A DNA stretch of 62,440 nt, the filler included, from Basidiobolus ranarum (taxonomy: Eukaryota): NCBI GenBank assembly GCA_040143965.1. It is 20 parts of 20 records of this genome, joined end to end, with 100 filler letters (N's around TTAATTAATTAA, not from the genome) between each part and the next. Parts side by side here need not be neighbours in the genome. Positions count along the whole stretch, not along the records: positions 34,466 to 37,491 come from JASJQH010009660.1; 19 more parts are not named here. One strand, 5' to 3'. A program made the position numbers and the translations under genes. A model generated the notes under the pieces. That model had not been told where the DNA came from, ran no database searches, and saw only the letters and a list, made by a program, of their open reading frames with translations. The first letter of the stretch is position 1. Each line of letters begins with the position of its first letter. Positions 1-62,440 of this stretch are shown in pieces.

Positions 1-1755
1 CTTGGAATGCAAAGTTAGCGATGGGGAAAGAGGTGACAGTCTCTTCTGGAACTCTTGCCTTAATCACCATGACTGGATTGCTCTTAATGAAGAAACAGAT
101 TTGGTAAAAGGGCGATCATATCCTCACTTGCACTCTTGATATATCAGCCCATTTCTGGTGCCATTGGCAGCTGATCTGACTTCATTTATACAAATTTCAA
201 TTATTCTTGTGTACAATTTCCTCATAGACGCTACATTGAAATCAAACCCATTTCATTCTGTTCTTTTCTAGTGCGTTTTGAAAATTCCTGTAAAATTCTA
301 CTCACTGCTAAATTCACTTTTCATTCGACATGATTGGTTATACAGTCATTTGGTATTCATTTATAAACTACATAAATCCATCATCTGCATTATTTGCCAT
401 TTATCAAAGATGTATATATTGAAGAGGCATTAGGGTTAGGAAGGGAAGGATTAAGAAGCGGTGTACTGAATGTGGATATCTAAATTCTCGATGACGTCAT
501 TATTGAAATATAACATATGCCATTAGTCGCACCAACCATAGACTTAAGAAGAGATGTATGAAATGAGGGGATGCATGTACCTAGACTAATCAGCATAATC
601 CATCGAGAGTGTCATTGGAATGTGCCCACAGCCTCCTCTTGCTTTGACTGAAGACTGAAAAGGAATTACCATGAAAAGGAAGGGATTCTAATGATTCATG
701 TGATTCTTTAGCTCCATTCGATGGCAGCGGTTCAAAGTTCGACCGAGCGCTAGTCTGTGTTAAACATGTTGACTAAAGCATGACTAGATTATTGGCGAGA
801 TAAACATGATGGGAAGATATTCTTTACCACATGTGATTCGTGGTGGGCGAATACTCCAAGTTCTTCTTCAACCACTTGCATGTCACTAGAATCCATTTGA
901 TTCGATTCCCGTAGACCACCAGTGGATATTAAGCCTAGATGTGCTCCCTTCCTCTCCACTGAGTCTACCATCGATCGACCTTATCTTGGAATAGACACTT
1001 TCGGCTCCATAATCCAGTCATGGCTTTTGTGCAGAGAGATAAACCTTTTTTTGGAAATCACTGTATCTGAATATCACATCCACAACTAATGATCTGTCCA
1101 AACGATTGCTGGTTATTTTGGAAGCATTGTTATATAGTATTTTCGTCTCCAAAAGCTGCCCAAAATGGGTAATTGGAAATTCCAGCATGGAACAAGAAGC
1201 AAGGTCAAAAATCACTCATTAACCAATCATAGCCGTTTATTCCAAACTATATTCTTTCTTGTCATTAACATTATAAAAACGTGGCTCCATGGGGGAACCT
1301 TGGATTGGATGGTGGTGTAGAGTTTGAGTTAATTTATTTAGCTAGTCTTGTACGAGACTATTTCATATGTCATACATAGGTGCGTTTTGGTGGGTAATTA
1401 TATTTGTACAAGACTAACTTGATGCGTCTATATGTACATGGCTAGTACACCAGCCTCTAATACACAACTTCCCCACTGCACGTCAGGGGCGTGACAGTAA
1501 ATTGAGGCTGAGAATATTTTTAATGGTTGCCTTGGTTCAGCAAGACGAATATATACTGGTCCCGTGTACACTGAAGTCAAGAAGCGGTTATTTATATCTG
1601 TTCCAATTAATTGTCGATTCAATTGGAACGTACACCAATTCGGTGTAAGCACATTTCCTTCTCAATGTATAAATAGGTCCACAACCTCCCTTCAATCAGT
1701 TTCGTCAACCGAACCATTTTGTCTCATAAAACTCTATCTTCATTCCTCCCCCAAT

Positions 1756-2546
1756 ATGAGCCAAGATCCAGAAGCCGCTAGAAAGCTGAGAGGTCACGCC
1801 GCTACCCCTCTTGGTTTGTGTGCCTTCGCCATGACGACTTTTGTGATGGGTTGTATCAACTTTGGATTCTCTACCCATGTCCCTAGTATTGTCATTGGGT
1901 TGGCTTTCTTCTACGGAGGTGTAACACAGGTGCCATCTATTTTGATGATTGAGTAATTTAATGGAAACTGATAGAGCTTTATATATCTTTAGTTGGTCTG
2001 TGGGTTTTGGCATCTGGTTTGTAACAACGCATTTGAGGCCGTACTATTCGGTTCTTGGGGAGGGTTTTGGCTTTCTTTTGCACCCATTATCATGCCTGCC
2101 TGGGGAGTTAAAAACGATTATGTAGATGGGGGTTATGCGGAAGCCAGTGGGTACTTCAATATTGGTTCGTAGAGTTTACATTAGATGGATTACACAAAGT
2201 GTTCAATAAGTTAATATCGATATATATTCGCGTAGGTTGGGTCATATTTGCTACATTGATGCTAATGGGATCCCTCCGTGCACCACTTACGATTGTTTTG
2301 TTGAATGTGTCTGTGGTTTGCAGTTGTACTTCACTCACTATTGGTACTTTTACCGGGTACGAAGTTTGGATGCGAATTGGTGGCTTTTTTGGGATCTTAG
2401 CCTCATTATTTGCTTGGTATAATGCGGCAGTTCATTTGTTGAACAACAATAATTCCATCCTTCAATTATCCCCAGGACCCATCCTTTTCCCTGTGAAAAC
2501 TACCGAGAAATTGGAATCGAAATTAGAATCCAAATACAGTGCTTAA
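1756..2546 (+). CDS. GPR1/FUN34/YaaH (Ato/SatP) family acetate/ammonia transporter, 3 exons, 218 aa
   Basis: Exons 1756-1929, 1993-2164, 2236-2546 with GT-AG introns join in frame (657 nt). Motifs ATPLGLCAFAMTT, FFYGGVTQL, GGFWLSF, GGFFGILASLFAWYNA. Confidence 0.9.
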
Positions 2547-3039
2547 TGTAATTTATCTATGATATTCAATTCCTCAATGTATATTATGTTTCTATTCCTC
2601 TCTGTTTCTCATTCATTTATCCAGTGTTGTGATAAAGTCATGAGCAGTTAGGTGTTAGAGATACCTTCCTTCGATCATAAATTCATTGGATGCATTCATA
2701 GATATACTCATTAATCAAACTTGTGCATAATAAATATTGGTGGGTATGTAGACAAATGTCTTATTCGATATTTCAATCTCGTCATGCGATAAGATTGCGG
2801 TATTATTGGCAATTTCCAAAGAATAGTCGGTTTATGTGACGTGATGGATTGCTATACATCGCACAGCCAAGTGATGATGGATATTTGGTTTAGGAATATT
2901 CTAATATTTTAATATAAGGATTTTCCATTAGATTCCATCAACACACCTACAAATTATTTCCAATCTACAAACATACTTCATCTTCTTTCCTCGTTAATAT
3001 TTCATTACCTTACGAAAGTATTGAATTTTCTTGAACTCG

Positions 3040-3139
3040 NNNNNNNNNNNNNNNNNNNNNNNNNNNNNNNNNNNNNNNNNNNNTTAATTAATTAANNNNN
3101 NNNNNNNNNNNNNNNNNNNNNNNNNNNNNNNNNNNNNNN
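3040..3139. other. Artificial contig-joining linker (first of 19)
   Basis: 44 N + TTAATTAATTAA (stops in all six frames) + 44 N. Identical linkers start at 3040, 6176, 9312, 12447, 15581, 18714, 21846, 24977, 28108, 31238, 34366, 37492, 40616, 43737, 46857, 49977, 53094, 56211, 59328. Contig lengths never increase along the window (3039 to 3013 bp). Confidence 0.99.
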
Positions 3140-6100
3140 ATACGCTTCCAAGCCAAAGCCTGACCGTGCTTGTGATTATTTTTTCTATGAAGCCTCCGGC
3201 TTTCATAGCACAAGAATTTGCGACAATAATAGCAGGGCTTCTTTAAACGTTTGTGTTGCAGCATGAGAAGGATATTGTTGAAACAAGAACACCTCCTACA
3301 TAAGGGTGGTATTTTTGGTATAGCACATCAATGTCATCAGCTGATTCTGAGATGGTGTCACAGATGAGTCATAAGGGGATTTATAAGACTTTCCCAGTAA
3401 TGGATGGCAATTTTGGTATGTTATAAGCTGTTTCTAGGCAATTTCATTTAACCAAGTTTACCATCTGAAAATTTCAATGCCATTCAAAAAGCATTCAGAA
3501 TCTCAGTCAAAATCTGCTTCCAAGCCAATGCCTGCCAGCACAAAAGGAAAAAAACCAGCTAGAACAGAGGACTTAATTGATGAGCAGTCCAGCAATGCAC
3601 TATCCACTATGGAAAGCATCAACATGCTGGAAACTAAGACAACCAATGATCAAACATTAATCAATTTACCATATGTGTTCCTTTCCAGCAATAGTGAAAG
3701 TGAAGAGATTGTAATTGCCCAATTACATAGTAAATCAATAGTTGAGCCAAGGTCAATCAAAACTCTGTTAAGACCATCAACTTCCAAAATGGCTACTTTG
3801 CCCACTATTGAACAACCCTCTGCAGAAAATTTGGATCGAATAATTATAACAACAGAATCACAGGCAGAACACCATAATAATTTGTATTCATTCTTAAGTA
3901 AAAACTACAAAGCTGCTATACAGGCCATTGCAAGTAAGAATGCCACAATATTGCACTTAATGCAGTGTTGGGAAGCAACTAGCCAACAGTTAGAAAGTCA
4001 CTTAACAATGATACAAGATCTTCAGAATGCTGTACTTGAGCTACAGTGACATGCTGCTCCCTCTGTCTATTTGCATACAGGATTTCAATCAATCCCACAC
4101 CATACATATGAATGTTTCCATGACAATCTAGCACGGCAGAATATGCAATGGACCATTAAGCCTGCACATTGACCTGAAATTGCTTGGGCACCAAAAAGTA
4201 GAAATCTCATAAGAAAACCTGTGTAGTGGGATGGCATTGCTACCCACTGCCAGGTTGACTTATTTCCACTCCAAGCTTTTATCATTACTATTGCACAATT
4301 TCTATTTTATTGTCCATATTTGACTTATCCATATTTTCTACCCAATCACATTGCACCATTGGTATTATCCTCTACTACTTTAGATTTATCCATATTAACC
4401 CACATTAGCCCTATTATTTTCTGGAAAATTCTACAATCTTCCCAAACATTCCACAAGATTCTTGAAATATTTGATGATTAATTAAGTTTTGATCAATCAA
4501 AAACTAGATTATGCCGGAACATTCCACGACTTTCTGGATTATTCTACAACCTTCCAGATCATTCCATGAAACACTAATCTTGTGCTTTATGGTGATATCA
4601 TAACCTCAGATCCCTAACAACAGAATTCCCTGGAATTTCCCAGAAATTCTCATTAGTATTTGTTTCTACCATTGGAAAAGTATATATAGGGGACATATCT
4701 TTTAAAATAAATTCATCCTGGTTTTTAACTAACAATTAATGCTTGTAATCACCTCTTATTTTTATTACTGCTTACAAGACCTTTGAAGAGGAAGCTCAAG
4801 AGAGACTACTAGGGCAGTTACAGGCTATTGTGTTACTAGAAAGGACTTGACTGGCTCAAAGAAGGTACTGACAGGTAGGTGTTATATTTCAGAAACTTTA
4901 TATGTTTTCTCTAGCTTTGTCTGCATAGGCACAGAACCTTTCATATCCTTGGATAAGTCACTACTAGTGCATCCTTGTTCAAGACTGTGCTGGCTTAGTT
5001 TACAGATGTTTCTGATTGGATATAGCCTTTTTATCTGATCATCCTCAAAGGACATTGAGGCCTGAATATTCTTTTGTTAGGCACCAGCATATTATTCAAC
5101 AGAAAGCTGGACATTGTATTGTGGTTTATCAGTCCTTAGACATTTTTAGAGGCTTGATTCCCTTTCACAAAGACCCAAGAGACAAGAGACAGACCCACAT
5201 TACAGTACATCCCAGAGTTATTCAACCGTGGTTATTGTACCCTTTGAACACCTCACAAAACCGTTAGGATGTTGCAGTTATAGTTGCTGCTTACACCCTA
5301 AAACAACTACACTGGCAAACCAAAAGACTCTGAATGTCAGAGCTGCCATCACTTGCTCTGATGATGAGTGATCTAACATTTTAGAAACTGTGCAGAATCT
5401 TGCCCAAAATCACCTGGATTTGAGCCAATTCTGGAAAAACCAATAAACAGGCTTTACTCTGAAGGTTCTTGACTTATTTATTGTTGCTTATCCTGAGTTT
5501 TTGCAAGCAAATGGAAATTGGTCTAGTATAGGCTTATTCCTGAAACATCTCAAAAATATATGCAATTATCAACTTGGAAAAAAAAAAAAGCCACTAAAGA
5601 AGTACTCTAGGAGTGGGAAGTTAGTAAATCCAAGGGAAAGCAATAGAGCCAGCAAGCTTAGGCTCTACAGTCCCACTTACCAAGTTCTTTACATCATTAT
5701 GAAGATCTGCATTTTGTGAGTCAGACATACTGGCAAAAAGCTTAATCTCACCATGTTACCAGGTACATCAGTTGGAAGAGTGCTAAATTTGGAAGGTTAT
5801 CCTACACCTGGCACCTCCCAACTAGCCAAAACACCATCAAATAAAACTCACAGCTCTCCAACCACAACTGGTACTTTTCAAAGTGTTGGAATTAGCCATA
5901 AATGTTAAGGCAAGCAAAAAGCCACACAAACACCACAAAGCACCCTCAGTAGTGTCACACTACAAGGACATATAAAATAGTAAAAGTACTTGAGGAGTAT
6001 TTTTAAAAGTATGCAGAAAGTGGCTTCGGAAGAAGAACATTCAACTCATTATTCAGTCTGGTGTTGACCATGCATATATCTGGGAAGAACTTAATACAGA

Positions 6101-6175
6101 GTGGCACAATATTGCAGGGTATCCATCAGATAGCTGGAAGAATGTTGATTCAGCAACATTAATACAATGGTGGGC
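3140..6175 (+). mobile_element. Family E (CACTA-like DNA transposon): decayed accessory ORF, interrupted by a solo LTR
   Basis: ORF MPFKKHSESQSKS... (3477-4049) continues through stops and frameshifts. Highly similar copies at 6276-8760 and 25610-26840 (minus). CpG-depleted. Confidence 0.7.
4222..5311. mobile_element. 1090-bp solo LTR inserted in family E
   Basis: TGTAGT...ACTACA inverted termini. Absent from the homologous family E copy, where ...GAGAACCAGCAAACC (about 7486-7500) is contiguous. Flanks CCTG/CTGG are compatible with a mutated 4-bp TSD. TATA-like AGTATATATAGG near 4679. Confidence 0.75.
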
Positions 6176-6275
6176 NNNNNNNNNNNNNNNNNNNNNNNNN
6201 NNNNNNNNNNNNNNNNNNNTTAATTAATTAANNNNNNNNNNNNNNNNNNNNNNNNNNNNNNNNNNNNNNNNNNNN

Positions 6276-8760
6276 ATAACTGTGGTAACTCCATGGTATC
6301 TTGACTTTTGGCAGTGGAACCAAAATTTGGAGGCAAAATACAGTCAGTGGACTCAATGGGCAAAACTAAAGTCAATTTAGTGCACTTATTACTGTTGTTA
6401 TACACCAGGCTTTGTGCAGCTGGTGGCTTTGCACAGTGACCATGCTTGTGATTCTTTTTTCTATGAAGCCCCTGGCTTTCATAGCACAAGAATTTGCAAC
6501 AATAGTAGCAGGCCTTCTTTAAATGTCTGTGTTGTGGCTTGAGAAGGATTTGTGGAAAAAATAACACCTCCCATGAAAGGGTGGTATTTTAGATGTAGCC
6601 CATCAATATCATCAGCTGATTCTGAGATGGTGTCACAGAAAAGTCATTGGGGAATTACAAGTTATTTCTGGTAATGGGTGGCAATGTTGGTTTATTATAA
6701 GCTGTTTCTAAGCAATTTCATTACACCAAGCTTACCATCTGAAAATTTCAATGCCATTCAAAAAGCATTCAAAATCTAAGTCAAAATCAGCTTCCAAGCC
6801 AAAGCCTGCTGGCACAAGAGGAAAAAAACCAGCAAGAGCAGACAACTTAATTCATGAGCAGTCTAGCAATCCACTATCCACTTTGGAAGGCATTAACATT
6901 CTGGAATCCTACTGAAGTAATGATGAAGCATTGATCAATTTACCAGATGTGTTCATTTCTAGCATTAGTGCAAGTGAAGAGATTGGAATCCCCCAATTAT
7001 GTAGCAAATTAATAGTTGAGCAAAGTTCAACCATAAGACCATCAAGACTATCAACTTCCAAAATGACTACTTTGCCCACTATTGAACAACCCTTTGTAGA
7101 AAATTTTGGTAGAATTATTACAACAAGAGAATCACAGGCAGAACACCATAATTATTTGTATGCAATCAAAGTAAAAACTATGAAGTTGCTATACCGGCCA
7201 TGATAAGCAATAACACCGCAATATCAGAATTAATGCAGTATTTGGAAGCAACTAGTCAATAGTTAGAGATTCAATCAACAATGATACAAGACCTTCAGAA
7301 TGCTATACTTGAGCTACAGCAACCTGCTGCTCCCTCCATCCATTCTTGTACAGGATTTCAATCAATCCCACTCCATATATATGAACGTCACTGTGACAAT
7401 CTAGCAAAGCTGATTATGTGTTAGACCATTAAGCCCACACAACAACCCAAAATTGCTTGGGCACATGAAAGTAGAATTCTCCTAGGAGAACCAGCAAACC
7501 AAAAGACTCTGAATGTCAGAGCTGCCATCACTTGCTCTGATGATGAGTGGTTCAACATTTTGGAAACTGTGTGGAATCTTGCCCAAAATCCCCTGGATTT
7601 GAGCCACTCATGGAAAAACCAAAAACCAGACATTGCTCCAAAGGTTCTTGACTTATTTCATGTGGCTATCCTGGGTTTTTGCAAGCAAATGGAAATTGGG
7701 CTAGTACAGGCCTGTTCATGAAACATCTCAAGAATGTATGCAATTATTAACTTGGAAAAGAAAGAAAAGCAGCTAAAGAAGTGCTGAAGGAGCAGGAAGT
7801 TGGTAAACCCAAGGGAAAAGCAAAGAAGCCAGTGAGTTTAGGCTCTATTAGCCCACTTACCAAATTCTTCACACCATTACAAAGATATGCAATTCCAGAA
7901 TCAAACATACTAGCAAAAAAGCTTAATTTCACCATGGAACCAGTTACACCAGTTGGAAGAGTGCTAATTATGGAAGTTTATCCAACACCTGGCATCTCTC
8001 AACAAGCTAAAACACCAGCAAATAAAACTCACAGCTCTCCAACTTCCACTGGTACTTTTCAAAGTGTTGAAATTAGCCCCAAAGTTAAAGGCAAGCAAAA
8101 AGCTGCACAAACACTGCAAAGCTCCCTCAATAGTGTCACACTACAAGGATGTATGAAAATGGTAAAAGTGCTTGAGGAGTATTTTCAAAAGTATGAAGGG
8201 AAAAAAGCAGTGCAAGTATGCAGAAAGTGGTTTCAGAAGAAGAACATTCAACTTGACAGTTAATCTGGTGTTGACCATGTAGATATCTGGAAGAACTTAA
8301 TACCAAGTGGCACAATATTGCAGGTTATCTGCCAGATAGCTGGAAGAATGTGGATTCAGCAACATTAATACAATTTTGGCCTTTGATGGAGATATTGACA
8401 CAAACTCATGATGGGTATGACCTAAACATTGGGTATGAAGAACTCTATATAAATATTCAGAAGAATATATCAAAGAGATAAGGGATTTCACAGGTGACAA
8501 ATTAGCATTCAAGTGGAAATTGTGTAAAGTTTGAGTTATGTTTTTTGCACATATGTAGATCCATAGTTCTCTAAGATTGTAGCCAATCATGCACAACTAT
8601 TTTACAAGATCTCAAAATTTTACTCCTGAAACTGAGAAAATTGATTAAAATCAAATCTAACTTTACAATTTTATGATGGTAAGTAAACAGTCAATCCCAA
8701 GTGGATTAAAATTTTGATGGTTTTCCTACAATAACAATGCTCAAATTTCTGTTAGGGGCT
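6276..8760 (+). mobile_element. Family E copy: decayed accessory ORF and 3' region
   Basis: Colinear with 3140-6175 minus the LTR insertion. Its 3' part (about 8667-8759) matches 15681-15775. Confidence 0.7.
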
Positions 8761-9311
8761 AATTCTCACATTATTCCCATATATATAATATATGCACCAA
8801 TTTTCAGCCAAGTGACATTTGACTAAGTAATGTTGTCTAACATATATGTGATATATGAAATAGTTAGGTGTATAAAGAGATAACAAATATGATCAAGACA
8901 ATAAACTTCAACACTCTCACTCAACTAAATGTTCATATCTCTTAATCGTAACTTAAATCTTGATTCTTCAAATTTTGGCTTGGGTAATGGTTTGGTAATG
9001 ATGTCAGCAATCATTTCCTCAGTTGGACATGCTTATTCTCAATGGCTTCCCTAAGAAGATAATGTTAAATATTAATGTGCTTACTTCTGGCATGGAATTT
9101 GTGATTTTTAGCTAAAGAAATACAACCTTGATGTTCCTTGAAAATTATGGTGGTTGAACTTTGAATGATGCCCAAGTCTTAGAACAGTTTCCTTAATCAC
9201 ATAGCTTCCTTTGTTGTCGGTGATGCTGCCATGTATTCTGCTTCTGTTGCTGAAAGTGCTATGGTGGGTTGTTTCTTGATATTCCAAGATATGGCTGCTT
9301 CACTATAGAGA
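8758..9311 (-). mobile_element. Ty1/copia 3' end: RNase H, PPT and truncated family-A 3' LTR
   Basis: Minus strand reads AAISWNIKKQPTIALSATEAEYMA...MIADIITKPL, then purine-rich AGTTGAGTGAGAG, then TGTTGAAG at 8913. Confidence 0.88.
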
Positions 9312-9411
9312 NNNNNNNNNNNNNNNNNNNNNNNNNNNNNNNNNNNNNNNNNNNNTTAATTAATTAANNNNNNNNNNNNNNNNNNNNNNNNNNNNNNNNN
9401 NNNNNNNNNNN

Positions 9412-10000
9412 TCACACCACTCTCATGAGCTCCAACATGGGTGACGGAACGTAAGAGAGTAGCATTCCATCCCTTCTCAGAACCACAGACATCACGAATA
9501 ATTTCTTCAATAAATAGCTTGGTACGGGCGTAAGGGTTGGTACAGCTTGTAGGGCAGGTTTCAGGAATAGGGATTATAGGTGGGTCACCGTAGACAGTGG
9601 CAGAGGAGCTGAACACGATATTGCGAACGTTGTGTCTCTTCATCACATCCAATAACACCAAAGTACCAGAGATGTTATTTTGATAGTAACGAAGAGGAAT
9701 TTCGGAAGATTCTCCTACAGCCTTTAACCCAGCAAAGTGAATTACTGCCCAAATACCAGGAAACTCGTCAAAGACAGCATTTAGAGAGGTTTCATCCCCA
9801 ACGTCTACTTTACGGAACTCGAGATCTTTACCGCTTAATTTTCGAATGCGTAAGATGGCTTCCTCAGAGGAATTCGAAAGGTTATCGCCCACGACGCCCT
9901 GAAAGCCAGCCTTTAAAAGTGCTAAACAAGTGTGACTTCCAATATATCCGGCACCACCGGTAACAAGTACATAATCTTTGCGGGAATCGTTTGCTAGCAT
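9412..10000 (-). CDS. galE: UDP-glucose 4-epimerase, N-terminal part (truncated by contig end)
   Basis: GGAGYIGSH Rossmann motif, HFAGLKAVGES, FSSSATVYG, YxxxK (NPYARTK), GAHESG. Confidence 0.93.
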
Positions 10001-12546
10001 GTTACTTTGATTTGTGGGTATTATTGAGGAAGGTGAGAAGGTCTATTGGAATTATGGAACAAACGAAGACACGAGAAGAGTTACAAGAATAAGTAGCAGA
10101 TAATCGATTTGAAAAAATTTGGGATCAATGGGGGTAATTTATTTAATTTATGAAACCAATGGTGACCTCAAAGTTAGCCCAATCCGCAGAGCAAACGCCA
10201 GTTGTATAACTCGACCATATCACGAGCGGGACTTCTAATACCACCGCAAATGTGACCCATAACTAGTATATTGGTAAGTAGCCCAATGTTGAGTAACAAA
10301 GATCAAACAAATAGACGGAGTCAATCAAAAGCAATTATCCTTAATATCAACAGGGCTGACAAGGTTGCCGAAGTGCCAAATCAACGTCCATTCAGCCGAA
10401 ATGGGAACTGGTCGCTCATTAAGTGAGTCCAGCGCATAATAAGATCGCATTAGTAAGTGATAGGGATGCCGAGGTTATATTTATCTCTTAGGAGTACTCG
10501 AACCTGTTGTCATACGTTATCAAGAACACAATTACCAACTTTCCTCCCTTTTCAACCATTTGTAGCGCAGGGATTGCAACCTTATCGCATATATTGTTAT
10601 TATCTCTATTTTAGGAATCAACTCGAGACCTAATTTATCCAATACCAAGAGTAGTGCTAAAAATAGGTGTTCTTATTTCGGAATGAAAGAAAGGCTGTCT
10701 AAGTGGTAGTAGGTGCTTGCATATGAGATTGGCTGAGTGGCTCTTTTAAGTAGCCTCGTAGTGTATAGTTCTTGCTATCTTAGATAGGTAAGATTTGCGT
10801 ATACTCGAATATGCATTTTCGTACCATCCATCCAGGCTTTCCAATGAGTGTTCGGAAGTAGCTATGACTCCTTTCAAACTATTGACCTGTACAGACACAC
10901 CACCTTTACTGTTACTATAGCGACAGTGTATATGTAGCATACCTGCGCCCATCTTGATATAGCGTGCAACCAATATCAGGCGAGGTTTCAACATCTACAA
11001 CGGGTAGTATGCAGCATAAGATGGCGAATTCAAACAAGTGTTGGCTCAAGAGTAAGAGTTGAGCTATGTCTAAAGTTTTGTAATATCTTTCCAGTTGACA
11101 TTGGTTACTAGCAGTCTAAGCAAACAATATGAGCGTTTTGGATATTAATTTGTACCGTAGCTTGTAACAGTAGAAGTTGGGTCTGGTTGGTTCGGTCAAT
11201 TCATTGCTGCTCTACTTAAGGCAATTTTCAAGTTATGGCGTGTTACCTCCAAACCATGAGGTATATTAACGTCACACCAAGGATATGATCACTCTCATCA
11301 TATTATTAGCAATTTAATGTAGGAAGCAACATAATGGTATACAGCGCACGCTCCTAACATTCTCGCGTTAACAATCCATCTGAGTTTAGGGTTTTCAAAG
11401 GAAAGCATGAGCTCTGGAGTTGACTAAGGTTCAAGTACACACACATTGGATACACATCGCAATTCTTCCAGGTTCCATCCATAGGCTATCATTTATCCAG
11501 GTGAGTTTCCACCATCAAAAAGGGTATGCTTCTGAGTGAAATCGATTTCAGACTCTGCCTTGTGGATTTTAGTACATACTATCTAGGGCCGTTCCTGTGG
11601 CTACTTTGAACTTTTCTAATAGTAGTTTTCTCGTTCTTCAACTTGGTGTAACAGAATTTGTCACTAGAGCTCTTTCTTGTCCCGCGTACCCTCAACATAT
11701 CTCGCAGTCACTTGTCTTATGGTTGCTTAGAGGCTAAACAAGATATACTTTGTTTTTACATCGAAGAAACGCTTTATTTGCCATATATCATCCTCTACTT
11801 ATGACTTCTTCCATTACAATCCGTAGCGTTTGCATTTAGAAAAATTACATCTTTTGATCCATATACTGTGCTTCTACACGATACAAACCATTATATATCT
11901 CAGAACTGGATTAACAGGTTACTTACCATAAGCGTTGCAATCCCGCTTGATATTTCAATACCTGCTCCATATTATGCATATGGTTTGAGTGAGCAACAAC
12001 AAAGAAGTCTCCTACATAATCCACACTCTTTCTTGTATCACAGTGCCTTTGAAACGAGCTATGATAATTCATTCTCACCTAGTATAGTTAATCAGAAGAA
12101 AACCAGGCCTATTCAGAAAATAGGCTGAGTTAACTGGGATTTTACATTTTGATGAGGTTTTATAAAACTTGGAACTAATACAAATTTCAAATTGATACAG
12201 TTTTTGATCTAATACATTTGTTTATAAAGAGAGGAGCAGAGGAAACTGGAACTTGCTCAAAAATCTAATGCTGTTCTACCCTGACTCATTCCAAATACTT
12301 TCAGTTTCTGCTTTAAATGTACTTAATAAAATATACTTAGGGGGGAGACAGTCACCAAAAGGTGAAATCTTTATTTCAAACAAAACAAAGAAGCCATAAC
12401 TACTTTTGTAGTTTCTTAACTAATGTAAGGAGATCTGGAGTATTTGNNNNNNNNNNNNNNNNNNNNNNNNNNNNNNNNNNNNNNNNNNNNTTAATTAATT
12501 AANNNNNNNNNNNNNNNNNNNNNNNNNNNNNNNNNNNNNNNNNNNN

Positions 12547-12694
12547 ATTGACAGACTAGGTTAAGGTTCCCTAGCAATATAGGCATAGCATACAAGGACT
12601 GGTAGCTCAGTGGTCAGAGCACCTTGCTAGAGTGAAGGAGGTCCCAGGTTCAAATCCTGGCCAGACCAATATTTCTCACTAAATAATTTCAATA
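12547..12694 (+). mobile_element. tRNA-bearing LTR, partial copy (contig start), inserted in a copia protease region
   Basis: Reverse complement of 35450-35597. Ends TTTCAATA at 12694, abutting copia WYID coding sequence on the minus strand. Confidence 0.85.
12596..12668 (+). tRNA. tRNA-like (pseudo-tRNA) cassette inside LTR, nominal anticodon AGA
   Basis: 73-nt cloverleaf GGACTGG-TA-GCTC/GAGC-CCTTG CTAGAGT GAAGG-AGGTC-CCAGG TTCAAAT CCTGG-CCAGACC-A. A box TAGCTCAGTGG, B box GGTTCAAATCC. A3:A70 and G31:G39 mismatches. Confidence 0.75.
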
Positions 12695-13815
12695 GTGACC
12701 AAATCTATATACCATATCTGAGAATCCTTGTTGATAGTCATAGCTTGAGCAGATTTGTACCATTGATCTTTGGTTATAACCTCATTTCCATATTCAGCAT
12801 GTTTTTCTTCTTTTGCAGTTTATTTCAAGAAATCTTTGCTTATATGGCCAGATCTTTTACTGTGATCACAGAATGTGTAAAATATTTTCTTAAAGTGCTT
12901 TTGACCTTTATAGGAAGGTTGCCCATAGCCTATGAAAGCATTTTCTTCATTCTTTTGGTTGTGTCCTGATTTGCATAAATCTTCATCCAGAAGTCTGCCA
13001 AATATATAATTTAAGGTCAAATTTTCAATTCTTGATTCTAAAGCCATTACTAGGCTCTGAAACTTGTGTGGCAGGCTATTCAGGGCTGTAACTATGATAT
13101 CCTGATCAGTGGAAAAATCTTGTTTGCATTAGAACATGTCTGGCAGATATCTTCCAAGGCTTTTCAAACCTTCTTGGGAGCTTTGGCTCTGAAGTATATA
13201 ATTAGTAATTTGTCTTTGTCATTAAGCAAATTGTGTTGAAGGCACTTTATTCTTTTTTAACCTGGACTAAGACTTTAGTTTCAGATTGTGTTGAATAGTT
13301 TTCTTCTCTTACAATAGTGTCATAAAGTCCTTTTTCTTACAGAAGCATTTTCATTTTGATATTCCAAACTTGGTAATTGGTTCCATTCAATTTTCACACA
13401 AGAGTAAAGTTCTAAAAATTTGAGAAGTAGACATTACAGAGAGTGCAAGCTTGGGGCTCATAACCTGTTAAAGTGCTTTGGGAGCCTGTTGGAACTGGCT
13501 TAGAGAATAAGAGAGATTGGTAGTTTTCACTCACTGATCAATTATGTTGAATGTTGAGATTTTTGCTGCTTTCAAGATGTAAACAAACTAATGTGTAGAA
13601 TGTGTTAAGGAAGGTCCCAGGAACATGTATGTCAAGTCTGGGCTTCTATCACAAGTTTGAAAAATCTATGTATCTGAGAACTTCTGATATAGTAAACTTT
13701 GATGAGTAAATTCTGATTATAAATTATGGGTAATATCCCAGTGAAATGTAGCATAACAAAATAGTAAGCCATATATGACTACTATATAGGTGCTTAGGCA
13801 ATGTTAATTTCAATA
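12695..13815 (-). mobile_element. Ty1/copia family D 5' end: LTR (13466-13815), PBS, decayed gag
   Basis: LTR ends ...TAACA followed by PBS GGTTATGAGCCCC. Gag remnants ALESRIENLTLNYIFGRLLDE and a degenerate zinc knuckle. Confidence 0.87.
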
Positions 13816-13830
13816 ATGCTACTATAACTA

Positions 13831-14214
13831 TATTGGGAAAATATGGGCTGTTTGGAGGAACTTTAGAAAAGTGGAGTTGTGAATAGCTTTTTGTGAGATA
13901 ATTATTTATTGTCCAGAAATAAAGCATTTATAAATTTTGGTGGAAATACAGAAAAATAGCACTGGGGTTGTGCTCAGAGCATCTGTGGGAGTATAATGAG
14001 CTATTTTTGGGGCAATTTGGATGAGTTTAAAATTTCCAATATGGAATTGCTAATTCTCACCATATTCACATATATATATATATAATATATGTTCCAATTT
14101 TCAGTTAAGTTATATTTGACTAAGTATTGTTAACTAACTTATATGTGATATATGAAATAGTTAGATGTATAAAGATAGAGATAACAAATATGATAAAGGC
14201 CATAAACTTCAACA
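13831..14214 (-). mobile_element. Solo LTR, copia family A
   Basis: TGTTGAAG...CCCAATA with perfect 5-bp TSD AACTA (13826-13830 / 14215-14219). Confidence 0.92.
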
Positions 14215-14219
14215 AACTA

Positions 14220-15580
14220 TTAGGTAGACTGATCATGGAGATATTTAGACTTTGCATAGGATTGGTCCATATGACAATTCAGTTGAGGGAGTGAGTTGAG
14301 TTTAGCATGGCCTTAACACATATATAGTCAAAATCTAGCATGGTATTTAGCTATTCTACTTTTTACCAAGACATCATCCACTTCTCTGCAGAGGAACTTT
14401 TTTAGAATCTTTTTCAAAACTTAATTCAGATAGTTAGAGTTTTTGGGCTTGTGCTAGAAGCCCCACACTTTGTACACATGTTCCTGAGACTTTCCTTTAC
14501 ATATTCTACATTCTGGTTTGGTTACATCTTGACAAAACTATAAATGTCAACTTTCTACTCAATATATTATAAATGAAACCACCAATTTCTCTGATTCTCC
14601 AAACCACTTCCAACAGGCTCCCAAGCACTTAAACAGGATATGAGCCCCAAGCTTGCACTCTCTATAATGTCAACTTCTCAAATTTATGGAACTTTTTTCT
14701 CTTGTGAGAAATTGGATGGAACCAATTATAAAGTTTGGAAAATCAAAATCAAAATGTTGCTGCAAGAAAAAGAACTATGGGATACTGTTGTAGGAGAAGA
14801 AAACAATGCAAAACTATCTGAAACCAAAGTTTTACTCAAGGATAAAAAAGAGTAAACTGCCTCTAACACAATTTGTCTTAATGTTGGAGACCAATAAAAT
14901 TAAGAAGGTATGGAAAGCCTTGAAAGACACCTATTTAACAAGTTCTGCCACCAACAAGATATTTCTAAGAAGATAAATCTTAAACTCAAAGATCAAGCCT
15001 GGAGAAGACATTTACTCACAAATTAATAGAGTTGCTGTTTTAGTGGATAAAATGGAATGCATTGGAGTATCCACCACTGATCAAGATATCATAGTTACAG
15101 TCCTGAATAGTCTGCCACACAAATCTCAGAGTTTAGTAATGGATCCAGAATCAGGAACTGAAAATTTGACCTTAAATTATGTGTCTAGCAGACTTCTGGA
15201 TGAAAATTTATGCAAATCAGGATCCAACCAAAAGAATGAAGAAATGTTTTAATAGGCTATGGGAAACCTTCCTATAGAGGTAAAAGTACTTTAAGAAGTA
15301 GAGTAACACATTCTGTGATTATTGTAAAATAACTGGCCATTTAAGTAAAGATTGCTTTAAAGAATTGCAAAAGAAGAAAAACATACTGAATCTGGAAATG
15401 TGGTTACAACAGAAGCTCACTTGTCCATATTGGCTCTATCAATAACTACCAACAAGGATTCCCAGAAGTGGTATACTGATTCTGGAGTATCCCAACATAT
15501 CATGAATTAAAAACATTGGTTTGTGGAATATGAAGAAATCCCAGTTAGAAAGGTTTTCATGGGAGATGACTGCACATTGG
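14220..15580 (+). mobile_element. Ty1/copia family D: PPT, LTR (14294-14635), PBS, gag and protease (decayed)
   Basis: AGTTGAGGGAGTG before the LTR and GGATATGAGCCCC after it. EKLDGTNYKVWKIKIKMLLQEKELW, CDYCKITGHLSKDC zinc knuckle, WYTDSGVSQH protease. Confidence 0.87.
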
Positions 15581-15680
15581 NNNNNNNNNNNNNNNNNNNN
15601 NNNNNNNNNNNNNNNNNNNNNNNNTTAATTAATTAANNNNNNNNNNNNNNNNNNNNNNNNNNNNNNNNNNNNNNNNNNNN

Positions 15681-16455
15681 CAATTTAATGATGTTAATTA
15701 AATGGTCAATCCAAAACGGATTAAAATTGTGATGGTTTTCCTATGATAACAATCCTCAAATTTCTGTTAGGGCTTGGTTGGATAGATTGGGATACACAGT
15801 ATTATTGTTTTAGACATGTGGTAATCTATTCAAGCAATGACACATCTACTTGTGGTAGGAAATGTGTTGACTGCAAGTTGGGGATATTTTAGCTGAATTG
15901 TTCATGGAAATTTGCCAATATCCAAGAGCTTATGCTCATTGTATATGGTAACAAGAGTCAGCTATTCACCAAGTGTCAGTTCTATTCAAAATTTCCAATG
16001 TTTAGCATTTTTTCCACCATTAGTTTGCTGGTAAAGCATATTGATGTTGTTGAGTGATGTCTGATCCATGTGGTATGTGAATATGTAGAGACTAAACACA
16101 ACAAGATTCTTGTATTTTTTGATTTTCATTATGGCTTGAATACCAAGCCTAACATATCTAAATAAAGGCATGCATATTAATTTGAATTCCTACAGCAGTA
16201 AACCCAGTAATTTGCCATTCAAAGATTAAATTTTTGCAAAAATTGCCAGAAAATAAATAATGCCTGCCAAATATGAGGATCAATATTCCAACATGTATGA
16301 ATACCATCAAAATATCATCAAGAAGCTGCAATCTCACCATCAAAATACCTGGCAGAATGCAAGCCACTGATATTGTGATGGTGCTCTGATGGTTTGGCAT
16401 TCCCAAGGGGTGGATCCAATTCAGATCAAATCAATTTTATTTTTGCTGGGGTGGG
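15681..16455 (+). mobile_element. Family E subterminal noncoding region
   Basis: Block of about 550 bp (GAGCTTAT...GATCAAATCAATTTTATTTTTG) repeated at 25077-25605, 34680-35205 and 50077-50628. Confidence 0.72.
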
Positions 16456-18268
16456 CCACACAGATCTGAGTGTATCAGCCCAATTTTGATCCATTTTTCT
16501 CATTCCAGAGCACACAAATGGTTGTCTGTGTTGCCTACTATATAGGCAACCTTCACATTGCTTTAAATCTGATGGAATTACAAAATTTAGTCTCCAAACT
16601 ATCTTGTTTTTGATTAAATTTCTCAAAACATAATTCTAGATGACCCAATCACCTCTGCCAGATTTTTCAGTGTAGCTCATCAGCTGTGGCAGTGATAACT
16701 TGTTCATATATTGGCCTAATATAAAGAAGCTTATACAAGTTGTTTTGCTTAGCTCCAGAAGCTACAAAATTTCATTTTGAAACCTGATTCCATAGCCATT
16801 TTGATTCAAATTAAAGCTATATCTTTCTAATTTAGCTTTACTTACTGATAAAAAATTCTTTGCTATCCCAGCCACATATTATTGGGAAAATATGGACTGT
16901 TTAGAGGAACATTATAAAAGTGGAGTTGTGAATTGCTTTGTGAGATAATTATTTACTATCCAGATATGAAGCACTTGTACATTTTGGTGGAAATACCAAA
17001 AGCTAACACTGGGGTTGTGTTCAGAACATCTGTGGGAGTAAAATGAGCTATTTTGGGGCAATTTGGACAAGATTGAAATTTCCAATATCAAATTGCTAAT
17101 TCTCACATTATTTGCATATACATATAATATATGTTCCAATTTGCATTTAAGTGTTATTTGACTAAATAATCTTAACTAACTTATATGTGATTTATGGAAT
17201 AGTTAGGTATATAAAGATAGGGATAACAAATATGATAAAGACAATAAACTTCAACACATATAGCACATTTTTTAGTATTAGATGCATTCCTGCAGAGATG
17301 TCCCCAAGGTCCACTTCAAGGGCTTCTAGTAGCTGGTCATCTCCTATATTAGCCTTCCTTTTTATATCAGTTTTGATTGTGTTAACCAGGATCTTTTGGT
17401 TATAGAAATGTTGAGAAGCTCCAGTGCCAATGTAACATATCCTACCATCTTGCTCAAAGTTCACTGATAGGGCTGATGTCAATAAAGCTTCTTCTTTGGC
17501 TGAAACTTGATTTGCTTGTTGTGACTTCTCATTTTTCTTGTCATTTCTTGATATTGAATCCTTTATAAGATGTCTAGGTTTTTCATAACCATAACATAGG
17601 CCTGGTTTCCTTTTAATGCAACTTTTGAACCTGCCAAAGCTATATTTTTCAGCTCCAGAAAGAGGGAATTCTTCAGATTCTTTTTCCAAATTCTTGCTTG
17701 TGAGATGTTGATCCATTAGTCTTGCTACCAGAAACTCCAAAGTTTACTTGTCAGAGCTTGCTTCCAATGCTGTATTCAAGTTTGAATACTGCTATGGCTA
17801 ATTACTTAGAAGAGTCATAGTTATATTTTCTTCTTGTATAGTTGCAAAAATATTCTCCAGTTGTTTTGTCTATGCTCTCACATTTGCAATATCAGTAATC
17901 ATGCTTTCAGACTTTTCCATTGTTATATCAAAGAATTCTCTTCTGAGAAAGAGTCCATTAGCAAGACTCTTTACTTCATAACACTCTTCCAATAGAGTCC
18001 AAGCCTTATGGGAAGTCTTTGCATGTTGAATATTCACAAGTTGTGGATCTTTCAAACTCTGATCAATGACATTAAATGTCTTCTTGTCTCTTTGCTTGTG
18101 AGCTTCCATCACAGAAAGGTCAGAAGGATCCTTTTCATCTTGAGAGACAGCATCCCAATGCTCCCTATCCTCCAGCATGATTAGCATCTTGAACTTCCAG
18201 AAATTGGCTCCAATTTCACAGTCTTCATATATGCTATAAATCTCAAAGTATGAAGAGAGCTCCTTCAT
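16456..18268 (-). mobile_element. Ty1/copia gag-protease-GAG-pre-integrase (decayed)
   Basis: FWKFKMLIMLEDREHW, LEFLVARLMDQ, CYIGTGASQH, CEGCLYSRQHRQPF. Interrupted by a solo LTR. Confidence 0.87.
16880..17256 (-). mobile_element. Solo LTR, copia family A
   Basis: TGTTGAAG...CCCAATA with perfect TSD CATAT (16875-16879 / 17257-17261). Confidence 0.92.
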
Positions 18269-19629
18269 TTCTTTTCATTATGTAGACCCAAGTGTGTCTT
18301 GTATAATCATCAATAAATTTGATTAAAAATCTCTCTACATATAATGACAAGTTTTGCATAAATGCATGTAAATATAAATGAATTAAATTCAATTTATTGA
18401 AAGATTTGATTAAACCAAAGCTCTTGAATGGTTGCCTTGCTTGTCTTGCATATAGACAGCCCTCACAAATTTCTATTTTGGTTGGTGGGGGCTAATTTGA
18501 ATTCTAGAAATTAGGCAATCTTTGAGCATTTTGCTCAAATAATCAAGTCTAATATGGCAAAATCTTTTATGACAAAATTGAGTAGTTTCTTGATTGGAAC
18601 AATTTATTGTTGGATAATTAATCTTTATTCAACATCATAGTTAACTTTAGTTATGATACATATATCAGAAACAGAAAGCAACGTATCTATAGCCCCTATA
18701 TTCTAAATAGGAANNNNNNNNNNNNNNNNNNNNNNNNNNNNNNNNNNNNNNNNNNNNTTAATTAATTAANNNNNNNNNNNNNNNNNNNNNNNNNNNNNNN
18801 NNNNNNNNNNNNNTAAGACTATCATGTGACCTAGTACAACTAACATCTGGAACATCATATGAATGCTGTTTAATACTTAGTGATATCTGAATAACTGATG
18901 GTACTGATAATACTGATCTGGGGATTATACTGATATACTGATAATACTTCATATTGCATAACCTAACAAACACTCAAGCTGCTATGAGTAGCTAATCATA
19001 GCACATGATTGTTAAGCTGGTGTAAAGAATATGGTGGATGTATCACAGTTGAACAAGCAATAACAACTTTACAAAGCATCACAGCCATCAGAAAGTAGTT
19101 GAGGGATGATGTGAGGGCTAGGTTGAACTATCAAATAAATAACAGAGTGATGTATGGGTCTATTACACTACCCACACCAACACCAAGCTAGTATTCCAGT
19201 CACATCAATGATGGAAGTTCAGATCTTTAAGCATAATTTATATAAATGTGACATCATGCAGGAATACCAAATCATGTTGATGTTTGTTGTAGATTGCTTA
19301 AATCATAACTTTTAAACAAGACTCAACAAGTTGTATTTAATCAAACACCTTGCTCAAAATGCACATTCCATTTCATCAAGGCTAGGATTGTTGCTACCTT
19401 AGCCAATGGTGCGGAGTGAGTGTGCATTTTTGTTTAAGAATTTTGCAGCCAAAAATCTTTGTTACAAACAGATCAACAACCATTGTGGATGGCTTCAAAG
19501 ACTGCAATAAAGATATGGCAATCATGTTGACTCTTACATTGTTGACTGCTTATGGCTGATATGTTCATTTACAAGCAACTTTGTGCATGGTGTTGAGAAA
19601 ACATGGGTAAGGAAAACACCCAAGGGATA

Positions 19630-21845
19630 TCTTTGCGGTGCTGAAGACTGCAGACATATAAACCTGGTGTGATACCAAGTATCTGGTATGCTCTACACTT
19701 AAAGTAGAGCTTAAGATGCACTAAAGACTGATCACAAAAGATTAAGTACCAAGAAAGGAGTAGAATAAGACATACTAAACAGAGACCTTGCTAAATTCTA
19801 AAGACTGCTGACAACTGACAAAGGAGCAGGTTCCAAAAAATGATTATATGGGAAACACTTGTTCTAAAGTGTGCAAAATGCTAAGGAGAGCTGACAAATG
19901 AGAAACAACATAGTGCCAAGAAACTTTGCATATGGATACACTTAAAGTAGAGTTCAAGCTATGCTCAAGACTACTGACAATAAACAACAGGTATACATGT
20001 TATGGTGCCAAAAAACAATGGGTGTGGGAAGTCTTTAGAGCAGTGTCCATGCCATCCAATAAGCTACCAGTAACTCACAATTGTATAGTTACCTAAACAC
20101 TTGAAATAGAGTCTATGCATTAAGCACTGTCAAAGATAAAAACAATTGGTATGGAGTTAAGAAAGAAGTACAATGAGAAGAACTTGAGTAGAGTCCACAC
20201 AGCCCAAATGTCTACCAACAAATGACAAAAGGTATGGCTCCATGAAACCAGCTGTATGGCAAACACTAAAAGGAGAGGATACAAAGTTCTAACAACTGCT
20301 GGCAAAAGACCAATTATATTGTGTGAGGGCAAAATGCGGATGGAATCACTTGAAGCAGAGTCTATAAAGCAATATAGATAGCTGACAAATGATGAAAATT
20401 ATGTTGCTAGGTAATAATAGATATTGCAAATACTAAATGGAGTGTTCAAGTGGTGTAAAAGGCTACCAAGCAGTGAGAATACACTTGGTGCCAAGTAATA
20501 ATGAGTATGGGAAGATCTTGAAGCTAAGTCACTGCAGTGCAAAAGATGAGTGACCAGCCTTGAATAGTATAGTGCTAGGAAATTGGCAGTACAAGAAAAT
20601 TTAAATACAGTCCATGCTGTTTTGGTATCTACTGGGAAATAATGAAGGGTTTGGCAAAAACAGAGATCAGGTGGGCAAAAGACTCAAGCAAGAATCATTG
20701 AAGTGCTAAAGACTGCTATCCAATGACAAATGGCATGGTGACATGGGAAAATTAATACAGATCCACTTGAAGCATTGTCTAAGCAGTGATCAAGACAGTT
20801 GACTAATAACAGAAGGCATAGGTCAACAGCAACAACTGATATAGAAAGCACCAAAATGAGAAGTTAAACACTTCTAATGGCCATGGAGAAACAGCAAAGG
20901 GAATAGTGCCAAACAACAATGAACATGCTAAGTGCTTTAAGGGGAGTCTATGTAGTGTTAACAAATCTGATTAATTGCAGAAGACATAGTAAAAAGACAT
21001 GAGTGGTATGGAATATACTAAAAGGAGAGGTTACACATTGCTAAATAATACCATCAACTACCTGAGGTATGTTGCCAAGTAAATTGCATTATGGGAAGTA
21101 CTAAAAGGAGAGATTGTGCAATGCCAAAGTAAACTATTAAATACCAAAGATAAAGTGCCAAATTGTGAGCATTGTGGGAATTACAAAAGGTGATATGATG
21201 CATTTGCTCAAGAATACCATCAAATAGCAAAAGGTATGGTACCAAAAAACAAGCAGTATTGGAAACACCTAAAGCTAGGGATAGTGCCAAAGAGCCCTAT
21301 TAAATGACCCAAGTCAAAATGCCTAGAAACACTATGGGTGGTATGCCAGGTACTAATAGAAGTGGCTATACAGTGCTAAGACTGCTGATAAACCACAAAA
21401 GGTATGAAGTAAAAATCTTGTGATATGGGAAGGCCTAAGAGTGGAGGCTACACAATACTAAAGAATGCAGACATACAACTCCAGGCATGGTGCCCACAAA
21501 CAAGTGGTTTAATAAATACTACAAACAGAGGCTACACAGTGCTTAATAGCACTGTTAAACAACCTAAGATATGGTGCTGAGACACTGGTGGCATGGTAAG
21601 CACAAAAAGGAGAGGCTATGTAGTGCCAACAATGTTTTAGAAATGACTAAAGTTCTGATGCTAAAATATGTATACAAATGAGGGCCTATGCAGTGCTAAA
21701 AATTATCATCAAATGATCGAAGGAATGTAGCCAAATAAGGAGCTGTTTGGCAAGGACTCAAGGCAGAGATAATGCAGTGGTAAGAACTGCTTGCAAACTA
21801 TAAAATATATGATGTAAAAAGTTAATGGGTTTGAAGCCACTGAAA
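19630..21845 (+). repeat. Degenerate 84-bp (28-codon) tandem repeat, remnant of a repeat-protein ORF
   Basis: Equivalent anchors at 21374, 21456, 21540, 21624, 21694, 21778 (mostly 82-84 bp apart). Conserved frame reads approximately KVWCxETxGMGSTKxRGYAVLKTADKRx with synonymous third-position variation. Confidence 0.75.
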
Positions 21846-22103
21846 NNNNNNNNNNNNNNNNNNNNNNNNNNNNNNNNNNNNNNNNNNNNTTAATTAATTA
21901 ANNNNNNNNNNNNNNNNNNNNNNNNNNNNNNNNNNNNNNNNNNNNATTGTGGTGGGATAGTGCCATATTGTTCCTTATAGTGTCCGATCAAGTGTTATAG
22001 GACCCAGCCATGGTAATTGACAGATTGCGCCAGATGGTGTACTAGCAGGCTGGATCAAGCAGCACGATCTGACCTGGTCCGATGGAACAAGTCTATTGTA
22101 ATA

Positions 22104-24976
22104 GATAGCAATATCAATTTTGTCAGTTTTACCAATTTTCTCTATTTTCTCAAAACCTCTCTAAATCACCTCAAATTTTCACCCAAGCTTAACAGGCATG
22201 ACAGTTATGACCTAAGCATGTCCAATAGCTCTATTTTATAGTAAACTAGGTATAGTACATATTCAAATCAATAGAACTTTAGTGTGAAAGTCACAAATCC
22301 TAATCCAGTCCAAAACACTTCCACATCCCCTAAACACTTTTATCAGGCTATGAGCCCCAAGCTAGCTGTTAAAGGAATATCTGCCTGTACTATTACCAAT
22401 GTTTTTGCATCCACCAACAAGTTTGATGGTGCAAACTCTCACCTGTGGAAGTTCAAGATGCAAATGGTGCTAGAAGACAAAGACCTTTGGGGATTTGCTA
22501 CAGGAGAAGAAATCAAACCAGAGGGTGCACCAGAAGACATCATTGCCTTTGAAAAGAAACAGAGGAAAGCACTCCCTACATCTTGTCTACAACTCAGAGA
22601 CTCACAATTGAGGCACTACACTCAGCCAAAAACATCCAAACCGCTTGGGAAACACTTGAGAGACTATACAAGACTAAAAAATTGGCTCATAAGCTTTGTT
22701 GTAGGTGAAATTTATTAACATTTCAGATGAACTCTGAAGATTCTATGGCTAATCATGTAAATCAGATAAAAACTATGGTAAATTGGCTCCCATCTGTTAG
22801 AGCACCTCCAAATGACAATGACTTAATCATGACACTATATGGTAGCCTGCCCAATGAATTTGAGAACCACATAATTGCCACAGAATAAAGATCAGAGCTA
22901 TTAACAATGAAATATGTTGGTGCTAGACTTTTGAATGAGGAAATAAGTAGATCTAATTCTCAGCAAAAGAATGCAGATCAGGCATTTTTTGGAACTTTAA
23001 AAGTCCTACAGTCTTCAATCATGGTGCCCCTAATAAGAAATTAATTATCTGCAAGTATTGCAAGAAACAAGGCCATTTAATAAAAGGTTGCAGTAAAGGA
23101 TTGTTGCCAAAAGGCTGAAATCAGAACTAGCAAATCAAGTAAGAGCTGATAGGGATCCTTTTTTAGTGTCTGCCCAAGCAGTGACCCCTAAGGAGAACTC
23201 AAGAGTGTGGTACATTGATTCAGGAGCTTCCCAGCATATATCAAACAAGAAAACTGGTTTTCCAGCCTAAACCCATGCACACAAGGGAGGTCTACCTAGG
23301 TGATGACTATGCACTAGACGCAGTGAGTAAGGGAGTAGTTGTGCTCAACTTATACCAGAATTCTTCTAAACTATCTGCAACTTAAGATAATTTACTCTAT
23401 TTACTAAATATATCCAAGAATCTACTCACAGTAGGCCAAGCAACAACTCAGGGATCAAGTTTTTGTGTTTGGCAAGGCTGGTTGCACTGTCACAGCTCAC
23501 AAGATAAACAAGTTAGTTACTGGGATTAAAACTCTAAATATATAAAAGGTAGAAAACAACAAGCTGCATTCTAGGCATGAAAACCTGGCCAAAACAAGTG
23601 AAGTAAGCTGTCAAACGTGATGTAGAATATTGGGCCACACAGGGATCAGAAGCTGATACAAATAATCTGAAATTGGCTTATTTCAGCCTTAAAAATTTAA
23701 AATATTATCAAACTGGATCAGTGTGAAGATTGTATATATGTAAAACACTCTTTTGTATTTGTTCTAACCAATGTGGGCCCATGAAAAACTTTTCACTTGA
23801 TGGCAAAATATTCCTTACAACCTTTGTTGATGACAAAGCAAGATGTAGTTATGTATTATTTCTGAAAGCCAAGTGTAACTAGGTATTCTTTCTGAAAGCA
23901 AAATTTGAAGCCTTAGCTATGTTCAATCACTACAAAGCAATGGTAAAGAAAGATTCAGCAAAAAAAATCCAGGTACTAAGGGGTGGTAATGGTGATGAAT
24001 ACTGGTCTAAAGACTTAGCCAGTTTTTGTTCTGAACATGGAATTATGCATCAAACAACTTTATCTTATACTCCACAGTATAATGGAGTTGCAGAATATGC
24101 TAACACAACCATAGTGGAGATGGCAAGAGTAATGTCACACAATCAAAAGTTAGATTACTAATATTGGGCTGAATCTGTCTGCACTGCAGTTTACATCATA
24201 TACAAAATTTACTCCATTTGAAGCCCTTGATGGATCAAAACCAAGTGTGGATTGTCTCAGGAGCTTTGATTTCATAGCATATTGCCTAATTCTAGCTCAA
24301 AAATGCTTGAAGTTGGAACCCAAAAGCAGAGAGTGCATATTTCTATGTTACTGCAATGGATTTAAGGCCTGCAGACTGTTAAATACCAAAAATTAGAAGT
24401 TAATCAGGTGAGATGTGTTATTGGATGACAAAGCAAGTTTATAACCTCAAATCTCAGCTTGCAATCCAGAAACAAAATCAGCACTATTCAGGAAGTGTCT
24501 GAAAAATTGCAGCTCTATCTGAGCCCAATTCAACCAAATATCTAACCCTAATTACATCTGAGGATGATTCAAGACCTAGAATATCATCCAGAAGGACTAA
24601 TAAGCCAGGGAACTGGTTGAACACTTCTAATAATGATGTCTTTGCTTATGCAGCATTCTGTGACAAGCCACAGACTCTAGATTAAGCTCCAAAGGGTCCA
24701 GATTTAAAATCATGGGAAAAAGCAATGTCTGATGAGTTTTCTTCACTCCAGGACAGCAAAGTGCAGGTTTTAAGTCCTATGCCATCAGGAAAAAGACCCA
24801 AATGTTGCAGATGGATCTACAAATATAGACAAAGCTGATGAAAATATAAACATGTACAAAGCAAGATTAGTTGCAAAAGGTTTATCCTAGACTCCAGGAG
24901 TTGATCTTGATGAAACCTTTATGCCAGTAAATACGTTTAGCTCCATTAGATCAAACCTGGCACTATCAGCCATCCA
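22104..24976 (+). mobile_element. Ty1/copia family C: partial 5' LTR (to 22345), PBS, gag-protease-integrase-RT start (decayed)
   Basis: ...TTTTATCA then GGCTATGAGCCCC. KFDGANSHLWKFKMQMVLEDKDLW, CKYCKKQGH, WYIDSGASQH, YTPQYNGVAE, YKARLVAKG in copia domain order. Confidence 0.9.
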
Positions 24977-25076
24977 NNNNNNNNNNNNNNNNNNNNNNNN
25001 NNNNNNNNNNNNNNNNNNNNTTAATTAATTAANNNNNNNNNNNNNNNNNNNNNNNNNNNNNNNNNNNNNNNNNNNN

Positions 25077-28000
25077 AAGAGCTTATTCTCATTGTGAATG
25101 GTAACAAGAGTCAGCTGTTTGCCAAGTGTCAGTGCTATTCAAAATTTCTGATGTTTAGCAATTTTTCCACCATTAGTTTGCAGGTAGAGCACATTGATGT
25201 TGTGAGTTATATCTGATCAGTATAGCATGTGCGTATTGAGAGACTAAACACAACAGCATTCTTGTATTTTTTGATTCTCATTATGGCTGGAATACAAAGC
25301 CAAAAGTATTTAAATAAAGGTATACATATTGATTTCAATTCCTATAGCAGTAAACTCAGTAATTTGCCATTCAAAAATTATATTTTTGTTAAAATTGTCC
25401 AAAATTAAGTAATACATGCCAAATATGAGGATCAGAATTTTAACATGTGTGAAAACCATCAAAATACCATCAAGAAGCTGCCATCAAACCATCAAAATCC
25501 CTGGCAGAATGCAAGCCACTAATATTGTAATGGTTCCATGATGGCTTTGCAATCCAGAAGGGAGGTTCAATCTGGATCAAATCAAATTTATTTTTGTTGG
25601 GGTATTAAAGCTAAGTAACTTTATAAGCATTGACAAGTTGCTTCAGAAAGCTGCTTGAATAGTAACTTTGCTGCATTATTGCTTGTCAAAGACCTTTATA
25701 GCAACTTCATAGTTTTTAGTTAGGGTTGCATCAAATTGCTATGTTGTCCTGCCTGATATTCCCTGGTTGTGATGTTTCTATCCAAATTCTCTAAGGAAGA
25801 ATGCTCAATATTTGGCAAAGTATGCATTTGGGAAGTTGATGGTCTTGATGATGTATCCATCAAACTTTGCTCAACTTTTGACCCACTGTATAACTGGGGG
25901 ATTGTAATCTCTTCACTTGCACTATTGCTCAAAAAGATAAAATCTTGTAATTTGATTATTGAGTCATCATAACTTCAGTTAGTTCCCAACATGTTAATGC
26001 CTTCCAAAGTGGATATTAGATTGCTAGACTGCTCTTCAATTGAGTCCCCTGATCTTGCTGGTTCTTTTCCTTTCCTGCCTGCAGGCTTTTGCTTGAAAGC
26101 CAATTTTGATTGAGATGTTGGATGCTTTTTCATGATATGTAAATATTTGGATGGTGTCCTTGCTATAAGGTAATTGTTTAGAAACAACTTATAATAAGCC
26201 CAAAATGCCATCAATTACCATATATATATTGTAAAAGCCCAAATGAATCATCTGTTACACTCACTCAGAATCAGCTGATGATTTTGATGCAACTTTTCTC
26301 AAATACCACCCTTACATAGTGAATGATTTTTTTTCTATAATATCCTTCACATGACACAATGCAAATACATTGCTAAGCCATGCTATTATTGTCACCAATT
26401 CTTGCAATATGAAAGCCAAGGCTCTATAGGAAAAAAATCACAAGCACAGTACCTGTACAAAGCCACCAGCCACACAAGGCCTGGTGAGTATCAATAGTGA
26501 TAGGTGCACAAAAGAGACTTTAGTTTTGCCCACTGAGTCCATTGGCTGTGTTTTACCTCTAAGTTTGGGTAACACTGCAGGAAGTCAAGACATTATGCAG
26601 TAACAACAATTTTATGATTGGAATGAAGTAGTAGAAGTACAGGTTTGGTCACACCAGTAAGTCTTGAAAACTTTAAGGACATGCTGTTAAAGATTAACCT
26701 TGGTTATTCCAACACAGGTGGCAGTCTATCAGAAGATGAAGAAGTAGGCAACAGCTTTGTTGCAGATTCATTGCTATTGGTAAGCATTGGTCCACCTCTA
26801 ACACTTATAGTAAAGGAAGTAGCTTTGATTATAGAATAGTAGAGAGTTCAGCAGCATTACTATATGCTAATCTGATTAACAGTGTATCAGTAAAATCAGT
26901 GATGGATGGGAGGTACCTGTGTGAAATGTTGCTCCATAGGAAATTGTCAGCATTACTCTATACTAATTGGACTAACAATGTATCAGTAAAATCAATGATG
27001 GATGTAACATGATTGGTCAAAGAGACTTCATACTATTTCAATCATCTGACAAAGGGCTCTTTTCAATGTGCTCATGGGTTTAAATCATGCATGCCAAATA
27101 TGAGGAATAATATTTCATCATGTACAATTGCTGTCATAATACCATTACAAAGCTGCCATCTCACCATTTAAGCAGCTACATCAATCCTACAAAGATGTCA
27201 TAAAAAAATTCCAAGCAAATCCTCATTCACTAGTTAGCACCTCACAGCTCAGTTTTTCGAAAGCATGCATAGGAACACTACCCCAACAGAAACATGAGCA
27301 TTTTTTGCTATTGTACAATGAAATTTCCATTTTAACTTATCTTGGGTTAGCTGTTTGCTCACCAGCATAAAATTGTTACATTAGATTCGATTTTAAGCAA
27401 TATTTCCCTATTCCGGAGTGAAATGTGAAATTCTGGGAAAATAGTTGCACAAGTTTGACTACATTATCAGCTACCAGCACATGTCTCAAAAATGTAACCC
27501 AAATTGTACACATTTACCACTCAAATCATAATTTATCAGTTGTAAAATCCCTAGTTTTCTTGAAATGTTCTCCTGGATATTTTTATAAAGTATCTCACAC
27601 CCAAGGTTTGGGTTGCATCCAACACAAGTTTTTATTTGTGTAACCATCAAAGCACAACATTGTAGTAATGTTGCTGAATCAACATTCTTCCATTTATCTG
27701 ACATATACCCAGGAATATTCTGCTGCACTGTATTGAGTTCTGCCCTGATATCAGTATAGTCAAAAGTAGCTGAATGGCCATCCTCCTTCTATAGATACTT
27801 AATGCATACTTGAACTGTGTTTTTTCATTCATACTTAAAAACATAATTGTTAAGCACTTTTACTAATTCTTTTTATTTTGGTATGGTGACACTATCTGGT
27901 ATACCTTGTGGTGTTTGGGTGGTGTTTAGCTTGCCTTTACATTTGGGGCTAATTTCAACACTTTAAAACAAACCAGTTGAGGTTGGGGAGCCTTAAGTAT

Positions 28001-28107
28001 AATTGCACATATTTTAACTTGTTGAGAGGTGCCCGGTGGTGGATAAGCTTCAGTCTTGGGAACACTTTCCCTAACAGAATTTTGAGAATTGTTATTGTAG
28101 GAAAACT
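25077..28107. mobile_element. Rearranged family E fragments
   Basis: Subterminal block 25077-25605, accessory ORF on minus strand (about 25610-26130), divergent ORF region 26300-26840, and reverse complement of about 8030-8740 at about 27270-27990. Confidence 0.68.
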
Positions 28108-28207
28108 NNNNNNNNNNNNNNNNNNNNNNNNNNNNNNNNNNNNNNNNNNNNTTAATTAATTAANNNNNNNNNNNNNNNNNNNNNNNNNNNNNNNNNNNNN
28201 NNNNNNN

Positions 28208-28494
28208 AAGCATTTATACTTTTTGGTGGATATACAGAAAACTAACACTGGGGTTGTGTTCAGAACATCTGTGGGAGTAAAATGAGCTATCTTTGGGGCA
28301 ATTTGGACGAGTTTGAAAATTCCAATATGGAATTGCTAATTCTCACAATATTTACATATATATAATATATATTCCAATTTTCAACTAAGTGATATTTGAC
28401 TAAGTAATCTTAACTAACTTATATGTGATATATGAAATAGTTAGGTATATAAAGACAGAGATAATAAATATGATAAAGACAGTAAACTTCAACA
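28208..28494 (-). mobile_element. Copia family A LTR, partial
   Basis: Matches part of 13831-14214 and ends AAACTTCAACA at 28494. Confidence 0.85.
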
Positions 28495-28908
28495 AAGATT
28501 GGATGAAATCACCCAAAAATAGATCATTGATCCAATACCAAAGAACTCACCATAAAGCTGATGGTATTACCAATTAACTTGATGGATATCACTACCAGAA
28601 TCTGAAAAGTCAAGGTTTCTTTAAAAATACATATAATCATGCATTTGCATTGGCTCCGGATGGTTTCACACTAAACAAATATACTGTTGGAAAGGCTTGC
28701 TGGCCAATAATTTTAATTGACTTAAATCTTCCTCCTTCTGAATGGTATAAGATTCATAAATATTGATACTATGCATCTTATCTGGACCTAAATCACCAGT
28801 TCTCATAGATAGCTTCTTGGAGCCTTTGATTCTGGAATTTGAATGGTTATATAATGGGGCTCTGATGGGTGCATATTTTATTAAAGCTAATATCATTGTA
28901 TGTATTGG
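28495..28908 (+). pseudogene. CACTA/EnSpm (tnp2-type) transposase fragment
   Basis: LDGYHYQNLKSQGFFKNTYNHAFALAPDGF...CWPIILIDLNLPPSEWYK, frameshift, ILCILSGPKSPVLIDSFLEPLILEFEWLYNG: the DGF / WP / NLPP / GPKxP / DSFLEPL motif series of tnp2. Confidence 0.8.
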
Positions 28909-29438
28909 TGTCACAATAAGGAACTGGACAAGCACTGGAAACATCAACAAGAGGCAAGAAGGCAGGAGAGTACTTGGGTGTAGACCATAAGACAAGACAA
29001 GACTGGACAAGGAAGATACTTTGGCAAGAATCTTTATTTATAACTGGCATTGATCAGATTGTGGTCTGATCAAGGAATACATGGGGCTTATATAGATATT
29101 GCAAGGTGAAACATAATATTCTTAATAGTAAATATACTGTGGCAAGTTCAAGAGTGGGGGTGTTGGGGGCTATAAGGACCAATACAAAGAGTGATGATGT
29201 AAGGATGATTGGGTGACCTTCCATGGCAGGTCTTGGCAGAAATACACTATGTGTGGGATGAAATCATTGGTTGGGTTTCATGGAATATTCCAAAGAACAT
29301 GACTTCCATGTAAGATAAACTGGACAAACAAACACAAGATTGCCAAGAAGAGATGGCACAGCCAATGTGATGTCATAATCTCATAATAGAGGAGTTCTAT
29401 TTGTAGTGGATCAGTAAGCCAAGATCAGAATCATGACA
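28909..29438 (-). mobile_element. Ty3/gypsy family B LTR
   Basis: TGTCA...TGACA termini, homologous to 46149-46694 and 41859-42779. No matching TSD. Confidence 0.85.
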
Positions 29439-29810
29439 TGTAGTGAATTTGAAGCTGTTTTACATTCTGACAAATTGAATCTATTTAAAAAATCTTCAAT
29501 TTAGTTTTCTTGTGTAATACAGAGTGCTACAATAGTGGAATTTTTGATGTATCCTCATTCCCAGATAACATGCTAGTGATCCAAGATCTTGCATTTCAAA
29601 CTTGGTAGATAGCCAGGTCTAGCTTTATTTCATCAGATTTGAGTATTTACTAACTATTATATTAGCATCAACATTGAGAGCAATTATGACTTTGGTGGCT
29701 TTGATAGTCTTGAAGTATATGCAGTGATCAGCTTTGCTATGATGGAAATGATGTTTCATGAAGCTCTGATTGATTTTGGTATTCCATGCACAAGGAGAGA
29801 GATTTGGCCA
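29439..29810 (-). mobile_element. Copia reverse transcriptase fragment
   Basis: SPCAWNTKI...HSKADHCIYF...IIALNVDA...EMQDLG. Confidence 0.7.
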
Positions 29811-30055
29811 ATATTAGTATTCTAACTTTCAATGATGTGACATTGATCTTGCCATCTCCACTGTGGTCCTATTAGTGTGCCCATCAACTCCATTTTTCTG
29901 TGGACTATAAGGTACAGTAATTTGTTTCTTAAATCCATGTAGTGCTCAAAAACAAGCATTTGAGCAGCTTTCTCAATTACTATCAGTGCTTTGTTCCCAC
30001 TTTTGTTTTGCTAATGCTTTCTCTACCATTACTTTTAAGTGCTTGAACAAAGTTG

Positions 30056-30407
30056 TGTTGAAATTAGGTATATAGGAACTCATTATTTTGTAGTTAGTTG
30101 ATTCATATTCAGATAACTTAGCACTCAATTCTGCCATTTAGAAATGTGTGTTTATTGCTCTAATTCAAAAAAATATCAACTAGATGACTTTTACCAGTTT
30201 TCACTATTTTTGAAAAACTTCTCTATATCACGTTAAATTTTCACCCGTAGTTTACATGCATGTTTGCTATGATCTAGGTGCATTCAAGACCTCTATTTGA
30301 TAGTTAACTCTAAACAGGACATATTTAATTCAACAAAACATTACTCCCTAATTCACAAATCCAAATCTTGTCCAAAACACTTCCAAGTCCCCTAAACACT
30401 TTTATCA
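30056..30407 (+). mobile_element. Copia family C LTR
   Basis: TGTTGAAATTAGG...TTTTATCA, homologous to 51469-51821. Confidence 0.85.
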
Positions 30408-30888
30408 GCACTGACACTTGGTAAATAGCTGACTCTTGTTACCATTTGCAACAAGAAAAACCCCTGGATTTTGGCAAATTTCCATAAAGAGTTTGGCCAA
30501 AATATCCCCAAGTGGCAGTCAACAAATGCCCTGCCACAAGTAGATGTGTCATTGCTTGAATAGATTACCCCTTGGTTAAAACAATAATGTTGCATATGTT
30601 GATCAATCACACCAAGAAGTCAGTCTTGCCACTTTCCTAAAAATACCTTCAGATAATCACACAAACAAACTAGTCTGAATTATAGAGATGCATACTCTAT
30701 GTCCATGGATTGGACTTTGTTGTGGTTATTGTGCTCAAACAATGCAAAAACCTATGAGCACATTGAAAACAGCCCTTTGTTGGAAGGTTATTATACTATG
30801 GTGTTTCCTTAACCCATCACACTATATCCATCACTGATTTTGCTGATACATTGTTAAACAGATTGGCATACAGTAATACTGACAATTT

Positions 30889-31237
30889 TGATAAAAGTGT
30901 TTAGGGGATTTGGAAGTGTTTTGGACAAGATTTGGATTTGTGAATTAGACACTTAAGTTTTGTTGAATTGAATATGTCCTATTTATAGTTTACTATGAAA
31001 TAGGACTATTGGATGTACTTAGATCGTAACAAACATGCCTGTTAAGCAAGGGTGAAAATTTGAGGTGATTTGGAGAAGTTTTGAGAAAATAGTGAAAATT
31101 GGTAAAAGTGATCTAATTGATATTTCTATCAATTAGAGCAATTAACACATGTTTTTGAATGACAGAATTAAGTACTAAATAATCTGAATATGAATAAACT
31201 AACTACTGAATAATGAGTTGCTATTTACCTAATTTCA
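30889..31237 (-). mobile_element. Copia family C LTR (inverted, clipped by contig end)
   Basis: Reverse complement of 30056-30407. Confidence 0.85.
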
Positions 31238-34149
31238 NNNNNNNNNNNNNNNNNNNNNNNNNNNNNNNNNNNNNNNNNNNNTTAATTAATTAANNNNNNN
31301 NNNNNNNNNNNNNNNNNNNNNNNNNNNNNNNNNNNNNTACTATAGAGCCTTCGATTCATCAATTAGATGTGGAGATCCTCTCTACTTGTGGCTTTAGCAG
31401 GTGCAAGTATGATTAGCTATACCCGCATTGTCGATATAAGCGAGAGGAGATGAATGTAAGAGTGCTACACAAGATAAAGGTGCATATATATACATCTTTC
31501 TGTAGTACCGCTTGAATTTCAAACCACAACTATAACTCTGGGATTTAGTTTTGCCAGTCATATTCCAACATCCATCTAGTCCGAGCTGGAGTTACTTCTG
31601 TTATTCAATCTACTACTCAGTAGCCGTAGTCCTGACCCGTGCGATACCTTGCCATTTGGAATTAACCATGGGATGTATTAAGTATATGTGATTATGATAT
31701 TTGATACTAACATCGTCAAAGAGATGTGGGTATATGATGGCTTTGCTTAAATTGCCCAGCACCCATGATAGTCCATGAACACAGCTAAATGTGTCATACT
31801 TACAATCATGGTGGTCTTCATCTTTTGTATAGCAAAATATTTCAATAAACAAAATGTACAAGATATAGTTGATCATTTTTTTAAATGTATCATTAGAGCA
31901 AAGTAAAATATATTAAGCAAGGAAAGCCAAACTTTCAAAGATAATGAAATTTCTTTCACAAAGCTTCTTTTACTTGCGTAAAAATACCAATATTTTAATA
32001 CACTTGCCATCTTGATATTGATAGGAGTTTTTCAATATTTTGCCAAACTTGTTTTTCTGTTACATAGATCAATAGTAGCAGTATATGTAAATGTCAAATA
32101 CTATTGAATATAGATTGATGTACAGAATACAGATAAGCCTATTACTATGCTTGAACAAAGTTTGACATGTTGCAAATATCTGGGATAATGCATTAGTACA
32201 AAATAAGTATCAGCAAGTTAGCATCTTTGATCAGGATAGAAATCTTACAACACAAACCACTTCTCTGCCAAAAATCTTACTAATATTACCATCATTGCAG
32301 GATCAAGATTACCTAAAAATATATGCAACATTTGGGATCAGCATTGCCAATACCAGCAAGTTAAATCTTGCAAATAACTGGTTTCCCAGCTTTGACTATT
32401 AGAGTACACATTGCTTTAATAGAGAATTTAATGATCAGTACACATATATATGGAACTATTATACCATTTATTTGATGAATTCTGGCTTCTTGTTAATAAA
32501 TACACAAATCACATAGATGATAGAAATAAAGAGATCCAACAAAGAACCTTCATTAAAATTTCTTAAGAAGTGCAGATACAATCCATATACCTGCTAACAA
32601 TATTTTTCTTTTACTGGCTCCATTAATATTTTCTAGAAAATCTGTTTTCTACTTTTAGCTGAATGACAAAGCTGAAAGAACTCTTTGCCAGTATGAAAGT
32701 AATATATTTAGTTATCTGAGTATCTGAGAAGAAAATAATGATCATTAGAAAGATTGACACTCAAATCATGCTATGTCAAGAGCAGCCAGCAGTCCTGATA
32801 TCTTGAAGTGATCAATAGCAATGTAAGCATAGTGTACGTAAGTATCAGTAAGCAATTGTTTATGCCAATATCCTAGAAATAAGGAAACAGAACACTGGAG
32901 ACAATCATTAGAGTCACAAGATACCCAGAAAATGTATACAAAGTCAAAGGAAATGGCTGATCATATTCACATATTCAAAATATTTGACTAATCTTAGATC
33001 AGTTGTAGACAACTTCCTGTTAACTGTTAGTTTCATTATTATTAATAACTCTTTATTCACTGACATCTATTATCACACTAAATATTATTTCAAAATCTAT
33101 TTTGTCATAACCAGTGCCTCTTTGATATAAAGACTTAATATAACATGACCCTTTGTGCTGCTCATGGACAAAGTTGTAAATTGAGCAAATTTGATGTCCA
33201 TTGGGAAGGTAGTCAGCATGGCCTATGTATAATAAAACAGAATCATTTACTTCACAAGGTCTGTCACTCTTTCTTTGTTAATTTAATACTCAGAGCTCAA
33301 GTACTCTCTCAGATCCTACTGAAAGCAAAATGACTATTTCTTAAATGTAATATAGTGTTATGATATACATTATTGAAGGTTTTGATGTCAACCAGGATTG
33401 ATAGCCAAGTATTCCTCATTGACTCATAATTTGTATCATTCTAAGCAGATAGATCTCCTCATTGGGTTAAAATCATGAATGATAAAGTCAAATGATTTTA
33501 AAAAAGAGCAGAGATACATGAGTTTACCAAGCATTGTTTCTGAGTCAGGAACTTTGGCTAACTTGCTTTGATATCAATAATATGTTTGTATCAATGCATA
33601 TGGATTATTAACTTTTCAATATTAGCCAAACACTCTATAATACAATGCATTGCTGCTCATTACAGTACAAAGTAAGATAGGACTTTGTTCTAGAAAGACA
33701 ACACCTTTCTGAAGTAGCACATTATGCTCAGCCAAGCATAAAATTTGGAGTATATGGAGTAATCCACTTCCAGTTACTAATACCTATACTTTTACAGATT
33801 TGATTTATAGTTCATGGTTTATACTACATATATTAAATGCTTTTGTGATCATGTAAGCCTATTTCAAAGGAAGTTGTAGCAATATCAATTGCTGCTTTAT
33901 CAAGCATATAGCCATGATGGTACCCAAGTGCTACTAAGACTGTCTAGCCAGGAGAGTTGCTTTCTTTGCTTAGGTAAGTGATAATCAAACCAATTAATTA
34001 AATCACAGGAGAGTGAATTCATACAACAACTGGCTAACAACTGGTAATGCTTGATATATATGAGTTTTCCTTGTCTTTAATATCCAATCTTGGAAATAGA
34101 GAGCTTCAGCAGATTGATTATTGTTTATATGCTAAGCTTATGTGCTATT

Positions 34150-34365
34150 TGTTGAAATAATTTAGGGGGAAATATTGGTCTGGCCAGGAATTGAACCTGG
34201 GACCTCCTTCACTCTAGCAAGGTGCTCTAACCACTGAGCTACCAGTCCTTGTATGCTATGCGTATATTGCTAGGGAACCTTAACCTAGTCTGTCAATGTA
34301 TGGTACTTTGGCATTTCAGCTATACAAGCAACTGATTGGCCTTAGACTTTGTGTTCAGATGCAGT
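34150..34365 (-). mobile_element. tRNA-bearing LTR, partial copy (contig end)
   Basis: Nearly identical and colinear with 35450-35665. Begins TGTTGAAA on plus strand. Confidence 0.88.
34176..34248 (-). tRNA. tRNA-like cassette inside LTR
   Basis: Same 73-nt cloverleaf as 12596-12668 with A and B boxes (GGTTCAATTCC). Confidence 0.72.
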
Positions 34366-34465
34366 NNNNNNNNNNNNNNNNNNNNNNNNNNNNNNNNNNN
34401 NNNNNNNNNTTAATTAATTAANNNNNNNNNNNNNNNNNNNNNNNNNNNNNNNNNNNNNNNNNNNN

Positions 34466-35301
34466 GTTTCAAAAATGGTAAATAACATCGTGCCGGATAG
34501 TGCCCAATCATGCCAATTTGTGCTGGCACACTTTTTAGCTGGCCTGATCTGGCTCAATAAAATGGAACAAGTCTAACAATCCTGAAATTTTTGTTAGGGC
34601 TACTGGTGGCAGGACATTGATTGACTGCACATCATGGCTATTTTGGCAGAATTCTTTATGGTAATTTGCTAAGGTTCAAGAGCTTATTCTCATCCTGAGT
34701 GGAAGCAAGAGTCAGCTATTTGCCAAGTGTTAGTGCTATTCAAAATTTCAAATATTTAGCAATTTCTTGACTGTTAGTTTGCTAAAAAGCATATTGATAT
34801 TGTTGAGTTATGTCTGATTAGTCAAGTGTGTGCACAAGTACAGACTAAACACAACAAGATTCTTGTATTTTTTGATTCTAATTATGGCTGAAATATAAAG
34901 CTTAAAATTTCTAAATCAAGGCATGCATATTAATTTGAATACCTATAGCAGCAAACTCAGTAATTTGCTACTTGAACATTAGTTTTTTGCAAAAATCATT
35001 GGAAATTAAATAATGGATGCCAAATATGAGGATCAATATTTTACCCTCTAAGAATACTGTCAAAATATTATTAAGAAGCCACCATCTCAGCATCAAACTC
35101 CTGGATGCAATACAAGTCACCAATATTGTGGCAGTTCTCTGATGGTTGTGGAATCCAGAAGGGTGGATCAGATCCAGATCAAATTGTTTTTATTTTTGTT
35201 AGAGTAAATAACTTTGTTCCAGAGAGTGCCAAATCATGCCAATTTGTGCTTGCATAATTTTTGGCTTTCATGATCTGGCCCAACAAAATGGAACAAGTCT
35301 G
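34466..35301 (+). mobile_element. Family E subterminal region with two copies of a putative terminus
   Basis: Shared block, and TGGAACAAGTCT(A/G) at 34563-34575 and 35289-35301, after which similarity stops. Confidence 0.65.
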
Positions 35302-35449
35302 CTAAATAATGTTACTCTATTCACCTAATTTCAACTATTAATAATCTAGTTAGTGCATTGGGATCTAGGTACATCATAATGGGATGACATAGTAATTGGA
35401 CAAGACTTCCTGTGCCAGAAAAGCAATTAGCTGATACACATTGAGATGG

Positions 35450-35731
35450 TGTTGAAATTATTTAGGGAGAAATATTGATCTGGCCAGGATTTGAACCTGG
35501 GACCTCCTTCACTCTAGCAAGGTGCTCTAACCACTGAGCTACCAGTCCTTGTATGCTATGCCTATATTGCTAGGGAACCTTAACCTAGTCTGTCAAAGTA
35601 TGGTACTTTGGCATTTCAGCTTTGCAAGCAACTGATTGGCCTTAGACTTTGTGTTCAGATGCAGTCACCATACTCCATATTTTCCTCTTTTGGAATTACT
35701 GCTTGTCTCACAAGTTACCATACTTTCAACA
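35450..35731 (-). mobile_element. Complete 282-bp solo LTR carrying a tRNA-like cassette
   Basis: TGTTGAAA...TTTCAACA 8-bp inverted termini and perfect TSD GATGG (35445-35449 / 35732-35736). Confidence 0.92.
35476..35548 (-). tRNA. tRNA-like cassette inside LTR
   Basis: 73-nt cloverleaf with A box and B box, ending 26 bp from the LTR terminus. Confidence 0.72.
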
Positions 35732-36177
35732 GATGGCACATTCAAGATGACCATGTGAACAACTAAGAGGGAAAGGATATGATCATACAACCTTTGATGG
35801 AATATGATAAAAACACTCACCATGTGAGCTATTATGGCTAAAAATTGGAATAACATCTGTCTACTGACTACTACTGATGGATATCTACATACCTCCTGGT
35901 GGCTTGGACTGAGATAATTGACTCATGGATAAAACTAATATAAACCTAGTGCCAATACAGTGATTGTACTGCATCTTGCATAGCTCAACTAATACTTAGG
36001 CTGCTAATCATAACACATGACAGATATATCCTTGAGACACTTGTGGAGCAAATTAGTATATACAAAAGCATTCAGAGGCTGTCATACTCTGGCAAGTAAA
36101 GAGCTAATTATGTTATGTTCCATTCTTTGACTAATTTCAAAGGAAACTAAACTAGGTATATTGGGCTACATGCAAGA

Positions 36178-37150
36178 AGGCAAGAATCTTTATTGATAAC
36201 AGGTGTTGATCAGACTGAGGTCTGATCAAGGAAAACAGGGAGCTTATATTGATATTGCAGGGTGGAACATAATATACTGAATAGGAAATATGCTGTTGAG
36301 AAGTTCAAGTGTTGGGGTGTTGAGACTACATGGACCAATACAAAGGGGGATGATATAAGGATAATCAGGTAACATTCTATGGAAGGTCTTGGTGTAAATA
36401 TACTATTTGTGGGATGGTATGCTTGGTTAGGTTTCATGGCAGACTCCAAAGAACATGACTTCCATATAAGGTAACATTGATGAACTGGCACAAAAATACC
36501 AAGAGGGTTTTTAAATGCTTGATATTTGAAGTTCCATATATGCTCTAAGCATTTGTGCCACAAAGTTAGCTCCTCTGTCCAACAGAATCACAGCAGGGAA
36601 TCCAAATTTCATCAAACTTTAGTGTTATGTGAAAATTGCAATTTCTTCTTTGCTGGAAATTGGTACTGCTTTGGTAATGTGCCACTCAGTTAGATAGTCA
36701 AAGGCAAGAAGAATCCATTAGTTGCTTCCTGCTATAGTGCATTATTTCCCAATGAAAGCAATCCCCCATCTTTCAAATGGTCCAGTTGGCTCCAAATGTA
36801 ATAATCCTGCATGTCTAGGGGTTTGACTCTGATTATTTTGACAACAAGGGAAAATCTTGACTAGTTTCTCTATGTCACTTTAAATTTTAGGCCACCAGGC
36901 TCTGCCAAGAGTTCCTTCAATTCCTAGATGTCCATAGCAATTACAGAGCTAATGAAATAAGTGCAACTGATTGAATAGGGGCAGTAAGGTATTGCCTGGT
37001 CATCAACAAGATGGTTGAGAGCTTCTTTGTTGACTACAAATTTCTTTATTGCCTGACAAACTAATTTTGTATTTCCTCCCTAGCTGTTTATGGGAATGTT
37101 TAGTCCTCCAAGAATTTTGTTACTAGTCTAGGCCAATCTGATTCTTCAAC
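36178..37150 (-). mobile_element. Family B LTR fragment (about 36178-36505) abutting a decayed Ty3/gypsy integrase
   Basis: Minus strand: GHLGIEG...AWWPKIKSDI...PTGPFERWGIAFIG...AFDYLTEW...KFGFPAVILLDRGANF. Confidence 0.75.
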
Positions 37151-37706
37151 AATATTGCTTTACCTACAAATTAATATTTGTACTTCTGCACCTATTTTGA
37201 ATCCAAATTTGCATCTAAGAAGAAAAGTTTTTAAAAAATTATTTCATGCATTTAAGATTTTAAATTGGCTTATCCCAGTTTAACAACTTAGGGTCCAAAA
37301 CTAAAACGTTTAAAATATATTTTTATCCATCTGAAAAAATAATTTGGTTTATTCTAGTTCAACAACTTATAAAAATATACAATCTGTATTTTTAAAAAAT
37401 AATTTAAATATAATAAATGGGGATATGAGAAAATTTTATTTTTGACACTTTCTTCTAACATTTTTTCAAGATCCTTTTTTACAACAAAACTNNNNNNNNN
37501 NNNNNNNNNNNNNNNNNNNNNNNNNNNNNNNNNNNTTAATTAATTAANNNNNNNNNNNNNNNNNNNNNNNNNNNNNNNNNNNNNNNNNNNNTACGTTTTT
37601 GCAGATTGAAGGAACCTCTCTCCACCACCGGGTATAAAAGAAAGGGTATCTCGTCAGCTAGCAGCAGTCGACCAACGAAAAAAGCAAATAATCCTGTGTT
37701 GTTATT

Positions 37707-37847
37707 GCAACACTAAACATTTGATAGAGTAAGTTTCTTTTGCCAGGTGTCTGAGCTTTTCTCCAATTTTTTGCGATCATCCCATTTATTTTATGAAATG
37801 TCTAATTGATTTCTTTAATTCCCTCATTTTAGATTAAAACACTGTAT
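37707..37847. repeat. Direct repeat of about 140 bp, copy 1 (3' flank of the HAD gene)
   Basis: GCAACACTAAACATT...GATTAAAACACTGTAT, near-identical to 38740-38883. Confidence 0.9.
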
Positions 37848-38521
37848 TAATTGGCCTCCTTCAGTGAAATAGTGTAGTATTCAGAGATAGGATCAAAAAT
37901 AATATTAAGCTCATTAAAATGCTGGATATGAAGAGCTGCACCTACAAGTCTGTCTTTAGTATGTGAAGTTAATATTCCAATAGACTTCATTCCGGCATTT
38001 GAAGCCGCATCAATACCAGCAGTAGCGTCTTCGAACACAACACATTCACTTGGTGCGATGTTCAACTTCTTTGCAGCTAGTAGGTAACCTTCCGGATGTG
38101 GTTTACCATTAGTTACTTCATCAGCGGTAATCAAGATCTCAGGCAACGGGTACCGTTGGTGATTTAAACGAAATTCAGCTACAGGTCTTGAAGCTGAAGT
38201 TACGATGGCCCAAGTGTTCTTAATCAATGAGGGTAGTAGCTCAGGTACACCAACAATAGGTATAACGCCATCAGTGTCAAACCCAGCCCGAGCCTCTAAC
38301 TCATTCACTATCTCGTCTGTGGCCAAGTTTGGAGCATATCTACGTAATGTCTCCACTGTACGTACTCCATGGCAGTTTGACAGTAGTTCCTTTTCGTTAA
38401 TCCCATGGGTTCTGCAGAAATTAGTCCAGTGCTTCTCCACGCATGGAGTACAGTCTACTAATGTACCATCCATATCAAAGAGTAATCCCTTACATTTTAT
38501 AATAGTATTATTAGCGGTCAT
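37847..38521 (-). CDS. HAD-superfamily sugar/glycerol-phosphate phosphatase (GPP/DOG/YfbT-like), intronless
   Basis: FDMDGTLVD motif I, VTSA motif II, GKPHPEGY, VFEDATAGI. Confidence 0.92.
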   Translation of the reverse strand: MTANNTIIKCKGLLFDMDGTLVDCTPCVEKHWTNFCRTHGINEKELLSNCHGVRTVETLRRYAPNLATDEIVNELEARAGFDTDGVIPIVGVPELLPSLIKNTWAIVTSASRPVAEFRLNHQRYPLPEILITADEVTNGKPHPEGYLLAAKKLNIAPSECVVFEDATAGIDAASNAGMKSIGILTSHTKDRLVGAALHIQHFNELNIIFDPISEYYTISLKEAN

Positions 38522-38739
38522 GTTGGAAGGGTTTAGTCAAGTGTACAAGTTAAAGTTGTCCTTTCGTATATTCTAGCTGGTAGGAGAGAATTGTTTGATA
38601 TTTAAACATATTAGTGATGTGACGCTAATGTAATATATGGCACCTTCGCTCTTCCACCAGAGAAAAAGTAGCTACATTAGGAGATATATTTAACTATATA
38701 AGGTAATCATCAAGATACTGTGATATCCAAGTGTTTGTC

Positions 38740-38883
38740 GCAACACTAAACATTCGATACAGAGTAAGTTTCTTTTGCCAGGTGTCTGGGCTTATCTCGA
38801 ATTTTTTGCGATCATCCCATTTATTTTATGAAATATCTAATTGATTTGTTTAATTCCTCTCATTTTAGATTAAAACACTGTAT
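38740..38883. repeat. Direct repeat of about 140 bp, copy 2 (3' flank of pirin 1)
   Basis: Near-identical to 37707-37847. Confidence 0.9.
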
Positions 38884-38922
38884 CCAAATGTTTACAGTTG
38901 ATGTATGCACAAGTTTATTATG

Positions 38923-39777
38923 TCATTGGCCTATGGTGGATTTCCAAGTATCGGCATTTTCAAAACCATTGAAGCCTTCTCTGTGTTCAAATACAGCACT
39001 TTGAATCTCCTGGTCTGTATTCATGACGAAAGGCCCCATCTGTACTATTGGTTCGTTGAGTGGCTCACCTGCAATAAGGACGTAGTGTGTTTCTTCCACT
39101 GCGACCACGTCCAAAGTACAACCAGGCCTGTCAAGTATAAGAGCCATATGTGCACTTCCAAGTGCTTGGGTTTCGCCAAACTTTGAGCACCCTTTTATCA
39201 CATAAACAAAGCCATTATAATTGTCTGGAATATCTAAACAAATTCTTTCATTCTTATTTTGGTGGATATCCAAATACAACGTAGGAGTTTTGGTAAATAC
39301 ATCACTTTTAACGCCAAATGCTTCGCCAGAGATAATTTTAACGGTTGTTCCGTTTTCTAGAGTTGCTCTTGGTATGTCCTTGTCACGTATTTCTTGGTAA
39401 TTTGGTTCGTCCATCTTCTGAGAACTACGAAGATTCACCCATAGTTGTAAACCATGACACTCAGTTTTTGGCATTTCAGCATGTACAATTCCACGTCCAG
39501 CTGACATCCACTGTAAATCCCCAGAGTTAATTTCGCCTCTATGTCCAGCGAAATCCTCATGCTCAGAAGTCCCTTGCAATACATATGTCACAGTTTCAAA
39601 GCCACGATGGGGATGGTCAGGAAACCCTGAAGGGGGTGCTACCAAAAATTCATCTAAAAGTATAAACGGATCAAGTGTCTCTACCTCTTCACTACCAACA
39701 CTACGCCTGACAGAAGCACCAAATCCTTCAACATGAGGTAGCGCTTCTACAACTTTGATAACTTTACGTTGTCCCAT
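38923..39777 (-). CDS. Pirin family protein, 284 aa, intronless
   Basis: LDPFILLDEF, FPDHPHRGFETVTY, WMSAGRGIVHAEMP (Fe-binding His/His/His/Glu), GPFVMNT. Confidence 0.95.
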   Translation of the reverse strand: MGQRKVIKVVEALPHVEGFGASVRRSVGSEEVETLDPFILLDEFLVAPPSGFPDHPHRGFETVTYVLQGTSEHEDFAGHRGEINSGDLQWMSAGRGIVHAEMPKTECHGLQLWVNLRSSQKMDEPNYQEIRDKDIPRATLENGTTVKIISGEAFGVKSDVFTKTPTLYLDIHQNKNERICLDIPDNYNGFVYVIKGCSKFGETQALGSAHMALILDRPGCTLDVVAVEETHYVLIAGEPLNEPIVQMGPFVMNTDQEIQSAVFEHREGFNGFENADTWKSTIGQ

Positions 39778-39965
39778 TTAAATCTGCTTCAATTAGAACT
39801 CCTATTAGATCAATTAGAGTAGTCAAATTCCAATATGAATGATTATTTATATACTTGCGAGTTGACTGTAAAGAAATATCAATGTAGACGTCATGGTTAT
39901 CGATTGATGATTTATGAAATCAATCCAATAGCAAGATTTATTAGTTTTTATAAAAAAAAAGCAAG

Positions 39966-40615
39966 TTAGAGATTCCCAATTTTTGATTTCCAGGTGTGAG
40001 CTAATTCAAAACCATTAACACTATTCCGATAATCTTGAAACGTTTGTTGAATTTCCTGTTGATTGTTCATGACAAATGGCCCATATTGAGCGATTGGCTC
40101 TTTAATTGGTTCACCTGCTACTAGTACAAAGTGAACTGCACTGTCTTTCGTCTCAATACTAATCTTGCTTCCTTCTTCGTTGAGAGTCAGTGTGTGGTGC
40201 GCTTTGCCGTGAGTGTTCTTGGAGCCAAAGTAACCCTCTCCCTCCAGGATATATAAGAAGCCCTGGTAGCTCTCTGGAATGTCCTGCTCAAGTTTAGAGT
40301 TTTTCTCCACTTTGAAGTCTAGATACATGGTGGGTGTCTTGGTGACTACAGGGCTGGTGACCCCGAATGACTCACCGGCAATCACTTTGATCACTGCATC
40401 AGTCCCAGGTGGCGACACTCTTGGGATTTCTTTGTCAAGCAACTCTTGGTAACGTGGCTCACACATCTTGTCAGCACCACTCAGGTTGACCCACAGCTGT
40501 AGACCATGACATTTGGTTTTGGGCATTTCGGCATGAACAATCCCGCGACCAGCAGTCATCCATTGGAGGTCACCGGGGCCAATCTCGCCTTTATGACCTA
40601 CAAAATCTTCGTGAG
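39966..40615 (-). CDS. Second pirin, 5' truncated by contig end
   Basis: Frame open to contig end: HEDFVGHKGEIGPGDLQWMTAGRGIVHAEMP...YGPFVMN. Confidence 0.93.
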
Positions 40616-40715
40616 NNNNNNNNNNNNNNNNNNNNNNNNNNNNNNNNNNNNNNNNNNNNTTAATTAATTAANNNNNNNNNNNNNNNNNNNNNNNNNNNNN
40701 NNNNNNNNNNNNNNN

Positions 40716-40822
40716 CAAAATGTATAAATGCTTAATTTCTGGTCAATAAATAATTATCTCACAAAGCTATTCACAACTCCACTTTTCTAAAGTTCCTCCA
40801 AACAGCCCATATTTTCCCAATA
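40716..40822 (+). mobile_element. Copia family A LTR 3' end
   Basis: ...AAACAGCCCATATTTTCCCAATA. Confidence 0.8.
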
Positions 40823-40839
40823 ATTAAAGGGCTATACCT

Positions 40840-41690
40840 TAAATACCACCCTTATGTATCAGGAGTTCTTTTTTATACAATATCCTTCACATGCTGCAAC
40901 ACAAACATTAAAAGAAGCCCTGCTATTATTGCCACAAATTCTTCTACTGTGAAAGCTGGAGGCTTGTTAGAAAAATTAATCACAAACATGCACACTGTAC
41001 AAAGCTACCAGCTGCATTAAGCCTGGGGAATATCAACAGTAATAAGTGCACAGAATCAACTTTAGTTTTCCCGCTAAGTCCACTGACTGTACTTTGCCTC
41101 AAAGTTTTGGTAACACTGCCAAAGGTCAAGATACCATGATGTTACCATTGTTATATGACCAGAATGGTGTCAAGAGAAATGCAACTTTGGTCAAACCAGT
41201 AAGTCGAGACAACTTTAGGACATGCTGCTAGATGTTGATCTTGGTTATTCCAGTAATGATGGTAGTATATCAGAAGTTGAAGAAGAAGACAACAGTTTTG
41301 TTATGGACTCATTGTTATTGACAAGCATTAGTCCACTCAAAACACTTACTGTAAAGGAAGCAGCTTTAATTATTGAGGAGTAGAGAGCTCAATCCAATCT
41401 TAGAAACCAGGTGTTTATTGGCTTTCTTAAGCTTTTACCACAGTTGATTGGCAACTATTGCTTGCCACAGGCCAGGTAAAAGTGGAAAACACTTGTGAAC
41501 TGCATGAGTTATAATCCTTCAGTAAATAAAAAACCTACATATCCATATAGTTGTTTGGCTTTCACCAGTGAACTAAAAAATCTGAAGACATGTACTGTTT
41601 GTACACAATTGACAATCACTAAATTAGGTTATTAATGTTCACATTTGGTATGAAGTTAGCAAAATTCATGATTCCAGAACTTATTGACAA
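40840..41690 (+). pseudogene. Family E divergent ORF, probable N-terminus of a CACTA-type transposase
   Basis: Antisense to the region upstream of the MPFKKH ORF. Contains YPYSCLAFTSELKNLKTCTVC (41540-41602), resembling the Cys cluster that precedes tnp2 cores. Confidence 0.55.
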
Positions 41691-41696
41691 AAGTTG

Positions 41697-42779
41697 CAAT
41701 ATTTAGTAGACTAGAAGGTACACTCTACAAATGATCACTCATATGAGCCAACAACAAATCTTTCTAATTCTACAGAACTTGGCCAGGAGTATCATGAAGC
41801 CTACCCAGAAAAACCTGGCCCTATGATGTCTGGAAGCCATCAATAAAGGAGGGAATACTGTCATGATTCTCATCTTGGCATATTCATCTAATGAAAATAG
41901 AATTCTTCTATTATTAGATTATGACATTATTTTTGAAGTTTATTGTCTTTATTGTATTAGTTACTGCTATCTTTTTATGCCTAACTATTTCATGTATCAC
42001 AAATAAGTTAGCTAACATTACTTTGTCAAATATCACTCAACTTCAAATTGGAACCTATTTTATATATATATGTGAATAATATGAGAGCTAGCAATTCCAT
42101 GTTGAAAATCTCAAACCCATCTAAATTGCCCCAGAGATAGCTCATTTTACATCCACAAATGTTTTGAGCACAGCCCCAGTGATAGTTTTCTGTATTTCCA
42201 CCAAATTGTGTAAATGCTTTATTTCTGGACAATAAATAATTATCTCACAAAGCTATTCACAACTCCACTTTTTGAAAGTTCCTTCAAACAGCCAATATTT
42301 TTGCAATAATTATATTGGTTGTGCCATCCTTTCATGGCAATTTTGTATTAGTTCATCCAGGTTACCTTATATGGAAGTCATGTTTTTTGGAACATTCCAT
42401 GAAACCTAACCAATCATGTCATCCCACACAGAGTGTATTTCCACCAAGACCTTCCATGGAAGGTCATCTGATCATCCTTATATCATCCCTCTTTGTATTG
42501 GTCCTTGTAGTCCCAACACCCCAACACTAGAACTAGCTACAGTATATTCTCTATTGAGTATATTATGTTTCACTCTAAAATACCTATATAAGCTCCAGTT
42601 ATTCATTGATAAGTCCTCTGTGTGTCAATGTCAGTATTCAATAAAGATTTTTGCCAAAGTATCTTCCCTGTCCAGTCTTGTCTTGCTTTGTCTTGTCTTG
42701 TGGTCTACACCAAAGTACTCTTCTGCCTTCTAGACTCTTGTTGTTGCTTCCAGTGCTTGTTCAGTTCCTTATTGCAACA
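41697..42779 (+). mobile_element. Ty3/gypsy (chromovirus) family B 3' end: chromodomain, PPT, 3' LTR (41859-42779)
   Basis: QYLVD*KV...YEPTTNL...QEYHEAYPEKPGP, then AAAGGAGGGAATAC, then TGTCATGA. LTR split by a family A solo LTR. Confidence 0.87.
41931..42308 (+). mobile_element. Solo LTR, copia family A, nested in gypsy LTR
   Basis: TTTTGAAG...GCAATA with perfect TSD ATTAT (41926-41930 / 42309-42313). Confidence 0.9.
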
Positions 42780-43736
42780 GTTACTCATATTGCAAATGTG
42801 AGATCTGTGGCAAAACAACTGGAAAATATTGGTGCAACTTTACAGTAAGAAGGTGTCATTATGACTCATCTAAGTAATCTACCTGAACAGTATTCAAGCT
42901 TGGTCAAAGCTTTGGAAGCAAGATCTAACAAGTTATTGTTGGAGTTTGTGGTTGCAAGACTAATGGATCAACACCTCAGAAGTAAGAATTCCAAAAATGA
43001 ATCTTAGGAAGTTGCTCTTTTTGGAGCTAGAAAATGTAGCTTAGGCAAGTACAAAGGCTACAGCACAAGGAATCCAGGTTTATGCTATGGTTATATCAAA
43101 CCAGGACACCAGTGAAAAGATTGCAAATCAAGAATTACAACAATAATGAGAAGTCAGAACAAGCAAATCAGGTTTAAACTAAAGAGGAACTTTTACTCAT
43201 TTCTGCCCTATCAGTGATCTCTGAACAAGACTGTAGGTGGAGTTATATTGATTCTTCAGGCTCTCAACATTTCTTTAATGAAAAAAACCGGTGTAACACA
43301 CCCAAAACTGACATAAACAAGAATGTTTATATAGGAGATCAGTGGCCACTAGAACCTCTGGGAGTGGGAGAAATTGAAGTGGATCTTTGGAGAATCTCTG
43401 GGGACATGTATTTGACACTGGAAAAAGTGCTATATGTGCCTGAGATAGCAAAATATTTGTTTTCAGTGAGTAAAGCTACAGCTTAGGGATATAGCTTTAC
43501 TCTTGATCAAAATTGCTGTACAATGAGGAATCAAATAGGGAATTATGTAGCTTCTGGGGCTGAACAAAATAACTTTTTTAAGCTTCATTATATTAGGCCA
43601 ATATATGAACAAGTTAATACTGCCACAGCTGAACAGATACACTGGAAAATCTGGCATAGGAGATTGGGTCATCTAGGTGCTGAAAATATGAGAAATTTAA
43701 TCAAAAACAAGATGGTTTTGGGACTAAGTTTTGTAA
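42780..43736 (+). mobile_element. Copia gag-protease-pre-integrase (decayed)
   Basis: HIANVRSVAKQLENIG, LEFVVARLMDQ, YIDSSGSQH, WHRRLGH. Homologous to 16456-18268. Confidence 0.87.
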
Positions 43737-43836
43737 NNNNNNNNNNNNNNNNNNNNNNNNNNNNNNNNNNNNNNNNNNNNTTAATTAATTAANNNNNNNN
43801 NNNNNNNNNNNNNNNNNNNNNNNNNNNNNNNNNNNN

Positions 43837-44181
43837 AGGTGAAACATAATTTACTGAATAGGGAATATACTGTGGCAAGTTTGAGAGTTGGGGTATTAGG
43901 GACTACCAGGACCAATACAAAGTGGGATGTTGAAGGATGATGTAAGGATGATCAGGTGACCTTCCATGGAAGGTCTTGGCGGAGATACACTATGTGTGGG
44001 ATGATATGATTGGTTATGTTTCATGGAATGTTCCAAAGAACATGACTTCCATATAAGGTAAACTGGACAAACTACCACAAGATTGCCAAGAAGGGATGGC
44101 GCAGCAGATATGATGTTATCTTCTAATAATTGAAGAGTTCTATCAGCAGTGGATCAGTATGCCAAGATCAGAATCATAACA
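43837..44181 (-). mobile_element. Family B LTR, partial
   Basis: Matches the corresponding part of 28909-29438 and ends GAATCATAACA. Confidence 0.82.
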
Positions 44182-45856
44182 GCACCCTTCTGCTAAATAT
44201 TTGCCTACTGAAGTGCCCAATACAATGTCAGAAGTTTTAGTACCTTTATCCCAAACTAGGAGATCAAATTGGATCAGATATAGCCCTGAGTACTATGTCA
44301 ATGAGTGCCAAAATTGAACCTATGCATGTACAGCTTGAATACATGCACCCCAGACTGTAAAAGAGGCCCTAAATGGATCTCAGATGGCATTTTGGAGATC
44401 TGCAATGGCTGATGAGTATCAGGCTTTGATTGATAATCAAACTTGGACTTTAACCAACTTACATGAGGATAGAAAAACAATATGCTGCCAATGGGTGTTT
44501 AAAGTTAAATACAACTCTGATGGCAATACAGAAAAGTACAAGGCTTGACTAGCAGCCAAAGGCTATCCCTAACCACCATGAATAGATTATACAGAAGCTT
44601 TGCTCCTGTAGCAAAGTTTACTTCAATGAGATTGATTTTAGCAATTTCAGCTAGTTATCAGTTTATTATATAGCAAATGGACATTAAAGCTGCTTTTTTA
44701 AACAGTGAGCTTGCTGAGGAGATCCATATAGAGCAGCCAGATGGATTTGTGGACCCTGAAAACCCTAAAAAAGCTTACAGACTCCTGAAAACACTCTATG
44801 GCTTAACACAAACTCCAAGAGCTTGGAATACTAAGATAGATGCTTCTTGGAAATACTCAAATTCCATAATAGCAAAGCTGACTATAGTATCTACTTCAGG
44901 CCAGATAAGACAAAACCAGCTTTATTAGCATTATATGTTGATGACCTTATTATAGCAACTAATGACTTTAAGACTTTGGGTAAAACCAAAGCCAGCTTAT
45001 CTGCCAAATTCAAAATGACTGATCTTGGTGAACAGACATACTATCTTGGAATCCAAATTGAGATATATAGAACTACTAAAACAGTAACTTTAAACCAGTC
45101 TAAGTATATCCTAGATATACTAAAGAAGTTTAAAATGGAGGAATGTAATCCAGTATCTACTCTAATGGAGGCAAATCTTATCTTGACCAAAAATGGCTCA
45201 AATCAGATGTTTTTAGATTCAAATGAAACTCAGAAATCTTGTTATTGATCTATGGTTTGTAGTCTGATATATATCATGGTTGTTACATGGCAAAACATTG
45301 CGTATTCCTTGGGAGTTATGTGCCAATGTCTTCAAAATTATGGATCCGATCAAATCATAGCATTTAAGCAGATTTTTGAATATTTGAAAGGTAATGTAGA
45401 TCAATGCTTAGAATACACATATTCTAGATCAAACTTTGATCTGATGGGAGATTCAGATGCATATTGGGGAAGAGATATTGAAGCCAGGAGATATACAACA
45501 GGGTACAGATTTCTTTGCTGTAGTGGAGCTATTTGTTGGAATTCAGAGAAGCATCCCACCTTAGCACTTCCAACAACAGAAGCTGAATAAATGGCTACCA
45601 ATGAAGCAACATAAGAAGCAACATTGTTAAGAAAGCTCTTAACAGATTCAGGTTATTCTCAAAATTCACCTACTGAAATATTTCAAGATAATTAAGGTAA
45701 TATGATATTAACTAAAAATCCTTTGTTTCATAATGGAAGCAAACATATTGACACTAAGCATCACTTCATTTGAGAGACCATGGATAATAAGTTTGTTGAC
45801 TTAACTTATTGCTCTATAGAAGACATGATTGCTGATATATTAACCAAACCATTAGC
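44182..45856 (+). mobile_element. Copia reverse transcriptase-RNase H (decayed)
   Basis: WVFKVK, MDIKAAFLN, LYGLTQTPRAWN, LYVDD, MTDLG, DSDAYWG, ALPTTEAE, KHIDTKHHF, MIADILTKPL. Confidence 0.93.
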
Positions 45857-46148
45857 TACTGAAGTTTATTGTCTTTATCATATTTGTTATCTCTATCTTT
45901 ATACACCTAGCTATCTCATATAACACATATAAGCTAGTTAACATTACTTAATCAAATATCACTTAGCAGAAAATCAGAACATATATTATATATATATATG
46001 TAAATAATGTGAGAATTAGCAATTCCATATTGGAAATTTCAAACTCATCCAAGTTGCCCCAAAGAGAGCTCATTTTACTCCCACAGATGTTCTGAACACA
46101 ACCCAGGTGTTAGTTTTCTGTATAGCTACCAAAATGTATAAATGCTTT
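45857..46148 (+). mobile_element. Family A LTR interrupted by a family B element
   Basis: TACTGAAGTTTATTG... colinear with family A until 46148. Confidence 0.83.
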
Positions 46149-46856
46149 TGTCACAATAAGGAACTGGACAAGGACTGGAAAAAACAATAAGAGGCTAGAA
46201 GGCAGGAGAGTACTTGGGTGTAGACCACAAGACAAGACAAGACAAGACTGGACAAGGAAGATACTTTAGCAAGAATCTTTATTCATAACTGGTGTTGATT
46301 AGACTGAGGTCTGATCAAGGAATAAATGGGGCTTATATAGATATTGCAAGGTGAAACATAATATACTTAGTAGGGAATATACTGTGGCAAGTTTGAGAGT
46401 TGGGGTGTTGGGGACTTCAAGGACCAATACAAAGAGGGATGATGTAAGGATGGTGTAAGGATGAATAAGTGACCTTCCATGGAAGGTCCTGGCAGAAATA
46501 CACTATGTGCAGAATGACATGAATGGGTGGGTTTCATGGAATGTTCCAAAGAACATGTTTTCCATATAAGGTAATCTGGATGAACTGACATCAGATTGCC
46601 AAGAAGGGATGGCAGAGCAGATTTGATGTCACAATCTAATAATAGAGAAGTTCAATTTGTAGTGAATCAGTATGCCAAGATCATAATCATGACAGTATCA
46701 CCTTCTTTAGTGATGGCTTCCAGACATCATAGGGCCCGGTTTTTCTGGGTAGGCTTCATGAAACTCCTGGCAAAGTTCATTGGAATTGGAAAGATTTGTT
46801 GCTGGCTCCCATGATTGATCATTTGTTGAGTATCCCTTCCAGTCCACTAAATATTG
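46149..46856 (-). mobile_element. Chromovirus family B 3' end: intact chromodomain (46707-46856), PPT, LTR (46149-46694)
   Basis: QYLVDWKGYSTNDQSWEPATNLSNSNELCQEFHEAYPEKPGP...*, AAGAAGGTGATAC, TGTCATGA...TGTGACA. Confidence 0.9.
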
Positions 46857-47028
46857 NNNNNNNNNNNNNNNNNNNNNNNNNNNNNNNNNNNNNNNNNNNN
46901 TTAATTAATTAANNNNNNNNNNNNNNNNNNNNNNNNNNNNNNNNNNNNNNNNNNNNTGTCACAAATTCATGAGAAACGTGTATAATGTTAATAATTTCTA
47001 GCAGTGTAAATGAACCAGAGGTAATTAT

Positions 47029-49286
47029 TTACTGCTGATCGATTTCGAGATCGGGAATCTCGGTTTGGTTGTAGTTCGCAGTTAGGATGGGACGGATGAC
47101 TGATTTAAAGTAGGGAACGGGCTCTTGAGGGTTGTTGGATTTCACTAAATTGAAGTACGCTTCGTAGACGTTGCCATCATATCTACCAAGAGGTGAGTTA
47201 ATAATGTAATCGGAGTAGTTGAATGAATCAACCAAGGGGATGGCATCTGGGCGAATGACTGAGCAGAGGTGGTTCACTTGCTCACGAATAACGGCCATAT
47301 GAGCAGCGGTGAAATATTCACAGCTAAGGAACTCTCCAGCATTTTCTTTGATGCTATGGAGACCATAGAGTAGGCATAATTTAGTGAGTACTTCGCGAAT
47401 GCTTTCTGGAGCTTGACGCACAGCATCGGCGAACTTATTGAATATATATCCAAAGCTGTGCATGCGAGCAGCATGAAGACGTTCAACAGCGCAACTTTCC
47501 AAAGCAGCGTCTTTACTAATGCTCTTAGTCTTAGCATTTTCATAGATATCTGCAGAGATCTTAACGGCACTAGCTGCTACAACACCCCAAGCTTCGGAGA
47601 TGGTCTCAAAGTTAACGATGGAGGCAACATCATCTCCAGGGCAACGGAAAGTACTCAATTTATCTGCCATCTTAAGATAATTGAATCCTTTGGATACGTT
47701 GTTACCACGTTTGATATCGGCATAGCTACTGATAAGGGAACGACCAGTTTGGAGAGTCAAGATGGTATTATCTCCCTCCCAAGTGCACTGAACAGCAAAG
47801 TCAGAGTACATAGATGCTAATCCAGTATAACCGGAATAACCATGACCACCGCAGGCTTGACGACATTGCTCAATGGCACTCAAACAGTTCCAGGTACAGA
47901 ATGCTTTAAGTCCAGCGGTAGTGGCGTGGGTTTCTTTTAGAAGCTCAATGGTTTCGGTCAAATCTTGACCAGGACGGGTATTTTGCATCTGGGACATCAA
48001 CTGATTGTATTGCTTGCTTACCTCCATACTAGTAAAGTTGACAGCAATGGCTTCAGCGAGTAAAGGTAATAAACGATTTTGATGGATAACGTAGTCCAAG
48101 ATCTTTGTCTCGGGTTGCTTAGGATCAGAGGAAAATTGGCGACGAACAGCAGCATAACGAAGTGCAATGGTAAGGGCTTTCTTGGCATAATTTGCACTGT
48201 CACGAATCATCGTAACTCTACCACTAATAAGGGCACCATATGCAAGCTGAGCAAGAGGTGGTTGAATCACCTTTCCGGTGCGAGTTACCTTAGCAAACTT
48301 CATCAACATATTTTGACGAGGAATACGAACATAGGTGAATTGAATCCAACCATTGTCAATACCATCACGTCCCATCTTCTTACCAATATCACCAATGTTG
48401 ATACCAGGTAGTAAGTTGAATGTCTTGGGGTCACGTAGTTGAACAACGAATGGTTTGACGCCGTAGTTCTTGCCCTTGACAATTAATTGAGCAAAGGCAG
48501 TGGTGTGAGTGGCAGTATGTGCTGCACCACCAATCCACCATTTAGTGGCAGTGGTTGTAGGAGTATGAATGATGAATTCATCGGTGGCTTCGTCAAATGT
48601 AGCAGTGGTTTCTAGCGCAGCAACATTAGATCCATGTCCGAGCTCAGTCATGGCGAAACATCCAGTGACACCATTTAAAGCCATGGCACCCTTTTTGACC
48701 CAGTATGCGTACTGGGCTGGAGTAGCCTGGCCCTGAATGGTACCAAAGAATAGACCGCTGTGGACACCCAGTCTGGTATAGAAGGCAGGGTCAACTAAGC
48801 CCATCAGGATAATACGTTTGAGGAAGACTTCAGGAGTTTCACTTGCTAAGCTAGGAAGCACATTTCTAAGTTTGGCCAAGGTTCTCTCTCTCACTTCAGG
48901 AAGAGATAAATTGTAATGGTCATCCATATTCCACAAAGGATCTCTCTCCAGCTCGAACATGAATTTTTCATACAACTAACATTTGAAATAGATCTGATTA
49001 GTACTTAATTCAGAGGGAACTTACTGCAACAGACCAACCTTGGTGTCTTCTTCACTACCATCTAGATAGTATGTCAATTCTCGAATAGGGAAGGAGGGAT
49101 TGGCTCTTTCTGCAGCTAATGATTCGGTAGGTCTATAGATGTTAGGTTAGTATCACGGGCAAGATACAACAGTGTCGAGAATAATGCTTACGTAGGAGTT
49201 TGAATAGGTTGACGAGCCTTGACTTGTTTTTTGGCCTCGAGGTGTGACTTCACTGAAGCGATACGACTTTCGGTATTAGGAGCCAT
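47029..49286 (-). CDS. POX1: Peroxisomal acyl-CoA oxidase, 3 exons, 711 aa
   Basis: Exons 49192-49286, 49039-49132, 47029-48975 (2136 nt), GT-AG introns with TACTAAC/TACTAAT branch points. CFAMTELGHGSN, KWWIGG, CGGHGY, TWEGDN. Confidence 0.95.
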
Positions 49287-50076
49287 GATGGATTTATGCT
49301 TCGCAAGGATCGAGGGTGAATATGGAGAGTGTGATGTGAGAGTACTAACTTAACCAAGTCTACGTTAGGCAGGGAAGCTTTATACGTATCTTAGATGAGG
49401 GGAATTGAGGTGGATGCGAATTCAGATGACAAAGAAAAAAGCATATACAATGAGGCAGAGTAACCAACTAGTCACACTGATTGGTATAATTCGTGATCCA
49501 AAATAAATTTCGATATAAATCCCCTAATGGCTGGCCAATCAAACAGGATCTATCATTTGGGTGGCAATCCCTCCTTTCGGTGCTAGTCCATAGCTGACAT
49601 GTGAGAGCCGGGGTTTTTACAGTTTTGTAACGATCATATGGTCTACCAATTCGATCCGAGGATGCCAACATCTCAGTCATGTGAAAGGGTTTGAGGCGAT
49701 AGTTTGATTATGATTTCCATTAGTCATTGCCTTCAATCCCTGAGAAAATAGACCAAGCTTTTGCATCTGAATTAGGCTGTGCTGCCTGAGTGATCATGGC
49801 GATGAAACAGCCTGCCTTTTGTTGGAGGCCGCTTAGAGTTTTTCGAGCGTGAATCTAAAATTGTCATGTCAAGGCTTACAATGGTCGTATGTGCGAGAAA
49901 TTGTGGAATTCTGGTGAAACCATTGTAGCGCTATTAAATCGAGTTAACCAGATGGGTACTAACGGCCGCTATATTGNNNNNNNNNNNNNNNNNNNNNNNN
50001 NNNNNNNNNNNNNNNNNNNNTTAATTAATTAANNNNNNNNNNNNNNNNNNNNNNNNNNNNNNNNNNNNNNNNNNNN

Positions 50077-50628
50077 TATTGGCTAAATTCTTTACGGAAA
50101 TTTGCCAAAATCCAAGAGTTTATTCTCATTGTGAACAGTAACAAGAGTCAGCTATTTGCCAAGTGTCAGTGCTATTCAAAATTTCAGTTGTTTGGCAATT
50201 TTTCCACCTTTAGTTTGCTGGTAAAGTATATTGATATTGTTGAGTTATGTCTGATCAGTCAAGTATGTGCATATGTAGAGACTATGCACAAAAAGATTCT
50301 TGTATTTCTTGATTCCCATTATGGTTAGAATACAGAGCCAAAAGTTTCTAAATAAAGGCATGTATATTAGTCTAAATTGCTATAGCAGTTAACCTAGTAA
50401 TTTGCCATTTGAAAATTAAATTTTTGCAAAAATTGCCAGAAATTAATAACACATGCCAAATAAGAGGATCAATATCTTAACATGTACAAATACCATCAAG
50501 AGACCACTATCACATCATCCAAATCCCTGGCAGAATGCAAGCAACCAATATTGTGATGGTTTCCTGACAGCTTTGTGCTCTAGAAGGGTGGATCCAATCC
50601 AGATCATATTGATTCTATTTTTTTAGGG
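50077..50628 (+). mobile_element. Family E subterminal block
   Basis: Homologous to 15895-16450 and 25077-25605. Confidence 0.7.
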
Positions 50629-52555
50629 CATCTGAGCCCCATTTGACCAAAATTGCAGTCCCAACTATATCAGAGGATGATTCAAGACCCAGAAGTTTGT
50701 CCAGAGGGAGAAATAAGCCAGAAAACTGGTGGAAAACTTCCAATGATGATGTATATGCTTTTGCAGCATTCTGTGACAAGCCACACACTCTAGATCAAGC
50801 TCCAGAGTGTACAGAATCAAAATTATGGGAAAAAGCAATGTTTGATGTGTTTTTTTGACTTCAGGAAAATAAAATGTGGGTTTTAAGTATTCAACCATCA
50901 GGCAGAAAGCCAATAGGTTGCCAATGGTTCTACAAAGTCAATAACAATGCTGATGAGACCATGGAAAGGTACAAAGCAAGATTAGTTGCAAAATGTTATT
51001 CCCAGACTCCAGGGGTTGATTTTTCTGAAACTGTTGCTCCAGTAGCTAAGTTTAGATCCATTAGATCAATCCAGGCACTCTCAGCCATCCATACCTTGAT
51101 TTACATCAAATGGATGCAAAAACAGCTTTTATAAATGGAAATCTAGAAGAAGAGATCTATATGGAGCAACCAGATGGATTTGTTGACCCAAAACACCCTG
51201 ATATGGTCTGTAAGCTGTAAAATTTACTATATGGACTGAATCAAGCACCCAGGGCATGGTACCACAAGATAGACTCCTAATTGGAATCACTCAAATTCCA
51301 AACATGCACAACATATCACAGTATTTACATCAAAACAACCTAAAATAGTATCCTTATCTTGACACAATAGGTGGTTGACTTGATCATAGCCACAAATAAT
51401 TAAGAAGCACTTTATCAAACAAAAAACTGCTTATCAAACCAATTTCAGATGACTGATATGGGTGAATATGTTGAAATTAGGTAAATAGAAACTCAGTATT
51501 TAGTAGTTAGTTTATTCATATTCCAATTATTTAGCACTCAATTCAGTCATTCAAAAATGTGTGTTTATTGCCTTAATTGATAGAGATATCAATTAGATTA
51601 CTTTTACCAATTTTCACTATTTTCTCAAAACTTCCCCAAATCACCTCAAATTTTCATCCAGGCCTCACAGGCATATTTGTTATGATCTAAGCACATCCAA
51701 TTGTTCTATTTCATAGTAAATTATAAATGGGGTATAATCAATTCAGTAAAACTTAAGTGTCTAATTCACAAATCCAAATCTTGTTCAAAACACTTCTAAT
51801 TCCCGTAAACATTTTTAAACAGGTTATGAGCCCCAAGCTAGCTGCTAAAGGATTGTCTACTAGTACTATTACCAACATTTTTGCATCCACAGAGAAGTTT
51901 GATGGTGAAGACTTTCACCTTTGGGAGTTCAGGATGTAAATGGTGCTAGGAGGCAAGGACCTTTGGGGATTTGTTATAGAAAAAGAAATAGAGCCAAAGG
52001 GACCACCAGAAGCTATCCTTGCCTTTTACAAGAAGCAGAGGAAAGCACTCTCTACACTTTGTCTACATCTCATAGATTCTCAATTGAGGCACATACAAGC
52101 AGCCAAAAACATCCAAAATGCTTGAAAAAAACTTGAGGGACTATATGAGACTCAAAGTCTGGCTAATAGGCTATATCTTGGGCAAAAATTATTCTCAATT
52201 CAGATGAATGCTGATGACTCTATGCTTAATCATATAAATTGGATACAAACTATGGCTGATCCACTCTCATCCATTGGAGCACCTCTGAATGAATATGACT
52301 TAGTCATGACACTACTTGGGAGCCTGCCAGACCAGTTAGGGGACCTCATAATTGCAATGGAATCAAGATCAGGGCCATTAACAAAGGAATAGTTGTGTGC
52401 CAGACTTTTGAATGAGGAATTGAGTAAATCTGTTTCCCCATCAAAACAACCTAAAATAGGATCCTTATCTTGCACAATAGGTGGATGACTTGATCATAGC
52501 CACAAATAATTTAGAAGCACTTAATCAGACAAAAAGCTGCTTATCAAACCAATTT
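50629..52555 (+). mobile_element. Copia family C: RT fragment with a second, internally deleted copy (LTR 51469-51821, PBS, gag) inserted
   Basis: ERYKARLVAK, APVAK. TGTTGAAATTAGG...TTTAAACA then GGTTATGAGCCCC. Gag to about 52440, then a jump to an RT segment (52441-52555) that repeats about 51330-51445. Confidence 0.85.
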
Positions 52556-53201
52556 GACAACAAAAGTAACAGAAGAAAATCATCATGTACTGTTTCAAAC
52601 CTAGCAAACTGCTGAAGACTCTTATTAATACTTACATTATCCTATCTTTACTGTTTAGCACATCATTCAAAATCAATATGGATTTTAGTTAAATATAGCC
52701 TAAATTGCTTTAGTTAGATCACAATTGCCTATGTGCTTATGAAACACTCATAGCATGAAATTGTCATATATCAAAAAAATCAATGATAGCCTATTAATGC
52801 AAGCAATTTCACTACAATCAAATGAAAAATGTCTGTCAATAAAAAGCTTGCGCAGCCATATTGGCTTGACATGCCTCAATCTGTTCATATTTTCACCCAA
52901 ATAGAAGCTTACATGATTGAATGAATAATTTGCTGATCTAAAAATGATGAATCAAGCAATCCGGATCACTACTATCATACTCCAGATTGATCCATCATCA
53001 AGTGCTGTGATTTGTCACCAGTGTGCCAAAACTACTGGTGTTTTGTGATGCAGGAACTGTTGTGCCCAATTGAAAATTAGGATACTGTGTTATNNNNNNN
53101 NNNNNNNNNNNNNNNNNNNNNNNNNNNNNNNNNNNNNTTAATTAATTAANNNNNNNNNNNNNNNNNNNNNNNNNNNNNNNNNNNNNNNNNNNNGTAATGA
53201 T

Positions 53202-53584
53202 TGTTAAAGTATTTGGGAGCCTGTTGGAAGTGGTTTGGAGAATAAGAGAAATTGGTGGTTTTCACTTATTGATTTATAGAGTAGAAAGTTGACATTCATA
53301 GTTTTAGCAAGATGCGAACAAAAAAACTGGTAGAATGTGCTAAGGAAGGTCACAAACAAACGTGTAGAATGTGTTAAGGAAGATCCCAGGAACACGTGTG
53401 CAAGGTTTGGGGCTTCTAGCACAAATTGGAAAAATCAATATATCTGGGAACTTCAAAGTTGGTGTCAAATATTCTAAGTAAATTCGGATTTCGAATAGTT
53501 GGTGATATCTTAGTTCAATATGGAATAACTAAATACTAAGCTATATATGACTATATAGGTGTTTAGGCTATGCTTATTTAAACA
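53202..53584 (-). mobile_element. Solo LTR, copia family D
   Basis: Perfect TSD ATGAT (53197-53201 / 53585-53589), small internal duplication, CpGs retained. Confidence 0.9.
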
Positions 53585-54361
53585 ATGATATGGTGAGAAT
53601 TGGACTTAACCACTGATGGTTGAAATATTAGGATTTATTGAAGTGAAGGAGGATGGCTCTAGCTTTAGTAACTTGAAATTCATGTCTTTTATATGAGCAT
53701 AAAGCAACAATATAATCTTCAAATTGGACAGTATTGGATGGATATGCTGTGGGGATGATCTTGGATAGATATGAATGAAGGTGTTCCTGTTGACAGGAAT
53801 AGTGTTAATCACTGAGCTTAAAATATGCTGGTCTTTGATCAAGTCAAATATATGAATTTATTGACGAGTTTTTGTTACACGGCTGATATTAACAATAGCA
53901 ATAACATAGCAATGAACCAATCCATGTTCAACATCACGAAGGTGGATATTTACTGATTGGTATATGAAGCATGTAAATTCACACCTTCTTCTTATCTTTC
54001 TCACTAGGCTTGGTATCCCTCGAATTAAGTCTAGCGGCAATTATTCCGAAGAATTGGTGTATATTCGTTATTGATCTTAAACACTCCACACCCAGCCTAT
54101 TGATTTCCTTATTGAGACACGAGATCACAACTTTCGACTTGTGATTTAGTTTTGACTTTCTTGAGCAATCGTATTCTGCTCCTACATATCTATTCTTCAC
54201 ATTTGATATACGAAGTAGCCGTTTGGAACTCACTTCTGTTTGTACCTTCTACTATCCCTTTAAAACTTATTCATTGATTTTAAAGAATCAGTCTTAAGTT
54301 TTGCGTTTATACAAAAAAGTAAACCCTCCACAAGAAAACCTTAACACTTTATTCCAAAAAA

Positions 54362-55869
54362 ATGGCCTTGGCAAAAGTAGCATCTGAGTTCAAAAACTTG
54401 GTTTATATGGGCATGTCTAGCTGCATTCCCTTACCCGTACTTAACATCAACGGACGCAGCTTTAAAATAATGAAATTGCTTGGTGAAGGGTGAGTACTAA
54501 ACCATAATTGTTGACTTAATTTTACCAACTATTGACGTTCTCTCCGAATCCAGTGGCTTCAGCATGGTTTATCTAGTCAAGGATTCTACTACAGGTCGTC
54601 AATTCGCTCTCAAAAAAATCCAATGCCCATTGGGTACAGACACTTTTAAAGATGCAATGCGTGAAGCGGAATTATATAAACTCTTTTCCCATCCTAACAT
54701 CATCCGTGTCATGGTATATATATTTTGAGATTTCCTCGGTCTTCCAGATGTATAACGTGTTTCCTTGTAGGATAATTGCGTACTTCAAGAAAAGAATGGA
54801 GATAAAACAGTCTACATTTTCCTTCCTTATTACAAGGTATATATTGTAAAGTACTTTTTGACGATATGGAAAGTATTTTACTAACGATATTATAGAATGG
54901 AACTTTGCAAGATATTATGTCCACGAACATCATGAACCATCTTCAGCTTCCGGAGAAGAAAATATTAAAAATGTTCCACGGCGTTTGTTTGGCTGTTCGC
55001 GAGTTACATACCTTTGAATTACCACATATACCAGTCGTTTCCGAAAACCCAGACGAGTTCGTTGGTTCAGAAAACGGAGGTAACAGGGTACCTTATGCTC
55101 ATCGTGACATCAAACCAAGGTAAGAGTATTTACTTGAATCATTTTCCTCCCTGTTATTGACTTTTTCTTCTTAGTAATGTTATTCTTGGAGATGATGCCA
55201 CGCCAATCTTAATGGACTTTGGTAGCGTAATTCGAGCAAAAACTGTTATCAAGACGCGCCAACAAGCTCTGTTAGAGCAGGTAAATTTTAAAGACACGTA
55301 TGGATAAGAGTGCTTATTAATGCGTTACAAATGATTGAACATACAGGATCGAGCAGCCGAATATTCTACCATGGCATATAGAGCACCCGAGCTATTCGAC
55401 GTCAAAACAGGCAGTGTGTTAAACGAAAAAGTAGACATTTGGGTGAGTTTGAAAACATTGTTCTACTCCTAGTTTTTCCTATACTAGTACTAACTTAACT
55501 ATATTCAGTCGTTAGGATGTTTACTTTATGCTATAGCCTACGGGCAATCACCTTTTGAAGCCAATCAAAACGAACAAGGTGGAAATATTGCACTTGCAGT
55601 ACAAAATTGCAAGTACAGTTTTCCCAGCGATGACTTGTATGTCTTTACTCCCTCTTGATGCTATAATACTTTTAGACTGAGATTCTTTCTTGTAGATACT
55701 CGGAGCATCTTCGCGAGTTAATTCGGTATATGCTGGTTCTAGATGTCAAGCAAAGACCAGATATTCACCAGGTATTCTTCCCAATATTTCATGCCAGCTG
55801 TCTACAACTCTGATTAAACTTTGATGATTTTAGGTGATTTCCAAACTAGATGAGATGCTATTCAATTAA
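54362..55869 (+). CDS. NAK-family Ser/Thr kinase (STK16/Env7-like), 9 exons, 339 aa
   Basis: Exons 54362-54489, 54554-54713, 54771-54836, 54896-55119, 55175-55280, 55347-55442, 55509-55636, 55696-55771, 55834-55869 (1020 nt). LGEGGFS, FALKKI, HRDIKPSN, MDFGS, TMAYRAPELF, KVDIWSLG. Confidence 0.93.
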
Positions 55870-56334
55870 ATATTATGGCAAACCCCTTCTTTCCGAACGT
55901 ACTTCAAACCACCATCGTTTGACTATTACCAAATACTGACGTAATCAGTCTCGCGTTTGGTTTTAGCTGTTTATTCCCCCCCCCCTTTCTAGCCATCAAA
56001 AATGCCTCGATTCGTCTGAAGGAGCACATAATCTTATCTTTCAACTCAAGAATCAAATTTAACCATAATATCTCTGTTACTGATCACAGAAGAGTCACTG
56101 TTACATCCCATTTGTGGAATTTACATTAAATCAATTTGAAATTTGTAACTTTCGTTACCTGATGATAAATGATGAGCGTATACGTTTATCCTCTACATTG
56201 AGCCATGATCNNNNNNNNNNNNNNNNNNNNNNNNNNNNNNNNNNNNNNNNNNNNTTAATTAATTAANNNNNNNNNNNNNNNNNNNNNNNNNNNNNNNNNN
56301 NNNNNNNNNNGGTTTCTTCTCCACATTTGTATAG

Positions 56335-57027
56335 TTGGTATCAGGATGTACGAGTGGCCATATGATCTGTGGTGTGTCTCGACTTTCTCCACGCTCCATC
56401 GTTGCTACAGCAACGTTCTTCTCCACAGGACTTATTACAGCCAACGTTATGGACAAGCTGTATCCGGAATCAGCAACCGATGTTACACTTCAACTCCCCT
56501 CGCTGTTAAACGCTTTAGGATTATTGGGACTTCCCTATCTAACTCTCTTGATGTTCCGTATGGTTCGCTACCTTACCGATCAACAAATCATCCCATCATC
56601 TGAGACTGGACGTAATATCGTTGCCGCACTATCAGGGTTTTTCTTCTCCCTCGGATTATCGGTCTCGGGTATGTCCAATCCCGCCAAGGTCCTTGATTTT
56701 TTGCGGATTTTGTCGCCCAGGTGGGATCCATCACTTGCGTTTGTTGCCCTTGGAGGCTTAATTCCTTATGGAGTTCTATACCACAAATCCATCAAACAAT
56801 CGCCTAAACCAGCTTTAGCTCCAAAGTTTGACGTGCCCACGTCCACAACTATCGACAAGAAGCTTGTTACTGGAGCATCTATATTTGGCATTGGGTGGGG
56901 CCTGGCTGGTGTCTGCCCTGGACCAGCCATAGTAGGAGCAGCATCAGTTTTATCTACAGGAGCAGTAGGTTCATTGGTTTTCTTGGCCTCCATGGCAGCT
57001 GGAATGTTAGTTGCTTCGAAGGCATAG
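56335..57027 (+). CDS. YeeE/YedE (thiosulfate/sulfur transport) family membrane protein, last exon
   Basis: Begins after an AG acceptor at 56333-56334. [42 protein letters not shown]. Confidence 0.9.
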
Positions 57028-58188
57028 TTAATGATTTGTTAAATAATGGACCATGAAGTGACAGAGAAATATCAAGACTGAAGCAATAAAAATTTAAACT
57101 ATATACTTCAACTGAATCTCTTACCCTTTTCATACCCATCGTACTACCGTAATGCGTTAGATGTTACAATAAGGATAGTATGCAATCAAAAATAGACTTA
57201 CTGCTCTAGCTAAATTAAGTGTGTAAGATGAAGTATGAAAACTGGCAGTTCTGTTTACTCACATCTATCCATTTATAGAGTAAACATTATAAAATATATA
57301 TAAGTGAGTGATATCTGATCAAACGCGATGGAAATCAGTTGTGATAAATAACACAATTCTCATGTTGAGCTCACGATTGGCAATAGGCTCTTATTTGAAG
57401 CATTCATCCAACCTGGATCTGGCGAAATTATTGTTCATAGCGCATACCAAAAAATGAATACCAATATGTTTAACACTAGTAAAATTAATAATCAAAATTC
57501 TCTCTTGAGTGATACTATATCAAAGAATCCATTGAACTGTGTCTTAGTTACCACCACTATTTTCATCATTAGTAATAAGGATGAGCAAATTCAATGTAAT
57601 ATTATATATTACTGCAATAGCAAAATTGTATTGATTCAAGAGTACTCCTGCTCAAAATTATACAAACTGGAGTTGCTATAAAATATGAAGGCTATAATGA
57701 CTTCAACAAAATATCATGTGTATAATTCAATACGTGAGCTCATGAGCAGAGTATAGCTGGCATCCTATTAATGGTGCTTGGCTCACGAAAAATGTAGCGC
57801 TTTTGGGTAAACAATGCATAGGCTTAGCAATGTATATCATGTCTGTTAGCATCAACAGGCTTGCCAGTAGTCAGATTTATCGCGATTATAATAGGCCAAG
57901 ATTTGATTGCGGCTCATTATCATACTTTTTATAGGACTGCGTTACCATTGCATTGTACTAAATTGTAGAAGAAATTAAATACATAATTCCATATCTATGG
58001 AGACCCACAAGGAATACAATCAAACAGCTCTACATGTTAGCAAAAACTCACTAGCACTCATTTACTTTTTTGCATTCTTTTTTTTCAAATAACAATATCT
58101 CTTCATTCATTCAGTGTTTTAACTTGATATTTTTCATATTGCTTAGGCAGAGTCCAAATAACAGTCTTCCTTAGTATGAAGGTGAGTC

Positions 58189-58532
58189 AGTACAAGTATT
58201 TTGGAAATTTGTTGGAAGTAGTTTGGAGAACTAGAAGATTTGGTGGTTTTTACTTATTGATTTATTGAGTAGAAAGCTGCTGTTTACAGTTTTATCAAGA
58301 TGTAAACTGACGAACATGTAGAGTATGTTAAAAAAGGTTCCAGGAACATGTGTGGAAGGTTTGGAGCTTCTAGCATAAATTTGAGAAATCTCTATATTGG
58401 AGAACATCTAAGTTGATCTCAATATTCTAAGTAAATTCCAGTTGAGAAAAGTTTGTGATATCTTAGTTCAATATAGGATAACTAAATACTAAGCTATATA
58501 TGACCCTATAGGTGTTTAGGCTTATTTCAACG
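58189..58532 (-). mobile_element. Older solo LTR, family D
   Basis: Homologous to 58781-59101 with eroded ends and 4/5 TSD (GAGTC/GATTC). Confidence 0.78.
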
Positions 58533-58780
58533 GATTCCACTAATCTTAGTGACATTTTTACATTTATATTCATTGTAGTAAGTTAATCAATATTGTGCTC
58601 AATTTGATTTATGCCCTAAAATTACATATTATTAGCTGTATATCAAAATTCTATGTTATATAGGATTGAAGATTTTAGCATTATGGTTTTCGCCATGGTC
58701 ATTACATGTTTCATATAAGTTTTGCTTGCTAGCACCAACCAAACTTCTCACAGGCACTAAATATTGGATAGGAGTCTACC

Positions 58781-59101
58781 TGTTAGAGTATTTGGGAGCC
58801 TGTTGGAAGTGGTTTGGAGAATTGGAGAAATTGGTGGTTATAACTTATTGATTTATTGAGTTGAAAGTTGACTTTTATCAAGATGGAAACAAAATAACGT
58901 GTAGAATGTGTTAAGGAAGGTCCCAGGAACATGTGTGCAAAGTTTGGGGCTTCTAGCACAAGTTTGAAAAATCTATATATCTGAGAACTTCTAAGTAAAT
59001 TCCGATTGAGAATAATGGGTAATAGCTTAGTGAAATATAAGATAACTAAGTACTAAGCTATATATGACTATATTGATGTTTAGGCAATGCTAATTTCAAC
59101 A
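58781..59101 (-). mobile_element. Solo LTR, family D
   Basis: TGTTGAAATTAGC...CTCTAACA with perfect TSD CTACC (58776-58780 / 59102-59106). Confidence 0.92.
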
Positions 59102-61977
59102 CTACCAACATACCAGAAGTTCAATACGTTAAAATTTCTCTCACTCTGACAACTATTGTGACTTCATACATATCAACAAAATGCTGTTTTTCAGCAATCA
59201 ATCCATTGACAGTGAAATCATTTACTAGCTGTTAGTGAAAAAAATGTCTTGATCAGTAATAAATATTGAAGGAGACCTGTTCTGTTTCCTTTGTAATAAC
59301 AAATATATGCATCAAAATGAGCTTAATNNNNNNNNNNNNNNNNNNNNNNNNNNNNNNNNNNNNNNNNNNNNTTAATTAATTAANNNNNNNNNNNNNNNNN
59401 NNNNNNNNNNNNNNNNNNNNNNNNNNNAGCTCGTGAATGTCTTTCTCGTTTGTAGTCATAGTTAGTTGAACTGATGATGGTGTCTACTTGCAATTCTCTG
59501 GTTCCTCTTATATAGTCTCCAACTAATAATGCTTAGATATTGTAGATTTTGTGATAGATAATACACTCATCTCTAACAACTGATATCCAGATTAAGTTGG
59601 AATAAATCGTGTAGCAGTGTGTGGTCCCAGAAAACTTGACATATGCATTCGTGTGTTACCCGGAGAACTTGGTTTAGTAAAACCGGAATTGACTGGTTAT
59701 AGCGTGAGGATGTATCCGTTTAAATCAGTTATGAGAATTTTGGATTCACCGGTTTTGATCCTTAGTTGTGGATTTCGCGACTTGGATTTTGATTTATGGC
59801 GACATCCTTAATCTCTAGGTTTTTGTCATGTGGGAGCTTGTTCGGTTGTATTGAATGACCTAATATAGATACAAAATTCGGAATTGCGTGCATAAATGTA
59901 TCATGTGGCTTTATCGGTTGATTTCGGTGTTTAATATTGACCATCTCGAGAGTAGTATCCATAGATTTTACTGTATATACTTTTTATTGTGTACACTACA
60001 TCGAACATAATTAGTTACAACATTGTCATAGTACAAGAAATGGCCAATCCCCAACTAAATTTCTCTTCAGCTCCTACCAACTATGAGAACATATTCGTTT
60101 GCTGTGCTCATTAAAATTTGCGTCAAACTCAAACGCACATTTAGTTTTTACTAACTATAACAAGATTCTTCAAAATATCACGGGATTGCACTCGTACTCC
60201 TTGTTCCCACAATGAGCCATAGGTAGTACTATTTTTCAAATAAAGATATGTAAACGTATACACAGCGAGCCATTTAATAGGAACCTTTTAAGTTCATTTG
60301 CGTTTAAATAGTAATCTTACTGTGACCAGATTGCTGTAAATCCCAAAGGAGACTGCAGGATAGTTACTATAATGGACAGTTGAGTGAGCGTGAAAATGTA
60401 AGCATCATCCTAAACCCGTAGGTTGATTTTGGCTACATGAATATGGACATGTTTCAAAGTATTTAGGGAGTCTCCTTACATTGTCATATAATTGTATGTG
60501 AATGGCTTTTTCAACTTAATGTCTCTTGCTTGGTAACACATGGCGACCATAAAAATGATGAGAAAATTTACTTCCAAAGCCTACAATCCAATTATTAAGT
60601 AATACTGCTAAATTAGATATCGATTTGAGAGTAAGTAAGCTGGATAAAGATGGAGATGGTTCAGTCTATCCAAGTGACAGAAGGGCCCATGAGAGTAATT
60701 GCCAATTACGGTGTAGCTTGGAGGGATATCTTGACAATCTCTACATCTACACATTCATCAAGGTCTCACTTTTACTGTATATATTCCGCTTTTGAACTCT
60801 GAATATGTATGCACTAAATGCAATTCCGATTACCCGCCATTAGAGCAAACATCCGGGTTTTGCCTTGACAAGTTATGCAATCAACGAGGAGAGTATTAAA
60901 ACATATAAAAAAAAGGCTATAAATTCTTTGGTGAGGCCAATACTGACAATGAGATGATACACAGCCACTAGCTTAATACCACCTAATTGAAACGTTGTGT
61001 AGTGAGGAAATTATGTCTGGTGGAAAGAGTCATATTATTTAATAATGTTCTCTTAAACACACCAGATACATTACCATGAAGTGAAGTCACAAGAATTGTG
61101 CTGATGAGTGCAAATTTTAAGCTAGTATATTTCACTAGGTTTAGGAATTTTGTAATCGGAAGTATATGGGAGGACGTGGCAAGTTCTGGGCAGGTTCTGA
61201 GAAATACTTGGCTTTAGATACAGTATGTAACATAGATAAATAGTGATCTACTCTGTTTGGGGTTAGTCACATATCTTTAAATCTACCATTAGACTGCACT
61301 AACCACGAGATTCGCATCTTGCTGTTGAAAATTACTTGACCAAATAGAAGAATGTACACAACTTTACAACAAATATTCTAGGATAAACTTGAATAGAAAA
61401 TCAATTGCCAAAAGAGGTGCAATAGAACAACACAAGGAGTCACACTCGCTCAGCGGTGATACCTTCATATTGATTATCCGCTGGCAACTAATGAAATCAA
61501 GTACAATACCAGAATGACAAAGACATAATCGAAAATAGAATTCCTTGTGCTGAACTATATTTATGTTGCTATCTAGCTTCAGCATTTTGAATGTTCGTTA
61601 ACATACCCAGTTCTTACGAAAATTCTCTAACAGATTTGAAGTTAAAAAAATCATACAATGATTGAGTAACCTATACCCAGAGCAACCAGAATAAGGCTTT
61701 TCGTAGCCCTCGGCTGGTACGTAATTTTGGTGAAATCAACGCTAATCCAAATGAGAATGTGCTGAAAAAATATGTGTTAAGAGATTGTGTCTCACTTACA
61801 CTCTAATATCTTAAACCTTGTCGATTGCTATACATGTAGAAGATACTACGAACAGATCGTTTGTAGCTCGAATTGGAATTAAAACCTATACTAGTAGTGA
61901 ACAAATAATGAAGCTGAGATTTTAATCAAGATAGAGTAACAAGGAAAAATGTGGTAAAATTAGTTACATCTCTCCAT

Positions 61978-62440
61978 TCAATATGAATGCAAATGTTCAC
62001 TCGAACAGTCTGGAGATTGATGCTCTTTATTATGCAGATTCCATGGTATCGTATCTTCTTTGTAGATATATTTGGTAGCCATTAAACAAAATATACCATT
62101 GGCAATAAGGCCAATAACACAGTAGAAGAAGTATTTCGGTGGCCCCTGTAACAATGTACCCTTTAGCCTTTCCTCAACAGAGGTTATAACTAAGTTACCA
62201 AGTGATATAGATATCAATTCAACAGAGGCTGAAGTAGTTTTCATCTGACAACCTACTTGAGTGTAAGCGAACTGAGAGAGAGTGGGTGCCATCATAGCTT
62301 CTCCAAAGGAAAGAAGAGCCCATTGAGGTAGTTGCCAGGCTCCGTGAAGGCAGTTGGGGCAGGTGATGACTTGCTTGCCAGCAGCATCATAGGTACCATC
62401 GAACTTGGACTCAACAATGTATTGGATACCACCAGACAAG
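61978..62440 (-). CDS. POT/PTR2 peptide transporter, C-terminal part
   Basis: AWQLPQWALLSFGEAMMAPTLSQFAYTQVGCQMKT...LGNLV, typical of the POT family C-terminal helices. Confidence 0.82.
   Translation of the reverse strand, partial: LSGGIQYIVESKFDGTYDAAGKQVITCPNCLHGAWQLPQWALLSFGEAMMAPTLSQFAYTQVGCQMKTTSASVELISISLGNLVITSVEERLKGTLLQGPPKYFFYCVIGLIANGIFCLMATKYIYKEDTIPWNLHNKEHQSPDCSSEHLHSY

Follow-up and report, generated by a model that had tools for sequence, protein, structure and literature searches.

A tRNA-like sequence inside a solo LTR of Basidiobolus ranarum: a candidate Helenus-type, Pol III-driven element

A 282-bp unit in the genome of the fungus Basidiobolus ranarum has the anatomy of a solo LTR, carries a tRNA-like module within it, and shares its termini with Copia elements that reside in the same sample of the genome, together with local Copia machinery that includes primer-binding sites (PBSs) matched to the anticodon loop of what we take to be the initiator tRNA. 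The solo-LTR reading, taken by itself, we regard as highly likely. Helenus elements (TRIMp3) are TRIMs with a tRNA-derived sequence in their LTRs (Kojima 2024, PMC10886601, in the sections drawn on here), and by analogy with them we lean modestly toward the view that the unit is the LTR of a Helenus-type (TRIMp3), Pol III-driven, non-autonomous element of B. ranarum. From the same comparison, and by analogy with Cassandra, we infer a two-LTR, non-autonomous structure, a sense orientation of the tRNA-like sequence, transcription by Pol III and mobilisation in trans. The window, that is, the whole stretch of DNA analysed, consists of 20 contigs of 3,013-3,039 bp each, placed longest first and joined with N/TTAATTAATTAA/N spacers into 62,440 bases, of which 60,540 are genomic once the spacers are set aside. 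Since 20 separate contigs were joined, the adjacency of contigs in the window is meaningless.

Anatomy and copies of the 282-bp unit

The sole complete copy (copy 1) occupies positions 35450-35731 and is assigned to the minus strand, the strand of its tRNA-like sequence. Its ends, TGTTGAAA (35450-35457) and TTTCAACA (35724-35731), are of the TG...CA type and form a perfect 8-bp inverted repeat, and it is flanked by the target-site duplication (TSD) GATGG on the left (35445-35449) and on the right (35732-35736), the two being a perfect match. An earlier note on this DNA had described a unit of this length with these termini and this duplication, and had called it an integrase-made solo LTR. The first description was reproduced in full, and the second is borne out by the TG...CA ends, the 5-bp TSD and the agreement of the ends with those of local copia elements, to which we return below.

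BLASTN and nhmmer searches of the 20 contigs located exactly two more copies, 96-98% identical to copy 1; beyond these three, the nhmmer search with the unit returned just one match, with an E value of 1.5. Copy 2 lies at 34150-34365 on the minus strand (tRNA-like sequence at 34176-34248) and is identical to copy 1 at 208 of 216 positions, and copy 3 lies at 12547-12694 on the plus strand (tRNA-like sequence at 12596-12668) and is identical at 142 of 145. Both are partial because the window is made of joined contigs: copy 2 stops at unit position 216, where its contig ends, and copy 3 is cut by the start of its contig. In all three copies the exact TGTTGAAA terminus is where similarity ends, and the flanks beyond it are unrelated; the opposite terminus is visible in copy 1 only (one of three). 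These are the near-identical copies on unrelated contigs of which the earlier note had spoken, and their differing flanks agree with that description.

A degenerate copia gag-protease region is the insertion site of copy 3, as had also been proposed. The region that adjoins it is matched by an 83%-identical paralog (15074-15481 / 15400-15580), which runs uninterrupted through the DSG protease motif and lacks the insert of copy 3. By sequence comparison, this paralog comes closest, in this window, to an empty site for that copy. The unit is a mobile sequence. No repeat in the window is younger than its family, with copies that are 96-98% identical versus 66-95% for other repeat pairs, and its density is three copies in 60.5 kb. 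Contigs end at two of the three copies.

The 20-contig window holds one solo LTR and two contig-cut LTRs of this family, with no second LTR, PBS, polypurine tract (PPT) or interior. Outside the window, an exact scan with a 27-mer from the tRNA-like sequence gave no match in metagenome, prokaryote genome and viral contigs, a 29-base pattern with two degenerate letters gave none in metagenome contigs, and a 49-residue open frame that leaves the far end of the unit drew no candidate in a protein collection search.

Most contigs of the window are mosaics built from repeats, with 66-95% identity between them. The contig that bears copy 1 carries no gene of its own, and it also contains two 97-bp direct repeats (34478-34574 and 35204-35300, 85% identical). 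The segment of about 600 bp between them recurs at 77-85% identity on three other contigs (15846-16445, 25077-25604 and 50079-50626), and repeats and segment may together form another short composite repeat. A repeat of about 160 bp is found on six contigs at 79-90% identity (8758-8913, 14049-14214, 17095-17257, 28335-28494, 41933-42092 and 45860-46020) and extends to about 290-385 bp in some copies. One contig (37847-40613) has tandem pirin paralogs on the minus strand (38923-39777 and 39966-40613) and a HAD-type hydrolase (37847-38536), every ORF being uninterrupted. Another (46957-49976, 3,020 bp) has an intron-less acyl-CoA oxidase ORF of 648 codons on the minus strand (47029-48975), with 100% identity to a B. 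ranarum protein and 87-90% identity to five B. meristosporus paralogs; these sequence matches point to an ACOX family that is multi-copy in the genus Basidiobolus.

The tRNA-like sequence

The tRNA-like sequence of copy 1 spans 35476-35548 on the minus strand, that is, positions 184-256 of the 282 when the unit is read in the sense of the tRNA. It is 73 nt long with an AGA anticodon, and was recognized by ARAGORN and by the Rfam tRNA model, which scores it at 55.6 bits in copy 1 and at 57.8 and 58.4 bits in the other two copies against a gathering score of 29. The box A region (35531-35541, minus strand) reads TAGCTCAGTGG and contains TAGCT...TGG, and the box B region (35487-35497, minus strand) reads GGTTCAAATCC with GGTTC conserved. 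From the 3' end of the tRNA-like sequence to the LTR terminus at 35450 there remains a 26-bp tail (35450-35475, minus strand), which has no G on the tRNA-sense strand. These results reproduce the 73-nt cloverleaf with intact A and B boxes, 26 bp from a terminus, that the earlier note had put forward. In none of the three copies does a T run in the tail exceed three, so that the cassette, in contrast to an ordinary tRNA gene, is without a terminator of its own.

In the cmscan alignment of copy 3 all 71 model positions are covered, with two non-standard pairs, 3-70 and 31-39, the four bases of which are invariant across the alignment of the three copies. The variable loop is 5 nt. Three substitutions distinguish the copies within this sequence. 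They either fall in the D-loop or T-loop or turn a G-C pair into G-U, and they are too few to prove selection on the tRNA-like sequence. The minimum-energy fold of the sequence with its tail is no more stable than its shuffles (z = 0.35), and thermodynamics alone thus adds nothing.

Class II serine tRNAs have a long variable arm, for which reason the AGA-anticodon sequence is not a credible tRNA-Ser. A genuine tRNA-Ser gene is contradicted by the 5-nt variable loop in place of that arm, the two non-standard stem pairs and the lack, in all three copies, of a run of four T within the unit after the tRNA that could act as terminator. The Rfam scan also reported sub-threshold matches to "Plastid-ycf2 5UTR RNA" at 12596-12669, 34175-34248 and 35475-35548; these are an artefact, being the antisense of the tRNA-like sequence, and at 25.6-31.9 bits they fall short of the gathering score, 65.7. 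No 5S rRNA match was found by Rfam in the window.

A profile search gave three tRNA-like matches in the window, every one within a copy of the unit, and the Rfam scan found no tRNA or tRNA-like sequence outside the unit in the window even at E values up to 1. The suggestion that the tRNA moves with the LTR holds on this count, as none of the matches is free-standing. A strong tRNA score in several copies is also what might be expected of a tRNA-derived SINE, or of a genuine tRNA gene that has been dispersed, with no LTR involved. We consider this very improbable, and the SINE was rejected on anatomy: read in its own sense, the tRNA begins only at position 184 of the 282 and is thus no 5' head, a tail that is A-rich or made of simple repeats is lacking, and the unit has the TG...CA ends common to copia LTRs and a 5-bp TSD.

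Resident Copia elements, shared ends and orientation

Copia LTRs in the window begin with TGTTGAAATTA and end in ...TAAACA, ...TTAACA or ...TATCA. They are 321-353 bp long, 70-89% identical to one another and free of tRNA-like sequence, and their families start at 51469, 30056, 59101, 13815 and 14295. Two of them served as comparators. The first is a 5' LTR at 51469-51834 on the plus strand, which runs from TGTTGAAATTA to AAACA and is followed directly by the PBS GGTTATGAGCCCC. The second is a solo LTR of a copia family at 58781-59101 on the minus strand, which starts with TGTTGAAATTA and has a perfect 5-bp TSD, GGTAG, on either side (58776-59106). PBSs with the sequence GGTTATGAGCCCC or one-mismatch variants of it stand directly after LTR ends at 13453-13465 (minus strand), 14636-14648, 22346-22358 and 51822-51834. 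At two of these four sites (14636 and 22346) a copia-type gag (Retrotran_gag_2, DUF4219) lies just 3' of the PBS, and a copia-type RT (RVT_2) is encoded at 44835-45248, on a different contig from the PBS and gag sites. The best match to this RT fragment, 74% identical, is on a metagenome contig. The complement of GGTTATGAGCCCC contains the loop CUCAUAA with the anticodon CAU, and from published description and general knowledge we take this loop to be that of the initiator tRNA. Priming from a half-tRNA at tRNA-iMet's anticodon loop is described for Drosophila copia, Ty5 and rust Copia (PMC10886601, in the portion used here).

The exact 11-mer TGTTGAAATTA has six sites in the window, namely the left end of the unit and five further LTR or LTR-like repeat starts, in keeping with the earlier proposal that the termini match local copia. 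With up to one mismatch allowed it has 14 sites versus 4.7 expected, a number reached by none of 100 shuffles. The likeness is confined to the ends. When the unit was aligned with eight copia LTR copies in both orientations, none of the 16 alignments of the LTR body stood clearly above 200 shuffles, and the score of the best was reached by 8 of the 200. Helenus LTR bodies are likewise dissimilar to those of their presumed Copia helpers, according to the parts of PMC10886601 considered here. Given that the unit shares ends, TSD length and solo-LTR habit with resident Copia, it is very probably a solo LTR integrated by copia, as far as sequence comparison can tell.

Perfect 8-bp inverted ends with a TSD would equally describe a MITE, here one whose terminal inverted repeats measure 8 bp and whose duplication measures 5 bp. 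A 5-bp TSD is, however, unusual among the common fungal DNA-transposon superfamilies, which counts against this reading, and a duplication of the same length flanks the copia solo LTR in the window. Furthermore, the inverted ends are exactly the copia LTR ends that recur in the window on at least five more LTRs or starts of LTR-like repeats, and no transposase-bearing partner was seen. The MITE was rejected on anatomy, and we give it the least credence of the explanations weighed here, slightly less even than the SINE or dispersed tRNA gene.

The role of the tRNA-like sequence depends on its orientation in the LTR. The 26-nt ends of the unit were compared with seven copia 5' ends and seven copia 3' ends, the own family of each query being left out. 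As controls, five of five copia LTRs were oriented correctly, with scores of 2.5 to 10.5 for the true orientation versus -7.4 to -11.5 when flipped, a separation of 14-19 points. For the unit, the score is 7.0 if the tRNA is taken as sense and 8.3 if it is taken as antisense. True copia LTR ends span both values, and the ends of the unit are too symmetrical to discriminate.

Other features of the unit point in different directions. All 11 bases of the conserved copia U3 start recur at its left end, a match that would make the tRNA antisense, and in the 183 bp outside the tRNA the GC skew, read in the tRNA sense, is +0.14 versus -0.26 to -0.40 for the sense strands of six of six copia LTRs, a difference that leans weakly toward tRNA antisense. 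Runs of four or more T, on the other hand, are missing from the tRNA-sense strand over all 282 bp and number two on the opposite strand, and the sense strands of the six copia LTRs have 2-6 such runs each (6/6); set against those LTRs, the T-run count weakly favours the tRNA in sense. The earlier note had drawn attention to this strand difference. As a fact of the sequence it was reproduced, but its significance was not: TTTT is absent from a given strand in 18% of the 282-bp windows taken elsewhere in the window and in 44% of shuffles of the unit, and the absence of such runs is weak evidence, not significant.

These observations leave room for a second account of the solo LTR, in which it stems from a copia-type element of the ordinary kind, transcribed by Pol II and either autonomous or a conventional TRIM, that has captured a tRNA or tRNA-derived sequence. 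The captured sequence would be a passenger, possibly antisense near the U3 edge, with no role in the synthesis of genomic RNA. The two end scores that fail to separate the orientations, the left end that matches a copia U3 start, the antisense lean of the GC skew and the T-run count that is not significant are all compatible with such a passenger. The copies are also too young, at 96-98% identity, for conservation of the boxes to prove selection, and tRNA-like pieces occur in "not a few" Repbase LTRs, of which the short ones alone were named Helenus (PMC10886601, as drawn on here). Against it, a complete tRNA-like sequence with both boxes and no terminator of its own, in three of three copies, is the layout of a Pol III-driven retroelement, and the youngest repeat family in the window (96-98% versus 66-95%) fits an element that is strongly expressed. 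In Cassandra, Helenus and Ajax it has been proposed that the cassette acts as the element's Pol III promoter, and we assume that it lies in sense there. We rate the passenger account as a real possibility, yet clearly the less likely of the two. A sense orientation of the tRNA in the LTR appears fairly likely to us, a judgement that draws mostly on the complete cassette without terminator and on the apparent recent success of the family.

Proposed mechanism and relation to known elements

If the unit belongs to a Pol III-driven element, transcription would begin in the 5' LTR, at its tRNA-like sequence, which would mark the start of R. Pol III would then read through the 26-bp tail, which is terminator-less, into the PBS and a short interior. 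The transcript would next cross the 183-bp U3 of the 3' LTR, T4-free in this sense, and proceed into the second copy of the tRNA-like sequence or beyond. The element RNA would be primed, reverse-transcribed and integrated in trans by resident Copia proteins, with the Copia integrase recognizing the shared LTR ends and leaving 5-bp duplications such as GATGG. Recombination between the LTRs would finally remove the interior and leave a solo LTR such as copy 1. A near-intact cloverleaf might be cut by tRNA-processing enzymes, which would sever the genomic RNA, and we speculate that the two fixed mismatches might lessen this cleavage.

A bolder version of this proposal, which we think unlikely although well above the SINE and the MITE, is that the element is a Pol III-driven TRIM of independent origin, in a fungus that diverged early and lies outside Dikarya, with an R-U5 made up almost wholly of a tRNA cloverleaf (73 nt plus the 26-nt tail). 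The first cDNA would in that case be essentially a copy of a tRNA. A cloverleaf with two fixed mismatches could act as the promoter, and it might also evade tRNA processing, or gain entry into Copia particles by resembling the primer tRNA. If, alternatively, ancestry is shared with the "Ser-AGA" Helenus of rusts, Helenus would have to be much older than the proposed age of about 130 million years, or more prone to horizontal transfer than that age implies.

Regardless of its origin, an LTR of this kind has practical consequences. LTRs that carry a tRNA-like sequence inflate tRNA gene predictions, all three tRNA calls in this 60-kb sample being LTR-borne, and they break short-read assemblies, as at the two copies that end contigs. 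Both effects matter for the annotation of the large, repeat-rich genomes of Basidiobolus. Should complete copies confirm the reading of the unit as a Helenus-type LTR, the range of such elements would widen from Dikarya (rusts and a few mushrooms) to take in Basidiobolus, and the finding would support a repeated origin of Pol III-promoted LTR elements wherever Copia or Gypsy helpers meet tRNA-like sequences.

The unit may be set beside several known systems. With SINE2 it has in common a tRNA-like Pol III promoter that lacks its own terminator, but in the unit the tRNA lies away from the 5' end, a tail is lacking, and the ends and TSD are of LTR type. With resident Copia it has in common the LTR start TGTTGAAATTA, an end in ...AACA/ATCA and the 5-bp TSD; resident Copia differs in the LTR body, in its length of 321-353 bp, in having no tRNA-like sequence and 2-6 sense runs of four or more T, and in being far more diverged. 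Cassandra, a 5S-bearing TRIM of plants (known to us from Kojima's text, in the part used here, and from general knowledge), resembles the unit in the small-RNA Pol III cassette inside its LTR. Ajax, a 5S-bearing TRIM of nemerteans, resembles it in the LTR-borne Pol III cassette and in the 5-bp TSD, again as far as the portion of the source used here goes. Both differ from the unit in that their cassette is 5S and not tRNA-like, and in that their hosts belong to another kingdom.

The closest likeness is to Helenus. In the sections of PMC10886601 on which we draw, Helenus elements are described as 311-1263 bp in overall length, with two LTRs, a short non-coding interior, a PBS and a PPT, and with boxes of the form TRGCY...YGG (A) and GGTTC (B). 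Their fungal hosts are Pucciniales and three Agaricomycetes (Agaricus, Coprinopsis and Amylostereum), in which they have 5-bp TSDs, Copia-type PBSs (to tRNA-iMet's anticodon loop) and many solo LTRs, and are thought to be mobilised by Copia (PMC10886601). Large numbers of "tRNA-Ser-AGA" and other tRNA predictions in GtRNAdb are Helenus LTRs and unlikely to be working tRNAs (PMC10886601, same sections). A 5-bp TSD flanks the unit, which we read as a solo LTR, and the A and B boxes of its internal tRNA-like sequence fit the published pattern; the anticodon is AGA, in line with the frequent calling of Helenus LTRs as "tRNA-Ser-AGA" in that account. The LTR-level features of fungal Helenus given in those sections, namely a tRNA-like sequence within the LTR, boxes A and B and a 5-bp TSD, are all present in the unit, the comparison being with the published description. 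Helenus is known as a two-LTR element, whereas the present family is known here from LTRs alone.

The host also differs, Basidiobolus being a non-Dikarya fungus absent from Table 1 of PMC10886601. The Helenus screen, as described in the part of that paper used here, started from Repbase seeds and went on to related genomes, and Basidiobolus was therefore probably never examined. Full-text searches brought up no account of Helenus-like elements in Basidiobolus, and a later paper that cites Helenus mentions it in passing. To have called the unit an undescribed family, as the earlier note did, is fair at the level of family and host only, as the kind of element (Helenus/TRIMp3) was described in 2024. 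By analogy, these comparisons make the unit a probable Helenus-type member in a new host lineage, and it would be the first report of Helenus outside rusts and mushrooms.
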